DNA of 64,000 nt from Actinomycetales bacterium mxb001 (GCA_004379115.1 NBNH01000320.1:278-64277), one strand, 5' to 3'. Numbered from the stretch's first letter, positions 1-64,000 are shown. The notes: a model not told the origin generated them from the sequence alone. Numbers and translations are program-made.

Positions 1-2
1 AC

Positions 3-149
3 TACGCCGGACTCGAGCGCGACGCCGTCGTGGTCGGCAACGGCACGACCTGCGAGATCTGGGATGCCGAGGCCTGGCAGCAGTACCTGGCCGGACAGGA
101 AGAGGCGTTCTCGTCGATCAGCGAAGAGGTGGTGCCCGGAATTCTCTGA
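3..149 (+). CDS. mraZ: MraZ, C-terminal fragment (5' end lies outside the window)
   Basis: Frame-3 translation reads YAGLERDAVVVGNGTTCEIWDAEAWQQYLAGQEEAFSSISEEVVPGIL, with stop TGA at 147-149. It resembles the MraZ C-terminus (EIWD..W) and sits upstream of rsmH. It is absent from the ORF track because it has no start codon in the window. Confidence 0.8.
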   Translation, partial: YAGLERDAVVVGNGTTCEIWDAEAWQQYLAGQEEAFSSISEEVVPGIL

Positions 150-191
150 CGACGACGTCCGTCGCGTGAGGTCTCCTCCCGCGTGACATGC

Positions 192-217
192 CTGGGGATC
201 ACTTCCCCGATCTCCAG
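192..217 (+). other. Candidate RNA hairpin in the mraZ-rsmH spacer
   Basis: CTGGGGATC (192-200) pairs with GATCTCCAG (209-217), giving 9 bp with one G-U pair. The 8-nt loop is C-rich (ACTTCCCC). A 12-nt perfect palindrome GTCGGATCCGAC follows at 221-232. Confidence 0.3.
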
Positions 218-302
218 TCGGTCGGATCCGACGCGGGGGGGCACCTGACCCGACGGACACACACCAGACCAGCCCGACAAGCGAACGACGGAAAGGACGA
301 CA

Positions 303-467
303 GTGACCACCATCCTCGACATCCACGAGCGGACACGCCGCGGACTGGATTCGTCGCGCAAGGTCACGGTCTCGACGACGCGTCGAGCCGTTCTCGCCCT
401 GGGTGCGGGAGTCATCACCGGCCTGGCCATGGGCCTGGCCACCGCCATCGCCGGGCGCTGGAGCTGA
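303..467 (+). CDS. Candidate small tail-anchored membrane protein (54 aa), not in the ORF track
   Basis: GTG at 303 is preceded by GGAAAGGA. The translation is VTTILDIHERTRRGLDSSRKVTVSTTRRAVLALGAGVITGLAMGLATAIAGRWS, with stop TGA at 465-467. Third codon positions are strongly G/C, as in neighbouring genes. A hydrophobic C-terminal helix is present. Confidence 0.45.
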   Translation: MTTILDIHERTRRGLDSSRKVTVSTTRRAVLALGAGVITGLAMGLATAIAGRWS

Positions 468-473
468 TCCACC

Positions 474-1421
474 ATGACGACCCCGACTCACGTGCCCGTC
501 ATGCGGGACCGTGTCGTCGCCCTCTTGGCGCCGGCACTGCGTGAGCCTGGGTCTGTCTTCGTCGACGCCACGCTCGGTCTCGGCGGCCACTCCGCGGCGG
601 TCCTGACCGAGGTGCCGACCTGCCGCCTGGTCGGCCTCGATCGCGACACCGCGGCACTCGAGGTCGCGCGCGAGCGCCTGGCGCCCTGGAGCGATCGCAT
701 CACCCTCGTCCACGCCGTCTACGACCGCATGCCCGAGGTCCTCGAGTCGCTGGGCATCAGTGCGGTGCAGGGCATCTTGTTCGACCTCGGCGTCTCCTCG
801 ATGCAGCTGGACGAGTCTTCTCGCGGCTTCGCGTATGCGCAGGACGCGCCGTTGGACATGCGCATGGATGCGACGACGGGCTTGACGGCTGCGGACATCC
901 TCAACACCTACTCGGTGGATGACCTCACCCGCATCCTGCGGTCGTACGGCGAGGAGCGCTACGCGCGCCGAATCGCGCAGCGCATCGTGGCCGAGCGCGA
1001 GGTCGCGCCGTGGACGACGTCCGAGCGTCTCGTCGAGGTAGTGCGGGGGGCCATCCCCGCCGCCGCGCGCGCGACCGGCGGACACCCGGCCAAGCGCACC
1101 TTCCAGGCCCTGCGCATCGAGGTCAACGCTGAGCTCGAGGTCCTCGAGCGCGCGGTGCCTGCGGCCCTGTCGTGCCTGGCCCCCGAAGGCCGCATGGTCG
1201 TCATGAGCTACCACTCCCTCGAGGACCGCCTGGTCAAGCAGGCGTTCGCCGCCGGCGCGCATCCCGATGTGCCACGTGGCCTGCCCGTCATCCCCGAATC
1301 CCTGCGTCCGTGGCTGCGCCTCGTCACCCGCGGGGCCGAGAAGGCGTCGGCGGAGGAGATCTCAGGCAATCCGCGCTCGCAGTCGGTGCGAGTGCGCGCA
1401 GTGGAACGGATGGCGGCATGA
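474..1421 (+). CDS. rsmH: 16S rRNA (cytosine1402-N4)-methyltransferase RsmH/MraW
   Basis: 315 aa. The N-terminal HVPVM...[13 protein letters not shown]-binding motif is present, and the gene holds the dcw position after mraZ. Confidence 0.95.
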
Positions 1422-2269
1422 GCGCGACGGCACGCAAGCTCGACTACGACGATTTCGACGACCGTCGCGACGATCATCGGATCGCCGAGCCGGAAGAGAG
1501 CATCATTCTCTTCACCGAGCCCGAGGCACGTCCCCGCCGTCGCGCTGAGCGCGCGCGTCCCCGACTCGTTCCGTCCACCGCCCCTGCGATCCGACGCAAG
1601 CGTCTGGGGATCTTCGCGGTCGTCTGCCTCGGCATCGTGTCGATCGGCCTCGTGGCGATGCTCATCGTCAACACGATGCTGGCCTCCGGAGCGTTCACGA
1701 TCAGCGAGCTGGAGGCCCAGAAGGCCCAACTGCTCGAGCAGGAGCAGCAGCTGCAGGAAGAGATCGCCATCGCCTCGGCTCCCTTCCTGCTCGAGGAGCG
1801 GGCTCGTGGCCTGGGCATGGTGCCGCAGGATGCGCCCGCGTTCATCAGCCTGGAGACGGGCGAGATCCTCGGCAACGCCGTCCCGCAGCCGGAGCCGATC
1901 GTCGTCGATCCGGCCACCGGCACCTACGTCAACGGCTACCTCATCGATCCCACCACCGGCGAGATGTACATCGACCCGCACACGGGCATGCCCATCACCC
2001 AGGACGGACAGCCGATCGGCTACAACGGCGAAAACGTCGACGGCACGGCGAGAGAAGACGCCGTTCTCGATCCCGACACCGGCGAGTGGGTGGACCCGGT
2101 CACCGGTGAGCCCATCGGAGAGCCCGTGGTCGATCCCACGGAAGGCGAAGCTCCCATCGGCGGCGACGATGGCGATGTGTCGGAGGAGGGTGGGTTCCCG
2201 ACCGATCCCACGCTTCCGTCGGAGCCGGGTGCGGGCGAGGGTGGGGGCTCCGCCCAGGAGGGCCCGTGA
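1418..2269 (+). CDS. ftsL: FtsL-like cell division protein with a long acidic DPxTG-repeat C-terminal extension
   Basis: ATG at 1418 overlaps the rsmH stop. The protein has one TM helix ([22 protein letters not shown]), a coiled coil ([20 protein letters not shown]), and a LGMVP segment. It occupies the position between rsmH and ftsI. The last ~125 aa are D/P/T/G-rich. Confidence 0.8.
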
Positions 2270-4023
2270 GCACAGCGGCTCCGCCTCGACGCTCCGCTCC
2301 TGCCAATCGACGTCCTCCGTCGCGACCTACGACGCGTCAGTCACCGCCCCTGCGCCTGGGCAGCCCGAGGCGCCGGGCCGGGGTGCTCTTCATCGCCGCC
2401 GTGATCGTGCTGTCGGCCTTCGCCGTACGCCTGCTGGAGATCCAGGCCTTCCGCGGTGACGCTCTCGCGGCCGCGGCCGTCGATCAGCGCACGACGACGG
2501 TGACGGTGCTGGCGGACCGCGGCGACATCCTCGACATCAACGGCGTGCCGCTTGCCTCGACAGTAGAAGCGCGCAATGTCACCGCTGACCAAACGCTGAT
2601 CGACGATCCATACGCGACGGCGCAGGATCTGGCGCCCATCATCGGCGGTTCCATCACCGACATCGCGGCGCGACTCTCAGGCGACCGTCGCTTCGTCTAC
2701 GTCGCCAAGAGCATCTCCCCGGAGCAGTGGCGCCAGATCGATGAGATGGGACTCGTTGGCATCTTCAGCGAGCGCACGACCAAGCGCATCTACCCGGCTG
2801 ACAGCGTGGCCGCCAACGTCGTCGGGTTCGTCGGAGCTGACGGACAGGGGCTGGGTGGGGTCGAATACGCGTTCGACGATCTCCTCTCCGGCACCGACGG
2901 ATGGCGCACCTACGAGCGCGGTGCCGGCGGGGCGGCCATTCCCACAGCCGACATGTCGCACGAGGATCCGCTACCGGGAGCTCCGGTGCGCCTCACTATC
3001 GATCGCGATATCCAATACGTCGCACAGCGCGCCCTCGCCAATGAGGTAGCCGCATCAGGAGCGGAGAGCGGCTCGATCGTGGTGATGGATCCGCGCACCG
3101 GCCACATCCTGGCCCTGGCCACGGCGCCGACGTTCAATCCCAACGATCCGTCCTCGGGTGATCCTGACAACATGGGCAACCGCGCCCTGTCGGATGCCTT
3201 CGAGCCGGGCTCCACCGCGAAGATCATGACGGTCGCCGCCGTGCTCGAAGAGGGAGGCGCTCTGCCGACCACGGTCTTCGAGGTGCCGGGCACGCTCGAG
3301 CGCTCCGGCAAGAGATTCCACGACGCCACGGAGCACGGGACCTACACGTGGGACCTCACCACGATCTTCTCGCAGTCATCCAACATCGGAACGATCCTGG
3401 CCGCAGAGACCATCGACCAGGGCGTCTTCTACGACTACCTGCGCAAGTTCGGCATGGGTGAGCCCACCGGGCTCGGCTTCCCGGGCGAGACGCAGGGTTT
3501 CCTGCCACCGATGGATGAGTGGTCAGGGACGACGTTCCCCACTCTCACCTTCGGCCAGGGATTCAGCATCAACGCCGTCCAGATCGCCGGGGCCTTCAGC
3601 ACGATCGCCAACGACGGTGTGCGCGTCCCGCCGACCCTGGTGATGAGCGATGCGGCCGCTCCCGAAGGGATTCGCGTCGTCAGCGAACACACGGCTCGGA
3701 CGGTGCGGGAGATGCTCGAGAAGGTCGTCGCCGACGATGGCACCGCCCCGATGGCCGGGATCCCCGGCTACCGCGTCGGTGGCAAGACCGGCACCGCCCA
3801 GGTCATCAACCCGGCCTGCGGCTGCTACGACGGAAGCACGATCGGCTCCTTCATCGGCATGGCGCCGATCGAGGCGCCCGAACTCGTCATCGGTGTCACG
3901 ATCGCGCGCCCCAAGGTCGAGCAGCTCGGCGGTGAGCTTGCGGGACCGGTCTTCCGCGAGGTGATGACCTACGCGCTGCAGGCCCGTCGCGTCGCGCCGG
4001 TCACGACCACGACCAACGGCTAG
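2266..4023 (+). CDS. ftsI: Peptidoglycan D,D-transpeptidase FtsI (class B PBP)
   Basis: 585 aa with the STAK (SxxK), SSN (SxN) and KTGTA (KTG) motifs. The GTG start overlaps the ftsL stop. Confidence 0.93.
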   Translation: MSTAAPPRRSAPANRRPPSRPTTRQSPPLRLGSPRRRAGVLFIAAVIVLSAFAVRLLEIQAFRGDALAAAAVDQRTTTVTVLADRGDILDINGVPLASTVEARNVTADQTLIDDPYATAQDLAPIIGGSITDIAARLSGDRRFVYVAKSISPEQWRQIDEMGLVGIFSERTTKRIYPADSVAANVVGFVGADGQGLGGVEYAFDDLLSGTDGWRTYERGAGGAAIPTADMSHEDPLPGAPVRLTIDRDIQYVAQRALANEVAASGAESGSIVVMDPRTGHILALATAPTFNPNDPSSGDPDNMGNRALSDAFEPGSTAKIMTVAAVLEEGGALPTTVFEVPGTLERSGKRFHDATEHGTYTWDLTTIFSQSSNIGTILAAETIDQGVFYDYLRKFGMGEPTGLGFPGETQGFLPPMDEWSGTTFPTLTFGQGFSINAVQIAGAFSTIANDGVRVPPTLVMSDAAAPEGIRVVSEHTARTVREMLEKVVADDGTAPMAGIPGYRVGGKTGTAQVINPACGCYDGSTIGSFIGMAPIEAPELVIGVTIARPKVEQLGGELAGPVFREVMTYALQARRVAPVTTTTNG

Positions 4024-4032
4024 CCTTTCATC

Positions 4033-5514
4033 GTGTCCACGATGCTGCGTCCCGCCACCGTGGCGCGCTCCCTCGGAGACCTCGCCGACGCTCTCGGACT
4101 GCAGGTGAGTCTCGACGATCGTGACGTTGCGGTTACCGGAGTCACGCTGGACTCGCGAGCGGTGGAGCCCGGTGACCTCTTCGCTGCCCTGCCAGGCGAG
4201 CGCGTCCACGGATCGCAGTTCTGCTCCGAGGCGCGAGCGCGAGGTGCGGTAGCCGTCCTCACCGACGAGACGACGTCCGACGTGGCCGGGCTCCCGGTCC
4301 TGCGGACGCCAGAGCCTCGTGCGGTGCTCGGTGAGTTGGCGGCGGAGGTCTACGGGCGCCCCGGTGATGACCTGCTGATGGTGGGGATCACCGGTACCAA
4401 TGGAAAGACGACGACGGCCTTTCTCGTCGAGGCGGGCCTGCGCGCAGCCGGATATGCCACGGGCGTCATCGGTACGACGGGCATCCGACTCGGGGACACA
4501 TCGGTACCCAGCGCGCGCACGACGCCGGAGGCGCCTGATCTGCACGCACTGCTCGGGGTCATGCGCGAGCGCGGGATCGATGCTGTCGCCATGGAGGTCT
4601 CCAGTCACGCGCTTGCCCTGGGCAGGGTTGACGGATTGACCTTCGACATCGCCGTCTTCACCAATCTTTCCCAGGACCACCTGGATTTCCACGGCACGAT
4701 GGAGGCGTATTTCGCTGCTAAAGCCTCCCTTTTCACCCCGCAGCGGGCTCGGCGTGCGGTCGTGGGGGTCGATGACGAGTGGGGAACACGTCTGGCGCAG
4801 CAAACCGAGCTGCCGGTCACGACCTACGCCCTGGATCATGATGCGGACGTGCGCTGCATCGACTTGGTCGAGGACCTCGGCGAGCAACGCATGTCGGTCA
4901 CATGCGATGACGGCGTCTTCGACGTCATCGTGGGGATTCCCGGCCGATTCAATGCGGCCAATGGCCTTGCTGCGTGGACCTCTCTGCACACGCTCGGCCT
5001 TCCCGACGGCGTGCTCTCCACGGCGATGCGCGATGTGCGTGTGCCCGGACGCATGGAACTCGTCGACGAGGGTCAGGAATTCGTCGCCCTGGTCGACTAC
5101 GCCCACAGCCCCGACTCTGTCGAGCGCGTGCTGGCGTCCGTGCAACCGGCTGCCGGTGGGCGGCGCATCGTCGTCCTGGGCTGCGGGGGAGATCGCGATC
5201 GTGACAAGCGCCCGATCATGGGACGCATCGCCGCGGAGTGGGCCGAACTCCTTGTCGTGACCGACGACAACCCTCGATCGGAGGACCCCGCCAGCATCCG
5301 GGCCGCCATGATGGGAGGCATCGTTGCCCCCAAGGGAGAGGTGCGCGAGATTGCTGATCGTCGGGCAGCCATCGCCGAGGCGGTGACCGAAGCACGTCCC
5401 GGAGATGTCGTTCTCATCCTCGGCAAGGGCCACGAGCCCGGGCAGGAGATCGGCGGAGTGGTCCATCCCTTCAGTGATCGCGAGGAGCTGAGCATGGCGC
5501 TGAGGTCCGCATGA
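4033..5514 (+). CDS. murE: UDP-N-acetylmuramoyl-L-alanyl-D-glutamate--2,6-diaminopimelate ligase
   Basis: 493 aa. It has the Mur ligase P-loop GITGTNGKTTT and the DDNPR motif typical of DAP-adding MurE. Confidence 0.95.
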   Translation: MSTMLRPATVARSLGDLADALGLQVSLDDRDVAVTGVTLDSRAVEPGDLFAALPGERVHGSQFCSEARARGAVAVLTDETTSDVAGLPVLRTPEPRAVLGELAAEVYGRPGDDLLMVGITGTNGKTTTAFLVEAGLRAAGYATGVIGTTGIRLGDTSVPSARTTPEAPDLHALLGVMRERGIDAVAMEVSSHALALGRVDGLTFDIAVFTNLSQDHLDFHGTMEAYFAAKASLFTPQRARRAVVGVDDEWGTRLAQQTELPVTTYALDHDADVRCIDLVEDLGEQRMSVTCDDGVFDVIVGIPGRFNAANGLAAWTSLHTLGLPDGVLSTAMRDVRVPGRMELVDEGQEFVALVDYAHSPDSVERVLASVQPAAGGRRIVVLGCGGDRDRDKRPIMGRIAAEWAELLVVTDDNPRSEDPASIRAAMMGGIVAPKGEVREIADRRAAIAEAVTEARPGDVVLILGKGHEPGQEIGGVVHPFSDREELSMALRSA

Positions 5515-6890
5515 TCCCGATGACCCTGGCCGAGATCGCCGGCGTCGTGGGTGGCCGAATCGTCGATGGCGAGCCGGACATCGTCGTGACGTCGGCCGTG
5601 GCGGATTCGCGCGAAGCCGTGCCCGGCTCGCTCTTCGTGGCCATCGCGGGCCAGCGGGTCGACGGTCATGACTTCGTGGACGACGCACGATCTCGGGGCG
5701 CGGTCGTCACGCTCTCGGAGCGTCCGGTCGGATCGCCAGCGGTCGTGGTGGCCGATCCCGTGCGAGCGCTGGGCGCGCTGGCCGGCTACGTGATCCAGCG
5801 GCTGCCCGACACCCTCGTCTTCGGCATCACGGGCTCCAGCGGCAAGACCACGACCAAGGACATGCTGGCCGCCATCCTCGCGCCGCACGGTGAGACCGTG
5901 GCGCCACGCAACTCCTTCAACTCCGAGGTCGGCCTTCCCCTCACCGTGCTGTCATGCACGACGACCACGCGCTACCTCGTCCTGGAGATGGGGATGCGCG
6001 GTCGTGGCCACATCGCCTACCTGTGCGAGATCGCGCACCCGCGGATCACCGGCCTGATCAATGTCGGCTCCGCGCACCTGGAGTTGCTCGGAAGCCGCGA
6101 GGCTATTGCCGAAGCCAAGGGCGAGATCATCGTGGGCCTGCCGGAGGATGGGGTTGCCGTCCTGCATGCCGACAATCCCCTGGTCATGGCGCAGGCACCG
6201 CGCACCACTGCGCGGATCATGACCTTCGGCGAGGCAGCGGACGCCACAGTGCGCGCGACCGACGTCACCATCGACCCGCTCGCGCGAGCGTCCTACACCG
6301 TCCACGCCGCTGGCGAGACGGCTCGGGTCGAGTTGCGCATGGCCGGGGAGCATCAGGTGGCCAACGCCCTGGCGGCCACGGCCATGGCGCTGGCCGCGGG
6401 CGTGTCCCTGGCCGACATCGCATCCTCGCTCAACGCCTACGAGCCGGTGAGCAAGTGGCGCATGGAGGTGCATGAGCGCCCCGACGGCGTCATCGTCGTC
6501 AACGATGCCTACAACGCCAACCCGGAGTCGACTCGCGCGGCGCTGAAGGCGCTGGTTGCCATGGGCAAGGGACGTCGTACCTGGGCAGTTCTCGGCGAGA
6601 TGAAGGAGATCGGCGATACGTCGGTCGACGAGCACGACGCCATCGGACGCCTTGCGGTGCGTCTTGACGTGCAACGGCTCATCGCGGTGGGCGAGGGCGC
6701 GCGACCCGTGCACCTGGGGGCCAGCCACGAAGGTTCGTGGGGCAACGAGTCCACGTGGGTCCCTGACGCCGAGTCGGCCTTGAGCCTGCTGCGCGCGGAG
6801 ATCCAGCCCGGAGACGTGGTCCTGGTCAAGGCGTCCCGGTCGATCGGGCTCGACGTCGTGGCGACCGGCCTGCTGGAGGATGCGCCGTGA
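5511..6890 (+). CDS. murF: UDP-N-acetylmuramoyl-tripeptide--D-alanyl-D-alanine ligase
   Basis: 459 aa with the GITGSSGKTTTK P-loop. ATGA overlap with murE. Standard dcw order. Confidence 0.95.
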   Translation: MIPMTLAEIAGVVGGRIVDGEPDIVVTSAVADSREAVPGSLFVAIAGQRVDGHDFVDDARSRGAVVTLSERPVGSPAVVVADPVRALGALAGYVIQRLPDTLVFGITGSSGKTTTKDMLAAILAPHGETVAPRNSFNSEVGLPLTVLSCTTTTRYLVLEMGMRGRGHIAYLCEIAHPRITGLINVGSAHLELLGSREAIAEAKGEIIVGLPEDGVAVLHADNPLVMAQAPRTTARIMTFGEAADATVRATDVTIDPLARASYTVHAAGETARVELRMAGEHQVANALAATAMALAAGVSLADIASSLNAYEPVSKWRMEVHERPDGVIVVNDAYNANPESTRAALKALVAMGKGRRTWAVLGEMKEIGDTSVDEHDAIGRLAVRLDVQRLIAVGEGARPVHLGASHEGSWGNESTWVPDAESALSLLRAEIQPGDVVLVKASRSIGLDVVATGLLEDAP

Positions 6891-7954
6891 AACTCGTCGT
6901 GGCTTCGGGCGTTATCTCAGTGCTGGTTGTCCTCATCGGCACGCCCCTGCTCATCAAGCTGCTGCTGCGCCGGGGGTACTCGCAGGCGATCCGCGTGTCG
7001 ACCGAGGGAGAGCCCTACCCCGAGCACGAGGGGAAGCGTGGCACGCCGTCGATGGGCGGCGTTGCGATCATCACCGGCGTCGTCCTCGCCTACGGACTGA
7101 CGCACCTGATCTTCTGGACCCCGCCGTCGCCCTCGGCGCTGCTCATCCTCTATCTGATGCTTGGCCTGGCCGCCGTGGGCGTAGCCGACGACTACCTCAA
7201 GATCTTCAAGCAGCGGTCGACGGGACTTCGTGCGCGCACGAAGCTCATCGGCCAGGCCGTGATCGCCCTGAGCTTCGCCTACCTTGCGCTGCAGTTCCCG
7301 AATGCCATCGGCGAAACGCCCGCGGTGACTGCTGTCTCCTTCATCCGCGACACCCCGCTCGTCCTGCCCGTGGCTCTCTACGTGCTGTGGATCTGGTTCC
7401 TGGTCACGGCTTCCACCAACGGCGTCAACCTGACCGACGGTCTCGACGGACTCGCAACGGGTGCGGCGACGATGACCTTCGGTGCCTACGTCCTCATCGG
7501 CGTGTGGCAGTACGGGCAGTCGTGCTTCTTCACGCCCGGTCCGGCGTGCTATCCCACCGCCAGCCCCCTCGACCTCGCGGCACTCGCCGCTGCGTGTGCT
7601 GGCGCGTGCTTCGCGTTCCTTTGGTACAACGCCGCGCCCGCCAAGATCTTCATGGGCGATACCGGCTCGCTTGCCATCGGCGGCGCCATCGCGGGCTTCG
7701 CGGTGATCAGCCGCACCGAACTCCTCCTGGCTCTGCTGGGCGGCCTTTTCGTCCTCATCTCCCTCTCGGTCATCGGCCAGGTGGCGTCCTACAAGGTCCT
7801 GCATCGCCGCATGCTTCTCATGGCCCCTCTTCACCATCACTTCGAGATGAAGGGCTGGCCCGAGGTCAACATCGTGGTGAGGTTCTGGATCATCCAGGGA
7901 ATGTGCGTGGCGCTCGGCCTGACCATCTTCTATGCCGAGTGGGTGCGTGGATGA
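6887..7954 (+). CDS. mraY: Phospho-N-acetylmuramoyl-pentapeptide transferase
   Basis: 355 aa polytopic membrane protein with the NGVNLTDGLDGLA and MGDTGSLAIGG motifs. Confidence 0.95.
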   Translation: MKLVVASGVISVLVVLIGTPLLIKLLLRRGYSQAIRVSTEGEPYPEHEGKRGTPSMGGVAIITGVVLAYGLTHLIFWTPPSPSALLILYLMLGLAAVGVADDYLKIFKQRSTGLRARTKLIGQAVIALSFAYLALQFPNAIGETPAVTAVSFIRDTPLVLPVALYVLWIWFLVTASTNGVNLTDGLDGLATGAATMTFGAYVLIGVWQYGQSCFFTPGPACYPTASPLDLAALAAACAGACFAFLWYNAAPAKIFMGDTGSLAIGGAIAGFAVISRTELLLALLGGLFVLISLSVIGQVASYKVLHRRMLLMAPLHHHFEMKGWPEVNIVVRFWIIQGMCVALGLTIFYAEWVRG

Positions 7955-9387
7955 CGCGCGACCTGGACGCGCTGACCTCCTCCTCATCCGATTGGGCCGG
8001 GCTCCGCGTCACGGTGGCGGGCATTGGCATCGCCGGCTTCGCCGCCGCTGATGCGCTGCTGTCGGTAGGCGCCGAGGTCACCGTGCTCGATGCCAGCGAC
8101 GACGACAAGCGCCGGGAGAAGGCCGCCGTGCTCGAGACCCTGGGGGCGAGCGTGCGGCTGGGGTATCCCGGCTCAGCGGATGACGAAGCCGACGTGCTGG
8201 TCGTGTCGCCGGGTATCCGACCGCGCGATCCCGTCATCGTCAGTGCCCTCGACCGCGGTATCGCCGTGTGGGGCGAGCTCGAGGTGGCCTGGCGGCTGCG
8301 CTTCGCGGATCAACCGGCCCCGTGGCTGTGCGTGACGGGCACCAATGGCAAGACCACGACGACGCTCATGCTCGACTCCATGCTGCGCGCCGCCGGGCTC
8401 GCATCGACGGCGGCGGGCAATGTGGGGTTCTCCCTGATCGACGCCGTACGCGATCGCTCGCTGCAGGTGATCGCCACCGAGGTCAGCGCCACGCAGATGC
8501 CCTTCGTCACGTCGATGAGCCCGGAGTCGGCCGCCTGCCTCAATCTCGCACCGGATCATCTCGACTACTTCTCCACCATGGAGGAGTACGGCCGCACCAA
8601 GGCCCTCGTCTACCGACACGCTCGCGTGGCCGCCGTCTACAACGTCGACGACCCCGTCACCGAGCAGATGGTGCGGGATGCCGACGTGATCGAGGGATGC
8701 CGCGCCGTGGGATTCACGCTGTCGGTGCCGTCCGTCTCGATGCTGGGGGTCGTCGACGACGCCCTGGTCGACCGGGCCTTCATCGACGATCGACGTACCC
8801 ATGCCCAGGAGCTCGCGACGGTGGAGGACGTACCAGGGCGCAGTCCCGCCAATGTCGCCAACGCCCTGGCCGCCGCGGCACTCGCGCGATCCTTCGGCGT
8901 CGCCCCGTCAGCCGTGCGAGAGGGGCTGCAGGGCTTCACGCCCGCACCGCATCGCGTCGCGCGCGTTGCCGATCACGGCGACGTGATCTTCATCGATGAC
9001 TCGAAGGCCACTAACACCCATGCTGCCCAGATGTCCCTGCGCGCCTTCGACTCGGTGGTGTGGATCGCCGGCGGCCAGGCCAAGGGCCAGTCGTTCGACG
9101 ATCTTGTACGCGTCGTCGCACCTCGCCTGCGCGGAGTCGTGCTGCTGGGCGTCGATCGCGGGGTGATCCGCGATGCGCTCGCCCGCCACGCCCCGGGCGT
9201 GGCGATCGCCGAGGTCGACCGCACCGACCCCGATGCGATGGTCGAGGTGGTGGCACTGGCCGCGGGCCTGGCCCGACCGGGCGATGCGGTCCTGCTCGCC
9301 CCGGGCTGCGCCAGTTGGGACATGTTCCGTGACTATGCCGACCGAGGCGACCGTTTCGCCGCGGCGGCCCGGGCCCTGGGGGAGTAG
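7951..9387 (+). CDS. murD: UDP-N-acetylmuramoylalanine--D-glutamate ligase
   Basis: ATG at 7951 (MTRDLDAL...) lies in the frame of the long 6880-9387 ORF. It has the Rossmann motif VAGIGIAGFA and the P-loop VTGTNGKTTT. ATGA overlap with mraY. Confidence 0.93.
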   Translation: MTRDLDALTSSSSDWAGLRVTVAGIGIAGFAAADALLSVGAEVTVLDASDDDKRREKAAVLETLGASVRLGYPGSADDEADVLVVSPGIRPRDPVIVSALDRGIAVWGELEVAWRLRFADQPAPWLCVTGTNGKTTTTLMLDSMLRAAGLASTAAGNVGFSLIDAVRDRSLQVIATEVSATQMPFVTSMSPESAACLNLAPDHLDYFSTMEEYGRTKALVYRHARVAAVYNVDDPVTEQMVRDADVIEGCRAVGFTLSVPSVSMLGVVDDALVDRAFIDDRRTHAQELATVEDVPGRSPANVANALAAAALARSFGVAPSAVREGLQGFTPAPHRVARVADHGDVIFIDDSKATNTHAAQMSLRAFDSVVWIAGGQAKGQSFDDLVRVVAPRLRGVVLLGVDRGVIRDALARHAPGVAIAEVDRTDPDAMVEVVALAAGLARPGDAVLLAPGCASWDMFRDYADRGDRFAAAARALGE

Positions 9388-9470
9388 CCCCGCCAGTCAC
9401 AGACGCCCCAGAACGCGACACGCGCCCCGATGTCACGGTTCCACCCCACCTGCACCGGAAGACTGTCCCC

Positions 9471-10679
9471 ATGGATCGCGTCACGCGCCATCCGATGGTG
9501 CTGTACTACCTGCTCCTCGGCGCGGCCCTCGCCCTGCTCCTCCTCGGCCTGCTCATGGTCCTGAGCTCGTCCTCGGTGCTGTCGATTCGCCAGTTCGGCT
9601 CGCCCTACACCCTCGCCCAGCGTCAGGGTCTCTTCGCGGTCATCGGCGTCGTGCTCATGCTGGTGGCCACGCGCATCCCCATCGGCTGGTGGCGTCGACT
9701 TGCCTGGCCCGCGCTCATCCTCGCCTTCGGACTGCTCTTCGCCGTGCTGATCGTCGGCGTCGAAGTCTCAGGGCAGCGCAACTGGATCGACATCGTCGGG
9801 CCGTTCCGACTTCAGCCCTCCGAGTTCGCCAAGCTCGCGATCATCCTGTGGTCCGCTGACCTGCTCACTCGTAAGCAGGCGACGATCAACCGCTGGTCGC
9901 ACCTGCTCATCCCCCTGCTACCCGTCACCGCTCTGATGCTGCTGCTCGTTCTCATGGAAGGCGACGTCGGCAACACGCTGTTGCTCGCCCTCATCGTCGG
10001 CGGCGTGCTGTTCGCTGCGGGCGCGCCGCTGAGGCTCTTCGCCGTGCTCGGTGGCCTGGGAATCCTGGCGATCGCGGCGCTCACCCTGGCCGCTCCCTAT
10101 CGCATGAGCCGATTCACCTCGTGGCTCGATCCCAGCGCCGATCGACTGGGCGACGGGTGGCAGGTCACGCAGGGCCAGTACGCGCTGGGAACCGGCGGAT
10201 GGTGGGGGGTGGGACTCGGCGCGAGCCGTGAGAAGTGGGGGTCGCTGCCCGAGGCCCACACCGACTTCATCTTCCCCGTGATCGGCGAGGAACTCGGTCT
10301 CATCGGCACGTTGACGGTCCTGATGCTCTTTGGCGTCGTTGCCTTCGTTGCGTTCCGCATCGTGCAGTCGGCCACCGACACCTTCATGCGACTGGCTGCC
10401 GCAGGTATCGGCACGTGGATCATCGTGCAGGCCGTGGTCAACATCGGCGCCGTCCTGAGCCTGCTTCCCATCACCGGCGTGCCGCTTCCCCTCGTGTCCT
10501 ATGGCGGCTCGTCGCTGATACCGCTGCTCATCGCGATCGGCATCCTGCTGTCCTTCGCGCGCGCACTCGGAGGACCTCGGGACGCTGCCCTGGAAGCGGT
10601 GGACACCGAGGATTCCGTGCCGGCGCGTACGCCGACTCGGAGGAAGGGGGCCGGCCGCACGCCCCAGGGGGTGGCGTGA
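9471..10679 (+). CDS. ftsW: SEDS-family peptidoglycan glycosyltransferase FtsW
   Basis: 402 aa, roughly 10 TM helices, SEDS motifs (QPSEFAKLAIILW, LPEAHTDFIF, PLPLVSYGGSS). Standard dcw position. Confidence 0.93.
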   Translation: MDRVTRHPMVLYYLLLGAALALLLLGLLMVLSSSSVLSIRQFGSPYTLAQRQGLFAVIGVVLMLVATRIPIGWWRRLAWPALILAFGLLFAVLIVGVEVSGQRNWIDIVGPFRLQPSEFAKLAIILWSADLLTRKQATINRWSHLLIPLLPVTALMLLLVLMEGDVGNTLLLALIVGGVLFAAGAPLRLFAVLGGLGILAIAALTLAAPYRMSRFTSWLDPSADRLGDGWQVTQGQYALGTGGWWGVGLGASREKWGSLPEAHTDFIFPVIGEELGLIGTLTVLMLFGVVAFVAFRIVQSATDTFMRLAAAGIGTWIIVQAVVNIGAVLSLLPITGVPLPLVSYGGSSLIPLLIAIGILLSFARALGGPRDAALEAVDTEDSVPARTPTRRKGAGRTPQGVA

Positions 10680-11785
10680 AGGTCCTGCTCGCTGCCGGGG
10701 GAACCGCCGGCCACATCGTTCCGGCGCTCACCCTCGCCGACACGCTCATGCGCGACGACCCGCACACTGAGGTCGTGGTCGTAGGGCGAGAAGACGGTCT
10801 GGAGAGCCGGCTCGTCCCCGCGCGCGGCTACCGGCTGCGCACCGTCCCGGCCGTTCCCCTGCCGCGCAAACCCTCGAAGGACCTCGCGCTGGTGCCCGTG
10901 CGTGTCTCCGGCTCGGTGCGGCAGATGATGGCGATCCTGCGCGAGGAGGATCCCGACGTGGTGGTCGGCTTCGGTGGCTACGTTGCCCTGCCGGCCTATC
11001 TCGCCGCCCGTCGCGCGGGAATCCCGCTCGTCATTCACGAGGCCAACAGCCGCGCGGGCGTCGCCAATCGCGTGGGTGCGCGACTCACCGGTTGGGTGGC
11101 GGAGAACGTGACGTCGAGCCTGCCGCGCGCGACACGAGTGGGGATGCCCCTGCGTCCGGAGATCGTCGCGCTCGCCGAGACCGACGACCGCTCTCTCATG
11201 CGGCGACAGGCACGTGATCACTTCGGCCTGGCGGCCGACAGGCCCACGCTGCTGGTCTTCGGTGGGTCCCTGGGCGCCCAGCACCTCAACGAGATCGTCA
11301 CCGCTGCGGCAGACGAGTTCGCCGCCGCCGGCGTGCAGGTCCTGCATGTCGTGGGGGAGAAGGGAGCCGGTGTTCGCGACATCGCACCGCGCGGCCCATC
11401 GCAGCCCGCCTACGTGGTGATTCCCTATGTCGACCGCATGGACCTCGCCTTCGCGGCGGCCGACCTTGTCGTGAGTCGAGCCGGTGCGATGACCTGCGCC
11501 GAACTGGCGGCCCTCGGCATCCCGGCGGTCTACGTGCCGCTGCCCATCGGCAATGGCGAGCAACGACTCAACGCCCAGCCCGTGGTCAACTCCGGTGGTG
11601 GCCTCATCGTCGACGATGCAGACTTCACGACCACGACCATCCGCGAGACCGTGATCCCGCTCGCGCTCAATCAAGGGCTCTTGGAGCGCATGGGTGAAGC
11701 TGCCCGTGCCCACGGCGTACGCGATGGAGATCGACGACTGGCTGATCTGGTTCGGGCGGCTTCGGCGGCCGGAGGACGCGGATGA
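10676..11785 (+). CDS. murG: UDP-N-acetylglucosamine--N-acetylmuramyl-(pentapeptide) pyrophosphoryl-undecaprenol GlcNAc transferase
   Basis: GTG at 10676 overlaps the ftsW stop. The sequence begins VKVLLAAGGTAGHIVPAL and also contains FGGSLGA and the conserved GNGEQRLNA region. Confidence 0.93.
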   Translation: MKVLLAAGGTAGHIVPALTLADTLMRDDPHTEVVVVGREDGLESRLVPARGYRLRTVPAVPLPRKPSKDLALVPVRVSGSVRQMMAILREEDPDVVVGFGGYVALPAYLAARRAGIPLVIHEANSRAGVANRVGARLTGWVAENVTSSLPRATRVGMPLRPEIVALAETDDRSLMRRQARDHFGLAADRPTLLVFGGSLGAQHLNEIVTAAADEFAAAGVQVLHVVGEKGAGVRDIAPRGPSQPAYVVIPYVDRMDLAFAAADLVVSRAGAMTCAELAALGIPAVYVPLPIGNGEQRLNAQPVVNSGGGLIVDDADFTTTTIRETVIPLALNQGLLERMGEAARAHGVRDGDRRLADLVRAASAAGGRG

Positions 11786-13191
11786 CGCGCCTGATCGATA
11801 CCGGACGCGTGCACCTGGTCGGGGTGGGCGGCGCAGGCATGTCCGGGCTTGCGCGCGTCATGCTCGCTCAGGGCGTGCCCGTGTCCGGCACCGATGCGAA
11901 GGAGTCCCGACGGCTTGCCGCCCTGCGCGCGCTCGGTGCGACGATCAGCGTGGGCCACACGACCGAGGCCCTCGATGCAGCGCCCGAGTCGCTCGCTGTC
12001 GTGGTCGCGTCCACGGCGATTCCCCCCACCAACCCCGAGGTGGTCGAGGCCCGTCGACGCGGCATCCCCGTCTGGACGCGGGCCGAGGCACTCAACGCGA
12101 TCATGGAGGGCTCCACGCCCATCGCGATCGCGGGCACGCACGGCAAGACCACGACCACCTCGATGGTGACGGTGGCCTTGCAGGCGTGCGGTATCGACCC
12201 GTCCTTCGCGATCGGCAGCGAGCTGCAGTCGTCGGGAACTAACGCGCACTTCGGATCAGGCGACTACTTCGTCGTCGAGGCTGATGAATCCGATGGTTCG
12301 TTCCTGCAGATGACGCCCCTCGTGGGAGTCGTGACCAATGTCGAGGCCGACCATCTCGATCACTGGGAGCGATACGAGGACATCGAGGATGCCTTCGTCC
12401 GGTTCTGCCTTTCGACGAGGGAGCGCCAGGGCTTCGTCATCTCATGCGCGGACGACCCTGGGGCTCGTCGAGTGACCGAGAGGGCTCGAGCCGAAGGAGT
12501 CCGCGTCATCACCTACGGCGAGGCCAGCGACGCGGACTTTCGCATCGCGCGATCGGCGGCCGACCCTGCCGGATGGTCCTTCGACGTCGTGCACCACGGC
12601 GTACGCATGGGCCGGATGACCCTGCGTGTCCCCGGTCGGCACAACGCGCTCAATGCCACCGCCGCCCTGGCCGTGGGCGCGAGCCTCGATCTGCCCGTCT
12701 CCGAACTCCTCGAGGGACTGGAGTCCTTCACAGGCACGCAGCGGCGCTTCGAATTGCGAGGCCAGGTCGGCAATGTCCGCGTGTACGACGACTATGCGCA
12801 CCACCCCACCGAGGTGAGTGCCACGCTGACCGCTGCGCGTGAGGTCGCCGGTGCGGGCCGCGTGGTGGTCGCCTTCCAAAGCCATCGCTATTCGCGCACG
12901 TCCGTCTTCGCTCGCGAGTTCGGCCAGGCGCTGGGCCTGGCCGACGAGGTCATCGTGCTCGAGGTGTACAGCGCGGGCGAGAAGGCGATCCCGGGGGCGA
13001 GTGGCTCGGTCATTGCGGCGGCTGTTCCGCTGCCGCGCGAACGCGTGATCTTCCAGCCATCGTGGGCGATGGTCCCCGAGACCGTCGTGGAGCGTGTCCG
13101 GCCCGGCGATGTCGTCATGACGATGGGCGCGGGCGATGTCGGGATGCTGGCCCCGCAGATCGTCGACCTGCTGCGCGAGCGCCTAGCGTGA
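11782..13191 (+). CDS. murC: UDP-N-acetylmuramate--L-alanine ligase
   Basis: 469 aa with VHLVGVGGAGMSGLA and GTHGKTTTTSM. ATGA overlap with murG. Confidence 0.95.
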   Translation: MTRLIDTGRVHLVGVGGAGMSGLARVMLAQGVPVSGTDAKESRRLAALRALGATISVGHTTEALDAAPESLAVVVASTAIPPTNPEVVEARRRGIPVWTRAEALNAIMEGSTPIAIAGTHGKTTTTSMVTVALQACGIDPSFAIGSELQSSGTNAHFGSGDYFVVEADESDGSFLQMTPLVGVVTNVEADHLDHWERYEDIEDAFVRFCLSTRERQGFVISCADDPGARRVTERARAEGVRVITYGEASDADFRIARSAADPAGWSFDVVHHGVRMGRMTLRVPGRHNALNATAALAVGASLDLPVSELLEGLESFTGTQRRFELRGQVGNVRVYDDYAHHPTEVSATLTAAREVAGAGRVVVAFQSHRYSRTSVFAREFGQALGLADEVIVLEVYSAGEKAIPGASGSVIAAAVPLPRERVIFQPSWAMVPETVVERVRPGDVVMTMGAGDVGMLAPQIVDLLRERLA

Positions 13192-13898
13192 AGCGCGCAC
13201 TGTGGGCCCTCGCGGTCATCGTGCCCGTCCTCGCCGTGGTCGCATGGATCGGCTGGTTCTCGCCCTGGTTCTCCCTCGACACCGTCGAGGTCCGCATCGC
13301 CTCGGCCTCCGCGGCGGCCGGACCCCTGACGTCGCAGGAGGTCGAGGCCGTCGTGCAGGTCCCCGCGGGCACGCCCATGTTGCGCATATCCCCGTCGGAG
13401 GTCGAGGAACGCGTGGCGGCGCTCCCGCAGGTTGCCTCGGTCACGGTCACCCGCGAATGGCCCACCACCCTCATCGTCGATGTGCAGCGTCGAGTGCCGG
13501 TGGCTGCTGTTCCCGTCGTCACGGGCGGCTACGACATCGTCGATGCCACCGGAGCCGTCATCCGACAGTCACCGACGCCCGTCGACGGCGTGCCCATGGT
13601 GCAGGCAACCGGAGCGGGACTCGAGGCAGCCATCGCGGTCGTCCGCGATATGCCCGACTGGCTGCGCGACAAGGTTGAGGGGATCGAGGCGACGACGCGC
13701 AATGACGTCACTCTGCTGCTGCGGAACGGCTCGATCGTCACCTGGGGATCGGCCGAGGAGAACGCGTTCAAGGCCGAGGTGCTGCAGGTCCTGCTGAAGG
13801 TCAAGGCGCTTCGCTATGACGTCTCGGCTCCAGGAACTCCCGCGACGTCGGACAACATCAGCCGACCCACGGCCTTTCCCAGCCCATCGGCGCCGTAG
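13188..13898 (+). CDS. ftsQ: Cell division protein FtsQ (POTRA plus FtsQ domain)
   Basis: GTG at 13188 overlaps the murC stop (GTGA). One TM helix is followed by a POTRA-like segment (VEVRIASA...LRISPSEVEERVAALPQVASVTVTREWPTTLIV). Last gene of the dcw string. Confidence 0.85.
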   Translation: MKRALWALAVIVPVLAVVAWIGWFSPWFSLDTVEVRIASASAAAGPLTSQEVEAVVQVPAGTPMLRISPSEVEERVAALPQVASVTVTREWPTTLIVDVQRRVPVAAVPVVTGGYDIVDATGAVIRQSPTPVDGVPMVQATGAGLEAAIAVVRDMPDWLRDKVEGIEATTRNDVTLLLRNGSIVTWGSAEENAFKAEVLQVLLKVKALRYDVSAPGTPATSDNISRPTAFPSPSAP

Positions 13899-13909
13899 GC
13901 GCATCGGCC

Positions 13910-15043
13910 CTACTGCTTGATGACAAAGTCCCCGGCGTCATTGACGGTGAGGATGAACATCGGCGCCTGACGGCGGTTGCCCGATTCGGGGTTGATGGAG
14001 ATGGTGCCGGTGGCGCCCTTGAGGCCCTTGGTGGCCAGCACTGCTGCCGTGAGTTGGGCGAAGCGGGTCGTGCCCGCTCGCTCCATGGCGTCGAAGAGCA
14101 GCAGGGCCGAATCGTAGGTGAAACTGCCCCAGACATCGGGCTGCTTGCCGAAGGCAGCCTTGTATTGCGCCACGTAGGTCTCGGCGCCGGGGAACTGGCC
14201 GGCGGCCGGCACGCCGGAGTACGTGCACGACTGCGCGATGCCCACGCCGACCTCGGAAACGAAGGCATTGTCGACGTTGGCGAGGTTCATGAAGCACTTC
14301 GCCGTGGTGTTGGCGGCGGCCAGCGCTTGGGCGATCTTGGTCCCCTCCGGGTAGTAGGTGCTGGAGTAGACGACGTCGGGGTCCAGTGCGAGGGCCTCTG
14401 CGACCGCGTCGTCGTAACTGGAGGCTGTTGGGTCGAGCATGATCTGCACGACGTCGATTCCCCGCTTCTCCAGGCCCTTGCCGGTCTGGTTGGCGACGGT
14501 CGTGGTGTAAGAGGAGGGATCGACCAGCATGACCACGCGATTCTTGGCGATGCTCGCGAGGTAGGGGATCTCCACGGGAGAGGTCTGCGACACCATGGGC
14601 TGAGTCGTGGCGCCGAACCCCTCGGTCGCGGTGGCCGACGTCATGCGCAGGGGCACGATGCCCGCCTCCAGGTAGGCGCTGAGGTTGATCACGCCCACGG
14701 AGGAGTTGTACGGGCCGATGATGGCGATGGCCCGGGCGGCCACGGCCTTGTCGACGGAGGCAAGCGCGTAGTCGGCATCGGCACGATCGTCGATGCGGAC
14801 GATCTGCACCGGGCGGCCCAGGACGCCGCCGCGGGCGTTCTGCTGTGCGACCGCGAGCTTGACACCGCGCAGCATGTCCTTGCCGTTCGACGACTGTGAT
14901 CCGGTCAGCGGTGCCTCGACCGCGATGACAATGGGATCCACGGACCCGGCGGGGGCGCCTCCCGCGGGGGATGCCACGGTGAAACTGCCCACCATCAGGG
15001 CAGGGGCGGCAAGGGCGAGGGCGACGACAGAGCGCGGGGCCAT
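13910..15043 (-). CDS. Secreted type-1 periplasmic-binding-fold solute-binding protein (Leu/Ile/Val-binding family), with no cognate permease nearby
   Basis: ATG at 15043 is preceded by GAAGGAG. It has a signal peptide MAPRSVVALALAAPALMVG. Sequence features are IAVEAPLTGSQSSNGKDMLRGVKLAVAQQNARGGVLGRPV and IIGPYNSSV. The ORF-track start at 15082 is probably too far upstream. Confidence 0.75.
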   Translation of the reverse strand: MAPRSVVALALAAPALMVGSFTVASPAGGAPAGSVDPIVIAVEAPLTGSQSSNGKDMLRGVKLAVAQQNARGGVLGRPVQIVRIDDRADADYALASVDKAVAARAIAIIGPYNSSVGVINLSAYLEAGIVPLRMTSATATEGFGATTQPMVSQTSPVEIPYLASIAKNRVVMLVDPSSYTTTVANQTGKGLEKRGIDVVQIMLDPTASSYDDAVAEALALDPDVVYSSTYYPEGTKIAQALAAANTTAKCFMNLANVDNAFVSEVGVGIAQSCTYSGVPAAGQFPGAETYVAQYKAAFGKQPDVWGSFTYDSALLLFDAMERAGTTRFAQLTAAVLATKGLKGATGTISINPESGNRRQAPMFILTVNDAGDFVIKQ

Positions 15044-15108
15044 GGGACTCCTTCGGTTGGAGCGCGAGAGTAGCGCGTCCACCGAGAGTCAGGGGTTACA
15101 GTGCCCGC

Positions 15109-18012
15109 GTGAAGACATCCCGCTGGATCACGCCCGCCGCCCTCCTCTCTATCGTCGCCGCCCTGCTAGTGGCCCCGCCTTTGAGTAGTGCCGCCGAGCC
15201 GGTCACCACTGCGGCGGCCAGCGACCAGCGACCGGTGCTGCCGGAGCCGCCGCGCTATGCCAGCGTCAATGGCGAGCTTCACCTCAAGGTCACCGCTACC
15301 AAGGTGACCGGCCGTATCGGCAACGTGACATACAAGGACCTGTTGACCTACAAGACCGAACTCGTCGATGGGAAGGGCAGCTACACCCCCGGCACTACCT
15401 CGCCCTACATCGGGCCGACGTGGGTCGTCCAGCGTGGTGACCGCGTCGTCATCGATTACATCAATGACCTACCCAAGTACACCTTCATGCCGGTGCAGGA
15501 TGCCGACGCTGAGCGCGTCCCGAGCTACCCGGTGCCGCAGCCTCTGAGCCTGCACTTCCACGGCCTGGAACTGTGGCCTTCGGGCAACAGCGACAACGTC
15601 CTGCTCTCGATCCCCCCGGGCCGCAGTAACCGTTACGAGATCACCATCTCCGACAAGCAGGCGGAAGGCTTGTACTGGCTTCACCCGCATATCCACGGCC
15701 TGGCTGACGCCCAGATCTACAACGGACTTGCGGGGTTCCTCATCGTCGGTCGCTCGGATGGCAACTACGCGGAGTTCGACGATCTGGTCAAGCATGAGAT
15801 GGCGCTGCGCTACAACGTCGTGAGCCCACAGGGCTACACCGGCGAGCTCGTCGATGCTCCGGCGACCGACACGTTCGGCACGGCCATGGCGCCTCGCGGC
15901 GACATGATCTACACGGTCAATGGAGCCCTCAACCCGCGAGTGCGACTGAACTCGGCCGATCCTGCCAAGGGGCTGCCCGCCGAGAGCCAAGTGTGGGCGA
16001 TGTCGAACATCACCGGCAGCGCGACCTACATCATCGCCCTCGACGAAGTGGATGCGAAGGACTATGACGACACCACCGTCAAGGGCACTCCGCTCGACCT
16101 GGTGATCGTGTCCATCGACGGTGACTCGATGCCCAAGCCCATCGTCCTCACGGGTGAGGCTGCTGAGCGTGGCTACCTGGTTCCCCAGGGGGGCCGTGTC
16201 GCCGTCCTCGTCCAGGGTGCCTCCGCGCCCGGCAAGGTCGTGCGGCTCTTGCAGGTGCAAAATCGCAGCGGCACCGGCATGAAGAGTGCCTACGACTGGA
16301 CCGATCAGAGTTACATCGGCGGCTGGCGTGACTACACGCAGGATGTGTTCCTGAGCTCCTACAGCGACTACTCCGTGACGACAAAGCACGTGCCGACCCC
16401 CTCGACACTGACGCCCAACTACGACACGGGCGACCTTGACCTGAGCAAGCAACCGGTTGCGCAGAAGCGCACGTTCATCTTCAACAACGTTTCCGAGCCG
16501 TCCAAGGAGACGCCCAACAACTTCGGCGTCGACTTCAAGCTCTACCCCGATGGGTCGATCGCTCAGCCGCGTATCGGGACGGTAGAGGAGTGGACGATCT
16601 ACAACTACTCGCCCCTGCTTCATCCCTTCCACGCACACGTGCAAGACGCCCAGGTCATGGAAGTCGTCTCACCGGTGAATCCGGACTACGTCAACCCGGA
16701 GGATGAATACCTGCCGACGCAATACGTCACCGATATGAACCAGCCGACGCCTTCGGCGTTCCAGCAGGACGTCATCAACATCCCGCCGGCCCGGGTGGAC
16801 AACGCGGACGAGGGGATGCCCGTCCTCAACGGAGACGGCCTCCCGGCACAGCCGGGCAAGATCGTGCTGCGCGTGCGGATCAATGACTTCCTGGGGTGGT
16901 ACGTCGAGCACTGCCATCGCCTGCCGCATGAGGACCGCGGCATGATGACAGTGATCCGATCTATCCCCACCGACCCGCTCGTGGCAACCGTGAGTCAGGG
17001 CTCCTCCGCGGTAGTGACGGCCTTCTCGTCCCTCACCGGGGATCCGGTCATGGAGGTCACGCCGTTCCCCGGCCAGCGCGATGTCAGCGTGGCCGTGGGC
17101 GACGTCAACGCTGATGCCAAGCCGGACGTGGTGACGGTAGGAGTCGTCAACGGCAAGGCGGTCGTGAAGGCGTACTCGAATGCGCAGGAATCATCGGTGC
17201 GCACCCTGGGCAGGTACTCCGGTCTCGGCGACGCGCCGTCCATTGCGCTCACCGATATCGACGGTGATCATCGCGACGATCTCGTGCTGGGTGCCGGCCC
17301 CGGTGTTGCCCCCAAGGTCATCGTGGCCTCCGGTGGAAGCGGCCGGGTTTATGGGTCATTCCTCGCCTACGACCGCGCATTCCGCGGCGGGGTGAACGTG
17401 GCAGGCGGCATGTTGGAGGAAGGCGGCCGCAACTCCATCGTCACGGGCTCGGCCGCGGGGATGCGCGCCACCGTGGCCATCTTCAACAACGACCTCTTCG
17501 GTGACGCCAAGGGCAATCCCGCCTCGGCCCAGCAGGTCGGCACCTTCAAGAAGGTCGCGTCGTACCGCATCGGTGCCAAGAGCTACCGGGGTGGCGTCGA
17601 TGTTGCCGTGGGTACGCCGCGTGCGGCCCTGGGCGGCCTCGGCCAGATCGTCGCGACGACGTCCGATGCTGGGCGCCTGGAGATCTTGTCGGTGGGCGGG
17701 GCGCACGAGGCGCAGATGCACAAGCTCGGCTTCCACGAAATGGTCTCGCAGACGGGAGTGCACCTTGCCCTTCCGTATCGCGCCTTCGTCCAGCGCACCG
17801 TCACCATGGCCCTGCGCCTGTCCATGGGCCAGTGGGGATACGGCTCAGGTGCCGGGGTCGGGGTCGTCAGCACCCCGACGGGCGCGCGCATGGTCCTGGC
17901 CCCCGCCAAGGGTGATGGGGTCGTCAAGGCCATCACGCTGGGACCCAATGGCACGAGCATCGCGTCCGTCGACGTCATCCAGCAGGACGGGGGCCGACCG
18001 GCCGGGATGTAG
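15109..18012 (+). CDS. Secreted three-domain multicopper oxidase fused to a C-terminal FG-GAP/VCBS-type repeat (beta-propeller-like) region
   Basis: 967 aa with a hydrophobic signal peptide. All four MCO copper motifs are present: HFHG, WLHPHIHG, HPFHAH and HCHRLPHEDRGM. The last ~330 aa carry FG-GAP-like repeats (VGDVNADAKPDVVTVG, LTDIDGDHRDDLVLGAGPG, and others). Confidence 0.85.
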   Translation: MKTSRWITPAALLSIVAALLVAPPLSSAAEPVTTAAASDQRPVLPEPPRYASVNGELHLKVTATKVTGRIGNVTYKDLLTYKTELVDGKGSYTPGTTSPYIGPTWVVQRGDRVVIDYINDLPKYTFMPVQDADAERVPSYPVPQPLSLHFHGLELWPSGNSDNVLLSIPPGRSNRYEITISDKQAEGLYWLHPHIHGLADAQIYNGLAGFLIVGRSDGNYAEFDDLVKHEMALRYNVVSPQGYTGELVDAPATDTFGTAMAPRGDMIYTVNGALNPRVRLNSADPAKGLPAESQVWAMSNITGSATYIIALDEVDAKDYDDTTVKGTPLDLVIVSIDGDSMPKPIVLTGEAAERGYLVPQGGRVAVLVQGASAPGKVVRLLQVQNRSGTGMKSAYDWTDQSYIGGWRDYTQDVFLSSYSDYSVTTKHVPTPSTLTPNYDTGDLDLSKQPVAQKRTFIFNNVSEPSKETPNNFGVDFKLYPDGSIAQPRIGTVEEWTIYNYSPLLHPFHAHVQDAQVMEVVSPVNPDYVNPEDEYLPTQYVTDMNQPTPSAFQQDVINIPPARVDNADEGMPVLNGDGLPAQPGKIVLRVRINDFLGWYVEHCHRLPHEDRGMMTVIRSIPTDPLVATVSQGSSAVVTAFSSLTGDPVMEVTPFPGQRDVSVAVGDVNADAKPDVVTVGVVNGKAVVKAYSNAQESSVRTLGRYSGLGDAPSIALTDIDGDHRDDLVLGAGPGVAPKVIVASGGSGRVYGSFLAYDRAFRGGVNVAGGMLEEGGRNSIVTGSAAGMRATVAIFNNDLFGDAKGNPASAQQVGTFKKVASYRIGAKSYRGGVDVAVGTPRAALGGLGQIVATTSDAGRLEILSVGGAHEAQMHKLGFHEMVSQTGVHLALPYRAFVQRTVTMALRLSMGQWGYGSGAGVGVVSTPTGARMVLAPAKGDGVVKAITLGPNGTSIASVDVIQQDGGRPAGM

Positions 18013-18030
18013 GGGTGCCGCGCGGAGCGC

Positions 18031-18810
18031 CTAGTGCTTGAGGGCGCTGGGTTCCTCGACGTGGGTCAGATGCCCGTCGAGGATCTCGAAGACCCGGTCG
18101 GTGTATTCGACCATCCGCAGGTCGTGCGTCACCATGATGCCGGTCTTGCCGCGGTCCTTGATCTCGCGGCGCAGCAGCTGGACGACCTGGCGGCCGAGGG
18201 CCGTGTCGAGAGCGGCCGTCGGCTCGTCGACGAGCACGAGGTCGGGATCGTTCATGAGCGCGCGGCCGATCGCCACCCGCTGACGTTCGCCGCCGGAGAG
18301 CTGCTCCGGGAGGTTCTTTGCCCGGTCCGCCAGGCCGAGTTCCTCGAGGAGTTGATCAGCGCGCTGCTGGGCGGCCTTCTTCGGTGTCTTGACCAGCGTG
18401 GCGACGTAGAGCAGGTTCTCGCGTGCGGTGAGGAAGGGCACGAGGTTGGCGGACTGGAACACGAACCCGACGCGCTCGGCGCGAAAGCGCGTGAGCTCGC
18501 GACGGCTGAGGGCGGTCACATCGACATCGCCGATGCGCACGGTGCCGGATGTCGCGGAGAGCAGGCCGCCGATGATCGAGATCAGGGTGGTCTTGCCCGA
18601 TCCCGACGGTCCGAGCAGTGCCACGAACTCGCCCTGGTCGACGGCCATGGTGGCATCGTCGAGTGCGGTCACCGCGGTGTGGCCCGACCCGTAGACCTTG
18701 CTCACGTGATCGACGTGCAGCAGGGCACCTGGACGCGTGGGCGCATCGGCACTCGGAGCGGGACCGGGGCCGTCGGGCACGGGGCTGGTGGCGTCGATGG
18801 GGTCATTCAT
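18031..18810 (-). CDS. ABC transporter ATP-binding protein, MacB/LolD/FtsE-like
   Basis: 259 aa with Walker A GPSGSGKTT, signature LSGGERQR and Walker B LVLVDEPT. ATGA overlap with the upstream permease. Confidence 0.92.
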   Translation of the reverse strand: MNDPIDATSPVPDGPGPAPSADAPTRPGALLHVDHVSKVYGSGHTAVTALDDATMAVDQGEFVALLGPSGSGKTTLISIIGGLLSATSGTVRIGDVDVTALSRRELTRFRAERVGFVFQSANLVPFLTARENLLYVATLVKTPKKAAQQRADQLLEELGLADRAKNLPEQLSGGERQRVAIGRALMNDPDLVLVDEPTAALDTALGRQVVQLLRREIKDRGKTGIMVTHDLRMVEYTDRVFEILDGHLTHVEEPSALKH

Positions 18811-19928
18811 AGCGTGCCTCCGATGGCGGTGGCCGGATCGATCCGGGCGATGCGTCGCAGGGAGAAGGCGGCGCCGACCACGCCTGCGACCAGGGTGAAG
18901 ACGGCGATCTGGATGAGCGTGTCGGTGCGGAAGAGCGTCGGCACATTGGCCGGGATGATGAGGCCGAACAGTCGAGCCACGATCGTGCCGATGATGACGC
19001 CGAGGATCGACGCCACGACGGCCTGAACCAGGACCGCGCGGCCGAGCGCGCCCGTGGGCGTGCCCAAAGCCTTGAGAGCCGCGAAGAGCTCGCGCTTCTC
19101 CAGGACCACCAGCGCGAAGAACAGCGCCACGACCAGTGCGGCGACGGCGAGGGTCGTGTAGATGATCGAGTTGAGGGTGGAGCGCTGCTGTGCCACGCCG
19201 GGGATCGCGAGACCGACAGCATCGCTCGTGAGCACGGTCGTTCCCGGCAGGGTGGCGGCGATCGCCGACAGGTCGGCCCCGGGCTCGGTGATGAGTGCGA
19301 CCGCATTGATGGCGGTTGGCTGACCACGCAGCTCCGGCCGCACGGCGTCACGCATCGCGCGCCAGTCGGCGACGCTTGTCCAGACCGTGGGCTGCAGCTG
19401 ATAGGACGCGTCCGACACGAAGCCGACGACCTCGACCCCCACGTCGCCGACGGCAACCTGCGACCCGAGGACCACGCCGTCCTGCTGGAGGCGGGTGTCG
19501 ACGGCGGCCACGCCCTGCTCACCGGCCTCGGGAAGGCGGCCCTCGACGAGCGTGGTCGGCGAGCCGGGTCCGCCGACGTCGAGGCCGAAGACGGCAAGGT
19601 CGATGTCGCCCTCGGGACCCTTGCCCCCGGTCAGCAGCACGCCCACGGGACTGGCCGCCGTCACGCCGGGAGCCGAGCGGAGTGGGGCGACGTCCGCCTC
19701 GTCGAGACGTGAGCGGATCAAGGAGCCCTCGGCATCGTCGGAGAAGGCATAGGCCGTGGCGTTGGTCGATCGAACCGCTCCGGTGGCCCCGTAGAACAGG
19801 CCGTCAGCGAGGGCGCCGAGGACCAGCACCAGGAAGACGATGAGCGAGAGAGCGGCGACGACCGCTCCGAAGCGACCCTTGCTGCGCGCGAGTTCGCCGC
19901 GGGAGAGCAGGCGAGCGGGGCCGGCCAT
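18807..19928 (-). CDS. FtsX/MacB-type ABC permease, subunit 2 (4 TM with a large extracytoplasmic loop)
   Basis: ATG at 19928 (MAGPARLLSRGELARSKGRFG...). The layout is TM1, a ~220 aa loop, three C-terminal TM helices, and the terminal RRIARIDPATAIGG motif. The 973-aa ORF in the track is read-through of this frame. Confidence 0.85.
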   Translation of the reverse strand: MAGPARLLSRGELARSKGRFGAVVAALSLIVFLVLVLGALADGLFYGATGAVRSTNATAYAFSDDAEGSLIRSRLDEADVAPLRSAPGVTAASPVGVLLTGGKGPEGDIDLAVFGLDVGGPGSPTTLVEGRLPEAGEQGVAAVDTRLQQDGVVLGSQVAVGDVGVEVVGFVSDASYQLQPTVWTSVADWRAMRDAVRPELRGQPTAINAVALITEPGADLSAIAATLPGTTVLTSDAVGLAIPGVAQQRSTLNSIIYTTLAVAALVVALFFALVVLEKRELFAALKALGTPTGALGRAVLVQAVVASILGVIIGTIVARLFGLIIPANVPTLFRTDTLIQIAVFTLVAGVVGAAFSLRRIARIDPATAIGGTL

Positions 19929-21025
19929 CAGCGCGCTCCTACGGCGGAGGCCGGGTCGATCCGCGCGATGCGGCGGATGCTGAGGAGTCCGGCCAGCAGG
20001 GAGAAGATCCACACGGCGAGGATCGTCGTGAGGATGAGTTGCGGATCCAACTGCACGGGAATGCCGGTGTTGAGACCGCGTACGGCGAGGAGGGTGAGGC
20101 CCAGCGCGATCGCGGATGCCAGCCACACCACGATCGTGATCTGGATGGCGACGGTGGCCGCCAAGCGGCCGGTGCCGGTGCCGATGGCGCGCAGCAGCGT
20201 GAACGGCTTGAGCTTTTGCACGGTGAGGATGAGGAAGAAGAAGCCGATGACGACGATGCCGATGATGAAGGTCAGTCCGACGAGGATGCCGAAGCTCTGC
20301 GTGATCGATTCGATGCCGGGGATGAGCGCGACCGCGTCGTCGCGCGTATAGCCCTTGACCCCGGGCACGTCGCTGGTGATCGCACTGGCCACCGTGGCGA
20401 CGTCGGCGTCGGGCTGCACCGCGAACGCCACGGCATTGATGGGAACGAAGGGAAGTCCCGGGTTGGTGGCGGCAGCAGCCTCGACGTAGGTGTCGAGATC
20501 GACGTACATGGTTGGGATCGCATTGAACTGCGCGCCGCGCAAGAGCCCGACGACCGTCAGGTCGGTGCCCGCCGGGTCGAGTGTGATCGTGTCGCCGATC
20601 GCGACGTCGCCGCCGTCGACCGCTGCCTCGCCGGGCGCGCTGGGCAGTCGGCCATCGGACAGGCCACTGGGCGAGCCGGGTCCGTCGGGCTCGAATCCGA
20701 AGACCTGGACGTCGACCTGCTGACCCGCGATGTCCGCGGCCGTGGTGAAGGTGCCAACCGCTGCTGCGTTGGCCACGCCGGGCACGGCGGCCACCGCGTC
20801 GACGACCGACGGCTCCATCCGGCTCGCGGCAATGTTGTCGCGGGCGAAGTCGGCGTAGACCAGTCCATCGGTGCGCAGGCCCTGCAGCGCGCCCACTAGG
20901 GCGCCGATCAACGCGCCCGAGAGGGTGGACAGGAGAAGGACGAGGAAGACAAGGAGAGAGACAGCACCGGTGAGGAGGCCGAAGCGCAGCTTCGCGCGCT
21001 TGATCTCCGTGCCTGCCAGGCTCAC
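19928..21025 (-). CDS. FtsX/MacB-type ABC permease, subunit 1 (paralog of the downstream permease)
   Basis: GTG at 21025 lies 7 nt after GGAGGAA. The sequence begins VSLAGTEIKRAKLRFG, has the same 4-TM architecture, and ends RRIARIDPASAVGAR. ATGA overlap with subunit 2. Confidence 0.85.
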   Translation of the reverse strand: MSLAGTEIKRAKLRFGLLTGAVSLLVFLVLLLSTLSGALIGALVGALQGLRTDGLVYADFARDNIAASRMEPSVVDAVAAVPGVANAAAVGTFTTAADIAGQQVDVQVFGFEPDGPGSPSGLSDGRLPSAPGEAAVDGGDVAIGDTITLDPAGTDLTVVGLLRGAQFNAIPTMYVDLDTYVEAAAATNPGLPFVPINAVAFAVQPDADVATVASAITSDVPGVKGYTRDDAVALIPGIESITQSFGILVGLTFIIGIVVIGFFFLILTVQKLKPFTLLRAIGTGTGRLAATVAIQITIVVWLASAIALGLTLLAVRGLNTGIPVQLDPQLILTTILAVWIFSLLAGLLSIRRIARIDPASAVGAR

Positions 21026-21128
21026 GCCAGTTCCTCCCGAGAGTGGCGACCCCGCCCTCGCGGGCGAGCACCTCAGACTCTCGCGAGTCGCCGCGTCGCG
21101 CATCCGGAAGCGGTGGCACAGTACCCGC

Positions 21129-21893
21129 GTGGCCGTCCACCTGGAGTTCGGTGTGCCGGGTGCCCGCGACGCTCGCGTGCGCACCACGTGGATGGCCGGC
21201 ACCCAGCCCGTGGTCGGCTGGGCCTGGGTGCAGCACGGCTTCGCCCGCCGCGGACGTCACCTGGAGGGCCTGGCCGGGGCGCTGGCCACCGCGGGCATCA
21301 GCAGCGTTCGACCCGACATCGCCTCGCTCGTGCCGCGCCACTCGATGCATGATCCGGCGTTCCTCACGGCCTCGGCGCTGACGATCGCGCGGGCGATCGA
21401 GTCGGGAATCCCCCAGAGCAGGGGAGTCGACCTCGGTCCCTCCTGGGTGGGGGTCGGCCACTCGGCCGGGGCCGCCGTCGTGACCCACGTCGCGGGCGTC
21501 CTGGCCGCGCGGCCGGACGGTCCGGGATCGCCCCGCGGCCTGGTGCTGCTCGACCCCGTCGACACCGTCGGCGGACTCCTGCGCGCGGCACTCCCGGGGC
21601 TGCCCGACGACCTGCCGATCATCGCCCTCGCCCTGCCGCCCTCGCGGTGCAACCGCGGCGGCGAGACCGTCGCCTGGCTCGGGCGTACCGGCCGCGTCGA
21701 GATCGTGGCCCTGTCCGATCTGTCGCACGCCGATCCCGAGCGCATCCCGGCATCGCTGCTGCCCGCCGACGTCGTCCCGGCGGGCCGATCCGCGCGCTGG
21801 GCGTGCGGGCCGGCTGGGTCGGCCGACCGAGTCGCGGCCCTGGGGGAGGTGGCGGTCGCGCAGGTCCGAAGGCTGCTCGCAGACGACGGGTGA
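21129..21893 (+). CDS. Alpha/beta-fold hydrolase (GHSAG nucleophile elbow), no signal peptide
   Basis: Motifs are VGVGHSAGAAVV (Ser elbow), LLDPVD (Asp candidate) and LSHADPE (His candidate). The start is uncertain: GTG 21129 or ATG 21192. The ORF-track start at 20871 would overlap the divergent permease. Confidence 0.65.
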   Translation: MAVHLEFGVPGARDARVRTTWMAGTQPVVGWAWVQHGFARRGRHLEGLAGALATAGISSVRPDIASLVPRHSMHDPAFLTASALTIARAIESGIPQSRGVDLGPSWVGVGHSAGAAVVTHVAGVLAARPDGPGSPRGLVLLDPVDTVGGLLRAALPGLPDDLPIIALALPPSRCNRGGETVAWLGRTGRVEIVALSDLSHADPERIPASLLPADVVPAGRSARWACGPAGSADRVAALGEVAVAQVRRLLADDG

Positions 21894-21936
21894 TTCGCAC
21901 GAAGAAATCTGTGACGGATGTGACGCAGGTGGCGTC

Positions 21937-21965
21937 TTGCCATATGTGAGGTTGACCTCTAACCT
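21937..21965 (+). promoter_or_regulatory. Candidate housekeeping-type promoter for ftsZ
   Basis: TTGCCA (21937-21942), a 17-nt spacer, then TAACCT (21960-21965, fits TANNNT). It lies inside a locally AT-richer ~160 bp gap upstream of ftsZ. Confidence 0.35.
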
Positions 21966-22017
21966 CGTGGCAGTTCCACCCGAACAAGAAATCTCAACCT
22001 TAACGTGAGGTCGAGAT

Positions 22018-22036
22018 CTGCGCTCGCCGAGCGCAG
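22018..22036 (+). promoter_or_regulatory. Perfect 8-bp stem / 3-nt loop hairpin in the putative ftsZ 5' UTR
   Basis: CTGCGCTC gcc GAGCGCAG. It ends 6 nt before the AGGAGGA ribosome-binding site of ftsZ. Confidence 0.4.
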
Positions 22037-22054
22037 CGGCCTAGGAGGACGCTC

Positions 22055-23239
22055 ATGGGCCGGACGCGAAGGGATGCAGCCGTGGCCGCACCACAGAACT
22101 ACCTCGCCGTCATCAAGGTCGTCGGTATCGGCGGCGGCGGTGTCAATGCCGTCAACCGCATGATCGACGTCGGCCTCAAGGGGGTCGAGTTCGTCGCCAT
22201 CAACACCGACGCCCAGGCGCTGCTCATGAGCGATGCCGACGTCAAGCTCGACATCGGTCGCGAGCTCACCCGCGGTCTTGGCGCGGGTGCCGATCCCGAG
22301 GTGGGCCGACAGGCCGCCGAGGATCACGCGGCCGACATCGAGGAGGTGCTGCGCGGAGCCGACATGGTGTTCGTCACCGCGGGCGAGGGTGGTGGCACCG
22401 GCACCGGGGGAGCCCCGGTCGTCGCGCGCATCGCCAAGTCGCTGGGTGCCCTCACCATCGGCGTCGTCACCCGTCCGTTCGGGTTCGAAGGACGCCGTCG
22501 CCAGTCGCAGGCCGACTCCGGCGTCGATGCTCTGCGGGCCGAGGTCGACACCCTCATCGTCATTCCCAACGACCGCCTGCTGTCGCTGTCCGACCGCAAC
22601 ATCAGCGTCATCGATGCCTTCCGCCAGGCCGACCACGTACTCCTCCAGGGCGTCTCGGGCATCACCGACCTCATCACCACGCCGGGCCTGATCAACCTCG
22701 ACTTCGCCGACGTCAAGAGCGTCATGGCGGGAGCCGGCTCGGCCCTCATGGGTATCGGGTCTGCCCGCGGCGAGGAGCGCGCGGTGGAGGCGGCCAATGC
22801 CGCCATCTCCAGCCCGCTGCTCGAGGCGAGCATCGAAGGCGCCCACGGCGTGCTGCTGTCGATCTCCGGCGGGTCCGACCTCGGCCTGTTCGAGATCAAC
22901 GAGGCCGCCCGCATGGTGTCCGATGCCGCTCATCCCGACGCCAACATCATCTTCGGCGCCGTCATCGACGACACCCTCGGCGACGAGGTGCGCGTGACGG
23001 TCATCGCCGCTGGCTTCGACGGTGGTACGCCGCCCGCGCGACGTACTCAGCCGGTGACCAAGCGCATCGCCGAGGAGACGCCTCTCGCGGCTGCTGTGGC
23101 CGCGAAGCAGTCCGCGTCCTCCGACAGCGCCGAGATCCCGGTGACCCCGGAGCCGCCGAAGCGTCCGGTGCAGCAGCCGCGCACCATCGTCTTCGACGAT
23201 GCCGGCGACGACCTGGACGTGCCCGACTTCCTGAAGTAG
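22055..23239 (+). CDS. ftsZ: Cell division GTPase FtsZ
   Basis: 394 aa with [22 protein letters not shown] and [13 protein letters not shown] (tubulin signature), plus the C-terminal [10 protein letters not shown] peptide. An AGGAGGA RBS is present. Confidence 0.97.
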
Positions 23240-23247
23240 TCGAGCGC

Positions 23248-23976
23248 ATGGGTGTGCTCGCCCACGGACGCGTCGACGAGGGCGACCTCTCGGCCGAGTG
23301 GGTCTTCACCGATCGCCACGGTGGCGTGAGTGCAGGGCCCTACGCCTCTCTCAATGTCGGCGGCGCGGTCGACGACGACCCGCGGGCCGTTGGCAGGAAT
23401 CGTGCGATCGTCGCGTCGTACGTCGGCGCCGAGTCCCTGGCCCGCGTCCATCAGGTCCACGGTCGCGCCGTGGCGCGTCTCGATCGCGTGCTGGACGAGC
23501 CGCCGCACGCGGACGCGTCGGTGACCTCGACCCCCGACCTCGCCCTGGTGATCCAGACAGCCGACTGCGTTCCCGTGCTGCTGGCTGACCTCAGCGGTGG
23601 CCAGGTCGCGGGTATCCACGCCGGGTGGCGCGGCGTCGCGGCCGATGTCGTGGGGGCGGCGCTGGACCAGCTGGACCCCGCCGGACCCGTGCATGCCTGG
23701 GTGGGGCCGGCGATCTGCCCGGGCTGCTACGAGGTCAGCGAGCAGGTGCGCGACGAGGTTGCCGCCGTCGTCCCGGCGGCGGCGTCGTCGACGCGGAGTG
23801 GCACTCCGGCGGTCGACGTTCGCGCGGGCGTGCTCGCTCAACTCGCCTCGCGGGGTATCGCCGGCACGCTCATCGGAGGGTGCACGTTCGAAAGCCCCGA
23901 TCTGTTCTCGTTCCGGCGCGACGGGGTCACCGGGCGCCAGGCCGGCGTCATCGTGATGCGGCGCCGCGATGGATGA
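23248..23976 (+). CDS. pgeF: Peptidoglycan editing factor PgeF / YfiH (DUF152, 'laccase domain' family)
   Basis: 242 aa with HQVHG, QTADCVPVLL, GIHAGWRG and GPAICPGCYEV. Conserved position after ftsZ. Confidence 0.88.
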   Translation: MGVLAHGRVDEGDLSAEWVFTDRHGGVSAGPYASLNVGGAVDDDPRAVGRNRAIVASYVGAESLARVHQVHGRAVARLDRVLDEPPHADASVTSTPDLALVIQTADCVPVLLADLSGGQVAGIHAGWRGVAADVVGAALDQLDPAGPVHAWVGPAICPGCYEVSEQVRDEVAAVVPAAASSTRSGTPAVDVRAGVLAQLASRGIAGTLIGGCTFESPDLFSFRRDGVTGRQAGVIVMRRRDG

Positions 23977-24673
23977 CCCTCGCACGCAGGAGATCGCAGA
24001 CAACCTCGCCGACGTCCGTTCGCGCATCGATCGGGCCTGCCTGGCTGCTGGACGCGATCCGAGCGAGATCACGCTCGTCGTCGTGACCAAGACGTTCCCC
24101 GCCGACGATGTCGCGCGGCTGGCCGATCTCGGCGTGCGCGACGTGGGGGAGAACCGCGACCAGGAAGCGGCAGGCAAGGCGGCCGACACCGCCGGTCGCG
24201 GACTGCGCTGGCACTTCATCGGGCAGTTGCAGACCAACAAGGCGGCGTCCGTGGCGCGCTACGCCGACGTCGTGCACTCGGTCGATCGGGTCGAGTTGGT
24301 GCAGGCGCTGGAGAAGGGTGCCGCGAAGGCAGGCCGCTCGCTGGACTGCCTGGTCCAGGTCAGCCTCGATCCGGATGCCCCTGCGGGTCGCGGCGGGGCG
24401 AGCGCGGACGAGGTCAAGGACGTGGCCGCGGCCATCGACGATGCACCGCACCTGCGCCTGCGCGGTGTCATGGGAGTGGCGCCGCTGGGCGCTGATCCGG
24501 CCCCGGCATTCGATCGCCTGGCCGATTCCCTCGCGATGCTGCGCGGCATCTACCCCGACCTGGACGTCATGTCCGCGGGCATGTCCGATGACCTGGACGA
24601 GGCTGTGATGGCCGGTGCGACACACCTGCGCGTGGGGAGTTCGATCCTCGGGAGTCGGGCTTCCCGCGGGTAG
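23969..24673 (+). CDS. yggS: YggS/YlmE family pyridoxal-phosphate homeostasis protein
   Basis: 234 aa with VVTKTFP, the GENRDQE region, [10 protein letters not shown] and MSAGMSDD. Overlaps the pgeF stop. Confidence 0.9.
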
Positions 24674-24720
24674 TGTGGGCGGGAGCCTGGGCGCGGTGTC
24701 CGGCTGCGAAGGGGAGTGCC

Positions 24721-25284
24721 ATGGCGGGCGCGATGCGCAAGATGGCGGTCTACCTCGGACTCGTGGAGGACGAGAACGATCGCCACGAGGGCTACCTCGA
24801 GGAAGACGAGTGGGAGTACGACGAGCCCGCTCCGCAGCGTCGCACGCGCACGAGCGATCGACCCGAGCGCTCCGAGCCCCGCGCCGTCACGGTCATGGAC
24901 CCCAATCAGCCGCGTCGGATGTATCGCGATGAGCCCACCAACGTCTCCACGATCCCCGGCCCGTCGGTGCGCACGGTGCCGACCGCCGCTGCGCCGGCCA
25001 CCGATCTGTCGCGCATCACGACCATTCACCCGCACACCTACAACGACGCTCGCCGCATCGGCGAGGAGTTCCGCGAGGGTGTGCCCGTGATCATGAACCT
25101 CACGGAGATGGAAGATGGCGATGCCAAGCGCATCGTCGACTTTGCTGCCGGCCTGGTGTTCGGCCTGCACGGCACGATCGAGCGAGTGACCAACAAGGTC
25201 TTCCTGCTCTCGCCTGCCAACGTCGAGGTCGGTGCGGAGGCCCGCGCCCAACTCGCGCAGACCGGCTTCTTCAATCAGAGTTGA
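24721..25284 (+). CDS. sepF: Cell division protein SepF
   Basis: ATG at 24721 ([17 protein letters not shown]). The C-terminal SepF domain reads [45 protein letters not shown]. Confidence 0.9.
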
Positions 25285-25332
25285 ACGCGAGGCGCGGAAC
25301 ATAGCCGTGCGCGCGAGGACTGAGGAGGCGAC

Positions 25333-25617
25333 GTGGGCGTGGTCGGGCAGGTGCTCGCCACTGTCCTGTGGCTCTACTGGCTTGTCCTCATCGGGCGACT
25401 GGTCTTCGACCTCGTTCAGATCTTCGCCCGCTCCTGGCAGCCGCGGGGTCCGCTGCTCCTGCTCGCCGAGGCCATCTACTCCCTCACCGACCCGCCCCTT
25501 CGCCTGCTCCGCAGGTTCATCCCTCCGCTGCGGCTCGGGGGCGTCCAATTCGACCTGGCCTTCCTCATCCTCATCATCGCCGTCCAGATCCTCATCAACC
25601 TCGCCCTCGCCCTCTAG
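25333..25617 (+). CDS. yggT: YggT/YlmG family membrane protein
   Basis: 94 aa with two TM helices. GTG start after GAGGAGG. Conserved position between sepF and divIVA. Confidence 0.85.
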   Translation: MGVVGQVLATVLWLYWLVLIGRLVFDLVQIFARSWQPRGPLLLLAEAIYSLTDPPLRLLRRFIPPLRLGGVQFDLAFLILIIAVQILINLALAL

Positions 25618-25629
25618 GTAGGAGACATC

Positions 25630-26415
25630 GTGGCCCTCACTCCGAAGGACGTTCACGACAAGCAGTTCAGCACCGTGAAGATGCGCACGGGCTACGACAT
25701 GGATGAGGTCGACCTGTTCCTCGACGAGGTCGAGTCCTCCCTCGGGCTCCTGCTCACCGAGAACGACGACCTCAAGGCGCAGATCGCTCAGGGGGCCAAG
25801 GTCGCACCCGTCCCGGCCGTGTCGATGACCGACGCGCAGAAGAAGTGGGACGAGGCGCAGAAGGTCCTGGCCGACGGGCAGGCCAAGCTCGCCGAGGCCC
25901 AGGCGAAGGACAAGGACGCCGACACCAAACTGGCCGAGGCCCAGGCCAAGCTCGCCGACGCCGAGGCGAAGGAGAAGGCGGCCGAGACCAAGCTCACCGA
26001 GGCGCGTCGCGTGGCCACGGCGACGCAGGCCGCCCCATCCGCACCGCCGGCTGCCGCGCCTGCTGCTCCCGCACCGGCCGTAGCAGCCGCTGCGGCCATG
26101 GCTGCACCTGCCGCACCCGCCGGTCAGGATGTCCCGGCTCGCGCGTTCGCGATGCTCGAGGCGGCGCAGCGCACGGCCGACGAGACCGTGGCCTCAGCCA
26201 AGTCGGAGGCCGACTCGATCCTCACCAAGGCACGCGAAGAGGCCCGCAAGGTCACCGGTGCGCTCGACGACCAGCGCGTGGCCCTCGAGGCCAAGGTCAA
26301 TGACCTGCGCACCTTCGAGCGCACCTACCGCACGAAGCTGCGCGACACGATTGCTGCCCAGCTCAAGGAGTTCGACACGACGGCCTCGGTCGAGCCCAAG
26401 GCGACCGAAGGCTGA
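25630..26415 (+). CDS. divIVA: DivIVA/Wag31 polar growth and division scaffold
   Basis: 261 aa. The N-terminal domain is MALTPKDVHDKQFSTVKMRTGYDMDEVDLFLDEV. It is followed by coiled coil with KLAEAQAK-type repeats and a Pro/Ala linker. Confidence 0.93.
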   Translation: MALTPKDVHDKQFSTVKMRTGYDMDEVDLFLDEVESSLGLLLTENDDLKAQIAQGAKVAPVPAVSMTDAQKKWDEAQKVLADGQAKLAEAQAKDKDADTKLAEAQAKLADAEAKEKAAETKLTEARRVATATQAAPSAPPAAAPAAPAPAVAAAAAMAAPAAPAGQDVPARAFAMLEAAQRTADETVASAKSEADSILTKAREEARKVTGALDDQRVALEAKVNDLRTFERTYRTKLRDTIAAQLKEFDTTASVEPKATEG

Positions 26416-27132
26416 CTAGCCCAGCGGACCCACCTCGAAGCCGGCCAGCACGCTCTCCGGCTCGGCCTGCCCGCCGTGCATGCCGGTGAAGGCCTGCGTC
26501 GCGTCGATCCCGCACATGCCCGTGATGACGTCGGGGCCGCCCGGATGCTCGCTGATCCAGGCGGTGAGGTCATAGACGACGCCGTTGACGACGCTCCAGC
26601 AGTCGTCGGGGGAGGAATGCTGCGCGACGTCGGCCATGGTGAGACCGGTGCCGGGCGCAGCAGGTGAGGCGTCCGCTGTCGGGGCCGCCGCGGGCGCGAC
26701 GCGGCTTGCCCAGACGGCCTCGGCGCCGCTGTGCCCGACGATGGTGGTCACGACGATGGTGCCCACGGCAAGAAAGATGCCGATGACGCCCACGATGGTG
26801 ACACCGACGCCACTGGCTCGTCGCTGCCAGAGGTACCACCCGAGCGCGACGACGAAGAGGGCGATGGACACGGGCAGGAGTCGGTCGCCCCACTCGGCGT
26901 GCTCCTGAGGTAGCCCGACGCGGGCGGAGAGTTGCTCGCCGGACTCCTTGGCGACGAAGGCGGCAACGACGCCGACGCCGAGGACGCCGATGGTCGCCCA
27001 GCCGAGTGCCCCGCGCCATCGCGGGATGAGCACGATGGCGATCAGGCCGAGGCCACCGAGGATGAGCAGGACGATCGCGAAGTGCACGACGAGGGGGTGG
27101 ACCGGCAGTCCGAGCACCAGGTCGAAGGGCAT
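26416..27132 (-). CDS. Membrane protein: N-terminal 4-TM DUF2231-like domain fused to a C-terminal cytochrome b5-like heme-binding domain
   Basis: ATG at 27132 (MPFDLVLGLPVHPLVVHF...). After four TM helices and a Pro/Ala linker the sequence reads CWSVVNGVVYDLTAWISEHPGGPDVITGMCGIDATQAFTGMHGG, which contains the HPGG motif and a second His. Confidence 0.7.
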   Translation of the reverse strand: MPFDLVLGLPVHPLVVHFAIVLLILGGLGLIAIVLIPRWRGALGWATIGVLGVGVVAAFVAKESGEQLSARVGLPQEHAEWGDRLLPVSIALFVVALGWYLWQRRASGVGVTIVGVIGIFLAVGTIVVTTIVGHSGAEAVWASRVAPAAAPTADASPAAPGTGLTMADVAQHSSPDDCWSVVNGVVYDLTAWISEHPGGPDVITGMCGIDATQAFTGMHGGQAEPESVLAGFEVGPLG

Positions 27133-27142
27133 GTCCCTAGCC

Positions 27143-27811
27143 TCACATATCGGGCGGGTTGGTACCGGGCTCCCGCTCGATGGGGCGAATCGCGCGTGTC
27201 TGGATCTGCCAGCGAAGCGTGGCGAAGCGCAGGATGACGACGCTGCCCACGCACAGCAGAGCGGCGACGCCGGCATTCACCTGGTCGAGCAGGACGAAAA
27301 TCGTGACACCGATGACGACCAGGATCGCGTAGGGCTCGCTGGGGCGCAGGATCTCGGGGGTCTCGCCGCGCAGCACGGCGACAATCGCGCCGCCGGCGAT
27401 GGCGGCGAGGAACCCCACCATGATCGCGCCGATATCGGGAAGCCCGAACTCGATCGCCATCTGCGCGGCGATAACGCCGTAGAGCCCCAGGGTGAGCGCG
27501 TCGAGCAGGATGAAGATCCAGCCGTTGACCGGGATCCACCGCCCGATGAGCAGGACGACGAGGACGGCCCCCAGCACGGTGACGAGGTACCACGGCGAGC
27601 GCAGTGCCAGTGGCGGGACATTGCCCAGCAGCACGTCGCGCGTGATACCGCCGCCCAGCCCAAGGAAGAACGCGAAGACGAAGACGCCGACGATGTCGTA
27701 CTTCACTCGGCCCGGGGTGCGACCGATCACCGCGCCGGAGGTGGCCGCGACGAAGGTCGTGAAGAGGGCCAGCCACAGGGGGGTGTTGCTGGCGAAGTTC
27801 GGGACGTCCAT
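27143..27811 (-). CDS. UPF0126 (YadS/TRIC-like) membrane protein
   Basis: 222 aa with ~7 TM helices. It has the duplicated UPF0126 pattern (GLGGGITRDVLLG and AIAGGAIVAVLRG). It lies 10 nt downstream of ileS. Confidence 0.7.
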   Translation of the reverse strand: MDVPNFASNTPLWLALFTTFVAATSGAVIGRTPGRVKYDIVGVFVFAFFLGLGGGITRDVLLGNVPPLALRSPWYLVTVLGAVLVVLLIGRWIPVNGWIFILLDALTLGLYGVIAAQMAIEFGLPDIGAIMVGFLAAIAGGAIVAVLRGETPEILRPSEPYAILVVIGVTIFVLLDQVNAGVAALLCVGSVVILRFATLRWQIQTRAIRPIEREPGTNPPDM

Positions 27812-27821
27812 GGCGGGCGTC

Positions 27822-30800
27822 CTAGGCCTTGCGGAGGGAGAAGGCCAGCGCGAGGTCGTCGTCCGCACCGGCGTGGGCGCCGCTCTCCGGCGTTCCCTCG
27901 GCGAAACTCGTGGCCAGCACCTCGCCCGCGATCTGCTCCCCGTGCTCGCGCAGGGCCAGTACCACCTCGGCGTCGGATGACGACCAGATGAGCGCGATGC
28001 GGTCGGAGATGTCGAGCCCGGCGTTCTTGCGCGCCTCCTGGATGAGGCGAATGGCCTCGCGGGCGGTGCCCAGGCGGCGCAACTCGGGTGTGAGGTGCAG
28101 GTCGAGGGCGACCGTCTCGCCATCGCCGCTCGCCACCGACCATCCTTCGCGGGGTGTCTCGGTGATGACGACGTCCTCCGTCGTGATGGCGACCTCACCC
28201 ATGCCGGACACATCGACACGCGCCTCGCCATCACGCAGCGATGCTGCGAGGGCAGCGGCGTCAGTGGCCGCGATGGCCTCGGCCACCGTGGGGGTCTGCT
28301 TGCCGAAGCGCTTGCCGAGTGAGCGGAAGTTCGCCTTGGCGGTGACGTCGACCAGGTCGCCCTCGGAGGCCGACAGGCTCGACATGTCGAGGACATTGAG
28401 TTCGCTGGCCACCTCGGCCACCAGGTCAGCCGGAAGCGAGGTCCAACCGGGGGCTGAGACGAGGGCGCGGGCGAGCGGCTGACGGGTTCGCACGCTCGAT
28501 GACGCACGGGCAGCGCGGCCGAGTTCGACCACTCGTCGCACCAGGGCCACCTGCGCCGCGAGTTCGTCGTCGATGATGGCGTCGTCGGCAGTCGGCCACG
28601 CGGCCATGTGCACGCTGGGGGCCGCATCAGCGTCGGCCGGACGCACCATGTCCTGCCACACGCGCTCGGTGACGAACGGCGTGAACGGGGCCATGGTGAG
28701 CGTGACGATGCGCAGTGCCTCATCGAGCGTGGCCAGGGCTGCGGGGTCACCGTCCCAGAAGCGACGCCGCGTGCGCCGGACGTACCAGTTGGACATGTCG
28801 TCCACGAACGCCGCGATGAGGCGACCGGCTCGTTGCGTGTCGAACGTCTCGAGCGCAGCGTCGACATCGCGTGCGAGTCGATGAGCCTCCGAGAGGAGCC
28901 AGCGGTCCATGGGAGGGCGCTCGCTGACGGGTGGCACGTCGGAGCCGCCGGGCGACCAATCGGCGGCCCGCGCGTAGAGGGAGAGGAACGAGGCGGTGTT
29001 CCAGTAGGTGAGCAGGACCTTGCGGACGACCTCCTGGATCGCGGCGTGGCCGACGCGCCGCGCCTGCCACGGCGAGCCCGACGCGAGCATGAACCACCGC
29101 ACGGCATCGGCGCCGTGCTCGTCCATCAGCGAGATGGGCTCGAGGACATTGCCCAGGTGCTTGCTCATCTTGCGGCCGTCTTCGTCGAGGATGTGGCCGA
29201 GGCAGACGACGTTCTTATAGGAGCTGTCGTCGAAGACCAGGGTGCCGATTGCCATGAGCGTGTAGAACCACCCGCGCGTCTGGTCGATCGCCTCGCAGAT
29301 GAAGTCGGCGGGGTAGCGCGCGTCGAACGTCTCCTGACCCCGGTGCGGGTAGCCCCACTGGGCGAAGGGCATGGCACCGGAGTCGTACCAGCAGTCGATG
29401 ACCTCGGGCACGCGCGTGGCCAGGCCGCCGCACTCGGGACACGCGAAGGTGATGTCGTCGACGAAGGGACGGTGCGGGTCGAGCGCGGTCAGGTCAAGCC
29501 CGGCCTTCTCGCCCAGCTCGGCGAGCGAGCCGATCGCCGTCAGATGACCCTCGTCGCACCGCCAGATGGGCAGCGGCGTGCCCCAGTAGCGGTTGCGGGA
29601 TAGCGCCCAGTCGACGTTGTTGGTCAGCCAATCGCCGTAGCGGCCCCACTTGATCGTGCCGGGAAACCAGTTGGTCTCCTCGTTCTCGCGCAGCAGGGCG
29701 TCCTTGATCGCGGTCGTGCGGATGTACCACGACGGCTGCGCGTAGTAGATGAGCGGCGTGTGGCAGCGCCAGCAGTGCGGGTAAGCGTGCTCATAGCCCA
29801 CGTGCTTGGCCAGCAGGCCGCGTGCCCTGAGGTCGTCGACCAGGACATCGTCGGCCTTCTTGAAGAAGGTGCCACCCACGAGCGGCAGGTCGGGCTCGAA
29901 GGTTCCATCGGGCCGCACGGGGTTGACGACAGGCAGGCCGTAGGCACGGCAGGTCGCGAGATCGTCCGCACCGAACGCCGGCGCCTGATGCACCAGGCCA
30001 GAGCCATCGTCGGTGGTGACGTAATCGGCGAGGATGACGTAGTGCGCGTCGGGGATCTCGACGAGGTCGAAGGGCCGCTGGTAGGACGTGCGCTCGAGAT
30101 CGCGGCCGGTCAGTCGCTCGAGCACGTCGTAGCCCTCGCCGAGCAGTGACGGTGCGAGGTCCTCGGCCACCACGAGGGTCTCGCCATCGGCCGTCCGTGC
30201 GACGACATAGGAGGCATCGGGCTTGACGGCCACCGCGGTGTTGGACACGAGCGTCCAGGGGGTCGTCGTCCAGACGAGCAGGTTGACGCCCGGATGCCGC
30301 TCGGCAAGAGGTCCTGCGGTCACCGGGAACCGCACGTAGACCGAGGGATCGACCACGGTCTCGTAGCCCTGGGCCAATTCATGGTCGGACAGCCCCGTGC
30401 CGCAGCGCGGGCAGTAGGGGGTGACGCGGTAGTCCTGCACGAGCAGGCCCTTGTCGAAGATCTGCTTGAGCGACCACCACACGGACTCGACGTACTCCGG
30501 CGCCATGGTCCAGTAGGCGTCGTCCATGTCGACCCAAAAGCCCATGCGCCGGGTCATCTGATCGAACTCGTCGACGTGGCGCAGCACGGACTCGCGGCAC
30601 TTGGCGTTGAACTCGGCGATGCCGAACTCCTCGATGTCCTTCTTGCCGGTGAAGCCGAGTTCCTTCTCGACGGCGAGCTCGACCGGAAGGCCATGGCAGT
30701 CCCAGCCGGCCTTGCGTGGGACGTGGTAGCCCTTCATCGTGCGATAGCGCGGGAAGATGTCCTTGAAGACGCGGGCCTCGACATGGTGGGTGCCGGGCGT

Positions 30801-30956
30801 GCCGTTGGCGGTCGGCGGACCTTCATAGAAGACCCAGAGGGGACGGCCCTCCGACTGCTCGAGCGAGCGGTGGAAAACGTCGTCGGACGACCAGAGATCG
30901 AGGATCTCCCGCTCCATGGCCGGCAGGTCGACATGTGCCGGCACCTGGCGGTACAT
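27822..30956 (-). CDS. ileS: Isoleucine--tRNA ligase (long type 2 form)
   Basis: 1044 aa with PPTANGTPGTHH (HIGH region) and KMSKHLGN (KMSKS). Confidence 0.97.
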   Translation of the reverse strand: MYRQVPAHVDLPAMEREILDLWSSDDVFHRSLEQSEGRPLWVFYEGPPTANGTPGTHHVEARVFKDIFPRYRTMKGYHVPRKAGWDCHGLPVELAVEKELGFTGKKDIEEFGIAEFNAKCRESVLRHVDEFDQMTRRMGFWVDMDDAYWTMAPEYVESVWWSLKQIFDKGLLVQDYRVTPYCPRCGTGLSDHELAQGYETVVDPSVYVRFPVTAGPLAERHPGVNLLVWTTTPWTLVSNTAVAVKPDASYVVARTADGETLVVAEDLAPSLLGEGYDVLERLTGRDLERTSYQRPFDLVEIPDAHYVILADYVTTDDGSGLVHQAPAFGADDLATCRAYGLPVVNPVRPDGTFEPDLPLVGGTFFKKADDVLVDDLRARGLLAKHVGYEHAYPHCWRCHTPLIYYAQPSWYIRTTAIKDALLRENEETNWFPGTIKWGRYGDWLTNNVDWALSRNRYWGTPLPIWRCDEGHLTAIGSLAELGEKAGLDLTALDPHRPFVDDITFACPECGGLATRVPEVIDCWYDSGAMPFAQWGYPHRGQETFDARYPADFICEAIDQTRGWFYTLMAIGTLVFDDSSYKNVVCLGHILDEDGRKMSKHLGNVLEPISLMDEHGADAVRWFMLASGSPWQARRVGHAAIQEVVRKVLLTYWNTASFLSLYARAADWSPGGSDVPPVSERPPMDRWLLSEAHRLARDVDAALETFDTQRAGRLIAAFVDDMSNWYVRRTRRRFWDGDPAALATLDEALRIVTLTMAPFTPFVTERVWQDMVRPADADAAPSVHMAAWPTADDAIIDDELAAQVALVRRVVELGRAARASSSVRTRQPLARALVSAPGWTSLPADLVAEVASELNVLDMSSLSASEGDLVDVTAKANFRSLGKRFGKQTPTVAEAIAATDAAALAASLRDGEARVDVSGMGEVAITTEDVVITETPREGWSVASGDGETVALDLHLTPELRRLGTAREAIRLIQEARKNAGLDISDRIALIWSSSDAEVVLALREHGEQIAGEVLATSFAEGTPESGAHAGADDDLALAFSLRKA

Positions 30957-30990
30957 GGCCTACCTCCGGGGGATGCGGGATCGAGTGAGC

Positions 30991-31011
30991 AGCCTACCCG
31001 GGGCCTAGGCT
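30991..31011. other. Palindrome in the 61-bp ileS/HAD divergent spacer
   Basis: AGCCTA cccggggcc TAGGCT: a 6-bp stem with a 9-nt, itself near-palindromic centre. Confidence 0.3.
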
Positions 31012-31017
31012 CGGATC

Positions 31018-31683
31018 GTGTCGACGTACGACGTGCCACCCATCCGCGCGGTGATCTTCGACTTCCACGCGACCCTCGTCGATCAGGGGGACCCTGATAC
31101 GTGGCTCGACCAGGCGCTCGCGCGTGCCGACATGGCGACACCCCTGGACGTGAGCGAACGCGCGGCACTCCTGCGGCGCCTCGATGACATCTGGATCCAC
31201 GCCCGCGAGGTCGATCCGCGCAGCGAACGAGATCTGTCGGCCGACCTTCACCACGACGTCTTCCACGACGTGATGCGCGGCCATGTGCCGGACGACCTGC
31301 GCCGCGCGCTCTACGAGGTCATGTTCGACCAGTGGGTCGCCTATGAGGAGGCCCCACGCGTCATCGACGAACTACGACGCCGGGGCATTCGCACGGCGAT
31401 CCTGTCGAACATAGGTATCGACCTGCGCCCCATCATGGAGCGCGAGGGGCTGGTGCCGGACGCCATCGTCCTGTCGTGCGAGGTCGGCGTGGTCAAGCCC
31501 GATCCGGGAATCTTCGAGGCCGCCCTCGCGATGCTGGCGGCCCGTCCTGAAGAGACGGTGATGGTGGGGGACAACTGGGCCGATGACGCGGCAGCCTCGG
31601 CCCTGGGTATCCGCACACTCATCCTGCCGCGCACCCGGGGCCGCAATCACGGACTCGAGATCGTCCTGCAACTGACAGACTGA
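31018..31683 (+). CDS. HAD-superfamily hydrolase
   Basis: 221 aa with HAD motif I variant VIFDFHATLVD, motif II ILSNIG and motif IV VGDNWADD. Confidence 0.8.
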   Translation: MSTYDVPPIRAVIFDFHATLVDQGDPDTWLDQALARADMATPLDVSERAALLRRLDDIWIHAREVDPRSERDLSADLHHDVFHDVMRGHVPDDLRRALYEVMFDQWVAYEEAPRVIDELRRRGIRTAILSNIGIDLRPIMEREGLVPDAIVLSCEVGVVKPDPGIFEAALAMLAARPEETVMVGDNWADDAAASALGIRTLILPRTRGRNHGLEIVLQLTD

Positions 31684-31704
31684 GCTCACCGAGAGAGGAC
31701 GGGC

Positions 31705-32937
31705 ATGGACTTCGCCTTCGACGCCACGACCGAGGACTACCGCCAGCGGCTCCTCGCTTTCATGGATGAGCAGGTCTACCCCAACGAGTCGACGTACTAC
31801 GAGCAGGTTTCGCAGCTCGACGACTACTGGGCGTGGACTCGCACGCCGATCTTGCGCGAGTTGCAGGCGAAGGCCCGTCAGCAGGGGCTCTGGAACCTGT
31901 TCCTGCCCGGCGAATACGGCGCTGGCCTGACCAACCTGCAGTACGCGCCACTCGCCGAGATCACCGGACGCAGCCCAGGACTCGCCCCGGCGGTGTTCAA
32001 CTGCTCCGCACCCGACACGGGCAACATGGAAGTACTCGCTATCGCGGGGTCGTCGGAGCAGAAGGATCGCTGGCTGGCCCCGCTGCTCGCGGCCGAGATC
32101 CGCTCGGGCTTCGCCATGACCGAGCCCGACGTCGCATCGTCCGACGCCACCAACATCTCCACGTCGATCGTCCGCGATGGCGATGACTACGTCATCAGCG
32201 GCCGCAAGTGGTGGATCACCGGGGCGATGAACCCGGACTGCGCCATCTTCATCGTCATGGGCAAGACCGATCCGTCGGCAGATCGACATCGTCAGCAGTC
32301 GATGATCCTCGTTCCAAGGGATACGCCCGGAGTCGAGATCGTGCGCGGAATGCAGGTGCTCGGATACGACGACCATGACCATGGTGGCCACGCCGAGATG
32401 GTCTTCCACGACGTGCGGGTGCCCGCGAGCAACCTGATCGCGGGGGAGGGCGACGGCTTCTTCATCGCCCAGGCACGCCTCGGGCCCGGTCGGATCCACC
32501 ACTGCATGCGCTCGATCGGCATGGCTGAGCGCGCCATCGAGCTCATGTGCGAACGCGTCGAGGGCCGCGTCACCTTCGGCCGTCCGCTGGCGGATCAGGG
32601 CGTCATCCGGGAGTGGATCGCGCGGTCGCGTATCGAGATCGAGCAGTTGCGCCTGCTGACGCTCAAGGCGGCGTGGCTCATGGACACGGTGGGAGTACGC
32701 GGCGCCCACACCGAGATCCAGGCCATCAAGATCGCCGCGCCGTTGACGGTGCAGGGGATCCTCGACCGTGCGATGCAGGCCTTCGGCGCGATGGGCCTGT
32801 CGCAGGACACGCCGCTCGCCGGGATGTTCGCGGGCATACGCACCCTGCGCCTGGCCGATGGGCCCGACGAGGTGCACCTGTCGGCGCTGGGTAAGCACGA
32901 GGTCAAGCGACAGCGGGAGCGACGCGAATCATCCTGA
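31705..32937 (+). CDS. Acyl-CoA dehydrogenase family protein
   Basis: 410 aa. It shows ACAD-like features ([23 protein letters not shown] and a C-terminal helical domain). Confidence 0.85.
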
Positions 32938-32977
32938 AGCGACGGCGCTCCGGAGCCTCGGCCCGTAGCCTCGCCGG

Positions 32978-34834
32978 ATGGTGAAGCTGATCGCTGCCTC
33001 GCTCGCGGTCCTGATCGCCGCGGTGAGCGTGCCCGCACACGCGGGGCCATCGCCGGTGCACGAGGCCCGGTACGCGACCCACGGTTCGATGCCCAGGGCA
33101 ACGCCGGATCCAGCGATGCGCATCACCCTCTTCGCAGGCCTGCCGCGCGACTCCGAGCGACTGGCCGCCCGTGCGCGTGCGGTGAGCACGCCAGGCTCCT
33201 CGGCATATCGCGACATCGCGACGCTCAGGGATGTTGGACGTGCGTACGGTGGCTCGGCACGGGCCGTGGAGCGCCTCAGATCGACGGCCGAGTCACTCGG
33301 CATCTCGGTGGAGATCGATCCGACGCGCCTCTTCGCGCGGCTGACCGCCCCGGTCGCGACATGGGAGAGGGTGCTGGGCGTCGGCGTTACCTACACGCCC
33401 GCACCCAAGGGCTCCGCGAGCGGGGAGTCCGGACCCCAGCCCTACGCCACCTATGACTTCATCGACGCCGCGACGGGTCTCCTCGTCGCGACACCGAAAT
33501 CCCTGGCAGCCGTGGTCGAGGAGTTCATCCCGGCGGCGACGATGTACGACCCACGCCAGGACATCCCCGGTCCGATACCCCTCACGCCAGCGTCGCGCTC
33601 GATCCTGCCCATCGATGACACGACACCGGATCCCTGGCCGGTCAACAAGGGATCGCCTCTTGGCCGGGCGTGCGATGTCCCTGCCGTGACCGGGCGCCAG
33701 CTGTACACGCCGCGCCAGACGCGCGATGTCTATGGCACCTCCCAGGTGCTGCGGAAGGGTGCGCGCGGCTCGGATGCGCGCGTGACCATCGTCTCGCTCG
33801 GCGGCGGCTTCGAGCAGACCGAGATCACGGCGTTCGCCGATTGCTTCGGCGTGGCCGATCCCGCCATCAAGGTGAGCCTCGGCACCGGAGTGCCGAGCAC
33901 GATCGTGTCGGCTTCACCGGAGACTCACCTGGACCTGCAGACGGTGATGGGGGCGCTGGTCGACGCCCGGCGTATCGACCTCGTCCAGGCCGTCAACGAC
34001 GACTACGACGTTGGGATGATCGACGGGTTCGCCCGAGCGCTCGATCGAGATGGCAAGGCGACCACTTCGCCCGATGCCGTCTCGCTGTCCTACGACGGAT
34101 GTGAGCTCAACTACACGCAGGACTTCCAGGACGGCGTCCAGGGCTTCCCCGCAATGCCTCTCCTGGAGGACGTATTCGCGATGTCCGGGCTCGTCGGCAC
34201 GTCGGTCTTCATCGCGTCGGGCGACGCCGGATCGTCGCTGTGCCAGATCATCGGTGACTACGGCACCCAGCAGGCCACGGTGAGCTACCCCGGGTCGTCT
34301 CCGTGGGTCACGGTCGTCGGTGGCACCCGGCTGCGGCTCGGCCAGGGCAACGCACGCAAGGACGAGGTCACGTGGAACGACGTGCGCTATGGGCTCGCGG
34401 GTGCGGGCACCGGCGGTTACAGCAAGTTCTTCGACCGGCCGTGGTACCAGCCGGGAGTGTTCGCGCGCGATCAACGCACTGTCCCCGACGTCGCCGTGCT
34501 GGCGGCCGTGTATCCCGGATGGCCCCTCTCGTATGCCGGCGTGATTCAGTCGATCGGCGGCACGAGCGGATCCAGCCCGTTCACCGCGGCCAACATCGCT
34601 CTGCTGTCGGCGCGTGAGCGGGCCAGGGGACGCCCACCCATCGGGTTCGCCAATCCCTGGCTCTACGCACAGGCGGCGGGATCGTTCTACGACATCCGGG
34701 CCGGTGACAACCAGGTCCCGGTCATCGTGCCGGGGGAGTTCGTCAACGTGCCGGCCTGCTGTCAGGCGACCCGGGGCTTCGACCTGGTGTCCGGGCTCGG
34801 GGCCCCGCGCTTCGAGCGACTGTTGGGCCGGTAG
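32978..34834 (+). CDS. Secreted S53 (sedolisin/kumamolisin-like) serine-carboxyl peptidase with an N-terminal pro-domain
   Basis: 618 aa with a signal peptide ending PAHAG and a pro-kumamolisin-like activation region. It has ETHLDLQ (catalytic Glu/Asp context) and IGGTSGSSPFTAANIALL (Ser motif). Confidence 0.75.
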   Translation: MVKLIAASLAVLIAAVSVPAHAGPSPVHEARYATHGSMPRATPDPAMRITLFAGLPRDSERLAARARAVSTPGSSAYRDIATLRDVGRAYGGSARAVERLRSTAESLGISVEIDPTRLFARLTAPVATWERVLGVGVTYTPAPKGSASGESGPQPYATYDFIDAATGLLVATPKSLAAVVEEFIPAATMYDPRQDIPGPIPLTPASRSILPIDDTTPDPWPVNKGSPLGRACDVPAVTGRQLYTPRQTRDVYGTSQVLRKGARGSDARVTIVSLGGGFEQTEITAFADCFGVADPAIKVSLGTGVPSTIVSASPETHLDLQTVMGALVDARRIDLVQAVNDDYDVGMIDGFARALDRDGKATTSPDAVSLSYDGCELNYTQDFQDGVQGFPAMPLLEDVFAMSGLVGTSVFIASGDAGSSLCQIIGDYGTQQATVSYPGSSPWVTVVGGTRLRLGQGNARKDEVTWNDVRYGLAGAGTGGYSKFFDRPWYQPGVFARDQRTVPDVAVLAAVYPGWPLSYAGVIQSIGGTSGSSPFTAANIALLSARERARGRPPIGFANPWLYAQAAGSFYDIRAGDNQVPVIVPGEFVNVPACCQATRGFDLVSGLGAPRFERLLGR

Positions 34835-34849
34835 CGAGCCGACGATGCG

Positions 34850-35905
34850 TCAGGCCGGATAGACGTCGAGATCAGTCGCCTTCACGCTGAGCCACACATC
34901 CGCTCCCTCGTGCAGGCTGAGCGAGGCCACTGCTCCCGGCGTCACGATCGCGGCCAGGGGCGGATCGGTGGCCACCTCGATGCGTACGACGTCGCCGCGT
35001 GACTCGAGGGCGGCGACGCGCCCCGGCCACGCGTTTCGGGCGCTGCCCTCGGGACGCTGGCGATGCACCGAGATCGCCTCTGGCCGGATCGCCACGAGTA
35101 CGTCACCGGCGATCGATCGATCGGCCACGTGCACGGAGGCACCACTGGCGAGCGCGACCACACCCTCGCGTGCACTGCCGCGCAGCATGTTGAGACCGAC
35201 CAGCTGGGCGACATAGTCGGACGCGGGCCGCTGGGCAACCTCCGCTGGCGTGCCGGACTGGATGGCGCGACCGTCCTCGAGCACGACGACACGGTCAGCG
35301 AGCACCATCGCGTCGATGGGGTCATGGGTGACGAGGACAACCGCTCCGGAGAAATCTGCGACGTGGCGTCGGACGAGTGAGCGGACCGAGGCCTTGGTGC
35401 CGGCGTCGAGAGCAGCGAGAGGCTCGTCGAGCAACAGGAGATCCGGATCCGTCACGAGCGCGCGAGCGAGGGCAACGCGCTGCGCTTGGCCGCCGGACAG
35501 GTGGCGCGGCCTGCGACCGGCGAGTTCGCCGATCTCCAGTCGATCCAGCCAGTGCTGGGCGCGTTCTCGAGCGGATTTCCTGTCGAGGCCACGCGATCTC
35601 GGGCCGAAGGCCACGTTGTCGAGCACCGACAGGTGAGGGAAGAGCAGGTAGTCCTGGAACACGAAGCCCACCGAGCGGCGCTCGGGTGGCAGGTCGATGC
35701 CGTCGGCGGTGTCCTCGACGGTGGCACCCCCGATCGAGATACGGCCCTGCTGCGGAGCCGTGAGCCCAGCCAAGCAGCGCAGCGTCGTGGACTTACCCGA
35801 ACCATTGGGGCCGAGCAGTCCGACAACCTCCCCGTCTGCGACGTCAAGATCGAGATCGAGGGTGAAGGCTCCCTGTGACAGGTGCAGGGTCGACGTCAGG
35901 CTCAT
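34850..35905 (-). CDS. modC: Molybdate ABC transporter ATP-binding protein with a C-terminal TOBE/Mop domain
   Basis: ATG at 35905 (MSLTSTLHLSQGAF...). It has Walker A GPNGSGKST, signature LSGGQAQR, and a TOBE-like C-terminus (VVRIEVATDPPLAAIVTPGAVASLSLHEGADVWLSVKA). Confidence 0.88.
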   Translation of the reverse strand: MSLTSTLHLSQGAFTLDLDLDVADGEVVGLLGPNGSGKSTTLRCLAGLTAPQQGRISIGGATVEDTADGIDLPPERRSVGFVFQDYLLFPHLSVLDNVAFGPRSRGLDRKSARERAQHWLDRLEIGELAGRRPRHLSGGQAQRVALARALVTDPDLLLLDEPLAALDAGTKASVRSLVRRHVADFSGAVVLVTHDPIDAMVLADRVVVLEDGRAIQSGTPAEVAQRPASDYVAQLVGLNMLRGSAREGVVALASGASVHVADRSIAGDVLVAIRPEAISVHRQRPEGSARNAWPGRVAALESRGDVVRIEVATDPPLAAIVTPGAVASLSLHEGADVWLSVKATDLDVYPA

Positions 35906-36699
35906 GACGAACTGGCTCTCAGGTAGCGATCTCGCAGCAGCAGCAGCACGGCAAGGGAGGCCACGAGCAGGACCAGGCTCAGCGCGATCGCAGCGTCGCG
36001 ATCGGTGTCGAGTGCGGCGTAGACCGCCAGTGGCAGCGTTTGGGTGACTCCCGGCAGATTGCCGGCGAACGTGATGGTGGCGCCGAACTCTCCGAGGGCA
36101 CGCGCCCACGCAAGCACGGTTCCAGCGATCAGGGCGGGAGCGATGAGCGGCAAGGTCACCCGTCGCAGGACAGTCCACCTTCCGGCGCCCAGCGTGGCGG
36201 CGGCCTCGTCGTAACGCGGGTCGGCCGATCGCAGTGCGCCTTCCACGGTGATGACGAGGAAGGGCATCGCCACGAAAGCCTCGGCCAGGATGACGCCCGC
36301 GGTGCTGAACGGCAGTTGCACGCCGAACCAGTCGTAGAGGTACTGGCCGACCACGCCGCGGCGACCGAAAGCGAGGAGAAGGGCGACGCCCCCGACGACG
36401 GGCGGGAGCACGAGCGGGAGGGTCACCAGTGCGCGCACGGCGGTCGTGCCGGGCAGGCGCGACTGGGCGAGGACCCAGGCGAGGGGAACGCCCACCAGGA
36501 CGGCGATCGCCGTGGCTGCCAGTGAGCAGATCAGGGACAGGCGCAGCGCTTCGGTCGCCACCGGAGACGTCAGGAGTTCAGGCAGGCGCGACCACGGTGT
36601 GCGCAGGAGCAGGCCAAGCAGTGGGATGGCCAGGAAGGCGACGCCAACGGTGGCGAGGATGCCGATCGGCAGCGGCGTAGCGCGGCGCGTCGTTCTCAC
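35902..36699 (-). CDS. modB: Molybdate ABC transporter permease
   Basis: 265 aa with an ABC type-1 permease EAA-like loop (AATLGAGRWTVLRRVTLPL). ATGA overlaps on both sides. Confidence 0.88.
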   Translation of the reverse strand: MRTTRRATPLPIGILATVGVAFLAIPLLGLLLRTPWSRLPELLTSPVATEALRLSLICSLAATAIAVLVGVPLAWVLAQSRLPGTTAVRALVTLPLVLPPVVGGVALLLAFGRRGVVGQYLYDWFGVQLPFSTAGVILAEAFVAMPFLVITVEGALRSADPRYDEAAATLGAGRWTVLRRVTLPLIAPALIAGTVLAWARALGEFGATITFAGNLPGVTQTLPLAVYAALDTDRDAAIALSLVLLVASLAVLLLLRDRYLRASSS

Positions 36700-37448
36700 G
36701 GGGCGGCGAACCCGGCTGCCGCCAGCCGCGCCTGCGCGTCGGGCGAGTTGAGAAAGGAGACGAACGCGAGTGCCGCATCTCGGTGGGCCGAGTCGGTGAC
36801 GACTGCTGCCTGCAGCAACGTCGCGACGTTCTGGTCATCGGGGATCGAGATGCCCATGACCGAGTCGCCTGCTGCTCGGACATCCGTGACGTAGACGATG
36901 CCGGCGTCGGCTTCATCGGCCTCGATCTTGGTCAGGACCGATCGAACGTCGGGTTCGAGGCTCGCGGGCGACACCGAGAGGGAGTTCTTCTCGAACAGGC
37001 GCTGGGCTGCTCCGCCGCACGGGACCTGTTCCTGGCAGACGAGCAGCGTGACCCCGGGGAGATCGGCGAGCCCGGTGACGCCGGCGGGATTGCCCGGCGG
37101 AACGGCGATCTGCAGCGAGTTGGATGCGAACGCACGGGCGTCGGTCACTGCCTGGCTGTCGATGAGGGGCTGCATGGACGACGTGCCGGCCGAGGCGAAG
37201 ACATCGATCGGAGCGCCCTGCACGATCTGCTCAGCCAGTGAACTACTGCCGGCGAAGGTAAAGCGGACCGTGATGTGCGGATTCGCGCGTGTGAAGTCGT
37301 CGCCGATCTGAGCGAAGACGTCGGTGAGTGACGATGCCGCTCCCACCGTGATCGTCGTCGATGTCGTCGAGTTGGTGGAGCATCCCGCGGAGCCGATGAC
37401 GGCGGCGGCGGTCACGGCGACAGCACCGAACGCGAGCGCGCGACTCAT
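36696..37448 (-). CDS. modA: Molybdate-binding lipoprotein
   Basis: 250 aa with lipobox GSAGC. ModA-like sequences are GAASSLTDVF, FAGSSSLAEQI and DVFASAG. Confidence 0.88.
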   Translation of the reverse strand: MSRALAFGAVAVTAAAVIGSAGCSTNSTTSTTITVGAASSLTDVFAQIGDDFTRANPHITVRFTFAGSSSLAEQIVQGAPIDVFASAGTSSMQPLIDSQAVTDARAFASNSLQIAVPPGNPAGVTGLADLPGVTLLVCQEQVPCGGAAQRLFEKNSLSVSPASLEPDVRSVLTKIEADEADAGIVYVTDVRAAGDSVMGISIPDDQNVATLLQAAVVTDSAHRDAALAFVSFLNSPDAQARLAAAGFAAP

Positions 37449-37843
37449 GTACGGGGTACCTCGACACCGACGTTGGTGGCCTTCACGGTCGCAATGGCCA
37501 AAGAACCGGGCTGCAGGCCGAGCTCGTCGACCGCTTCGGCGCTGAGTAGGGAGACGAAGCGGTGTGGACCGGCCTGGATCTCCACCTGTGCCATGACGGT
37601 GTCCTTGACCACGCGCGTCACGACGCCCGCGAACCGATTGCGCGCCGAGCGGCCGACGATGGGCGCGGTCTCGGCGCCCACGGGGGCTGACGCGGTTTCT
37701 TGCAGCAGCCGGGCGATGTCCGCGCTCTCGACGACCTGCCGGCCGGAGCCATCGACGGTCGCGGTCAGTCGATCGGCCTCGATCCAGCGCCGCACGGTGT
37801 CGTCGCTCACGCCGAGGTAGTCGGCCGCTTCAGAAATCCGCAT
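37445..37843 (-). CDS. Transcriptional regulator: excisionase/MerR-type HTH plus a TOBE (molybdate-binding Mop) domain
   Basis: ATG at 37843 (MRISEAADYLGVSDDTVRRWIEADRL). The C-terminal Mop/TOBE part reads SARNRFAGVVTRVVKDTVMAQVEIQAGPHRFVSLLS. ATGA overlap with modA. The ORF track uses an upstream TTG at 37861. Confidence 0.8.
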   Translation of the reverse strand: MRISEAADYLGVSDDTVRRWIEADRLTATVDGSGRQVVESADIARLLQETASAPVGAETAPIVGRSARNRFAGVVTRVVKDTVMAQVEIQAGPHRFVSLLSAEAVDELGLQPGSLAIATVKATNVGVEVPRT

Positions 37844-37880
37844 TTTCGTCACAATTAGCAAAACTAGACCGAAAATGCGG
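37838..37880. promoter_or_regulatory. Perfect 11-bp inverted repeat covering the start codon of the mod regulator (candidate operator or start-codon-sequestering hairpin)
   Basis: CCGCATTTTCG (37838-37848), a 21-nt AT-rich spacer, then CGAAAATGCGG (37870-37880). Related words ATGCGG and GAAATCCG recur at 37905-37919. Confidence 0.5.
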
Positions 37881-38028
37881 TCTTCGCGACGTCATTGATC
37901 CGATCATGCGGGAAATCCGACATGACCGGAAGGCAGACCGGGCCCATGGTTGCCGCGGGAGCCCGGGGGGCCTACCCTCGGACGGCTCAGGCCTCGCTGG
38001 GGGCGACCGGCCCGGGAAGGGGTGGCAC

Positions 38029-38712
38029 GTGGCAACAGCCAAGAAGGCGGTGCCCGCGAAGAAGGCGGCCCCGGCCAAGAAGCCCACCCCGGCGAAGAAG
38101 GCTGCTCCGGCGAAGAAGGCCGTTCCGGCGAAGAAGGCTGCTCCGGCCAAGAAGGCCGTTCCGGCGAAGAAGGCGGCCCCGGCCAAGAAGGCCGCGCCCG
38201 CGAAGAAGGCGGCCCCGGCCAAGAAGGCCGCGCCCGCGAAGAAGGCGGCCCCGGCGAAGAAGGCCGCGCCCGCGACGAAGCCCGCTCCCGCGAAGAAGGC
38301 AGCCCCGGCCAAGAAGAAATTGGCCGTGCGCGAGGACGAATCTCCCTGGACCCCCGCGGAGATCGCCGAGGTCAAGAAGGAGCTCCAGAAGGACGTCCTT
38401 CGCCTGCAGGAGGAGATCAAGGTCACCGAAGCCGACATCGCCGAACTCGTGGCCGACTCAGGCGACGGTGCCGGTGATGATCAGGCGGACGCCGGCAGCA
38501 AGACGTTCGAGCGCGAGCAGGAGATGAGCCTGGCCAACAACGCGCGCGACATGCTCCAGCAGACCGAGCACGCTCTAGCGCGCATCGCCAATGGCACCTA
38601 CGGCATCTGCGAGTCCTGCGCCAAGCCCGTGGGCAAGTACCGACTCCAGGCCTTCCCGCGAGCCACCATGTGCGTCGCCTGCAAGCAGATCGAAGACCGC
38701 CGCGTACTCTGA
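38029..38712 (+). CDS. DksA/TraR-family C4 zinc-finger protein with an N-terminal Lys/Ala/Pro-rich (histone H1-like) repeat tail
   Basis: GTG at 38029 follows GGGAAGGGG. Fifteen KKAAPA-type hexapeptides are followed by a coiled coil and CESCAKPVGKYRLQAFPRATMCVACK (CxxC-N17-CxxC). An alternative upstream ATG at 37906 cannot be excluded. Confidence 0.8.
   Translation: MATAKKAVPAKKAAPAKKPTPAKKAAPAKKAVPAKKAAPAKKAVPAKKAAPAKKAAPAKKAAPAKKAAPAKKAAPAKKAAPATKPAPAKKAAPAKKKLAVREDESPWTPAEIAEVKKELQKDVLRLQEEIKVTEADIAELVADSGDGAGDDQADAGSKTFEREQEMSLANNARDMLQQTEHALARIANGTYGICESCAKPVGKYRLQAFPRATMCVACKQIEDRRVL
38041..38310 (+). repeat. In-frame tandem repeat, 15 x 18 bp (AAGAAGGCNGCNCCGGCN), encoding KKAAPA units
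   Basis: The period was read directly from the sequence. Several adjacent units form identical 36-bp super-units, for example AAGAAGGCGGCCCCGGCCAAGAAGGCCGCGCCCGCG. Confidence 0.9.
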
Positions 38713-38716
38713 CAGG

Positions 38717-39277
38717 GTGAGTGCGCCCGACGACGCTGCCCCCGAAGTAGAGGTCCCGACCGGGCGGCGCCACCGCCTCGTGTGGGTGACCGTTGCCGTG
38801 GCCCTCGTCATCATCGCGATCGATCAGGTCACCAAGGCGCTCGCCGTGGCCTACCTCAAGCCGCGGATCCTCTCGGGTGAGGGGCCCATCGACATTCTCG
38901 GGCCGGTCCTGAAGTTGACCTACACCGAGAACACCGGCGCCGCCTTCGGCATGGGCACGGGCTTCACGTGGATCTTCGCGATCATCGCCACGGTCGTGGC
39001 CATCGTCATCTTGCGCACGGCGACGAAGATCGGGAGCGTCGCGTGGGCGATCGCCCTCGGGGGGCTGCTCGGCGGTGCCGTGGGCAACCTCATCGACCGA
39101 CTGACGCGACCGCCCGGTATCGGCCAGGGGTTCGTCGTCGATTTCCTGGAACTGCCGAACTGGCCGGTCTTCAACGTCGCTGACATGTCGATCGTCGGAT
39201 CAGCGATCTTGATGGTGATCCTGACGATTCGCGGCGTCGAACTCAGTGGTGCGAGGCGCGCGTCCGGCGCGCGCTGA
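38717..39277 (+). CDS. lspA: Lipoprotein signal peptidase (signal peptidase II)
   Basis: GTG at 38717. It has four TM helices and the LspA motifs [16 protein letters not shown] and FNVADMSI. Confidence 0.88.
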
Positions 39278-39285
39278 CCGAAGCG

Positions 39286-40209
39286 ATGAGCGACATCCGA
39301 CGATTCCCCGTGCCCGAAGGCGTTGTGGGCGAACGCATCGATGCGGGACTCGCGCGCGTGCTCGGGATGTCGCGCAGTGCTGTCGCCGCCCTCATCGACG
39401 AGGGCCGTGTCCGAATCGATGACACGGCGGCAGTGAAGTCCGATCGGCTGGCAGATGGTCAGTGGATCGACGTTGATCTGCCCGCCCCCGCGCCAGCACG
39501 CCCGCCCGAGCCCGTCGAGGGCATGCGCATCGTGGTCGACGATGACGACATCGTGATCGTCGACAAGCCGGTCGGCGTCGCGGCGCATCCGAGCCCGGGA
39601 TGGGACGGACCGACGGTCATCGGCGGCCTTGCTGCCGCGGGCTACCGCATCTCCACGTCCGGAGCCGCGGAGCGGCAGGGGGTCGTGCACCGCCTCGACG
39701 TGGGGACGACCGGCCTGATGGTGGTGGCGAAGAGCGAGTCCGCGTACACCGACCTCAAGTCGCAGTTCAAGGAGCGCACCGTCGACAAGGTCTATCGCGC
39801 GATCGCCCAGGGGCACCTCGATCCGCTGAGTGGCACCATCGACGCTCCGATCGATCGACATCCCGGCGCGGACTACCGCATGGCGGTTGTCGCCGGCGGG
39901 AAGCCGAGCGTGACGCACTACGACACGCTCGAGGCCTTTCCCTACGCCAGCCTGCTCGAAGTCGACCTCGAGACCGGTCGCACGCACCAGATCCGCGTGC
40001 ACCTGTCGGCCGTCCGCCACCCGCTCGTCGGCGACCTCACCTACGGCGCAGACCCGACCCTGGCCGATCGCCTCGGCCTGACCCGCCCGGCGTTGCATGC
40101 GGCGCGACTGGCCTTCGACCATCCGGCGACGGGGGAGCGCGTCGTCGTGGAGTCGGCTGATCCGCCCGACTTCGCCGAGGCGCTGCGCCGTTTGGCTGAG
40201 GGGATCTAG
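39286..40209 (+). CDS. rluD: RluA-family 23S rRNA pseudouridine synthase
   Basis: 307 aa with an S4-like N-terminus and the catalytic motif [16 protein letters not shown], plus GRTHQIRVH. Confidence 0.9.
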
Positions 40210-41957
40210 GCCCCGCCCACGTCGAGTGCCGGCGTTCGCTCACGCACCTGCAGGGGTAGACGCGCGGTCAAGGTGGTGGGCTCGTCGCGACTGAGCGACC
40301 AGTCGAAGGTGCATCGCGTCAGGAGCACGGTGCCCAGGCCTGGCAACCCCTTGTCGGTCGCGATCCCGTTATCGATCACTCGCAGTCGAAGCAGGTTGTC
40401 GTCGCTCATGTCGATCCGGACGTCGACCGAGGTCGCGTGGCCGTGGCGAATCGAATTGGACACGGCCTCCGTGGCCAGGTCGGTGACCGCCTCCGAGCAC
40501 AGCGGGTCGTCAGCCAGAAGCGCCGCTGCGTCCTCGTCGATCCACCACCCGACCTCGGCGAGTCCGGCCCATGTCCCGCTGACATCGCGCAGCACGTCCT
40601 CGACAACCACCGGGGAGTCGCTGGGAGACAGCGCTGCGGCGAGCGAGCGCTGCAGATCGGCGCGTAGGGATTCGATATCGGAGGCGGATGTGCCGTCGGC
40701 CTCGAGTGCCCGTCGCAGGTTCAGGAGGCGAGCGTGGAGAAGGGATTGAACGGGGCCGTGGAGCGCTCGGGAGAGACGACCGTTCTGCTCCCAGGATTCG
40801 GTGTTGATGCGCGCGAGCGACCAGCGCAGGTCGCGGTTGACTTCCGCCAACTCGGCGGTGATGTTGCGCATGCGAGCACCGAGCATCGACATGATCGCCA
40901 CGAGCAATCCGAAGACCGGGATCGCCACAAGGGCCAGTCGGGAGAACGCGCCCTGCCCGCGGTCGCCAACATCAAGGACCCCCACCGCCGCCGAACTCAA
41001 CAGCGTGGCCACGGCGAGCACGGCTCCGATGCGAAGCCACGCGGCAGCCGCCGTTCGAGGAGGTCGCGCGGCGAGCCAGCGGCGACCGATCGCCAGGCAG
41101 GCCCACAGCACGAGGACAGCTCCGGCGAGGGCGATGAGGCCGCGCACGGGCGTGTAGACGAGAAGCGCGCCGGGAATGCCGATGGTGGCCATGACGAGGG
41201 TGAGCACGCCGGGACGGATGGCCTGAGCGGCATCCGGGGCGCGGAAGACATCGGCCCAGGGAACATCCGGGACCAGCGACGGTGTCTCGGGGCTCCATTC
41301 GGGCAGATCGCGCGCCAGCTCGTGGCTGAGGGGGCGAACGACATCGCCAGCCAGGCTCTCGAGTGCCTGCACGGTTGCCGGCGCATCGTCGACGGGCAGG
41401 CGGGAGATCTCATCGTCGAGTTGGGCCTGGATGCGCTGGACGGCGTCGGTGCGGCGTTCCTCGAGCCCGCGTGCGGACGCGTCGAGCAATTGGCCTAGGC
41501 GCTGTTGCTCGGACACGAGCATCGCGGCGTCGGCACGGTAGTCGACGATGGCTCCGAGGGCGGCCGCGCCGATGACGAACGCCATGGGAATGGTGACCGC
41601 GCTCGAAACAAGCCGCACGAGCGCGCTGGCCGTGGAGTCGTCCGTGAGCGCGAACGTGACCAGAAGAAACTGCAGGGCCGCGCCGCGAACGAGACCGGCG
41701 AGCAGCAGCGTGATGGTGACCGCGACGATGCGCACCGGGCCGTTGCACCGGCGGATCACGGCGTACCAGGCTCCGACGACGAGGGCGAAGGAGAGTGCGC
41801 CGGCCAGGGCCGCGGCAACTGCCCGCAGGGCGAGTCCGCCCGAGACGGTTGGACCGGCGCCGAGGAGGTTGAGCGCCGTGCTCCACACGACGACGAGGAC
41901 GAGTACCGGCCACGAGACCAGGGCCGGACCGGTGATGCGCTGGAGGAAGGAGGTCAT
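40206..41957 (-). CDS. Polytopic sensor histidine kinase (HisKA_3 / HATPase_c, NarL-partner type)
   Basis: 583 aa. The N-terminal ~380 aa hold many TM helices. There is a phospho-His context [13 protein letters not shown] and an ATPase region [13 protein letters not shown]...VIDNGIA...GLPGLG. Confidence 0.85.
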
Positions 41958-41964
41958 GGCGATC

Positions 41965-42600
41965 TCACTCGCGCGGCGGAAGGCCCACGTATTCGATGAA
42001 GATGCGCATCGCCTCGGACCTGCGACTCACGCCCTCGTCGTCGCCGATGCCCAGGGAGTCGTAGATGTTGCCCAGGACCTTCTCGACGGCGCTGACCGTC
42101 GTTCCGCGCAATTCGGCGATCCGGGGGGTGGTGTAGCCCTGGGCCACCGCACGCAGCACGGCGAACTGGGTGGCCGTGAGGGCGGCGAGGGGGGAGTCGC
42201 CACGCCCCTCGCGAACGACGTGGTCGCTCAGGGCTGTTTCGACGGCGGCGATGAGTTGGTCGGGATCGGAGACAGCCTCCTTGCGCAGGAATCCGCACGT
42301 GGCGGGGAGGTCGGCCATCGTGTAGCCGGCGGCGCGCAGATCGGGAAGCTTGGTGAGCAGCAGCAGCGCCACGCCCGGGTGCTGGCGAGCCAAGACGTGA
42401 GCCAGGTCGACGCCGTTAGGCCCCGGGCCCAGCGAGAGATCGAGGATGGCCGCGTCGGGATCGACCTGCACCACCTTCTCGCGGGCCTCGCGCGCATTGG
42501 CCGCAGCATGGACGTCGAAGCCCGCCGTGCGCAGCGCCGAGGCGACCAGGCCCGACGTGAAGGGGTCGTCCTCGACCAGGAGGATGCTGCGCTGTTCCAC
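41965..42600 (-). CDS. NarL/LuxR-family response regulator
   Basis: The receiver domain is SILLVEDDPF...DAAILDLSL, and the C-terminal LuxR HTH is LTATQFAVLRAVAQGYTTPRIAELRGTTVSAVEKVL. GTG at 42600 has GGAGAG 7 nt upstream. The ORF-track start at 42618 is an alternative. Confidence 0.85.
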   Translation of the reverse strand: MEQRSILLVEDDPFTSGLVASALRTAGFDVHAAANAREAREKVVQVDPDAAILDLSLGPGPNGVDLAHVLARQHPGVALLLLTKLPDLRAAGYTMADLPATCGFLRKEAVSDPDQLIAAVETALSDHVVREGRGDSPLAALTATQFAVLRAVAQGYTTPRIAELRGTTVSAVEKVLGNIYDSLGIGDDEGVSRRSEAMRIFIEYVGLPPRE

Positions 42601-42635
42601 GCGGGAACTCTCCACCACCGCCAGCCGGGTGGCAA

Positions 42636-42664
42636 CACGCCCCGGCCGTGACCCCTGGGGCGTG
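42636..42664. promoter_or_regulatory. 8-bp perfect inverted repeat in the response-regulator/dnaE divergent spacer
   Basis: CACGCCCC (42636-42643), a 13-nt spacer, then GGGGCGTG (42657-42664). Confidence 0.3.
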
Positions 42665-42733
42665 AGTGGCGCAGGCTTCGAGACGGCGCGTCGGGCGGGC
42701 AGCGATGTCGGCGTCCCGGACTAGGGTGGCGGG

Positions 42734-45700
42734 ATGACCAGGGGAGGCGACGGCGGCGATTTCGTCCACCTCCACGTCCACACCGAATACTCCATGCTCG
42801 ACGGGGCAAGCCGACTCGACGACCTGATGGAGGAGACGGCGCGACAGGGCATGTCGGCCATCGCGATGACCGATCACGGCACGCTCTACGGTGCCTTCGA
42901 CTTCTACAAGGCCGCGAAGGCAGCGGGCGTCAAGCCGATCATCGGGCTCGAGGGCTACTACGCGCCGCAGGGCAGGTTCGAACGCCGCGCCTTCGACTTC
43001 GGTGGCGGGTTCGACGAGGGCAACTCCGACGACGGATCCGGGGGCCGCGGCACGCAGAGCTACACCCATATGACGCTCTGGGCGCAAGACACCGCGGGCA
43101 TGCACAACCTCTTCCGCCTGGCCTCGCTCGCCAGCCTCGAGGGCTACTACTTCAAGCCGCGCTTTGACCGCGAACTGCTGCAGACCTACGGCTCGGGACT
43201 CATCGGCACGACCGGTTGCCCTTCCGGTGAGGTCAACCGCTGGCTGCAGGCGGGCAACTACGACCGGGCTCTGGCGGCGGCCGCCGATATGCGCGACATT
43301 CTCGGGCCCGGCAACTACTTCTGTGAGGTCATGGACCACGGGCTGGCGATCGAACGCCGCTTCCGCGAAGACCTGCTGCGCATCGCGCGAGCCCTTGAAC
43401 TGCCGCTCGTCGCCACTAACGACCTCCACTACGTGCACGCAGCCGATGCCGACACGCACGATGTGCTGCTGTGCATTGGCACGCGCACGACGATGGACGA
43501 TCCCAAGAGATTCCGTTTCGACGCACGCGACTTCTACCTCAAGAGCGCCGCGGAGATGCGCGACGTCTGGCGCGAACTTCCCGAGGCGTGCGACAACACC
43601 CTCCTCATCGCTGAGCGCTGTGACGTCACGTTCAACGAAGGCGCCAACCTCCTCCCGCGCTTCCCGGTTCCCAAGGGTGAGACCGAGGAGTCGTGGCTCA
43701 TCGCCGAGGTCGAGCGAGGCCTCGCTCGGCGCTATCCCGGCGGGGTGTCCGACGAGGTGCGGCAGCAGGCGGTCTACGAGCTTGGCGTCGTCACCCAGAT
43801 GGGATTCCCGGGCTACTTCCTGGTGGTGGCCGACCTGGTCCAGCACGCCAAGGCCAACGGGATCCGCGTCGGCCCCGGCCGAGGATCCGCGGCAGGAGCG
43901 ATGATCGCCTACGCGCTGGGCATCACCGATCTCGATCCCATCGAGCATGGACTGCTCTTCGAGCGCTTCCTCAACCCCGAGCGCATCTCGATGCCCGATA
44001 TCGACATCGACTTCGACGAGCGTCGCCGTGCCGACATGATCCGCTACGCCACCGAAAAATACGGCGAGGAGCGCGTGGCCCAGATCGTGACCTTCGGTTC
44101 GATCAAGGCCAAGGCGGCGGTCAAGGACGCGGCCCGCGTGCTGGGCTACCCCTACGCTCTCGGCGACCGCATCACCAAGGCCATGCCGCCGTCGGTGATG
44201 GGCAAGGACATCTCGCTGGCCGGAGCCTTTGACACATCCAACTCCCGCTACGGCGAGGCAGCAGAGTTCCGCACTCTCTACGACTCCGACCCCGATGTCG
44301 CGCGGGTAGTCGACACGGCGCGGGGCCTCGAGGGACTCAAACGGCAGCCGGGCGTGCACGCAGCGGGAGTCATCCTGTGCCGCGAGCCCTTGATGGACGT
44401 CATTCCGGTGTGGCGACGTGAGCAGGACGGCGCGATCATCACGCAGTTCGACATGGGTGCCTGCGAGGCCCTCGGACTCCTCAAGATGGACTTCCTCGGA
44501 CTGCGCAACCTGTCGGTTCTCGATGACTGTCTCGACAACATCCAGCTCAACCGCGGTGAGACCGTCGTGCTCGAGGAGCTTGCCCTCGCCGACGACGCAA
44601 CGTTCGCCCTGCTATCGCGCGGCGACACGCTCGGAGTCTTTCAGCTCGACGGTGGTCCGATGCGCGCCCTGCTGCGCTCGATGCAGCCGGACTCCTTCGA
44701 AGACATCTCCGCGGTGCTGGCGCTCTACCGACCCGGCCCCATGGGTGCCAACGCACACAACGAATATGCCGATCGAAAGAACGGTCGCAAGCCCGTCGTA
44801 CCCATCCACCCCGAGCTCGCGGAGCCGCTGGCCGAGATCCTCGGCGACACCTACGGCTTGATCGTCTACCAAGAGCAGGTCATGGCGATCGCCCAGAAGC
44901 TGGCGGGCTACTCGCTCGGCAAGGCCGATCTGCTGCGCCGGGCCATGGGCAAGAAGAAGAAGGAGATCCTCGACAAGGAATACGTGCCGTTCCGCGAGGG
45001 CATGCAGGCCAACGGCTACTCCGATGGCGCCATCCAGACGCTGTGGGACATCCTCGTCCCCTTCTCCGACTACGCCTTCAACAAGGCCCACACCGCCGGC
45101 TACGGGCTGGTGTCCTTCTGGACCGCCTACCTCAAGGCGAACTTCCCCCAGGAATACATGGCCGCCCTGCTCACCTCCGTCAAGGATGACAAGGACAAGT
45201 CAGCGGTTTACCTCAACGAGTGTCGTCGCATGGGTATCAAGGTGCTTCCACCCGATGTCAACGACTCCGACTTCGACTTCACTCCCCGCGGAAGCGACAT
45301 TCGGTTCGGTCTTTCGGCGATCCGCAACGTCGGTGCCAATGTGGTCGAGTCGATCATCGCCACCAGGCGATCGCGTGGCCGATTCGCCGACTTCATGGAC
45401 TTCATTGCCGCCGTCGATGCCTCGGTCTGCAATAAGCGCGTCGTCGAGAGCCTGATCAAGGCGGGTGCCTTCGACTCCCTAGGGCACACGCGTCGCGGGC
45501 TCGTCACGATCCACGATCAGGTCATCGACGCCGCCATCGATCTCAAGCGCGCCGAGGCCATGGGCCAGTTCGACCTCTTCGGTGGGCTGGGCGATGAGGC
45601 GGGCGACACCGGCATCCGCGTGGCCCCCGACATCCCGCTCGCCGAATGGGAGAAGGACGTCCTGCTCGCCCACGAGCGAGAGATGCTCGGCCTCTACGTC

Positions 45701-46282
45701 TCCGATCACCCCCTCTTCGGGATCGAGCAGCTGCTGGCGCAGTCCACCGACTGCTCCGTCGCGCAGTTGCACGGCGGCGATCGCCCCGACGGCCAGGTGG
45801 TCACCGTGGGCGGCCTCGTCACTGCCGTCCAGCGCAAGACCACGAAGCAGGGTTCGGTCTGGGCCATCGTCACGCTGGAAGACCTCGACGGTGCCGTCGA
45901 CGTCATGGTGTTCCCGCAGACCTATCTCGCCGCGAGCACGCTGCTGGCCAACGACTCGATCCTCCTGCTGCGGGGGCGCATCGACCGCTCGGACGACGAC
46001 GGCACGCGACTGATCGCCCTCGAGATCACCCAGCCCGATGTCAGCCAGGCCCACACCGGGCCCGTGCGCGTGTCGATGCCCGCCTCGCGCTGCATTCCGC
46101 CCGTGGTCGACCGGCTCAAGGAGATCCTGGCCGTCCACCCGGGCACCACGGAGGTGCACCTGCACCTGGTGACGGCCGAGCGCACCACGGTCATGCGGCT
46201 CGACGATCGACTGCGCGTGACGCCGACCCCAGCGCTCTACGGCGACCTCAAGGCGCTGCTCGGTCCCACCTGCCTCGGCTGA
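42734..46282 (+). CDS. dnaE: DNA polymerase III alpha subunit (DnaE1 type)
   Basis: 1182 aa. The N-terminal PHP domain reads FVHLHVHTEYSMLDG. The polymerase core contains GPGRGSAAGAMIAYALGIT and the sequence PDIDIDF. An OB-fold-like C-terminus follows. Confidence 0.97.
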   Translation: MTRGGDGGDFVHLHVHTEYSMLDGASRLDDLMEETARQGMSAIAMTDHGTLYGAFDFYKAAKAAGVKPIIGLEGYYAPQGRFERRAFDFGGGFDEGNSDDGSGGRGTQSYTHMTLWAQDTAGMHNLFRLASLASLEGYYFKPRFDRELLQTYGSGLIGTTGCPSGEVNRWLQAGNYDRALAAAADMRDILGPGNYFCEVMDHGLAIERRFREDLLRIARALELPLVATNDLHYVHAADADTHDVLLCIGTRTTMDDPKRFRFDARDFYLKSAAEMRDVWRELPEACDNTLLIAERCDVTFNEGANLLPRFPVPKGETEESWLIAEVERGLARRYPGGVSDEVRQQAVYELGVVTQMGFPGYFLVVADLVQHAKANGIRVGPGRGSAAGAMIAYALGITDLDPIEHGLLFERFLNPERISMPDIDIDFDERRRADMIRYATEKYGEERVAQIVTFGSIKAKAAVKDAARVLGYPYALGDRITKAMPPSVMGKDISLAGAFDTSNSRYGEAAEFRTLYDSDPDVARVVDTARGLEGLKRQPGVHAAGVILCREPLMDVIPVWRREQDGAIITQFDMGACEALGLLKMDFLGLRNLSVLDDCLDNIQLNRGETVVLEELALADDATFALLSRGDTLGVFQLDGGPMRALLRSMQPDSFEDISAVLALYRPGPMGANAHNEYADRKNGRKPVVPIHPELAEPLAEILGDTYGLIVYQEQVMAIAQKLAGYSLGKADLLRRAMGKKKKEILDKEYVPFREGMQANGYSDGAIQTLWDILVPFSDYAFNKAHTAGYGLVSFWTAYLKANFPQEYMAALLTSVKDDKDKSAVYLNECRRMGIKVLPPDVNDSDFDFTPRGSDIRFGLSAIRNVGANVVESIIATRRSRGRFADFMDFIAAVDASVCNKRVVESLIKAGAFDSLGHTRRGLVTIHDQVIDAAIDLKRAEAMGQFDLFGGLGDEAGDTGIRVAPDIPLAEWEKDVLLAHEREMLGLYVSDHPLFGIEQLLAQSTDCSVAQLHGGDRPDGQVVTVGGLVTAVQRKTTKQGSVWAIVTLEDLDGAVDVMVFPQTYLAASTLLANDSILLLRGRIDRSDDDGTRLIALEITQPDVSQAHTGPVRVSMPASRCIPPVVDRLKEILAVHPGTTEVHLHLVTAERTTVMRLDDRLRVTPTPALYGDLKALLGPTCLG

Positions 46283-46299
46283 GCGAATACGCTCAAGAC

Positions 46300-46860
46300 G
46301 TGCGAGCTCGAGCGTGGATGGCCGTGGCCATCGCGGCCATCAGTTCGATCGCGCTCGGTGCGTTGCTCGGTCTGGTCTGGGCACGGCTCGCTCCGCGCGT
46401 CGATCTCATCGTGGCTGGCGACGGCAAGCCCTATCCCGAGGGCTACCAGCCTGAGGGCTACATGACCGACGACGGCATCGCGGCAATCCTGTGTGCCATC
46501 GCGGGACTCGTCGTCGGTGCGTGCGTTGTCTTTGCCGTCAGGCGGGCCGCGCGTGGGCAGGACCTCGACCGGGGCATGCGCTGGGCAGCGGTCCTCGTCG
46601 TGGTCCTCGGCCTGCTCGGTGCCGCCAGTCTGTGGCTGGTCGGCACACGGGCGGCCAGTGTCGACTTCGACGCTCTCCTGGCCGCGTCACAAGCGGGCGA
46701 CGCCGTGCGGGCACCGCTGCGACTGCGCATGCCGGGAGTGCTGGTGCTGTGGCCAGCGGCCAGTGCACTTGTCGTGTTCGCCGTCGCTGTCGGCGACTGG
46801 CTGGTGGCTCGTTCTAGTGAGCGGCAATCGGCGCAAGGTCAGCGGCCGTCAGGCGCATGA
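46300..46860 (+). CDS. Hypothetical membrane protein (4 predicted TM helices)
   Basis: The start is GTG 46300 or ATG 46318 (MAVAIAAISSIALGALLGLVWA...). Hydrophobic helices are present and third positions are G/C-rich. I recognised no family motif. Confidence 0.55.
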   Translation: MRARAWMAVAIAAISSIALGALLGLVWARLAPRVDLIVAGDGKPYPEGYQPEGYMTDDGIAAILCAIAGLVVGACVVFAVRRAARGQDLDRGMRWAAVLVVVLGLLGAASLWLVGTRAASVDFDALLAASQAGDAVRAPLRLRMPGVLVLWPAASALVVFAVAVGDWLVARSSERQSAQGQRPSGA

Positions 46861-47302
46861 GGTCGCGCGGATCCAACTCCACATCGAGGCCACGGCGGCC
46901 CGCGGAGACGTAGACGGTCGCGAAATCCAGGGCGCTGGCGTCGATCACCGTGGCGCTCGATGTGCGCTGACCCAGTGGGGAAATGCCACCGACGACGTAT
47001 CCGGTCAGGCGCTCCGCTACCGATGGCTCCAGCATGCGCGCCCGCTTGGCGCCGCGTGCGCTCGCGAGTGCCTTCAGGTCCAGGCTGCCGCTCACCGGCA
47101 CGATCGCGACCACGGGCGTCCCATCGACGTCGGCGAGGAGCGTCTTGAAGACGCGTGCAGGTTCCACGCCGAGCTCCTGCGCTGCCTCGAGGCCGAAGTT
47201 CGCGACAGCCGGATCATGGTCGTAGGCGTGCACCGAGTGGGGCACCTGCTCGCGCTGTAAAGCGATGAGCGCGGGCGTCCCGGACGGCGTTCGCTTGGCC
47301 AT
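46814..47302 (-). CDS. ybaK: YbaK/EbsC-type Cys-tRNA(Pro)/aminoacyl-tRNA deacylase
   Basis: ATG at 47302 (MAKRTPSGTPALIAL...). YbaK-like sequences are VFKTLLADVDG, the PVVAIVPVSG segment, LDLKALA and GYVVGGISPLG. Confidence 0.82.
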   Translation of the reverse strand: MAKRTPSGTPALIALQREQVPHSVHAYDHDPAVANFGLEAAQELGVEPARVFKTLLADVDGTPVVAIVPVSGSLDLKALASARGAKRARMLEPSVAERLTGYVVGGISPLGQRTSSATVIDASALDFATVYVSAGRRGLDVELDPRDLMRLTAADLAPIAAH

Positions 47303-47304
47303 GA

Positions 47305-47961
47305 CTAGTTGGGGGAGGCCTCGTCGCGGAGCAGGTCGACCGCCGGGAGCGACGGCAGCGCTGCGATGACCGAGGTCTCGCGGCGCAGGAAGGCGAGCTC
47401 GGCACGCAGTCGATCGGCATCGGTCGGCTGTTCGAGCAACGCCTGGCGACCGGGCAGATCGATGACGACGGCCGCGGCCACGAGGTAGGACAGGACGCGC
47501 GGCTCGTCGGGCAGGCTGCTCCCGTCGTCCTCGGTAAACATGGAGCGGTATTCCACGAACCACTGTGCCACCGCGGAAGCGAGGGGCTCGGTATCTCCTC
47601 CGGACTCCTCGGCCACCTCGGTCGTGATGGCGCGCAGGTAGGGCAGTGACGTGTCGATGGTGCCGACGTGGACTCGGCGGGTTCCCACCGTCACGATGTC
47701 GAAGCGACCGTCATCCAGTGGTGAGATCTCACGCAGCGATGCAATGGTGCCGACCTCGTAGAGTGCCCGCGCACCCTCAGCGCCCACCTCCCGTCCTTCG
47801 CGGATGGCGACCACGACGAACTCGCGCTCGTCCTCGGGCAACTCCTGAAGGTCGGCGATCAGGCGGCGGTAGCGCGGCTCGAAGATGTGCAGGGGCAGTA
47901 CCAAGCCCGGAACCAACAGGGTGCCGAGGGGGAACAGGGGGAGAAGTCGCCCGTCCGTCAC
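47305..47961 (-). CDS. LON N-terminal (substrate-binding) domain protein
   Basis: 218 aa beginning [28 protein letters not shown], which is typical of the Lon N-domain. No ATPase or protease part is present. Confidence 0.8.
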
Positions 47962-47990
47962 GTTCGCAGGTTAGACCTACAATCGGGGGC

Positions 47991-49298
47991 ATGATCCGGC
48001 GCATCGACCTGCGTGGCTCGCATGCCGAGCCTCGCGAGGTGCTGCCGCGGGCGGCGGTCGATGTCGAGCAGGCGACCGCCACGGTAGGGCCGATCGTCCT
48101 CGATGTCCGCGAGCGCGGTGCCGAGGCCGTCCTCGACTGGACCGAGCGGCTCGACGGCGTTCGGCCGACCTCGCTCCGCGTTCCGGCCGGCGCTATCGAA
48201 GCCGCTGTTGCCGGTCTGGATCCCGTCGTACGGGCGGCCCTGGAGGAGTCGATTCGACGCGCCCGCATCGTGCACTCCGATCAGCGTCGCGTCGATGTCA
48301 CGACCGTGGTCGTCCCCGGAGGCACCGTCACCGAGCGCTGGGTGCCGGTTGCCCGCGTCGGCCTCTACGTGCCGGGAGGCCGCGCGGTCTACCCCAGCAG
48401 CGTCGTCATGAACGTCGTGCCAGCCCAGATCGCGGGGGTCGCGTCGCTGTGCGTCGCCTCTCCTGCCCAGCGCGACCATGACGGCCTGCCGCACCCGACC
48501 ATCCTCGCTGCCTGCGGGCTCCTCGGCATCGACGAGGTCTACGCCGTCGGTGGCGCGCAGGCCGTGGCGATGCTGGCCTTCGGTGTCGACCTCCCCGGCG
48601 GCGGACGCTGCGAGCCGGTCGACATGGTGACCGGGCCGGGCAACATCTACGTCACAGCGGCGAAGCGCATGCTCAAGGGGCGGATCGGCATCGACTCGGA
48701 GGCCGGACCTACCGAGGTGGCGGTGCTCGCCGACGACACGGCCGATGCTGCGCACGTGGCGGCCGACCTCATCAGCCAGGCAGAGCACGACACCATCGCG
48801 GCGGCCGTGCTGGTCACGACGTCACCCGAGCTCGCCAGTGCCGTCGAAGTCGAGATCGAGGCGCAGCTGGCTCGCACCAAGCACGTCGAGCGCATCAGCG
48901 AGGCGCTCGCGGGCTCGCAAAGCGGCGTCGTGCTGGTGGACGACATCAACCAGGGGTTGCGCGTCATCGACGCCTACGCGGCTGAGCACCTGGAGATCCA
49001 CACGCGCGATGCCCGAGAGGTCGCCATGCGCGTGCGCAATGCGGGCGCCATCTTCGTGGGCCCGCACGCCCCGGTGTCTCTGGGCGATTACTGCGCCGGC
49101 TCCAACCACGTCCTGCCGACGGGGGGCACGGCCGCGCACTGCTCGGGGCTCTCGGTGCAGACCTTCCTTCGCGGTATTCACGTGGTCGACTACGACCGAG
49201 CGGCACTGGCCGACGTGGCCGATCACGTGGTGGCGCTTGCGCTCGCCGAGGACCTGCCCGGTCACGCTGCGGCGATCACCATCCGGCTGCAGGACTGA
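47991..49298 (+). CDS. hisD: Histidinol dehydrogenase
   Basis: ATG at 47991 (MIRRIDLRG...). HisD-like features include the [11 protein letters not shown] segment, QAEHD and [15 protein letters not shown]. Confidence 0.95.
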
Positions 49299-49300
49299 TC

Positions 49301-50413
49301 GTGGCCTACGAACCCCCGCTCCGCGACGACCTGCGCGGCGCGACCCCCTATGGCGCCCCCCAGCTCGACGTGCCCGTGCGGCTCAACACCAACGAGAACC
49401 CGTTCCCGCCGTCGCCCGCGCTCGCCGACGCGATCGGCGCGGCCGCCGCACTCGCTGCCGGGGGGCTCAACCGCTACCCCGATCGCGATGCGCGCGATCT
49501 CAGGCAGCGCCTATCCGACTACCTCGCGCGCGAGTCTGGCGTTCGAGTGAGCGTCGATGAGGTGTGGGCCGCCAATGGCTCCAATGAGGTGATGCAGCAC
49601 GTGTTCGCCGCCTTCGGCGGGCCGGGGCGGATGGCCCTGGGTTTCGCGCCCACCTACTCGATGTATGAGCAGTACGCGCGCGACACCTTCACGCGATACG
49701 TCACCGTGCGTCGCAATCCGGACTTCTCGCTCGATGCCACCACCGTCGTGGCCGCCATGCTGGGGGGCTCTCCCTCCATCGTCGTGCTGACCTCGCCCAA
49801 CAACCCCACCGGAACCGCGCTTCCCCTCGAGGTCATCACCGCCGCGTGCGCCACGGCAACGGGTGTGGTCGTGGTCGATGAGGCCTACGCCGAGTTCCGT
49901 CGCCCCGGAGTGCCCAGCGCCCTCACGCTGCTCGAGGCGAACCCCAACCTCATCGTCACCCGCACGATGAGCAAGGCCTTCGCCCTGGCCGGGGCCCGCG
50001 TGGGATACGCGATCGCGCACCCGGCGATCGTCGATGCACTGCGGATCGTGCGCCTGCCCTACCACCTGTCGGCGGTCACTCAAGCGGTCGCGGCGACGGC
50101 GCTGGACTACGTCGATGAGCTGCAGGGGCAGGTCGACACCTTGCGTCAAGAGCGCGACGCGCTTGTCGCGTGGCTTCGTGAGCACGGAGTCCAGGCAGTC
50201 GATTCCGATGCCAACTTCATCCTCTTCGGCGTCTTCGCCGACCGTCATCGGGCGTGGCGGGCCCTGCTCGACCGCGGTGTCCTCGTCCGCGAGGTGGGCC
50301 CGGAGGGCTGGCTTCGCGTGACGGTGGGCACCCCCGAAGACAACGCCGCCTTCCGGACCGCGCTCGAGGTCGTCATCGGTGAGGACGGCATGATGGTGGC
50401 TCACGGGGACTAG
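49301..50413 (+). CDS. hisC: Histidinol-phosphate aminotransferase
   Basis: 370 aa with NTNENPFPPSP, TSPNNPTG and the PLP lysine context TMSKAFALAG. Confidence 0.95.
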   Translation: MAYEPPLRDDLRGATPYGAPQLDVPVRLNTNENPFPPSPALADAIGAAAALAAGGLNRYPDRDARDLRQRLSDYLARESGVRVSVDEVWAANGSNEVMQHVFAAFGGPGRMALGFAPTYSMYEQYARDTFTRYVTVRRNPDFSLDATTVVAAMLGGSPSIVVLTSPNNPTGTALPLEVITAACATATGVVVVDEAYAEFRRPGVPSALTLLEANPNLIVTRTMSKAFALAGARVGYAIAHPAIVDALRIVRLPYHLSAVTQAVAATALDYVDELQGQVDTLRQERDALVAWLREHGVQAVDSDANFILFGVFADRHRAWRALLDRGVLVREVGPEGWLRVTVGTPEDNAAFRTALEVVIGEDGMMVAHGD

Positions 50414-50417
50414 AGGG

Positions 50418-51035
50418 GTGGGCATGGGTCGCACGGGCCGCGTGGAGCGCAAGACCAAGGAAAGCAGTGTGCTCGTCGAGATCGATCTCGATGGCACCGG
50501 CAACGCCGACGTGTCCACCGGCGTGCCGTTCTTCGATCACATGCTGGCCCAGCTCGGCAAGCACGGCGGATTCGATCTGCACGTGCGCACAGAGGGCGAT
50601 CTCGAGGTCGATGCTCACCACACGGTCGAAGACACGGCCTTGGCGCTGGGCACGGCTTTCCGTGAGGCGCTGGGCGACGCCGCCGGCGTCAGGCGCTACG
50701 GCGACGCCCTGGTACCCCTCGACGAGTCGCTGTGCCAGGTAGCTGTCGACCTGTCAGGCCGGCCTTACCTCGTGCACGAAGAGCCGGAGATCGTGGAGTT
50801 GATCGGCACCTACGACACCACGCTCACGCGACACATCTTCGAGTCCTTTGTCGCCACGGGTCAGATCACGCTCCATGTGCGCGTGCTCAGCGGTCGCAAT
50901 GCCCACCACGTTGTTGAGGCTCAATTCAAGGCTTTCGCGCGAGCCCTGCGCGACGCTGTCGCCCTCGATCCGCGCGTCCAGGGCATTCCGTCCACCAAGG
51001 GCACGCTGTCGGCGCAGCAGTCGGTGGTGTCCTAG
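50418..51035 (+). CDS. hisB: Imidazoleglycerol-phosphate dehydratase
   Basis: The sequence contains [15 protein letters not shown] and [14 protein letters not shown], followed by [17 protein letters not shown] at 50424 is an equally plausible start. Confidence 0.93.
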
Positions 51036-51037
51036 TC

Positions 51038-51199
51038 ATGTCCTGGACTGTCGTCCTGCTGCTCGCCCTTGCCGGTTTCCTCATCGGGGGAGTGATCTCC
51101 TTCGCGCGACAGCGACGTCGCAATGCCGCGATCATCATGGGCGTCCTGGCCGTCATGGCCATCGCGGCCGCGTTCCTGTGGGCGTGGGATCCGGTCTGA
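51038..51199 (+). CDS. Small membrane protein (53 aa) between hisB and hisH, not in the ORF track
   Basis: The translation is [53 protein letters not shown]: two TM helices around a basic loop. It starts 2 nt after the hisB stop, and its TGA overlaps the hisH ATG (TGATG). Confidence 0.6.
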
Positions 51200-51840
51200 T
51201 GTCCGCACCGGCGGTGGCCGTGCTCGACTACGGCTCCGGCAATCTGCGATCGGCCCAGCGAGCCCTGGAGCGCGCCGGCGCCACCGTGCACGTGACGGCC
51301 GATCATGACGTGATCGCGCAGGCCGATGGCGTTGTGGTGCCCGGGGTAGGTGCCTTCGCTGCCTGCATGTCCGGATTCGACGCGGTCGATGGTCCGCGCC
51401 TCATCGAGCGGCGCCTGGCGGGAGGTCGGCCCGTCCTGGGGATCTGTGTCGGGATGCAGATCATGTTCGAGCGCGGCGAGGAGCATGGTCACGACACCCC
51501 GGGCCTTGGTGAGTGGCCCGGCGCCGTGTCTGTTCTTGAGGCGCCGGTGCTGCCGCACATGGGTTGGAACACCGTCAGTCCACCGGACGGCTCCCGGATG
51601 TTCCGAGGCATTGCTGACCAGTACTTCTACTTCGTTCACTCCTATGCGGCACAGCGATGGGATCTGGCTGCCGATCCAGCCGGGCGGCTCGCCGCGCCGC
51701 GCGTCACGTGGACGACCTACGGCTCGCCCTTCGTTTCGGCGGTGGAAAACGGACCGCTGTGGGCCACCCAGTTTCATCCGGAGAAGTCCGGCGATGCCGG
51801 GCTCGTCCTGCTGCGCAATTGGCTCGAGACGATCGTCTAG
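51199..51840 (+). CDS. hisH: Imidazole glycerol phosphate synthase, glutaminase subunit
   Basis: ATG at 51199 ([18 protein letters not shown]). It has the catalytic Cys context [10 protein letters not shown] and the QFHPEKS motif. Confidence 0.93.
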
Positions 51841-52170
51841 GTGGCAAAGGAGAGAGCGCGCAAGCGTGCTGAGCGCGAGGCGCAGGCTGCCCGCGATCGG
51901 CAGGAGCGCGCACGTACAAGGGCACGCAAGGAGCGACTCGATCGCGGGAAGAAGGCGCTGACCTCACTCGTGCCCGATGCACCCAAGCGAACTCCCGGTC
52001 TGCTGGCGCGTCGCCGTCGCCGTCGCCTCATGGCTTTTGCGGCCACGATCATGCTCATCCAGGTGATCGTGTGGCCGCTCCTGCCCACCTGGACCGCGCG
52101 ACTTGTCGTGCTCGCGCTGAGCCTTGTCATCGCGCCCGTTGCCTGGGTGCTGGCCTTCGGAAGAGTGTGA
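51841..52170 (+). CDS. Hypothetical membrane protein with a highly charged N-terminal helix, inserted between hisH and hisA
   Basis: 109 aa. GTG follows the hisH stop directly. The N-terminus is Arg/Lys/Glu-rich (AKERARKRAEREAQAARDRQERARTRARKERL) and is followed by two TM helices. Confidence 0.55.
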   Translation: MAKERARKRAEREAQAARDRQERARTRARKERLDRGKKALTSLVPDAPKRTPGLLARRRRRRLMAFAATIMLIQVIVWPLLPTWTARLVVLALSLVIAPVAWVLAFGRV

Positions 52171-52190
52171 GCACCGCGTAGGGTCTTCCC

Positions 52191-52982
52191 ATGTCGCACA
52201 AGAACATGACCCCCCGCGCGTTCGCGCTCATGCCTGCCGTCGATATCCAGCAGGGCAGGGCTGTCCGCCTCGTCCAGGGCGCCGCCGGATCCGAGACCGA
52301 CTACGGCGATCCCGTGCAGGCCGCACGGTCGTGGGTCGATCAGGGAGCTCGGTGGCTGCACGTCGTCGATCTCGATCGCGCCTTCGGGAGTGGCTCGAAT
52401 GCCGACATCGTGGCGAAGGTCGTGGCTGCGGTACGCGACCACGTCGAGGTCGTGGAGGTCGCCGGTGGGATCCGTGACGACGAGTCTCTGGCAGCAGCCC
52501 TCGCGACAGGGGCGACCCGTGCGGTCATCGGAACCGCGGCTCTCGAAACACCCGACTGGGTGGCGGCGGCCATCGCCTCCCATGGCGATCGCATCGCCGT
52601 CTCGCTCGACGTAAGGGGAACCACGCTCGCTGCCCGCGGGTGGACACAGGAGGGTGGCGACCTCTTCGAGACGCTGACGCGCCTCGATGAGGCTGGTTGC
52701 GCGCGCTACATCGTCACCGATGTCGAGCGCGACGGGACCATGGAAGGCCCGCACTTCCATCTCCTCCATCGCGTCTGCAAGCACACTGATCGACCGGTGA
52801 TGGCATCCGGCGGTATCGCCAAGCTGGAGGATCTTCACAAGTTGGTCGAGATGATGCCGGACGGTATCGAGGGTGCGATCGTCGGTCGGGCCCTCTACGA
52901 CAACGCCTTCACACTCGCTGACGCGATCGCCGCCGTCCAGGCGCGCTTCGACTTCTTCGAGTGGGGTCCGCCTCAGCCGTGA
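52191..52982 (+). CDS. priA: Phosphoribosyl isomerase HisA; probably the bifunctional PriA (HisA/TrpF) type
   Basis: 263 aa with [18 protein letters not shown] and [10 protein letters not shown], then [10 protein letters not shown]. No separate trpF lies among the downstream trp genes in this window. Confidence 0.88.
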
Positions 52983-53764
52983 GTCTCGCCGTACGCGTCA
53001 TCCCATGCCTCGACGTCGACGGCGGTCGAGTGGTCAAGGGGATCAACTTCGAGGGCCTGCGAGATGCGGGGGATCCCGTGGAGTTGGCTGCCCGCTACGA
53101 CGCGGCCGGGGCCGATGAACTCGTCTTCCTGGACATCACCGCCTCATCCGGCGATCGCGAGACCACCTACGACGTGGTGCGCAGGACCGCCGATGAGGTA
53201 TTCATCCCGCTGACGGTGGGCGGCGGGGTGCGGTCGGTGGACGACTTCGACCGGCTGCTGCGGGCGGGAGCCGACAAAGTCAGCGTCAACACCGCGGCGG
53301 TGACGCGTCCTGAACTTGTCACGGAGGCCGCCGACCGCTTCGGATCCCAATGTGTCGTGCTCTCCCTCGACGTTCGCCGGTGTGCAGATGCGACCGCCTC
53401 CGGATTCGAGATCACGACGCACGGGGGCCGGACTGGCACCGGTATCGATGCAATCGGGTGGGCGCGAGAGGCCGCCGACCGAGGGGCCGGGGAGATCTTG
53501 CTCAACTCAATGGACGCCGATGGCACGCGACGGGGCTTCGACACCGAGCTCATCGCCGCTGTTCGAGCCGCTGTCTCCGTGCCTCTGATCGCCAGTGGAG
53601 GCGCTGGCACTGCCGACGACTTCCCGCCGGCTGTCCTGGCGGGAGCCGACGCCGTCCTTGCCGCCAGTGTCTTTCACTTCGGCGCGCTCACCATCGGCGA
53701 GGTCAAGCAGGCCCTGGCCCAGGCTGGCCTTCCGGTTCGCCCCGTCGGCAGGATGTCCGCATGA
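52979..53764 (+). CDS. hisF: Imidazole glycerol phosphate synthase, cyclase subunit
   Basis: GTG at 52979 overlaps the priA stop (GTGA). The sequence reads [17 protein letters not shown], with LTVGGGVRS and IASGGAG further on. Confidence 0.93.
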
Positions 53765-54081
53765 CCGAGCCACGCTTCGATGACGAGGGCCTCATCCCGG
53801 TAGTCGCTCAGCAGTGGGACACCGGTGAGGTCCTCATGGTCGCGTGGATGGATGGTGAGGCACTCCGGCGCACCCGTGAATCCGGGCGTGCGACGTACTG
53901 GTCGCGCAGTCGTCGCGAGTACTGGGTCAAGGGTGAGACGTCGGGCAACCCTCAGTGGGTCAAGGAGATCCGCGTCGATTGCGACGGTGACACGTTGCTG
54001 CTCCTGGTCGACCAGGAAGGCGTGGCCTGTCACACCGGGCGCCGCTCGTGTTTCGTCGAGATGCCCGCGGATCCATCGTGA
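53761..54081 (+). CDS. hisI: Phosphoribosyl-AMP cyclohydrolase (monofunctional)
   Basis: ATG at 53761 overlaps the hisF stop. HisI-like sequences are [38 protein letters not shown] and [10 protein letters not shown], followed by [12 protein letters not shown]. Confidence 0.92.
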
Positions 54082-55655
54082 GCGAACGGGTCGCGTGGGG
54101 CTTTCCCCTCCCCGCACCGGGAGGAACCGCTCCCGACCTAGTGCGCTTCCGCGAACTCGCCCCCGGCCGTCGCGTGATCCCCGTGGTCCGGCGCTTGCTG
54201 GCCGACGGCGAGACGCCGGTGGGCCTCTACCGCAAGCTCGCGGGGGAGCGACCGGGCACGTTCCTGCTGGAGTCGGCTGAGCATGGTCGCGCGTACTCGC
54301 GCTATAGCTTCATCGGCGTGCGCAGCCGCGCGCTGTTGACCGAAAGCGAGGGGGTTGCGACGTGGAGCGGGCAGCCGCCGATCGACGTGCCCACGGGCGG
54401 GGATCCTCTGGTCGCCCTGCGTGACACCGTGTCGCTCTTGCAGACCGATCCTCCGCAGGGCCTGCCACCACTCACGGGCGGCATGGTCGGCTACGTGTCA
54501 TATGACGCGGTGCGCCGGTGGGAGCGCCTTCCTGATGCCAACCCCGATGACATCGGCATCCCCGAGATGGGCTTCCTACTCGCTACCGATCTGGCCGTGC
54601 TCGATCACGCGGACGGCACGGTGCTGTTGATCGCCAATGCCATCAACTACGACGCGACCGATGAGGGCGTCGACGATGCGTGGAGTGACGCCATGGCGCG
54701 AATCGAGGCCATGACCCGCGATCTCGAGGCACCCGCAGCGTCCACGGTCTCGACCTATGATCCGGATGCTCGTGGCGATGTTCGTGCTCGAACGACTCCC
54801 GATGACTACCTCGCCTCCGTCGATCGGGTCAAGGAGCACATCAGGTCGGGCGATGCCTTCCAGGTGGTCGTGTCCCAACGTTTCGACGCGACCTGCGATG
54901 CCAGTGCACTCGATGTGTATCGCGTGCTTCGGGTCACGAATCCCAGTCCCTACATGTACCTGCTGCGCATGCCCAACGCTGACGGTGACGGCGTGGCATT
55001 CGACATCGTGGGTTCCTCGCCCGAGGCCCTGGTGACCGTCTCGGATGGTCGCTGCCGAGTACACCCCATCGCGGGAACCCGTCCGCGCGGGGCAACCCCT
55101 GAGGAGGACGCGGACCTCGTCGAAGGGCTACTCGCGGATGAAAAGGAGCGCGCGGAGCACCTCATGCTCGTGGACCTCGGCCGCAATGACCTCGGCCGCG
55201 TGTGCGCACCGGGATCAGTCGAGGTGGTCGAGTTCATGCAGGTCGAGCGCTACTCGCACGTGAGCCATCTGGTGTCGACCGTGGTCGGGCGACTGGCCCC
55301 GGATCGCAGCGCCTATGACGCCCTCGCCGCCTGCTTCCCGGCCGGAACCCTCTCGGGTGCACCCAAGCCTCGTGCCATGGAGATCATCGACGACCTGGAG
55401 CCGACCAGGCGCGGCCTCTACGGCGGGGTCGTCGGGTACGTCGACTTCGCCGGCGACCTCGATATGGCCATCGCCATTCGCACGGCCGTCATCAAGGACA
55501 AGGTGGCGTTCGTCCAGGCTGGCGCCGGCATCGTGGCTGACTCCGATCCTCAAGCCGAGCACGCAGAATGCGCGGCGAAGGCGGCCGCCGTCTTGCGGGC
55601 AGTTGCCATCGCCGGCACGTTGGGCACCCTGGACGGAGACGCGCCCCGTGCGTGA
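54078..55655 (+). CDS. trpE: Anthranilate synthase component I
   Basis: GTG at 54078 overlaps the hisI stop (GTGA). Motifs: LLESAE, the GxxGY element (GMVGYVSYD), FQVVVSQRF, and the [12 protein letters not shown] segment followed by [17 protein letters not shown]. Confidence 0.93.
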
Positions 55656-56229
55656 ATACCTCGGCACGTTGGCGGCGATAGCAGCGGCAGCGGTCGTCAT
55701 CATCGCCTCGTACGCCGCCACGTGGGCCACCGTCACCGTGCCTGTCTTCACCGGCCAAGACGCCGCACCGACCCGCGACGTCACGCTGACGGGAGGGCAA
55801 CTCGTGCCGCTGGGTGCCGCGCTCGGCTGGCTCGCCCTCGCCGGTGCTGCCGGCCTATTGGCCACCCGCACCTGGGGTCGTCGTGTGGTGGGAACAGTCA
55901 TGGTGCTGGCCGGGGGTGGCGCAGGCGCCAGCGCGCTGGCCTTCGGCCTGACCGGTCCGGCGCTCATCGACACCGCACTCGCGGCCCAAGGGCTGCCCGC
56001 GCCCGACTCAGTGTCACGCAGTGCCTGGTGGATCGCCGCGATGATGGCCGGGCTGGTGGTCCTCGTAGGGGGTGCCCTGTCGGTCCTGCGCGGTCCGTCG
56101 TGGCCGGGCCTGTCCCGGCGCTACGAACGCCGTTCGACGGCGACCGCGGGGCCCGTCGGCGGCGTGGCGGCGTGGGATGCACTGGATCGCGGCGAGGACC
56201 CCACCGACCCGCCGCCCCCGACTGGTTGA
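55648..56229 (+). CDS. Trp-operon-associated membrane protein (TIGR02234-like)
   Basis: GTG at 55648 overlaps the trpE 3' end. 193 aa with four TM helices. It holds the same position as the membrane ORF after trpE in other Actinomycetota (for example Rv1610 in M. tuberculosis). Confidence 0.65.
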
Positions 56230-56272
56230 ATGGGCAGACAGTCCCGTCGACGACATGCCAGGGAGGCCACCC

Positions 56273-56497
56273 ATGGAGGGCAAGCGAAACAGCCACGGCT
56301 CGACACCGGCCGCCTGGACGCTGGTCGTCATCGTGACCCTGGGCGTGACCGTGTCCACGGTGTCACTGGTGTTGGGCAGTTGGTTCGGCTTCTGGGTGGG
56401 CGCGGCCGTGGTCCTGCTCGGCGCCATCGTTGGGGGAATCATGCGCGCGGCAGGTCTCGGCCAAAAGCCGCGGCCGTCGGCGCGCGCCAACTCCTAG
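56273..56497 (+). CDS. HGxxPAAW-family small membrane protein
   Basis: ATG at 56273 follows GGGAGG. The sequence is MEGKRNSHGSTPAAWTLVVIV..., carrying the family-naming HGSTPAAW motif and two TM helices. Confidence 0.7.
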   Translation: MEGKRNSHGSTPAAWTLVVIVTLGVTVSTVSLVLGSWFGFWVGAAVVLLGAIVGGIMRAAGLGQKPRPSARANS

Positions 56498-56519
56498 GCC
56501 GAGCGGCGTCGGGCAACCC

Positions 56520-57221
56520 GTGACCGGGACTCGCGGCGCCGACGCGCCCACGCGCGGACTCGTGCTCGTCGTTGAAGACGAAGCGGCCATCGCTGATGTG
56601 CTTCGTCTCTACCTCACCCGCGATGGATTCCAGGTTGTCGTCGAGCACACTGGGCCTGCCGGCCTCGAAGCCGTGCGTCGTCTGCGTCCCGCGGCCATCG
56701 TCCTCGATGTCGGTTTGCCCGGCATGGATGGCACCGAGGTGTGCCGGCGGCTCCGCTCCGACGGCGACTGGACGCCCATCCTGTTCTGCACGGCTCGCGA
56801 TGACGAGATCGACCGCATCCTCGGTCTCGAGATGGGCGCAGACGACTACATCACGAAACCCTTCAGTCCTCGCGAGGTTGTCGCACGTGTCCGTGTCGCC
56901 CTGCGACACGCCGGCCCGGCTACGGTCGGAGACACGTTGACGATCGGTCAGGTCAGCCTCGACCGATCGTCGCGTCGTGTGAGCGTCAACGGCGAATCTG
57001 TCGACCTGACGGCCACGGAGTTCGACCTTCTCGAATACCTCATGGCGCACCCATCGCGTGTCTTCTCGCGTGAGCAGCTGCTCTCCGAGGTGTGGGGCTA
57101 TGCGGCGATGGTGGGCACGCGCACCGTCGATGTCCACGTCGCGCAGGTGCGTGCCAAGTTGGGCGACGCGAGTCCGATCCGCACCGTTCGTGGCGTGGGC
57201 TACGCCGCCGAGGCCACGTGA
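56520..57221 (+). CDS. OmpR/PhoB-family response regulator
   Basis: GTG at 56520. The receiver domain is LVLVVEDEAAIADVL...IVLDVGLPGMDG. The winged-helix part is LTATEFDLLEYLMAHPSRVFSREQLL...RTVDVHVAQVRAKL. Confidence 0.9.
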   Translation: MTGTRGADAPTRGLVLVVEDEAAIADVLRLYLTRDGFQVVVEHTGPAGLEAVRRLRPAAIVLDVGLPGMDGTEVCRRLRSDGDWTPILFCTARDDEIDRILGLEMGADDYITKPFSPREVVARVRVALRHAGPATVGDTLTIGQVSLDRSSRRVSVNGESVDLTATEFDLLEYLMAHPSRVFSREQLLSEVWGYAAMVGTRTVDVHVAQVRAKLGDASPIRTVRGVGYAAEAT

Positions 57222-58594
57222 GGCGCTGGGGAATCCTCCCGCGCATCGTGCTCCTCACGAGCGCGGTGGCGGCGGTGGCTGTGCTCGTGGCTGGTCTCGT
57301 GTCGTTCCCGCTCGTCCGCGGCGATGCGCAGGCCCGGGCCCTCGACGATCTCTCGCGGTTGGCCGGTCTCACGGCGTCGGCCCTGCGCGTCGGGCCCGGC
57401 GGCACCTACGTCCTTCCACCGCGAGTCGGAACCGTTCTGCAGGCAGAGCAGGTGACGGCCTACGTCGTCACTCCCGGTGCCACGGAGTTGCCCGACGGTG
57501 TCACCGCCGACGATGTGACCGCCGTGACCACTGGAGCAACCGTGAGCACGACGGTCGACACCGAGGCCGGCGCCCTCCTGGTGGCGGGGCGCCCACTCGA
57601 ACCGGGGATCGGGGTGGTGCTTGTCCAACCGTCATCCGTCGCCGGAGGCACGGCGGCGCAGGTGCTGTGGCGTCTGGTCCTGGCCCTCCTCATCGGCCTG
57701 GGTATCGCCATCGTGGTCGCGGTCATCGCGGCAGGACGCATCGCGCGGCCCTTGCGATCCGCGGCCGAGGCCGCACATCGACTCGGTGGGGGCGAGCGAG
57801 GTGTTGACCTGTCGCCCGAGGGCCCGGCCGAGGTCGCTGACATCGCCGAGGCCCTCAACCGACTGAGCGATGCCCTGGCTGTGTCGGAGGGACGTCAGCG
57901 TGAATTCCTCCTATCGGTGTCGCATGAACTGCGAACGCCCATCACCTCGATCCGCGGCTACGCCGAGGCTCTCGCCGATGGGCTGGTGAGCGGCGATGAG
58001 GTCGGACGCACGGGCGCGGTGATGGCCTCCGAGGCGATCCGACTCGATCGACTCGTTACCGACCTTCTCGACTTGGCGCGATTGCGAGCGGACGACTTTC
58101 GCATCGTTCCTGTGCGGGTCGACCTCGGCAGCATCGCGCGCGAGGCGACTCAGGTCTGGACGGATCGTTGCGAGCGGGCCGACGTCCTGTTCACCGCGCA
58201 GATTCCCTCCCAGCCAATCGCGGTGCTGGCCGATCCGCTTCGACTCCGTCAGGTGATCGACAACCTGGCCGAGAATGCCCTGCGCGTTGCGCCCGCCGGA
58301 ACGCGCATTCGGTTGGACGTCTTGGTCGACGGGCCGTGGGGAGTGCTCTCGCTCAGTGACTCCGGACCGGGCTTGTCGAGCGATGATCTCGCGGTGGCAT
58401 TCGAACCAGGCATCCTCCACGAGCGCTACCGCGGGCTGCGTCCGGTCGGCACGGGCCTCGGCCTGGCCCTGGTCGGGCGCCTGGCCCAGGGCATGTCCGG
58501 GTGGGCGCGGGCATCGGCGCCGGCAGGGGGAGGGGCCTGCTTCACCGTGGGGGTACCACTCGATCAGCAGGCTCGCGCTGCTGCGGCGACGTAG
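57218..58594 (+). CDS. Sensor histidine kinase (2 TM, HAMP, HisKA, HATPase_c)
   Basis: GTG at 57218 overlaps the regulator stop (GTGA). It has the H-box LSVSHELRTPITSIRGY, the N-box DNLAENALR, and G-boxes DSGPGL and GTGLGLALV. Confidence 0.9.
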   Translation: MRRWGILPRIVLLTSAVAAVAVLVAGLVSFPLVRGDAQARALDDLSRLAGLTASALRVGPGGTYVLPPRVGTVLQAEQVTAYVVTPGATELPDGVTADDVTAVTTGATVSTTVDTEAGALLVAGRPLEPGIGVVLVQPSSVAGGTAAQVLWRLVLALLIGLGIAIVVAVIAAGRIARPLRSAAEAAHRLGGGERGVDLSPEGPAEVADIAEALNRLSDALAVSEGRQREFLLSVSHELRTPITSIRGYAEALADGLVSGDEVGRTGAVMASEAIRLDRLVTDLLDLARLRADDFRIVPVRVDLGSIAREATQVWTDRCERADVLFTAQIPSQPIAVLADPLRLRQVIDNLAENALRVAPAGTRIRLDVLVDGPWGVLSLSDSGPGLSSDDLAVAFEPGILHERYRGLRPVGTGLGLALVGRLAQGMSGWARASAPAGGGACFTVGVPLDQQARAAAAT

Positions 58595-58603
58595 GCTGAT
58601 CTC

Positions 58604-59080
58604 GTGCTGACGCGCGACGATGCCGGGTCTTCGGAGACCCAGCCTGCCCTGCCGGGCGATGAGCGCTCGCGCGCACGCCGTTTGTTGCCGCCGGTAGCAG
58701 CGGGGCTCGGCGTCCTCGCCGCCACGCTGTTCATTCGCACCGTCGACCCGCATGTGCCGGGCGTGTATCCGCCATGTCCGACGCAGGCGCTGCTCGGACT
58801 CGACTGCCCTGGTTGCGGCGGCCTGCGCGCCACGTACTGCCTGGCACACGGAGATATCTCCGGCGCGCTCGACCACAATCTGCTCTTCGTTCTGCTCGTT
58901 CCCTTGCTGATCGCGGGCTGGGTCGCGTGGATGTACGTCGCGTGGACCGGTCGTCAACCTCTGTCAGACCGCGCGCGCGCCACCGTGGCGCGCGTCCTGC
59001 CTGTCACCCTGGTCGTCGTCTTCACCGTCTACACGATCGTGCGGAATTTCGTGCCCTACCTGGGGTCGGGGGTCGGCTGA
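58604..59080 (+). CDS. DUF2752-like membrane protein
   Basis: 158 aa containing YPPCPTQALLGLDCPGCGGLRA (the Cys-rich N-terminal motif of DUF2752), followed by TM helices. Confidence 0.65.
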   Translation: MLTRDDAGSSETQPALPGDERSRARRLLPPVAAGLGVLAATLFIRTVDPHVPGVYPPCPTQALLGLDCPGCGGLRATYCLAHGDISGALDHNLLFVLLVPLLIAGWVAWMYVAWTGRQPLSDRARATVARVLPVTLVVVFTVYTIVRNFVPYLGSGVG

Positions 59081-59136
59081 GACACCCCGTCTGCGCTGTG
59101 GCACCCTGACCACGTGACGACGATTCAGGCTCGGCG

Positions 59137-59946
59137 ATGAGTGTCCTCGACGACATCATCGCGGGCGTGCGCGCCGATCTTGATGCGCGCATGGAGTCGA
59201 CTCCACTCGACACCCTTAAGGAGTGCGCGGCTCGCAAGCCGGAGCCGCTCGACGCCGAAGCTGTGCTTCGCGAACCCGGTGTCGGAGTCATTGCCGAGGT
59301 CAAGCGGGCGAGCCCGAGCAAGGGCACTCTGGCGACGATCGATGATCCGGCCGAACTCGCCCGCGACTATGAAGCGGGCGGAGCTCGCTGCATCAGCGTC
59401 CTCACCGAAACACGCCGATTCCAGGGAACCCTCGACGATCTTCGCGCGGTGCGCTGCGCCGTCGACATCCCCGTCCTGCGCAAGGACTTCATCGTCACGA
59501 GTTATCAGCTGTGGGAAGCACGCGCCTACGGCGCCGATATCGCACTGCTCATCGTCGCTGCCCTCGACCAAAACGCGCTCGTGAGTCTGGTCGAGCGCAC
59601 CAAGTCTCTGGGCATGACGCCCCTCGTCGAAGTTCACGACGAAGAGGAGGTGCGTCGCGCGGTCGATGCCGGCGCCACCATCATCGGCGTCAATGCGCGG
59701 AATCTGCGTACGCTCGAGGTGGATCGCGACACCTTCGCTCGTGTGGCTCCAGCGATCCCATCCAGTTGCGTGCGCATCGCCGAATCCGGCGTTCGGGGAC
59801 CCCGCGACCTGATCGCCTATGCCGAGGCGGGAGCTGACGCCGTCCTCGTGGGCGAAAGCCTGTCCACGTCGAGCGACCCGCGGGCCGCCGTGCACGATCT
59901 GGTCACCGCGGGATCCCATCCGGCGCTGCGAGGGAGTCGTGGGTAG
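59137..59946 (+). CDS. trpC: Indole-3-glycerol phosphate synthase
   Basis: 269 aa with [23 protein letters not shown] and EVHDEEE. Confidence 0.95.
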
Positions 59947-61159
59947 CGAAAGCGACGCCGGTCACTTCGGTCCCTATGGCGGACGGTTCGTGCCGGAGGC
60001 ACTCACCGCGGCCCTCGATGAACTCGACGAGGGATTCCGTTCCGCGCTGGCCGATCCGGCCTTCCTGGCTGAACTGCACCGCCTCGAGCGCGACTACACG
60101 GGGCGTCCGAGTCCGCTGACCGAAGCGGTGCGCTTTGGTCAAGAGCACTGCGCGGGTGCCCGGGTCTACCTCAAGCGCGAGGATCTCAACCACACGGGAT
60201 CACACAAGATCAACAACGTTCTCGGGCAGGCCCTCCTCACCGTGCGCATGGGCAAGAAGCGGGTTATCGCCGAGACTGGGGCTGGCCAGCACGGCGTGGC
60301 GACCGCCACGGCCGCGGCGTTGCTCGGCCTGGAATGCGTCGTGTACATGGGCGAGGAGGACACCCGTCGGCAAGCCCTCAATGTGGTGCGCATGAGGCTG
60401 CTCGGCGCCACAGTCGTCCCCGTTACCGCCGGCAGCCGCACTCTCAAGGACGCCATCAACGAGGCCATGCGCGACTGGGTGACCAGCGTCGACGACACCC
60501 ACTACATCCTCGGGACCGTGACCGGCCCCAGCCCGTTTCCCGACATGGTGCGCACATTCCAGTCCGTCATTGGCCGCGAGGCACGCGAGCAGATGCTGAC
60601 GACCACCGGGCGTCTGCCCGATGCTGTCGCCGCATGCGTCGGTGGCGGATCCAACGCCATGGGCATCTTCACGGCCTTCCTCGACGATGCCGATGTTCAG
60701 CTCTGGGGCTTCGAAGCCGGTGGGGCCGGGGTCTCCACGGGCCGCCACGCGGCGCGGTTCGCCGGGGGATCACCCGGTGTCTTGCACGGAGCGCGCACCT
60801 ACGTCATGCAGGACGAATGGGGGCAGACCGTGCCCTCGCACTCCATCAGCGCAGGCCTGGACTATCCGGGCGTGGGGCCACAGCACGCGTGGTTGCACGA
60901 CTCAGGTCGCGCCCACTATGCCGCGGTCGACGACGACGAGGCCATGCGCGCCTTCGAGGCGCTGTGCCGCACCGAGGGAATCATTCCGGCGATCGAGTCG
61001 GCCCATGCCCTTGCCGGTGTGATGCGCCTCGGGCGTGAACTCGGTCCTGACGCGGCCATACTCGTGAACCTGTCCGGCCGCGGCGACAAGGACGTGGCAA
61101 CCGCTGCCCGCTGGTTTGGCATCGCCGAGGCTCCGGACGAGGCGGCGGAAGGGCGATGA
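59939..61159 (+). CDS. trpB: Tryptophan synthase beta chain
   Basis: GTG at 59939 overlaps the trpC 3' end. It has [13 protein letters not shown], the PLP lysine context [11 protein letters not shown], and GGGSNAMG. Confidence 0.95.
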
Positions 61160-61959
61160 CCGCCCTGCACGATGCGTTCCGGCGCGCCGACGCCGAGGGG
61201 CGAGCGGCGCTCATCGGCTACCTCCCCGCTGGATTCCCCACGCGCGACGACAGCGTGCGACTCATCGAGGCGATGGTCGACGAGGGGGTCGACATCGTCG
61301 AGGTCGGCCTGCCGTATTCGGATCCCCTCATGGACGGTCCGGTGATCCAGGAGGCCGCCGACACGGCGCTCCAGGCGGGGATGACTCCCGCTGGTGTGCT
61401 CGATGTCGTGGGTCGAGTGGCGTCCACCGGAGCCGCGACGTTGGTGATGTCGTACTGGAATCCCGTCGAGCGCTACGGCGTCGACGCATTCGCCGAGGGG
61501 CTCGCGAAGTCCGGTGGTTGTGGTGTCATCACACCCGACCTCACTCCGGAGGAGGCAGGGGAGTGGACGCGCGCCACCGACGCCCATGACATCGATCGCA
61601 TCTTCCTTGTCGCCCCGTCGTCCACTGACGCGCGCTTGCGCACCGTGGCATCGGCCTGCACGGGGTTTGTGTACGCCGCGTCGACCATGGGCGTGACCGG
61701 CGCGCGTGCGTCCGTGTCGGGTGCGGCGGAGTCCCTGGTATCGCGCGTCCGCTCGGTGACCGATCTTCCCGTCGCCGTCGGCCTGGGCGTCTCCACCGGC
61801 GACCAGGCGGCGGAGATCGCCGAGTACGCCGATGGGGTCATCGTCGGGTCGGCGTTCATTCGCCAGGTCCTCGATGCCGCATCGCCCGCCGAAGCGGAGG
61901 AGCGGGTCCGGCGCCTCGCGGCGGAACTCGCGGCAGGGGTGCGGCGTCGCAGGAAGTGA
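61156..61959 (+). CDS. trpA: Tryptophan synthase alpha chain
   Basis: 267 aa with [25 protein letters not shown] and GFVYAAS. ATGA overlap with trpB. Confidence 0.95.
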
Positions 61960-62002
61960 CGCCTGCCCGTAACGTAGGGGCAAGCCCTCAGACCCGGAGG
62001 TT

Positions 62003-62821
62003 GTGAGCAGCATGGCCAAGGACAAGCCCTCTAAGAGCGTTCGCGAGAAGGCCGCGGCCGCCCGAGCGGAGCAGCAGGCCAAGGAAAAGCGCCGCGAGCG
62101 CACGGTGCGCATCATCGGCGCGATCGGCGTCATCGTCGCCGTCGTGGCGATCATTGGCATCGCTGTCTTCGCCTCGCGCTCCGGCAACGGAGGAGGCGAC
62201 GTCAAGCCGCTGCCCAGTCCCGATCCATCCCTCCCCGTTCCCACGGGGGTCTACGACTCGACGGGCGAGGTCCCCTACGGAGTCCCCTACGGCACGGCGC
62301 CCGCGACCGCGCCACTGCTGGAGATCTGGGAGGACTTCCAGTGCCCCGCATGTGGCTCGCTCGAGGCGGTCAACGGTGCGGGCATCCAGTCGCTGGCTCA
62401 GGACGGCAAGGTGCGTCTGGTCTGGCGTCCCACGGCCTTCCTCGACAACAACCTCGGCAACCAGTCGTCCGCACTCGCCATCGCCGCCTGGGGTTGTGCG
62501 ATCGATGCGGGCAAGACGGCCGAGTACCACGACGTGATCTATGCCAACCAGCCGACGGTCGAAGGCGAGGGCTACACGGAGCAGCAGTTGCTCGGGTTCG
62601 CCGAGGAGGTCGGCATCTCCGGCGTGCCGCTCGAGGAGTTCAACACCTGCGTCACGAGCGGGCGATACCTCGGCTGGGCCGTCAACTCGACGCAGGCCTT
62701 CTACGACGCGGAGATCCCCGGCACGCCGGCCGGCTTCCTCAATGGCACGCAGCTCGACGGCGCTCAGCTGGCCGATCAGGCGGGCCTGGAGAAGCTGGTC
62801 GCCGACGCCACGCAGCAGTAG
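62003..62821 (+). CDS. Membrane-anchored DsbA-family thiol:disulfide oxidoreductase
   Basis: 272 aa with an N-terminal TM anchor and the thioredoxin-fold active site FQCPAC. ATG at 62012 is an alternative start. Conserved position between trpA and lgt. Confidence 0.8.
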   Translation: MSSMAKDKPSKSVREKAAAARAEQQAKEKRRERTVRIIGAIGVIVAVVAIIGIAVFASRSGNGGGDVKPLPSPDPSLPVPTGVYDSTGEVPYGVPYGTAPATAPLLEIWEDFQCPACGSLEAVNGAGIQSLAQDGKVRLVWRPTAFLDNNLGNQSSALAIAAWGCAIDAGKTAEYHDVIYANQPTVEGEGYTEQQLLGFAEEVGISGVPLEEFNTCVTSGRYLGWAVNSTQAFYDAEIPGTPAGFLNGTQLDGAQLADQAGLEKLVADATQQ

Positions 62822-62833
62822 TTAGACGCCGAC

Positions 62834-63802
62834 ATGGGTCCACTGCCCGCGTTCATTCCTTCGCCCGACCAGGGCGTGTGGAGTCTTGGGCCGATCCCGA
62901 TTCGCGCCTATGCGTTGCTGATCATCCTCGGGATCGTCGTCGCGGTCGTCGTCGGATCCAAGCGCTATGTGGCGCGCGGTGGCTCCCCGGGCGTCATCGG
63001 TGATATCGCTATCTGGGCGGTGCCCTTCGGCATCATCGGTGGGCGCCTTTACCACGTCGTCACGGACTGGCAGTTGTACTTCGGCCCGGGCGGTTCCGGC
63101 ATCGTCGGTGCGCTGCGCATCTGGGATGGTGGCCTCGGCATCTGGGGTGCGGTCTCACTGGGCGCGCTTGGCGCCTGGATCGGGGCTCGCCGTCTCGGCG
63201 TGGCGCTGCCGCCCATCGGCGACGCCATCGCCCCGGGCATTGCGCTTGCGCAGGCCATCGGACGCTGGGGGAACTGGTTCAATCAGGAACTCTTCGGTGC
63301 ACCGACGACGTTGCCGTGGGCCCTCGAGATCGACCCGCAGTACCGGCCAGCTGGCTACGCCGAGTTCGCGACGTTCCATCCGACCTTCCTCTACGAATCG
63401 CTATGGATGGTGGGCGTCGCACTCGTGCTGATCTGGGCCGACAAGCGCTTCACCATGGGTCACGGTCGGGTGTTCGCGCTCTACGTGCTGCTGTACTGCC
63501 TGGGCCGGGTCTGGATCGAATACCTGCGCATCGACACCGCCAACACGATCCTGGGAGTCCGACTCAACGTCTGGACGTCGATCCTGGTGGCGATCGGTGC
63601 CCTCGTGTACCTCATCGTGTCGTCGCGCCTGCGGCCCGGGCGCGAGGAGGTGACTCCCCCGCGCAAGTACATCGAGCGCGAGGAGCGGCAGCAGGTGCTG
63701 GAGCAGGCGACGGCACCCAAGCCCGCGGCCAAGGTCACCGAGGTCGTCCCCGACGAGGTGCCGCCCCCGGCCGATGGGCCACCTGAGTCCAGGGCCACCT
63801 GA
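62834..63802 (+). CDS. lgt: Prolipoprotein diacylglyceryl transferase
   Basis: 322 aa. Lgt-like sequences are IRAYALLIILGIVVAV, GGRLYHV, GGLGIWGA and RWGNWFNQELFG. Confidence 0.93.
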   Translation: MGPLPAFIPSPDQGVWSLGPIPIRAYALLIILGIVVAVVVGSKRYVARGGSPGVIGDIAIWAVPFGIIGGRLYHVVTDWQLYFGPGGSGIVGALRIWDGGLGIWGAVSLGALGAWIGARRLGVALPPIGDAIAPGIALAQAIGRWGNWFNQELFGAPTTLPWALEIDPQYRPAGYAEFATFHPTFLYESLWMVGVALVLIWADKRFTMGHGRVFALYVLLYCLGRVWIEYLRIDTANTILGVRLNVWTSILVAIGALVYLIVSSRLRPGREEVTPPRKYIEREERQQVLEQATAPKPAAKVTEVVPDEVPPPADGPPESRAT

Positions 63803-63850
63803 ACGTCCGTTCGCCTGGACAGGGTGGCACGGCATCCCTAGATTGCCGAC

Positions 63851-64000
63851 ATGCGCCCCTGGGGAATGAGCGCCGCCTGCGCGCTCGCCTTGGGAATCTC
63901 GCTCCTGGTCGGCTCGGGAGCGCAGGCCGCGTCCCCCGCCGTCGATCAGCCCGCGTCGGCTCCCGCCGGTGAGCCCTGGGTGGTCTCGCTCGGCGACTCC
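63851..64000 (+). CDS. Secreted SGNH/GDSL-type hydrolase, N-terminal fragment (3' end outside the window)
   Basis: The fragment reads MRPWGMSAACALALGISLLVGSGAQAASP...EPWVVSLGDS: a signal peptide followed by the GDS(L) block I serine motif. Confidence 0.55.
   Translation, partial: MRPWGMSAACALALGISLLVGSGAQAASPAVDQPASAPAGEPWVVSLGDS

Follow-up and report, generated by a model that had tools for sequence, protein, structure and literature searches.

Genes at the ftsQ-ftsZ junction

The window, that is, the whole 64,000-nucleotide stretch of DNA from Actinomycetales bacterium mxb001 that was analysed, carries a dcw cluster that is canonical on either side of a gap and broken at one junction. The upstream block runs in the order mraW (474-1421), ftsI, murF, mraY, ftsW, murG, murC (11782-13191) and ftsQ (13188-13898, plus strand), the last of which encodes a 236-aa protein with POTRA_1 and FtsQ_DivIB_C domains. 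The true start of ftsQ is a GTG codon at 13188, in a 4-nt overlap with the murC stop, and a 236-aa gene of the ftsQ kind is also called in the related contig L083. The intervals 4023-5511 and 7954-9471 are, by position only, those where relatives carry murE and murD. On the other side of the gap, ftsZ (22055-23239, plus strand), encoding 394 aa with Tubulin and FtsZ_C domains, is followed by pgeF/yfiH, ylmE, sepF, yggT and divIVA.

Six genes lie between the end of ftsQ at 13898 and the start of ftsZ at 22055, which confirms the split described in a sequence-only reading of this DNA. The first, on the minus strand and convergent with ftsQ (11 bp apart), encodes a LivJ-type binding protein of 377 aa (13910-15043). 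Next, on the plus strand, comes the gene for a 967-aa multicopper oxidase with FG-GAP repeats (B7C55_10540; 15109-18012), which converges at a distance of 18 bp with an ABC operon on the minus strand. This operon encodes, in order of transcription, the FtsX-family permease 1 (365 aa; 19928-21025), the FtsX-family permease 2 (373 aa; B7C55_10550; 18807-19928) and an ATPase (259 aa; 18031-18810). The last gene, for an alpha/beta-fold serine hydrolase of 254 aa (B7C55_10560; 21129-21893, plus strand), is divergent from the permease 1 gene (103 bp apart) and co-directional with ftsZ, the upstream region of which (21894-22054, plus strand) is conserved across the clade. The same layout is found in independent assemblies (L083-L086, L090, L001 and L175), and thus it is not an assembly artefact.

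How unusual is such a split? Among 75 other actinobacterial species surveyed, ftsQ and ftsZ lie a median of 260 bp apart and 68 of the 75 have no more than 400 bp, in agreement with the earlier statement that adjacency is the norm. The distance exceeds 700 bp in six of these species, and among the gap contents of other species are two transposases and a GGDEF protein, as well as a racemase-like gene and AhpD-like and YjbR-like genes; the survey maximum is 3.2 kb, against 8.2 kb and six genes in the window. The ftsQ-ftsZ junction is a recurrent insertion point. Fragmentation of the dcw cluster has been documented in various phyla (PMC8871954), and the present case resembles it in that the rest of the cluster is canonical, a single junction is broken and the break passes by vertical descent within a lineage. 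It differs in that the break separates ftsQ from ftsZ, a pair that stays together even in cyanobacteria with other dcw genes dispersed (PMC8871954).

No tRNA and no integrase or transposase ORF was found, nor were flanking repeats above chance. The third-position GC of the six gap genes (0.84-0.88) is inside the range of the window; the total GC of the oxidase gene is the lowest in the window (0.65; 1-kb minimum 0.624) because of codon positions 1 and 2. The earlier remark that the gap bears neither mobile-element signs nor a composition shift is borne out by these results.

Products of the gap genes

Translational coupling of the ABC operon, already proposed, is evident at both of its junctions: the permease 1 stop and the permease 2 start share one base (TGATG), and the permease 2 stop overlaps the ATPase start as ATGA. 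The ATPase has an ABC_tran domain (Pfam, E = 5e-36), and its best NCBIfam matches are DevA, MacB, LolD and FtsE, all under their curated cut-offs. The two permeases are paralogues with an FtsX domain each. Permease 2 has membrane segments at residues 22-40, 258-276, 299-317 and 337-355 and, between the first two helices, about 210 aa that form an outside domain, and permease 1 has four membrane segments and a large outside domain. Together with the single ATPase, these two four-helix paralogues make up a self-contained type VII (MacB/HrtBA-fold) exporter.

For both permeases, the haem exporter HrtBA of Corynebacterium diphtheriae (PDB 7W78-7W7D) is the only relative with a solved structure and aligns over the full length; its HrtB subunit (7W78) matches permease 2 at E = 2e-13 and permease 1 at E = 2e-7. 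HrtBA also has four helices with the outside domain between helices 1 and 2, and is a compact type VII ABC system that works with no adaptor protein in a bacterium of the same phylum (PMC9271180). [quoted passage not shown] In HrtBA, however, one permease acts as a dimer, in place of two paralogous permeases here, and the haem ligand Glu219 aligns with Gln in permease 2 and with Ile in permease 1. No gene for a haem-sensing two-component system was seen in the scanned parts of the window, and the substrate is probably not haem. The lipoprotein-release complex LolCDE likewise combines two paralogous FtsX-fold permeases and one ATPase in one operon, and the ATPase of the window matches the LolD model at E = 5e-56, but its score of 190 is under the curated cut-off of 308 and neither permease matches a LolC/LolE model (E up to 0.01). 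An outer membrane and a Lol pathway are generally not known from the phylum to which the host belongs.

The oxidase, with Cu-oxidase_3, Cu-oxidase_2 and FG-GAP domains and a signal peptide, is a secreted three-domain laccase-like enzyme fused to C-terminal FG-GAP repeats, and it probably acts as an extracellular phenol or metal oxidase. Its copper-motif residues (H149, H151, H192, H194, H505, H508, H510, H601, C602, H603, H607 and M612) are invariant in 25 homologues, and the four copper-binding motifs of three-domain bacterial laccases (Thermus thermophilus laccase, CueO and CotA) are all intact. The best fold match of its model (pLDDT 77.7) is the Thermus laccase 2xu9 (target TM-score 0.80), and the match spans the whole Thermus enzyme. 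It differs from these laccases in the extra C-terminal FG-GAP repeat domain of about 340 aa and in belonging to a small family of 68 proteins, some of them named from Polyangiaceae and Solirubrobacterales. Homologues in L088 and L091, 49-52% identical, are near neither a dcw cluster nor a related ABC operon, and one such homologue has only a 39%-identical ABC ATPase, about 6 kb off. The enzyme does not resemble FtsP/SufI: its copper ligands are invariant, and FtsP is not known to have them.

The binding protein belongs to Peripla_BP_6 (Pfam, E = 6e-39) and has a Sec-type signal peptide with a hydrophobic segment at residues 6-24. Among proteins of solved structure, its best relatives are those that bind branched-chain amino acids (3td9, E = 3e-21). 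Ten genes beyond divIVA, as far as about 40.2 kb, were checked, and none encodes a LivHM-type permease; the binding protein probably works for an amino-acid importer with genes at another site. Neither Pfam nor NCBIfam gives a match to the hydrolase. Its alpha/beta hydrolase identity, suggested previously, holds by virtue of the motif residues HG, GHSAG, D142 and H200, invariant in 44 homologues, and of the fold of its AlphaFold model (pLDDT 95.6), which best matches esterases and lipases. It has neither a signal peptide nor a hydrophobic or membrane segment and is probably a cytoplasmic esterase.

Gap variants across relatives

At least five further lineages, with murC 75-89% identical to that of the window, have the split, as do the independent assemblies, and in the clade that shares it ftsQ is 54-80% identical to that of the window. 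The related contigs are mostly short metagenome fragments. The lineage concerned comprises Actinomycetales bacterium mxb001 and its relatives, several of which are named Candidatus Nanopelagicales by their sources.

Described in dcw orientation, the closest relatives L083 and L090 keep the full layout of the window: ftsQ forward, binding protein reverse, oxidase forward, ATPase, permease 2 and permease 1 reverse, and hydrolase and ftsZ forward. The gap of L175 is the same except that the binding protein gene is entirely missing. In L087 and L089, the oxidase gene stands immediately after ftsQ, and L087 has extra DUF676 and Caroten_synth (carotenoid-synthesis-family) genes between the oxidase and ABC genes. 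In L171, which has no oxidase gene, ftsQ is followed by the ATPase, permease 2, permease 1, hydrolase and binding protein genes, all reverse, and then by ftsZ forward; there and in L172 the five non-oxidase genes share one strand, each following the last after a short gap. The hydrolase gene adjoins the permease 1 gene in L001, L175 and L171, in the last of these in inverted orientation. Of the gap genes, the ABC trio and that of the hydrolase alone are present in every relative with sequence for their part of the gap. The ABC proteins are conserved as well as or better than murC (in L087, 95% identity for the ATPase and 90% for permease 2 vs 82% for murC), and the ATPase is 86-100% identical in gap-located relatives; lower identities mark the faster-diverging oxidase (66%) and hydrolase (49-64% in L001, L171 and L175).

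The comparison across relatives, which the sequence-only reading had proposed, shows that the ABC trio and the hydrolase gene stay linked and that the oxidase and binding protein genes vary, so that the unlinking in close relatives that would count against a common module was found in part. That reading had inferred an old insertion of an extracytoplasmic module and had offered, as one idea, that an oxidase, an extruder and a binding protein work jointly at the septum or cell envelope; taken in full, this view is of one ancient horizontal insertion of six genes with a common function at these places. Five of the six products are indeed secreted or membrane-associated, the intergenic distances are short (11, 65, 18 and 103 bp), L083 and L090 keep the full layout, and the patchy taxonomy of the oxidase would fit a horizontal origin of that one gene. 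However, the variation of gene content and order by lineage (L175, L171 and L087) already largely refutes such a module; moreover, vertically related ABC orthologues are found elsewhere in related genomes, oxidase homologues outside the clade do not co-occur with these ABC genes, the hydrolase is cytoplasmic, and no type VII ABC exporter is known to use a LivJ-type binding protein. One common module is scarcely credible, and what stands of the 'old ameliorated insertion' is that the gap is old, clade-wide, native in composition and free of mobile-element signs.

The ABC trio is an operon conserved among related genomes. The ABC orthologues elsewhere are trios at four unrelated sites in four related contigs (L173, L174, L176/L177 and L178), 65-80% identical to that of the window (permease 2), and no oxidase, binding protein or hydrolase homologue lies within 10 kb of them. 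In a tree for which we chose the most distant operon as root, the gap-located ABC operons fall into one clade with full bootstrap support (100 of 100), consistent with a single relocation. Could the binding protein, the hydrolase and the ABC trio have been one unit that was later broken in the window lineage by arrival of the oxidase and by local inversions, with proximity to ftsZ being incidental? The co-directional string in L171 and L172 has this form, the identities between L171 and the window (71% for the binding protein, 49% for the hydrolase and 75-86% for the ABC proteins) fit orthology, and the hydrolase gene adjoins that of permease 1 in every gap sequenced across; this constant pairing together with the L171 string means that some functional link may exist among the five genes. 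Yet the binding protein gene is entirely lacking in L175, neither partner is found within 10 kb of an ABC trio outside the gap, and the binding protein is best related to components of amino-acid importers. We consider an original five-gene unit unlikely.

A role in division has also to be weighed, since FtsEX is a type VII ABC system that switches on septal cell-wall hydrolases: the ABC complex, perhaps with the hydrolase, might be a lineage-specific, FtsEX-like divisome accessory kept near ftsZ for co-regulation. It belongs to the same ABC superfamily as FtsEX (ATPase vs FtsE model, E = 9e-53) and is very strongly conserved in sequence, its gap position is held across the clade with ftsQ down to 54-56% identity, and the 103-bp divergent region is common to the ABC operon and the hydrolase gene, which runs into ftsZ. 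Against this, orthologous trios occupy the four unrelated sites, the FtsE score of 179 is under the curated cut-off of 265 and is exceeded by those of DevA, MacB and LolD, and neither permease has an FtsX equivalog match (E up to 0.01), the only weak matches being YbbP, ADOP and DevC. In addition, the operon runs against the transcription of the dcw genes and has no linked cell-wall hydrolase gene, and ftsZ has its own conserved control region. A divisome accessory is thus very unlikely.

The ftsZ control region and the history of the gap

About 140 bp upstream of ftsZ are conserved in all four gap variants, whatever gene precedes (alignment of the window, L001, L175, L171 and L081), and ftsZ itself is 95-96% identical in L001, L171 and L175. 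This upstream region is AT-richer (GC 0.565) and has a GGAGGA ribosome-binding site. A profile of the binding box of FtsR, a MerR-type ftsZ activator (PMC6683498), was built from the published motif with the ftsZ upstream sequences of 79 other species as training set, and its top score among 127,952 positions of the 64-kb window, 12.8, falls on an imperfect palindrome, AAATCTCAACCTTAACGTGAGGTCG (21989-22013, no strand assigned), whereas the runner-up among unrelated sites has 0.1 (mean -48, sd 11.6). In L001, L171 and L175, too, the corresponding site comes out on top. Like the FtsR-regulated ftsZ promoters (Corynebacterium glutamicum FtsR, Mycobacterium tuberculosis Rv1828), the candidate box is an inverted repeat, imperfect and 25 bp long, of the ...CTCAACC...AGG... 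type, and it lies 42-66 nt upstream of the ftsZ start, inside the reported range of 41-193 bp (PMC6683498). It differs from them in its weak match to the consensus, 12.8 being far under the training-species median of 38, and in that the upstream neighbour of ftsZ is not ftsQ. The conserved stretch and the best FtsR-box match together argue that ftsZ kept its ancestral proximal control region. The earlier suggestion that the gap forces ftsZ to use its own promoter is accordingly true but of no note as a consequence.

Why does this site tolerate inserts? It could do so because ftsQ would end one transcription unit and ftsZ would, to judge from sequence, be driven by a proximal promoter of its own that FtsR activates, the arrangement of other Actinomycetota; with such a promoter, division is probably unaffected. 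The junction is likely to be a stable patchwork that arose by stepwise accumulation, neither a functional module nor a mobile island. In the ancestor of the gap-bearing subclade, a single move would have brought the ABC operon, together with the hydrolase gene or soon before it, into the gap on the upstream side of the ftsZ control region; the direction of this move (into the gap and not out of it) rests on parsimony and the chosen root. The remaining genes would have been added, inverted or lost later, and the gap genes would likely each act separately. On this stepwise history, the split is a reshuffled gene neighbourhood, an ordinary synteny break, and no new division module.

As RNA, the ftsZ upstream region gives a fold z of -3.0, with compensatory changes at a few hairpin pairs.

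The interrupted division cluster

By Pfam, the division cluster (dcw) of the window runs from mraW (474-1421) through ftsI, murF, mraY, ftsW, murG and murC (11782-13191) to ftsQ, and is taken up again by ftsZ (22055-23239), pgeF/yfiH, ylmE, sepF, yggT and divIVA. Gene order is conserved as in the Actinomycetota-type cluster from mraW to ftsQ and from ftsZ to divIVA, the stretches that should hold murE and murD lying outside the scan. The product of ftsQ carries POTRA_1 and FtsQ_DivIB_C domains; the gene truly begins with a GTG codon (13188) overlapping the stop codon of murC, and it ends at 13898. The arrangement typical of Actinomycetota, with ftsQ immediately before ftsZ, is broken in the window: the two genes are separated by six others and by 8,156 bp (13899-22054), as the sequence-only reading had noticed.

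The six genes are tightly packed, with spacers of just 11, 65, 18 and 103 bp. They encode a LivJ-type Peripla_BP_6 binding protein (13910-15043, minus strand; 377 aa, signal peptide), a multicopper oxidase with C-terminal FG-GAP repeats (15109-18012, plus strand; 967 aa, signal peptide), an ABC ATPase (18031-18810, minus strand), FtsX-family permease 2 (18807-19928, minus strand), FtsX-family permease 1 (19928-21025, minus strand) and an alpha/beta hydrolase (21129-21893, plus strand; 254 aa). Their coordinates match deposited proteins exactly (B7C55_10540 to B7C55_10560), which are annotated as hypothetical proteins only. The three ABC genes overlap by TGATG and ATGA, so that the translational coupling proposed for this operon is real.

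No signs of mobility had been noticed in the block, and a closer search agrees with this: the window has no tRNA gene, direct repeats flanking the gap do not rise above chance, and integrase or transposase ORFs are absent, all six ORFs belonging to other families. The third-position GC of the six genes (0.84-0.88) lies within the range of the window and is thus native; the window's lowest total GC, 0.65 in the oxidase gene, stems from codon positions 1 and 2. A genomic island or mobile element would be marked by an integrase or transposase, a tRNA target, flanking direct repeats or deviant composition, all of which are lacking here. An assembly artefact can also be ruled out, since the same layout recurs in independent assemblies.

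How unusual is such a gap? One genome per species was scanned with FtsZ, giving 80 loci, in 75 of which ftsQ could be located upstream. Among these 75 actinobacterial species, the median ftsQ-ftsZ distance is 260 bp; it is at most 400 bp in 68 and exceeds 700 bp in six, most of them with identifiable genes in between. Gap contents comprise two transposases (L023:6800-9600), AhpD-like and YjbR-like genes (L044:8240-9365), a gene for a PAS-GGDEF protein (L067:3393-4415), an Asp/Glu-racemase-like gene (L006:9077-9808) and a gene for a small membrane protein (L047:9161-9607), and the gap of the window is the largest seen in the survey. Given these gene-bearing gaps, the ftsQ-ftsZ junction is a recurrent insertion point. 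Fragmentation of the dcw cluster has been documented, with ftsQ-ftsZ among its most persistent pairs (PMC8871954). In Flexivirga caeni (L035), ftsQ is absent within 3.6 kb upstream of ftsZ.

Gap variants among relatives

Layouts of the gap were gathered by context look-ups starting from homologues of the oxidase and the permeases, and are written here in dcw orientation (> plus strand, < minus strand). Among the species representatives, only L001, whose FtsZ is 95% identical, has the order ATPase-permease-permease-hydrolase-ftsZ, and the exact FtsZ of the window was found in 2-kb contigs only. The layout of the window recurs in L083-L086 and L090, with oxidases 87-96% identical. In a contig of Candidatus Nanopelagicales (L175; murC 78% identical) the order is ftsQ> oxidase> <ABC trio, hydrolase> ftsZ>, without the binding protein. 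The oxidase directly follows ftsQ in L087 and L089 (66-68% identical), and in the former, genes for a DUF676 putative esterase and a Caroten_synth (PF04240) family protein follow the oxidase gene and precede the ABC operon (L087:4124-6092). The DUF676 protein was considered as a relative of the hydrolase and rejected, as sequence similarity is nil. L171 (murC 75%, FtsZ 96% identical) has the order ftsQ> <ATPase <permease 2 <permease 1 <hydrolase <binding protein, ftsZ>, without the oxidase: its five gap genes share one strand, the hydrolase gene being inverted relative to the window and the binding-protein gene standing at the opposite end. L172 is apparently the same organism as L171 (L172:11100-12650); its ATPase and ftsQ calls are split into short ORFs, probably by assembly or frameshift errors, and tblastn still detects both.

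This comparison within the lineage is the decisive evidence. The ABC trio and the hydrolase gene are present wherever that part of the gap has been sequenced; the oxidase and binding-protein genes, which had been counted with them, come and go. The block had been read as an old insertion of one extracytoplasmic module. An old, inherited split stands, but a single module does not, as the content differs between lineages, and insertion of the six genes as one module is now very improbable.

The ABC trio also occurs outside the dcw cluster. Permease 2 has hundreds of homologues that are 65-92% identical, several from sources named Candidatus Nanopelagicales, and four related contigs (L173, L174, L176/L177 and L178; permease 2 65-80% identical) each carry the trio at a different site away from the dcw cluster, with no homologue of the oxidase, the binding protein or the hydrolase found within 10 kb. 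In neighbour-joining analysis of permease 2 and the ATPase, the six gap-located operons group as a single clade in all 100 bootstraps, which would fit a single relocation of the operon into the gap. In L087, identity to the window is 95% for the ATPase, 90% for permease 2, 82% for murC and 66% for the oxidase, and the hydrolase is 49-64% identical in other lineages: the ABC proteins are conserved like murC or better, and the oxidase and the hydrolase evolve faster. The ABC trio is thus a native, conserved operon.

It is likely that the gap is a patchwork within an old and vertically inherited split. Its core would be the relocated native ABC operon plus the hydrolase gene, around which individual lineages would have gained, lost or inverted the genes for the oxidase, for the binding protein and others. 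Alternatively, the binding protein, the hydrolase and the ABC genes could form a functional unit that stands beside ftsZ by chance only. The shared strand of these genes in L171 is compatible with such a unit; the binding protein is missing from L175, and neither it nor the hydrolase accompanies the non-dcw trios, and we regard this alternative as unlikely. The split ftsQ-ftsZ pair can serve as a synteny marker that picks out one subclade among Candidatus Nanopelagicales relatives. Literature searches for mxb001 and for Nanopelagicales together with ftsZ returned nothing relevant.

A gene for a DUF2231-cytochrome b5-like fusion membrane protein lies directly after divIVA in the window (26416-27276, minus strand) and in L175 (L175:2846-3568); in L171 a Gly_transporter-family gene occupies this position.

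Products of the gap genes

By hydropathy, each permease has four membrane helices, the first two of which are separated by an outside domain of about 210 aa. Both carry the FtsX Pfam domain and their homologues carry MacB_PCD, so that four helices, an outside domain and a C-terminal FtsX domain place them with the type VII (MacB/FtsX-fold) ABC systems. The ATPase belongs to the corresponding MacB/LolD/DevA/FtsE group: its best NCBIfam matches are DevA, MacB, LolD, YbbA and FtsE (E 4e-65 to 9e-53), all curated equivalog cut-offs lying above its scores. The two permeases are paralogues, about 34% identical in a cross-hit. The sole solved relative of both is HrtB (7W78; E 2e-13 for permease 2 and 2e-7 for permease 1, full length), the permease of the Corynebacterium diphtheriae haem exporter, in which the E219Q mutation is reported to leave almost no activation of the ATPase by haem (PMC9271180). 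The haem ligand Glu219, in helix 2 of HrtB, is replaced by Gln in the alignment with permease 2 and by Ile in that with permease 1, so that haem export is unsupported, and a haem-exporting pump was rejected. Whereas HrtBA has one permease gene with a dimeric product, the window has two paralogous permease genes; unlike in MacB, in which ATPase and permease are fused, they are encoded separately here. Genes for a MacA-type adaptor or an outer-membrane channel, as in MacAB-TolC, were found neither in the gap nor beside the orthologous trios. As a highly conserved type VII ABC exporter built from two unlike permeases, the system may merit separate study.

Could this complex act in division as FtsEX does? 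The FtsX domains, the FtsE match and the position inside the dcw cluster invite the question. However, the ATPase scores 179 with the FtsE model against a cut-off of 265, and FtsX equivalog models give no match to either permease at E up to 0.01. Gene order differs as well: in FtsEX one permease gene follows the ATPase gene, whereas the window has permease, permease, ATPase. Neither the equivalogs nor the gene order of FtsEX is thus found, and an FtsEX-like role in division is quite improbable. There is only a very slim chance that this heterodimeric type VII complex, together with the neighbouring hydrolase, makes up a previously unrecognised divisome accessory of the subclade, which would then be an FtsEX-like mechanotransmitter kept beside ftsZ through selection for co-regulation. 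The block is tied to cell division by its address alone, nothing else linking them, and location inside the division cluster should not be equated with function in division.

The hydrolase has no match in Pfam or NCBIfam. In its family, H36-G37, G110-H-S-A-G114, D142 and H200 are invariant, and its structural model (pLDDT 95.6) matches esterase/lipase folds (esterases with probability 1.0, TM 0.5-0.64). With a GxSxG elbow, an Asp/His triad, an HG oxyanion motif and the matching fold, the label of alpha/beta hydrolase proved correct. It is cytoplasmic, since neither a signal peptide nor a membrane segment was found in its sequence. The binding protein has a hydrophobic N-terminus and aligns at residues 50-384 with positions 1-342 of the 343 in the Peripla_BP_6 profile, and is thus LivJ-like in having a full-length domain behind a signal peptide; its nearest solved relatives bind branched-chain and other amino acids. 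LivHMGF-type importer genes were found neither in the gap nor in the scanned flanks (~0.5-40 kb, minus the murE/murD intervals).

In the oxidase, the four copper motifs HxH, HxH, HxxHxH and HCHxxxHxxxxM are invariant across 25 homologues, and the model (pLDDT 77.7) superposes on the whole of Thermus thermophilus laccase 2xu9, including its three cupredoxin domains (Foldseek; target TM-score 0.80, E 9e-26). From these motifs and this superposition, it is to be taken as a real three-domain laccase-type oxidase to which an FG-GAP repeat domain is added. A copper-free, FtsP/SufI-like protein was rejected: all copper ligands are intact and SufI is merely a weak generic match. The family comprises 68 proteins in a search of 5.8 billion sequences; by source names it is scattered over distant phyla (Actinomycetota, Solirubrobacterales, Polyangiaceae), and its C-terminus has a conserved ...AGM with an invariant final Gly (alignment A1 of the family). 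A metagenome scan with the oxidase alignment, which relied on generic copper-motif patterns, yielded mostly ordinary multicopper oxidases, the useful ones being L091 (49%) and about seven 30% relatives. The homologues in L088 and L091 (49-52% identical) lie away from dcw clusters and from related ABC operons. A literature search for multicopper oxidases with FG-GAP found nothing relevant, and this rare laccase family fused to FG-GAP repeats may merit separate study.

The region upstream of ftsZ

The 161-bp region before ftsZ has a GC content of 0.565, and about 140 bp of it are conserved in the window, L001, L175 and L171. Its upstream neighbour nonetheless differs, being the co-directional hydrolase gene in the window, L001 and L175 and the divergently oriented binding-protein gene in L171. 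Actinobacterial ftsZ promoters contain a 25-bp inverted repeat, 41-193 bp away from the start codon, to which the MerR-type activator FtsR binds (PMC6683498). A profile of this box was trained on ftsZ upstream regions from 79 other species, the clade of the window being excluded, and it finds a strong AACCCTAAC..TGAAGTTTAGGGTT-type box in the training species. Among 127,952 positions in the window, its top match is a conserved imperfect palindrome at 21989-22013, 42-66 nt before ftsZ, with a score of 12.8, whereas the next unrelated site reaches 0.1 (mean -48, sd 11.6); across the whole of L001, L171 and L175, too, the top match is the equivalent site. Because the score is weak against the training median of 38, this candidate FtsR box is rated as probable rather than proven. 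About 40 nt upstream of the palindrome, a second conserved, hairpin-forming element, GAGGTTGACCTCTAACCTC, is found at 21947-21969.

As RNA, the ftsZ leader folds with z = -3.0 and shows a few compensatory changes among four lineages; a DNA palindrome would give the same pattern of folding and compensation. Rfam has no match in the window. Beyond the clade, searches for the leader with a strict motif, blastn-short and nhmmer gave nothing convincing, the only hint being a weak palindromic match in L002. A scan of the block with the sigma-70 consensus yielded no promoter, which is unsurprising at such GC content.

In the simplest reading, the gap genes would have entered upstream of the ancestral ftsZ control region, which was left in place. 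Even the most persistent dcw pair is shown to be separable over long evolutionary time, which seems possible because ftsZ has its own proximal, probably FtsR-controlled promoter. In L178, one of the relatives with a trio at a non-dcw site, an FHA-domain gene and a MerR gene whose product has an FtsR-like Rv1828_C domain are situated about 5 kb from the trio (L178:7084-8681); this MerR gene suggests that FtsR exists in the group of organisms to which the window belongs. The start codon of ftsZ is ATG in the window and L081, a position taken by GTG in L001, L175 and L171, and its GGAGGA ribosome-binding site is identical in all of them.
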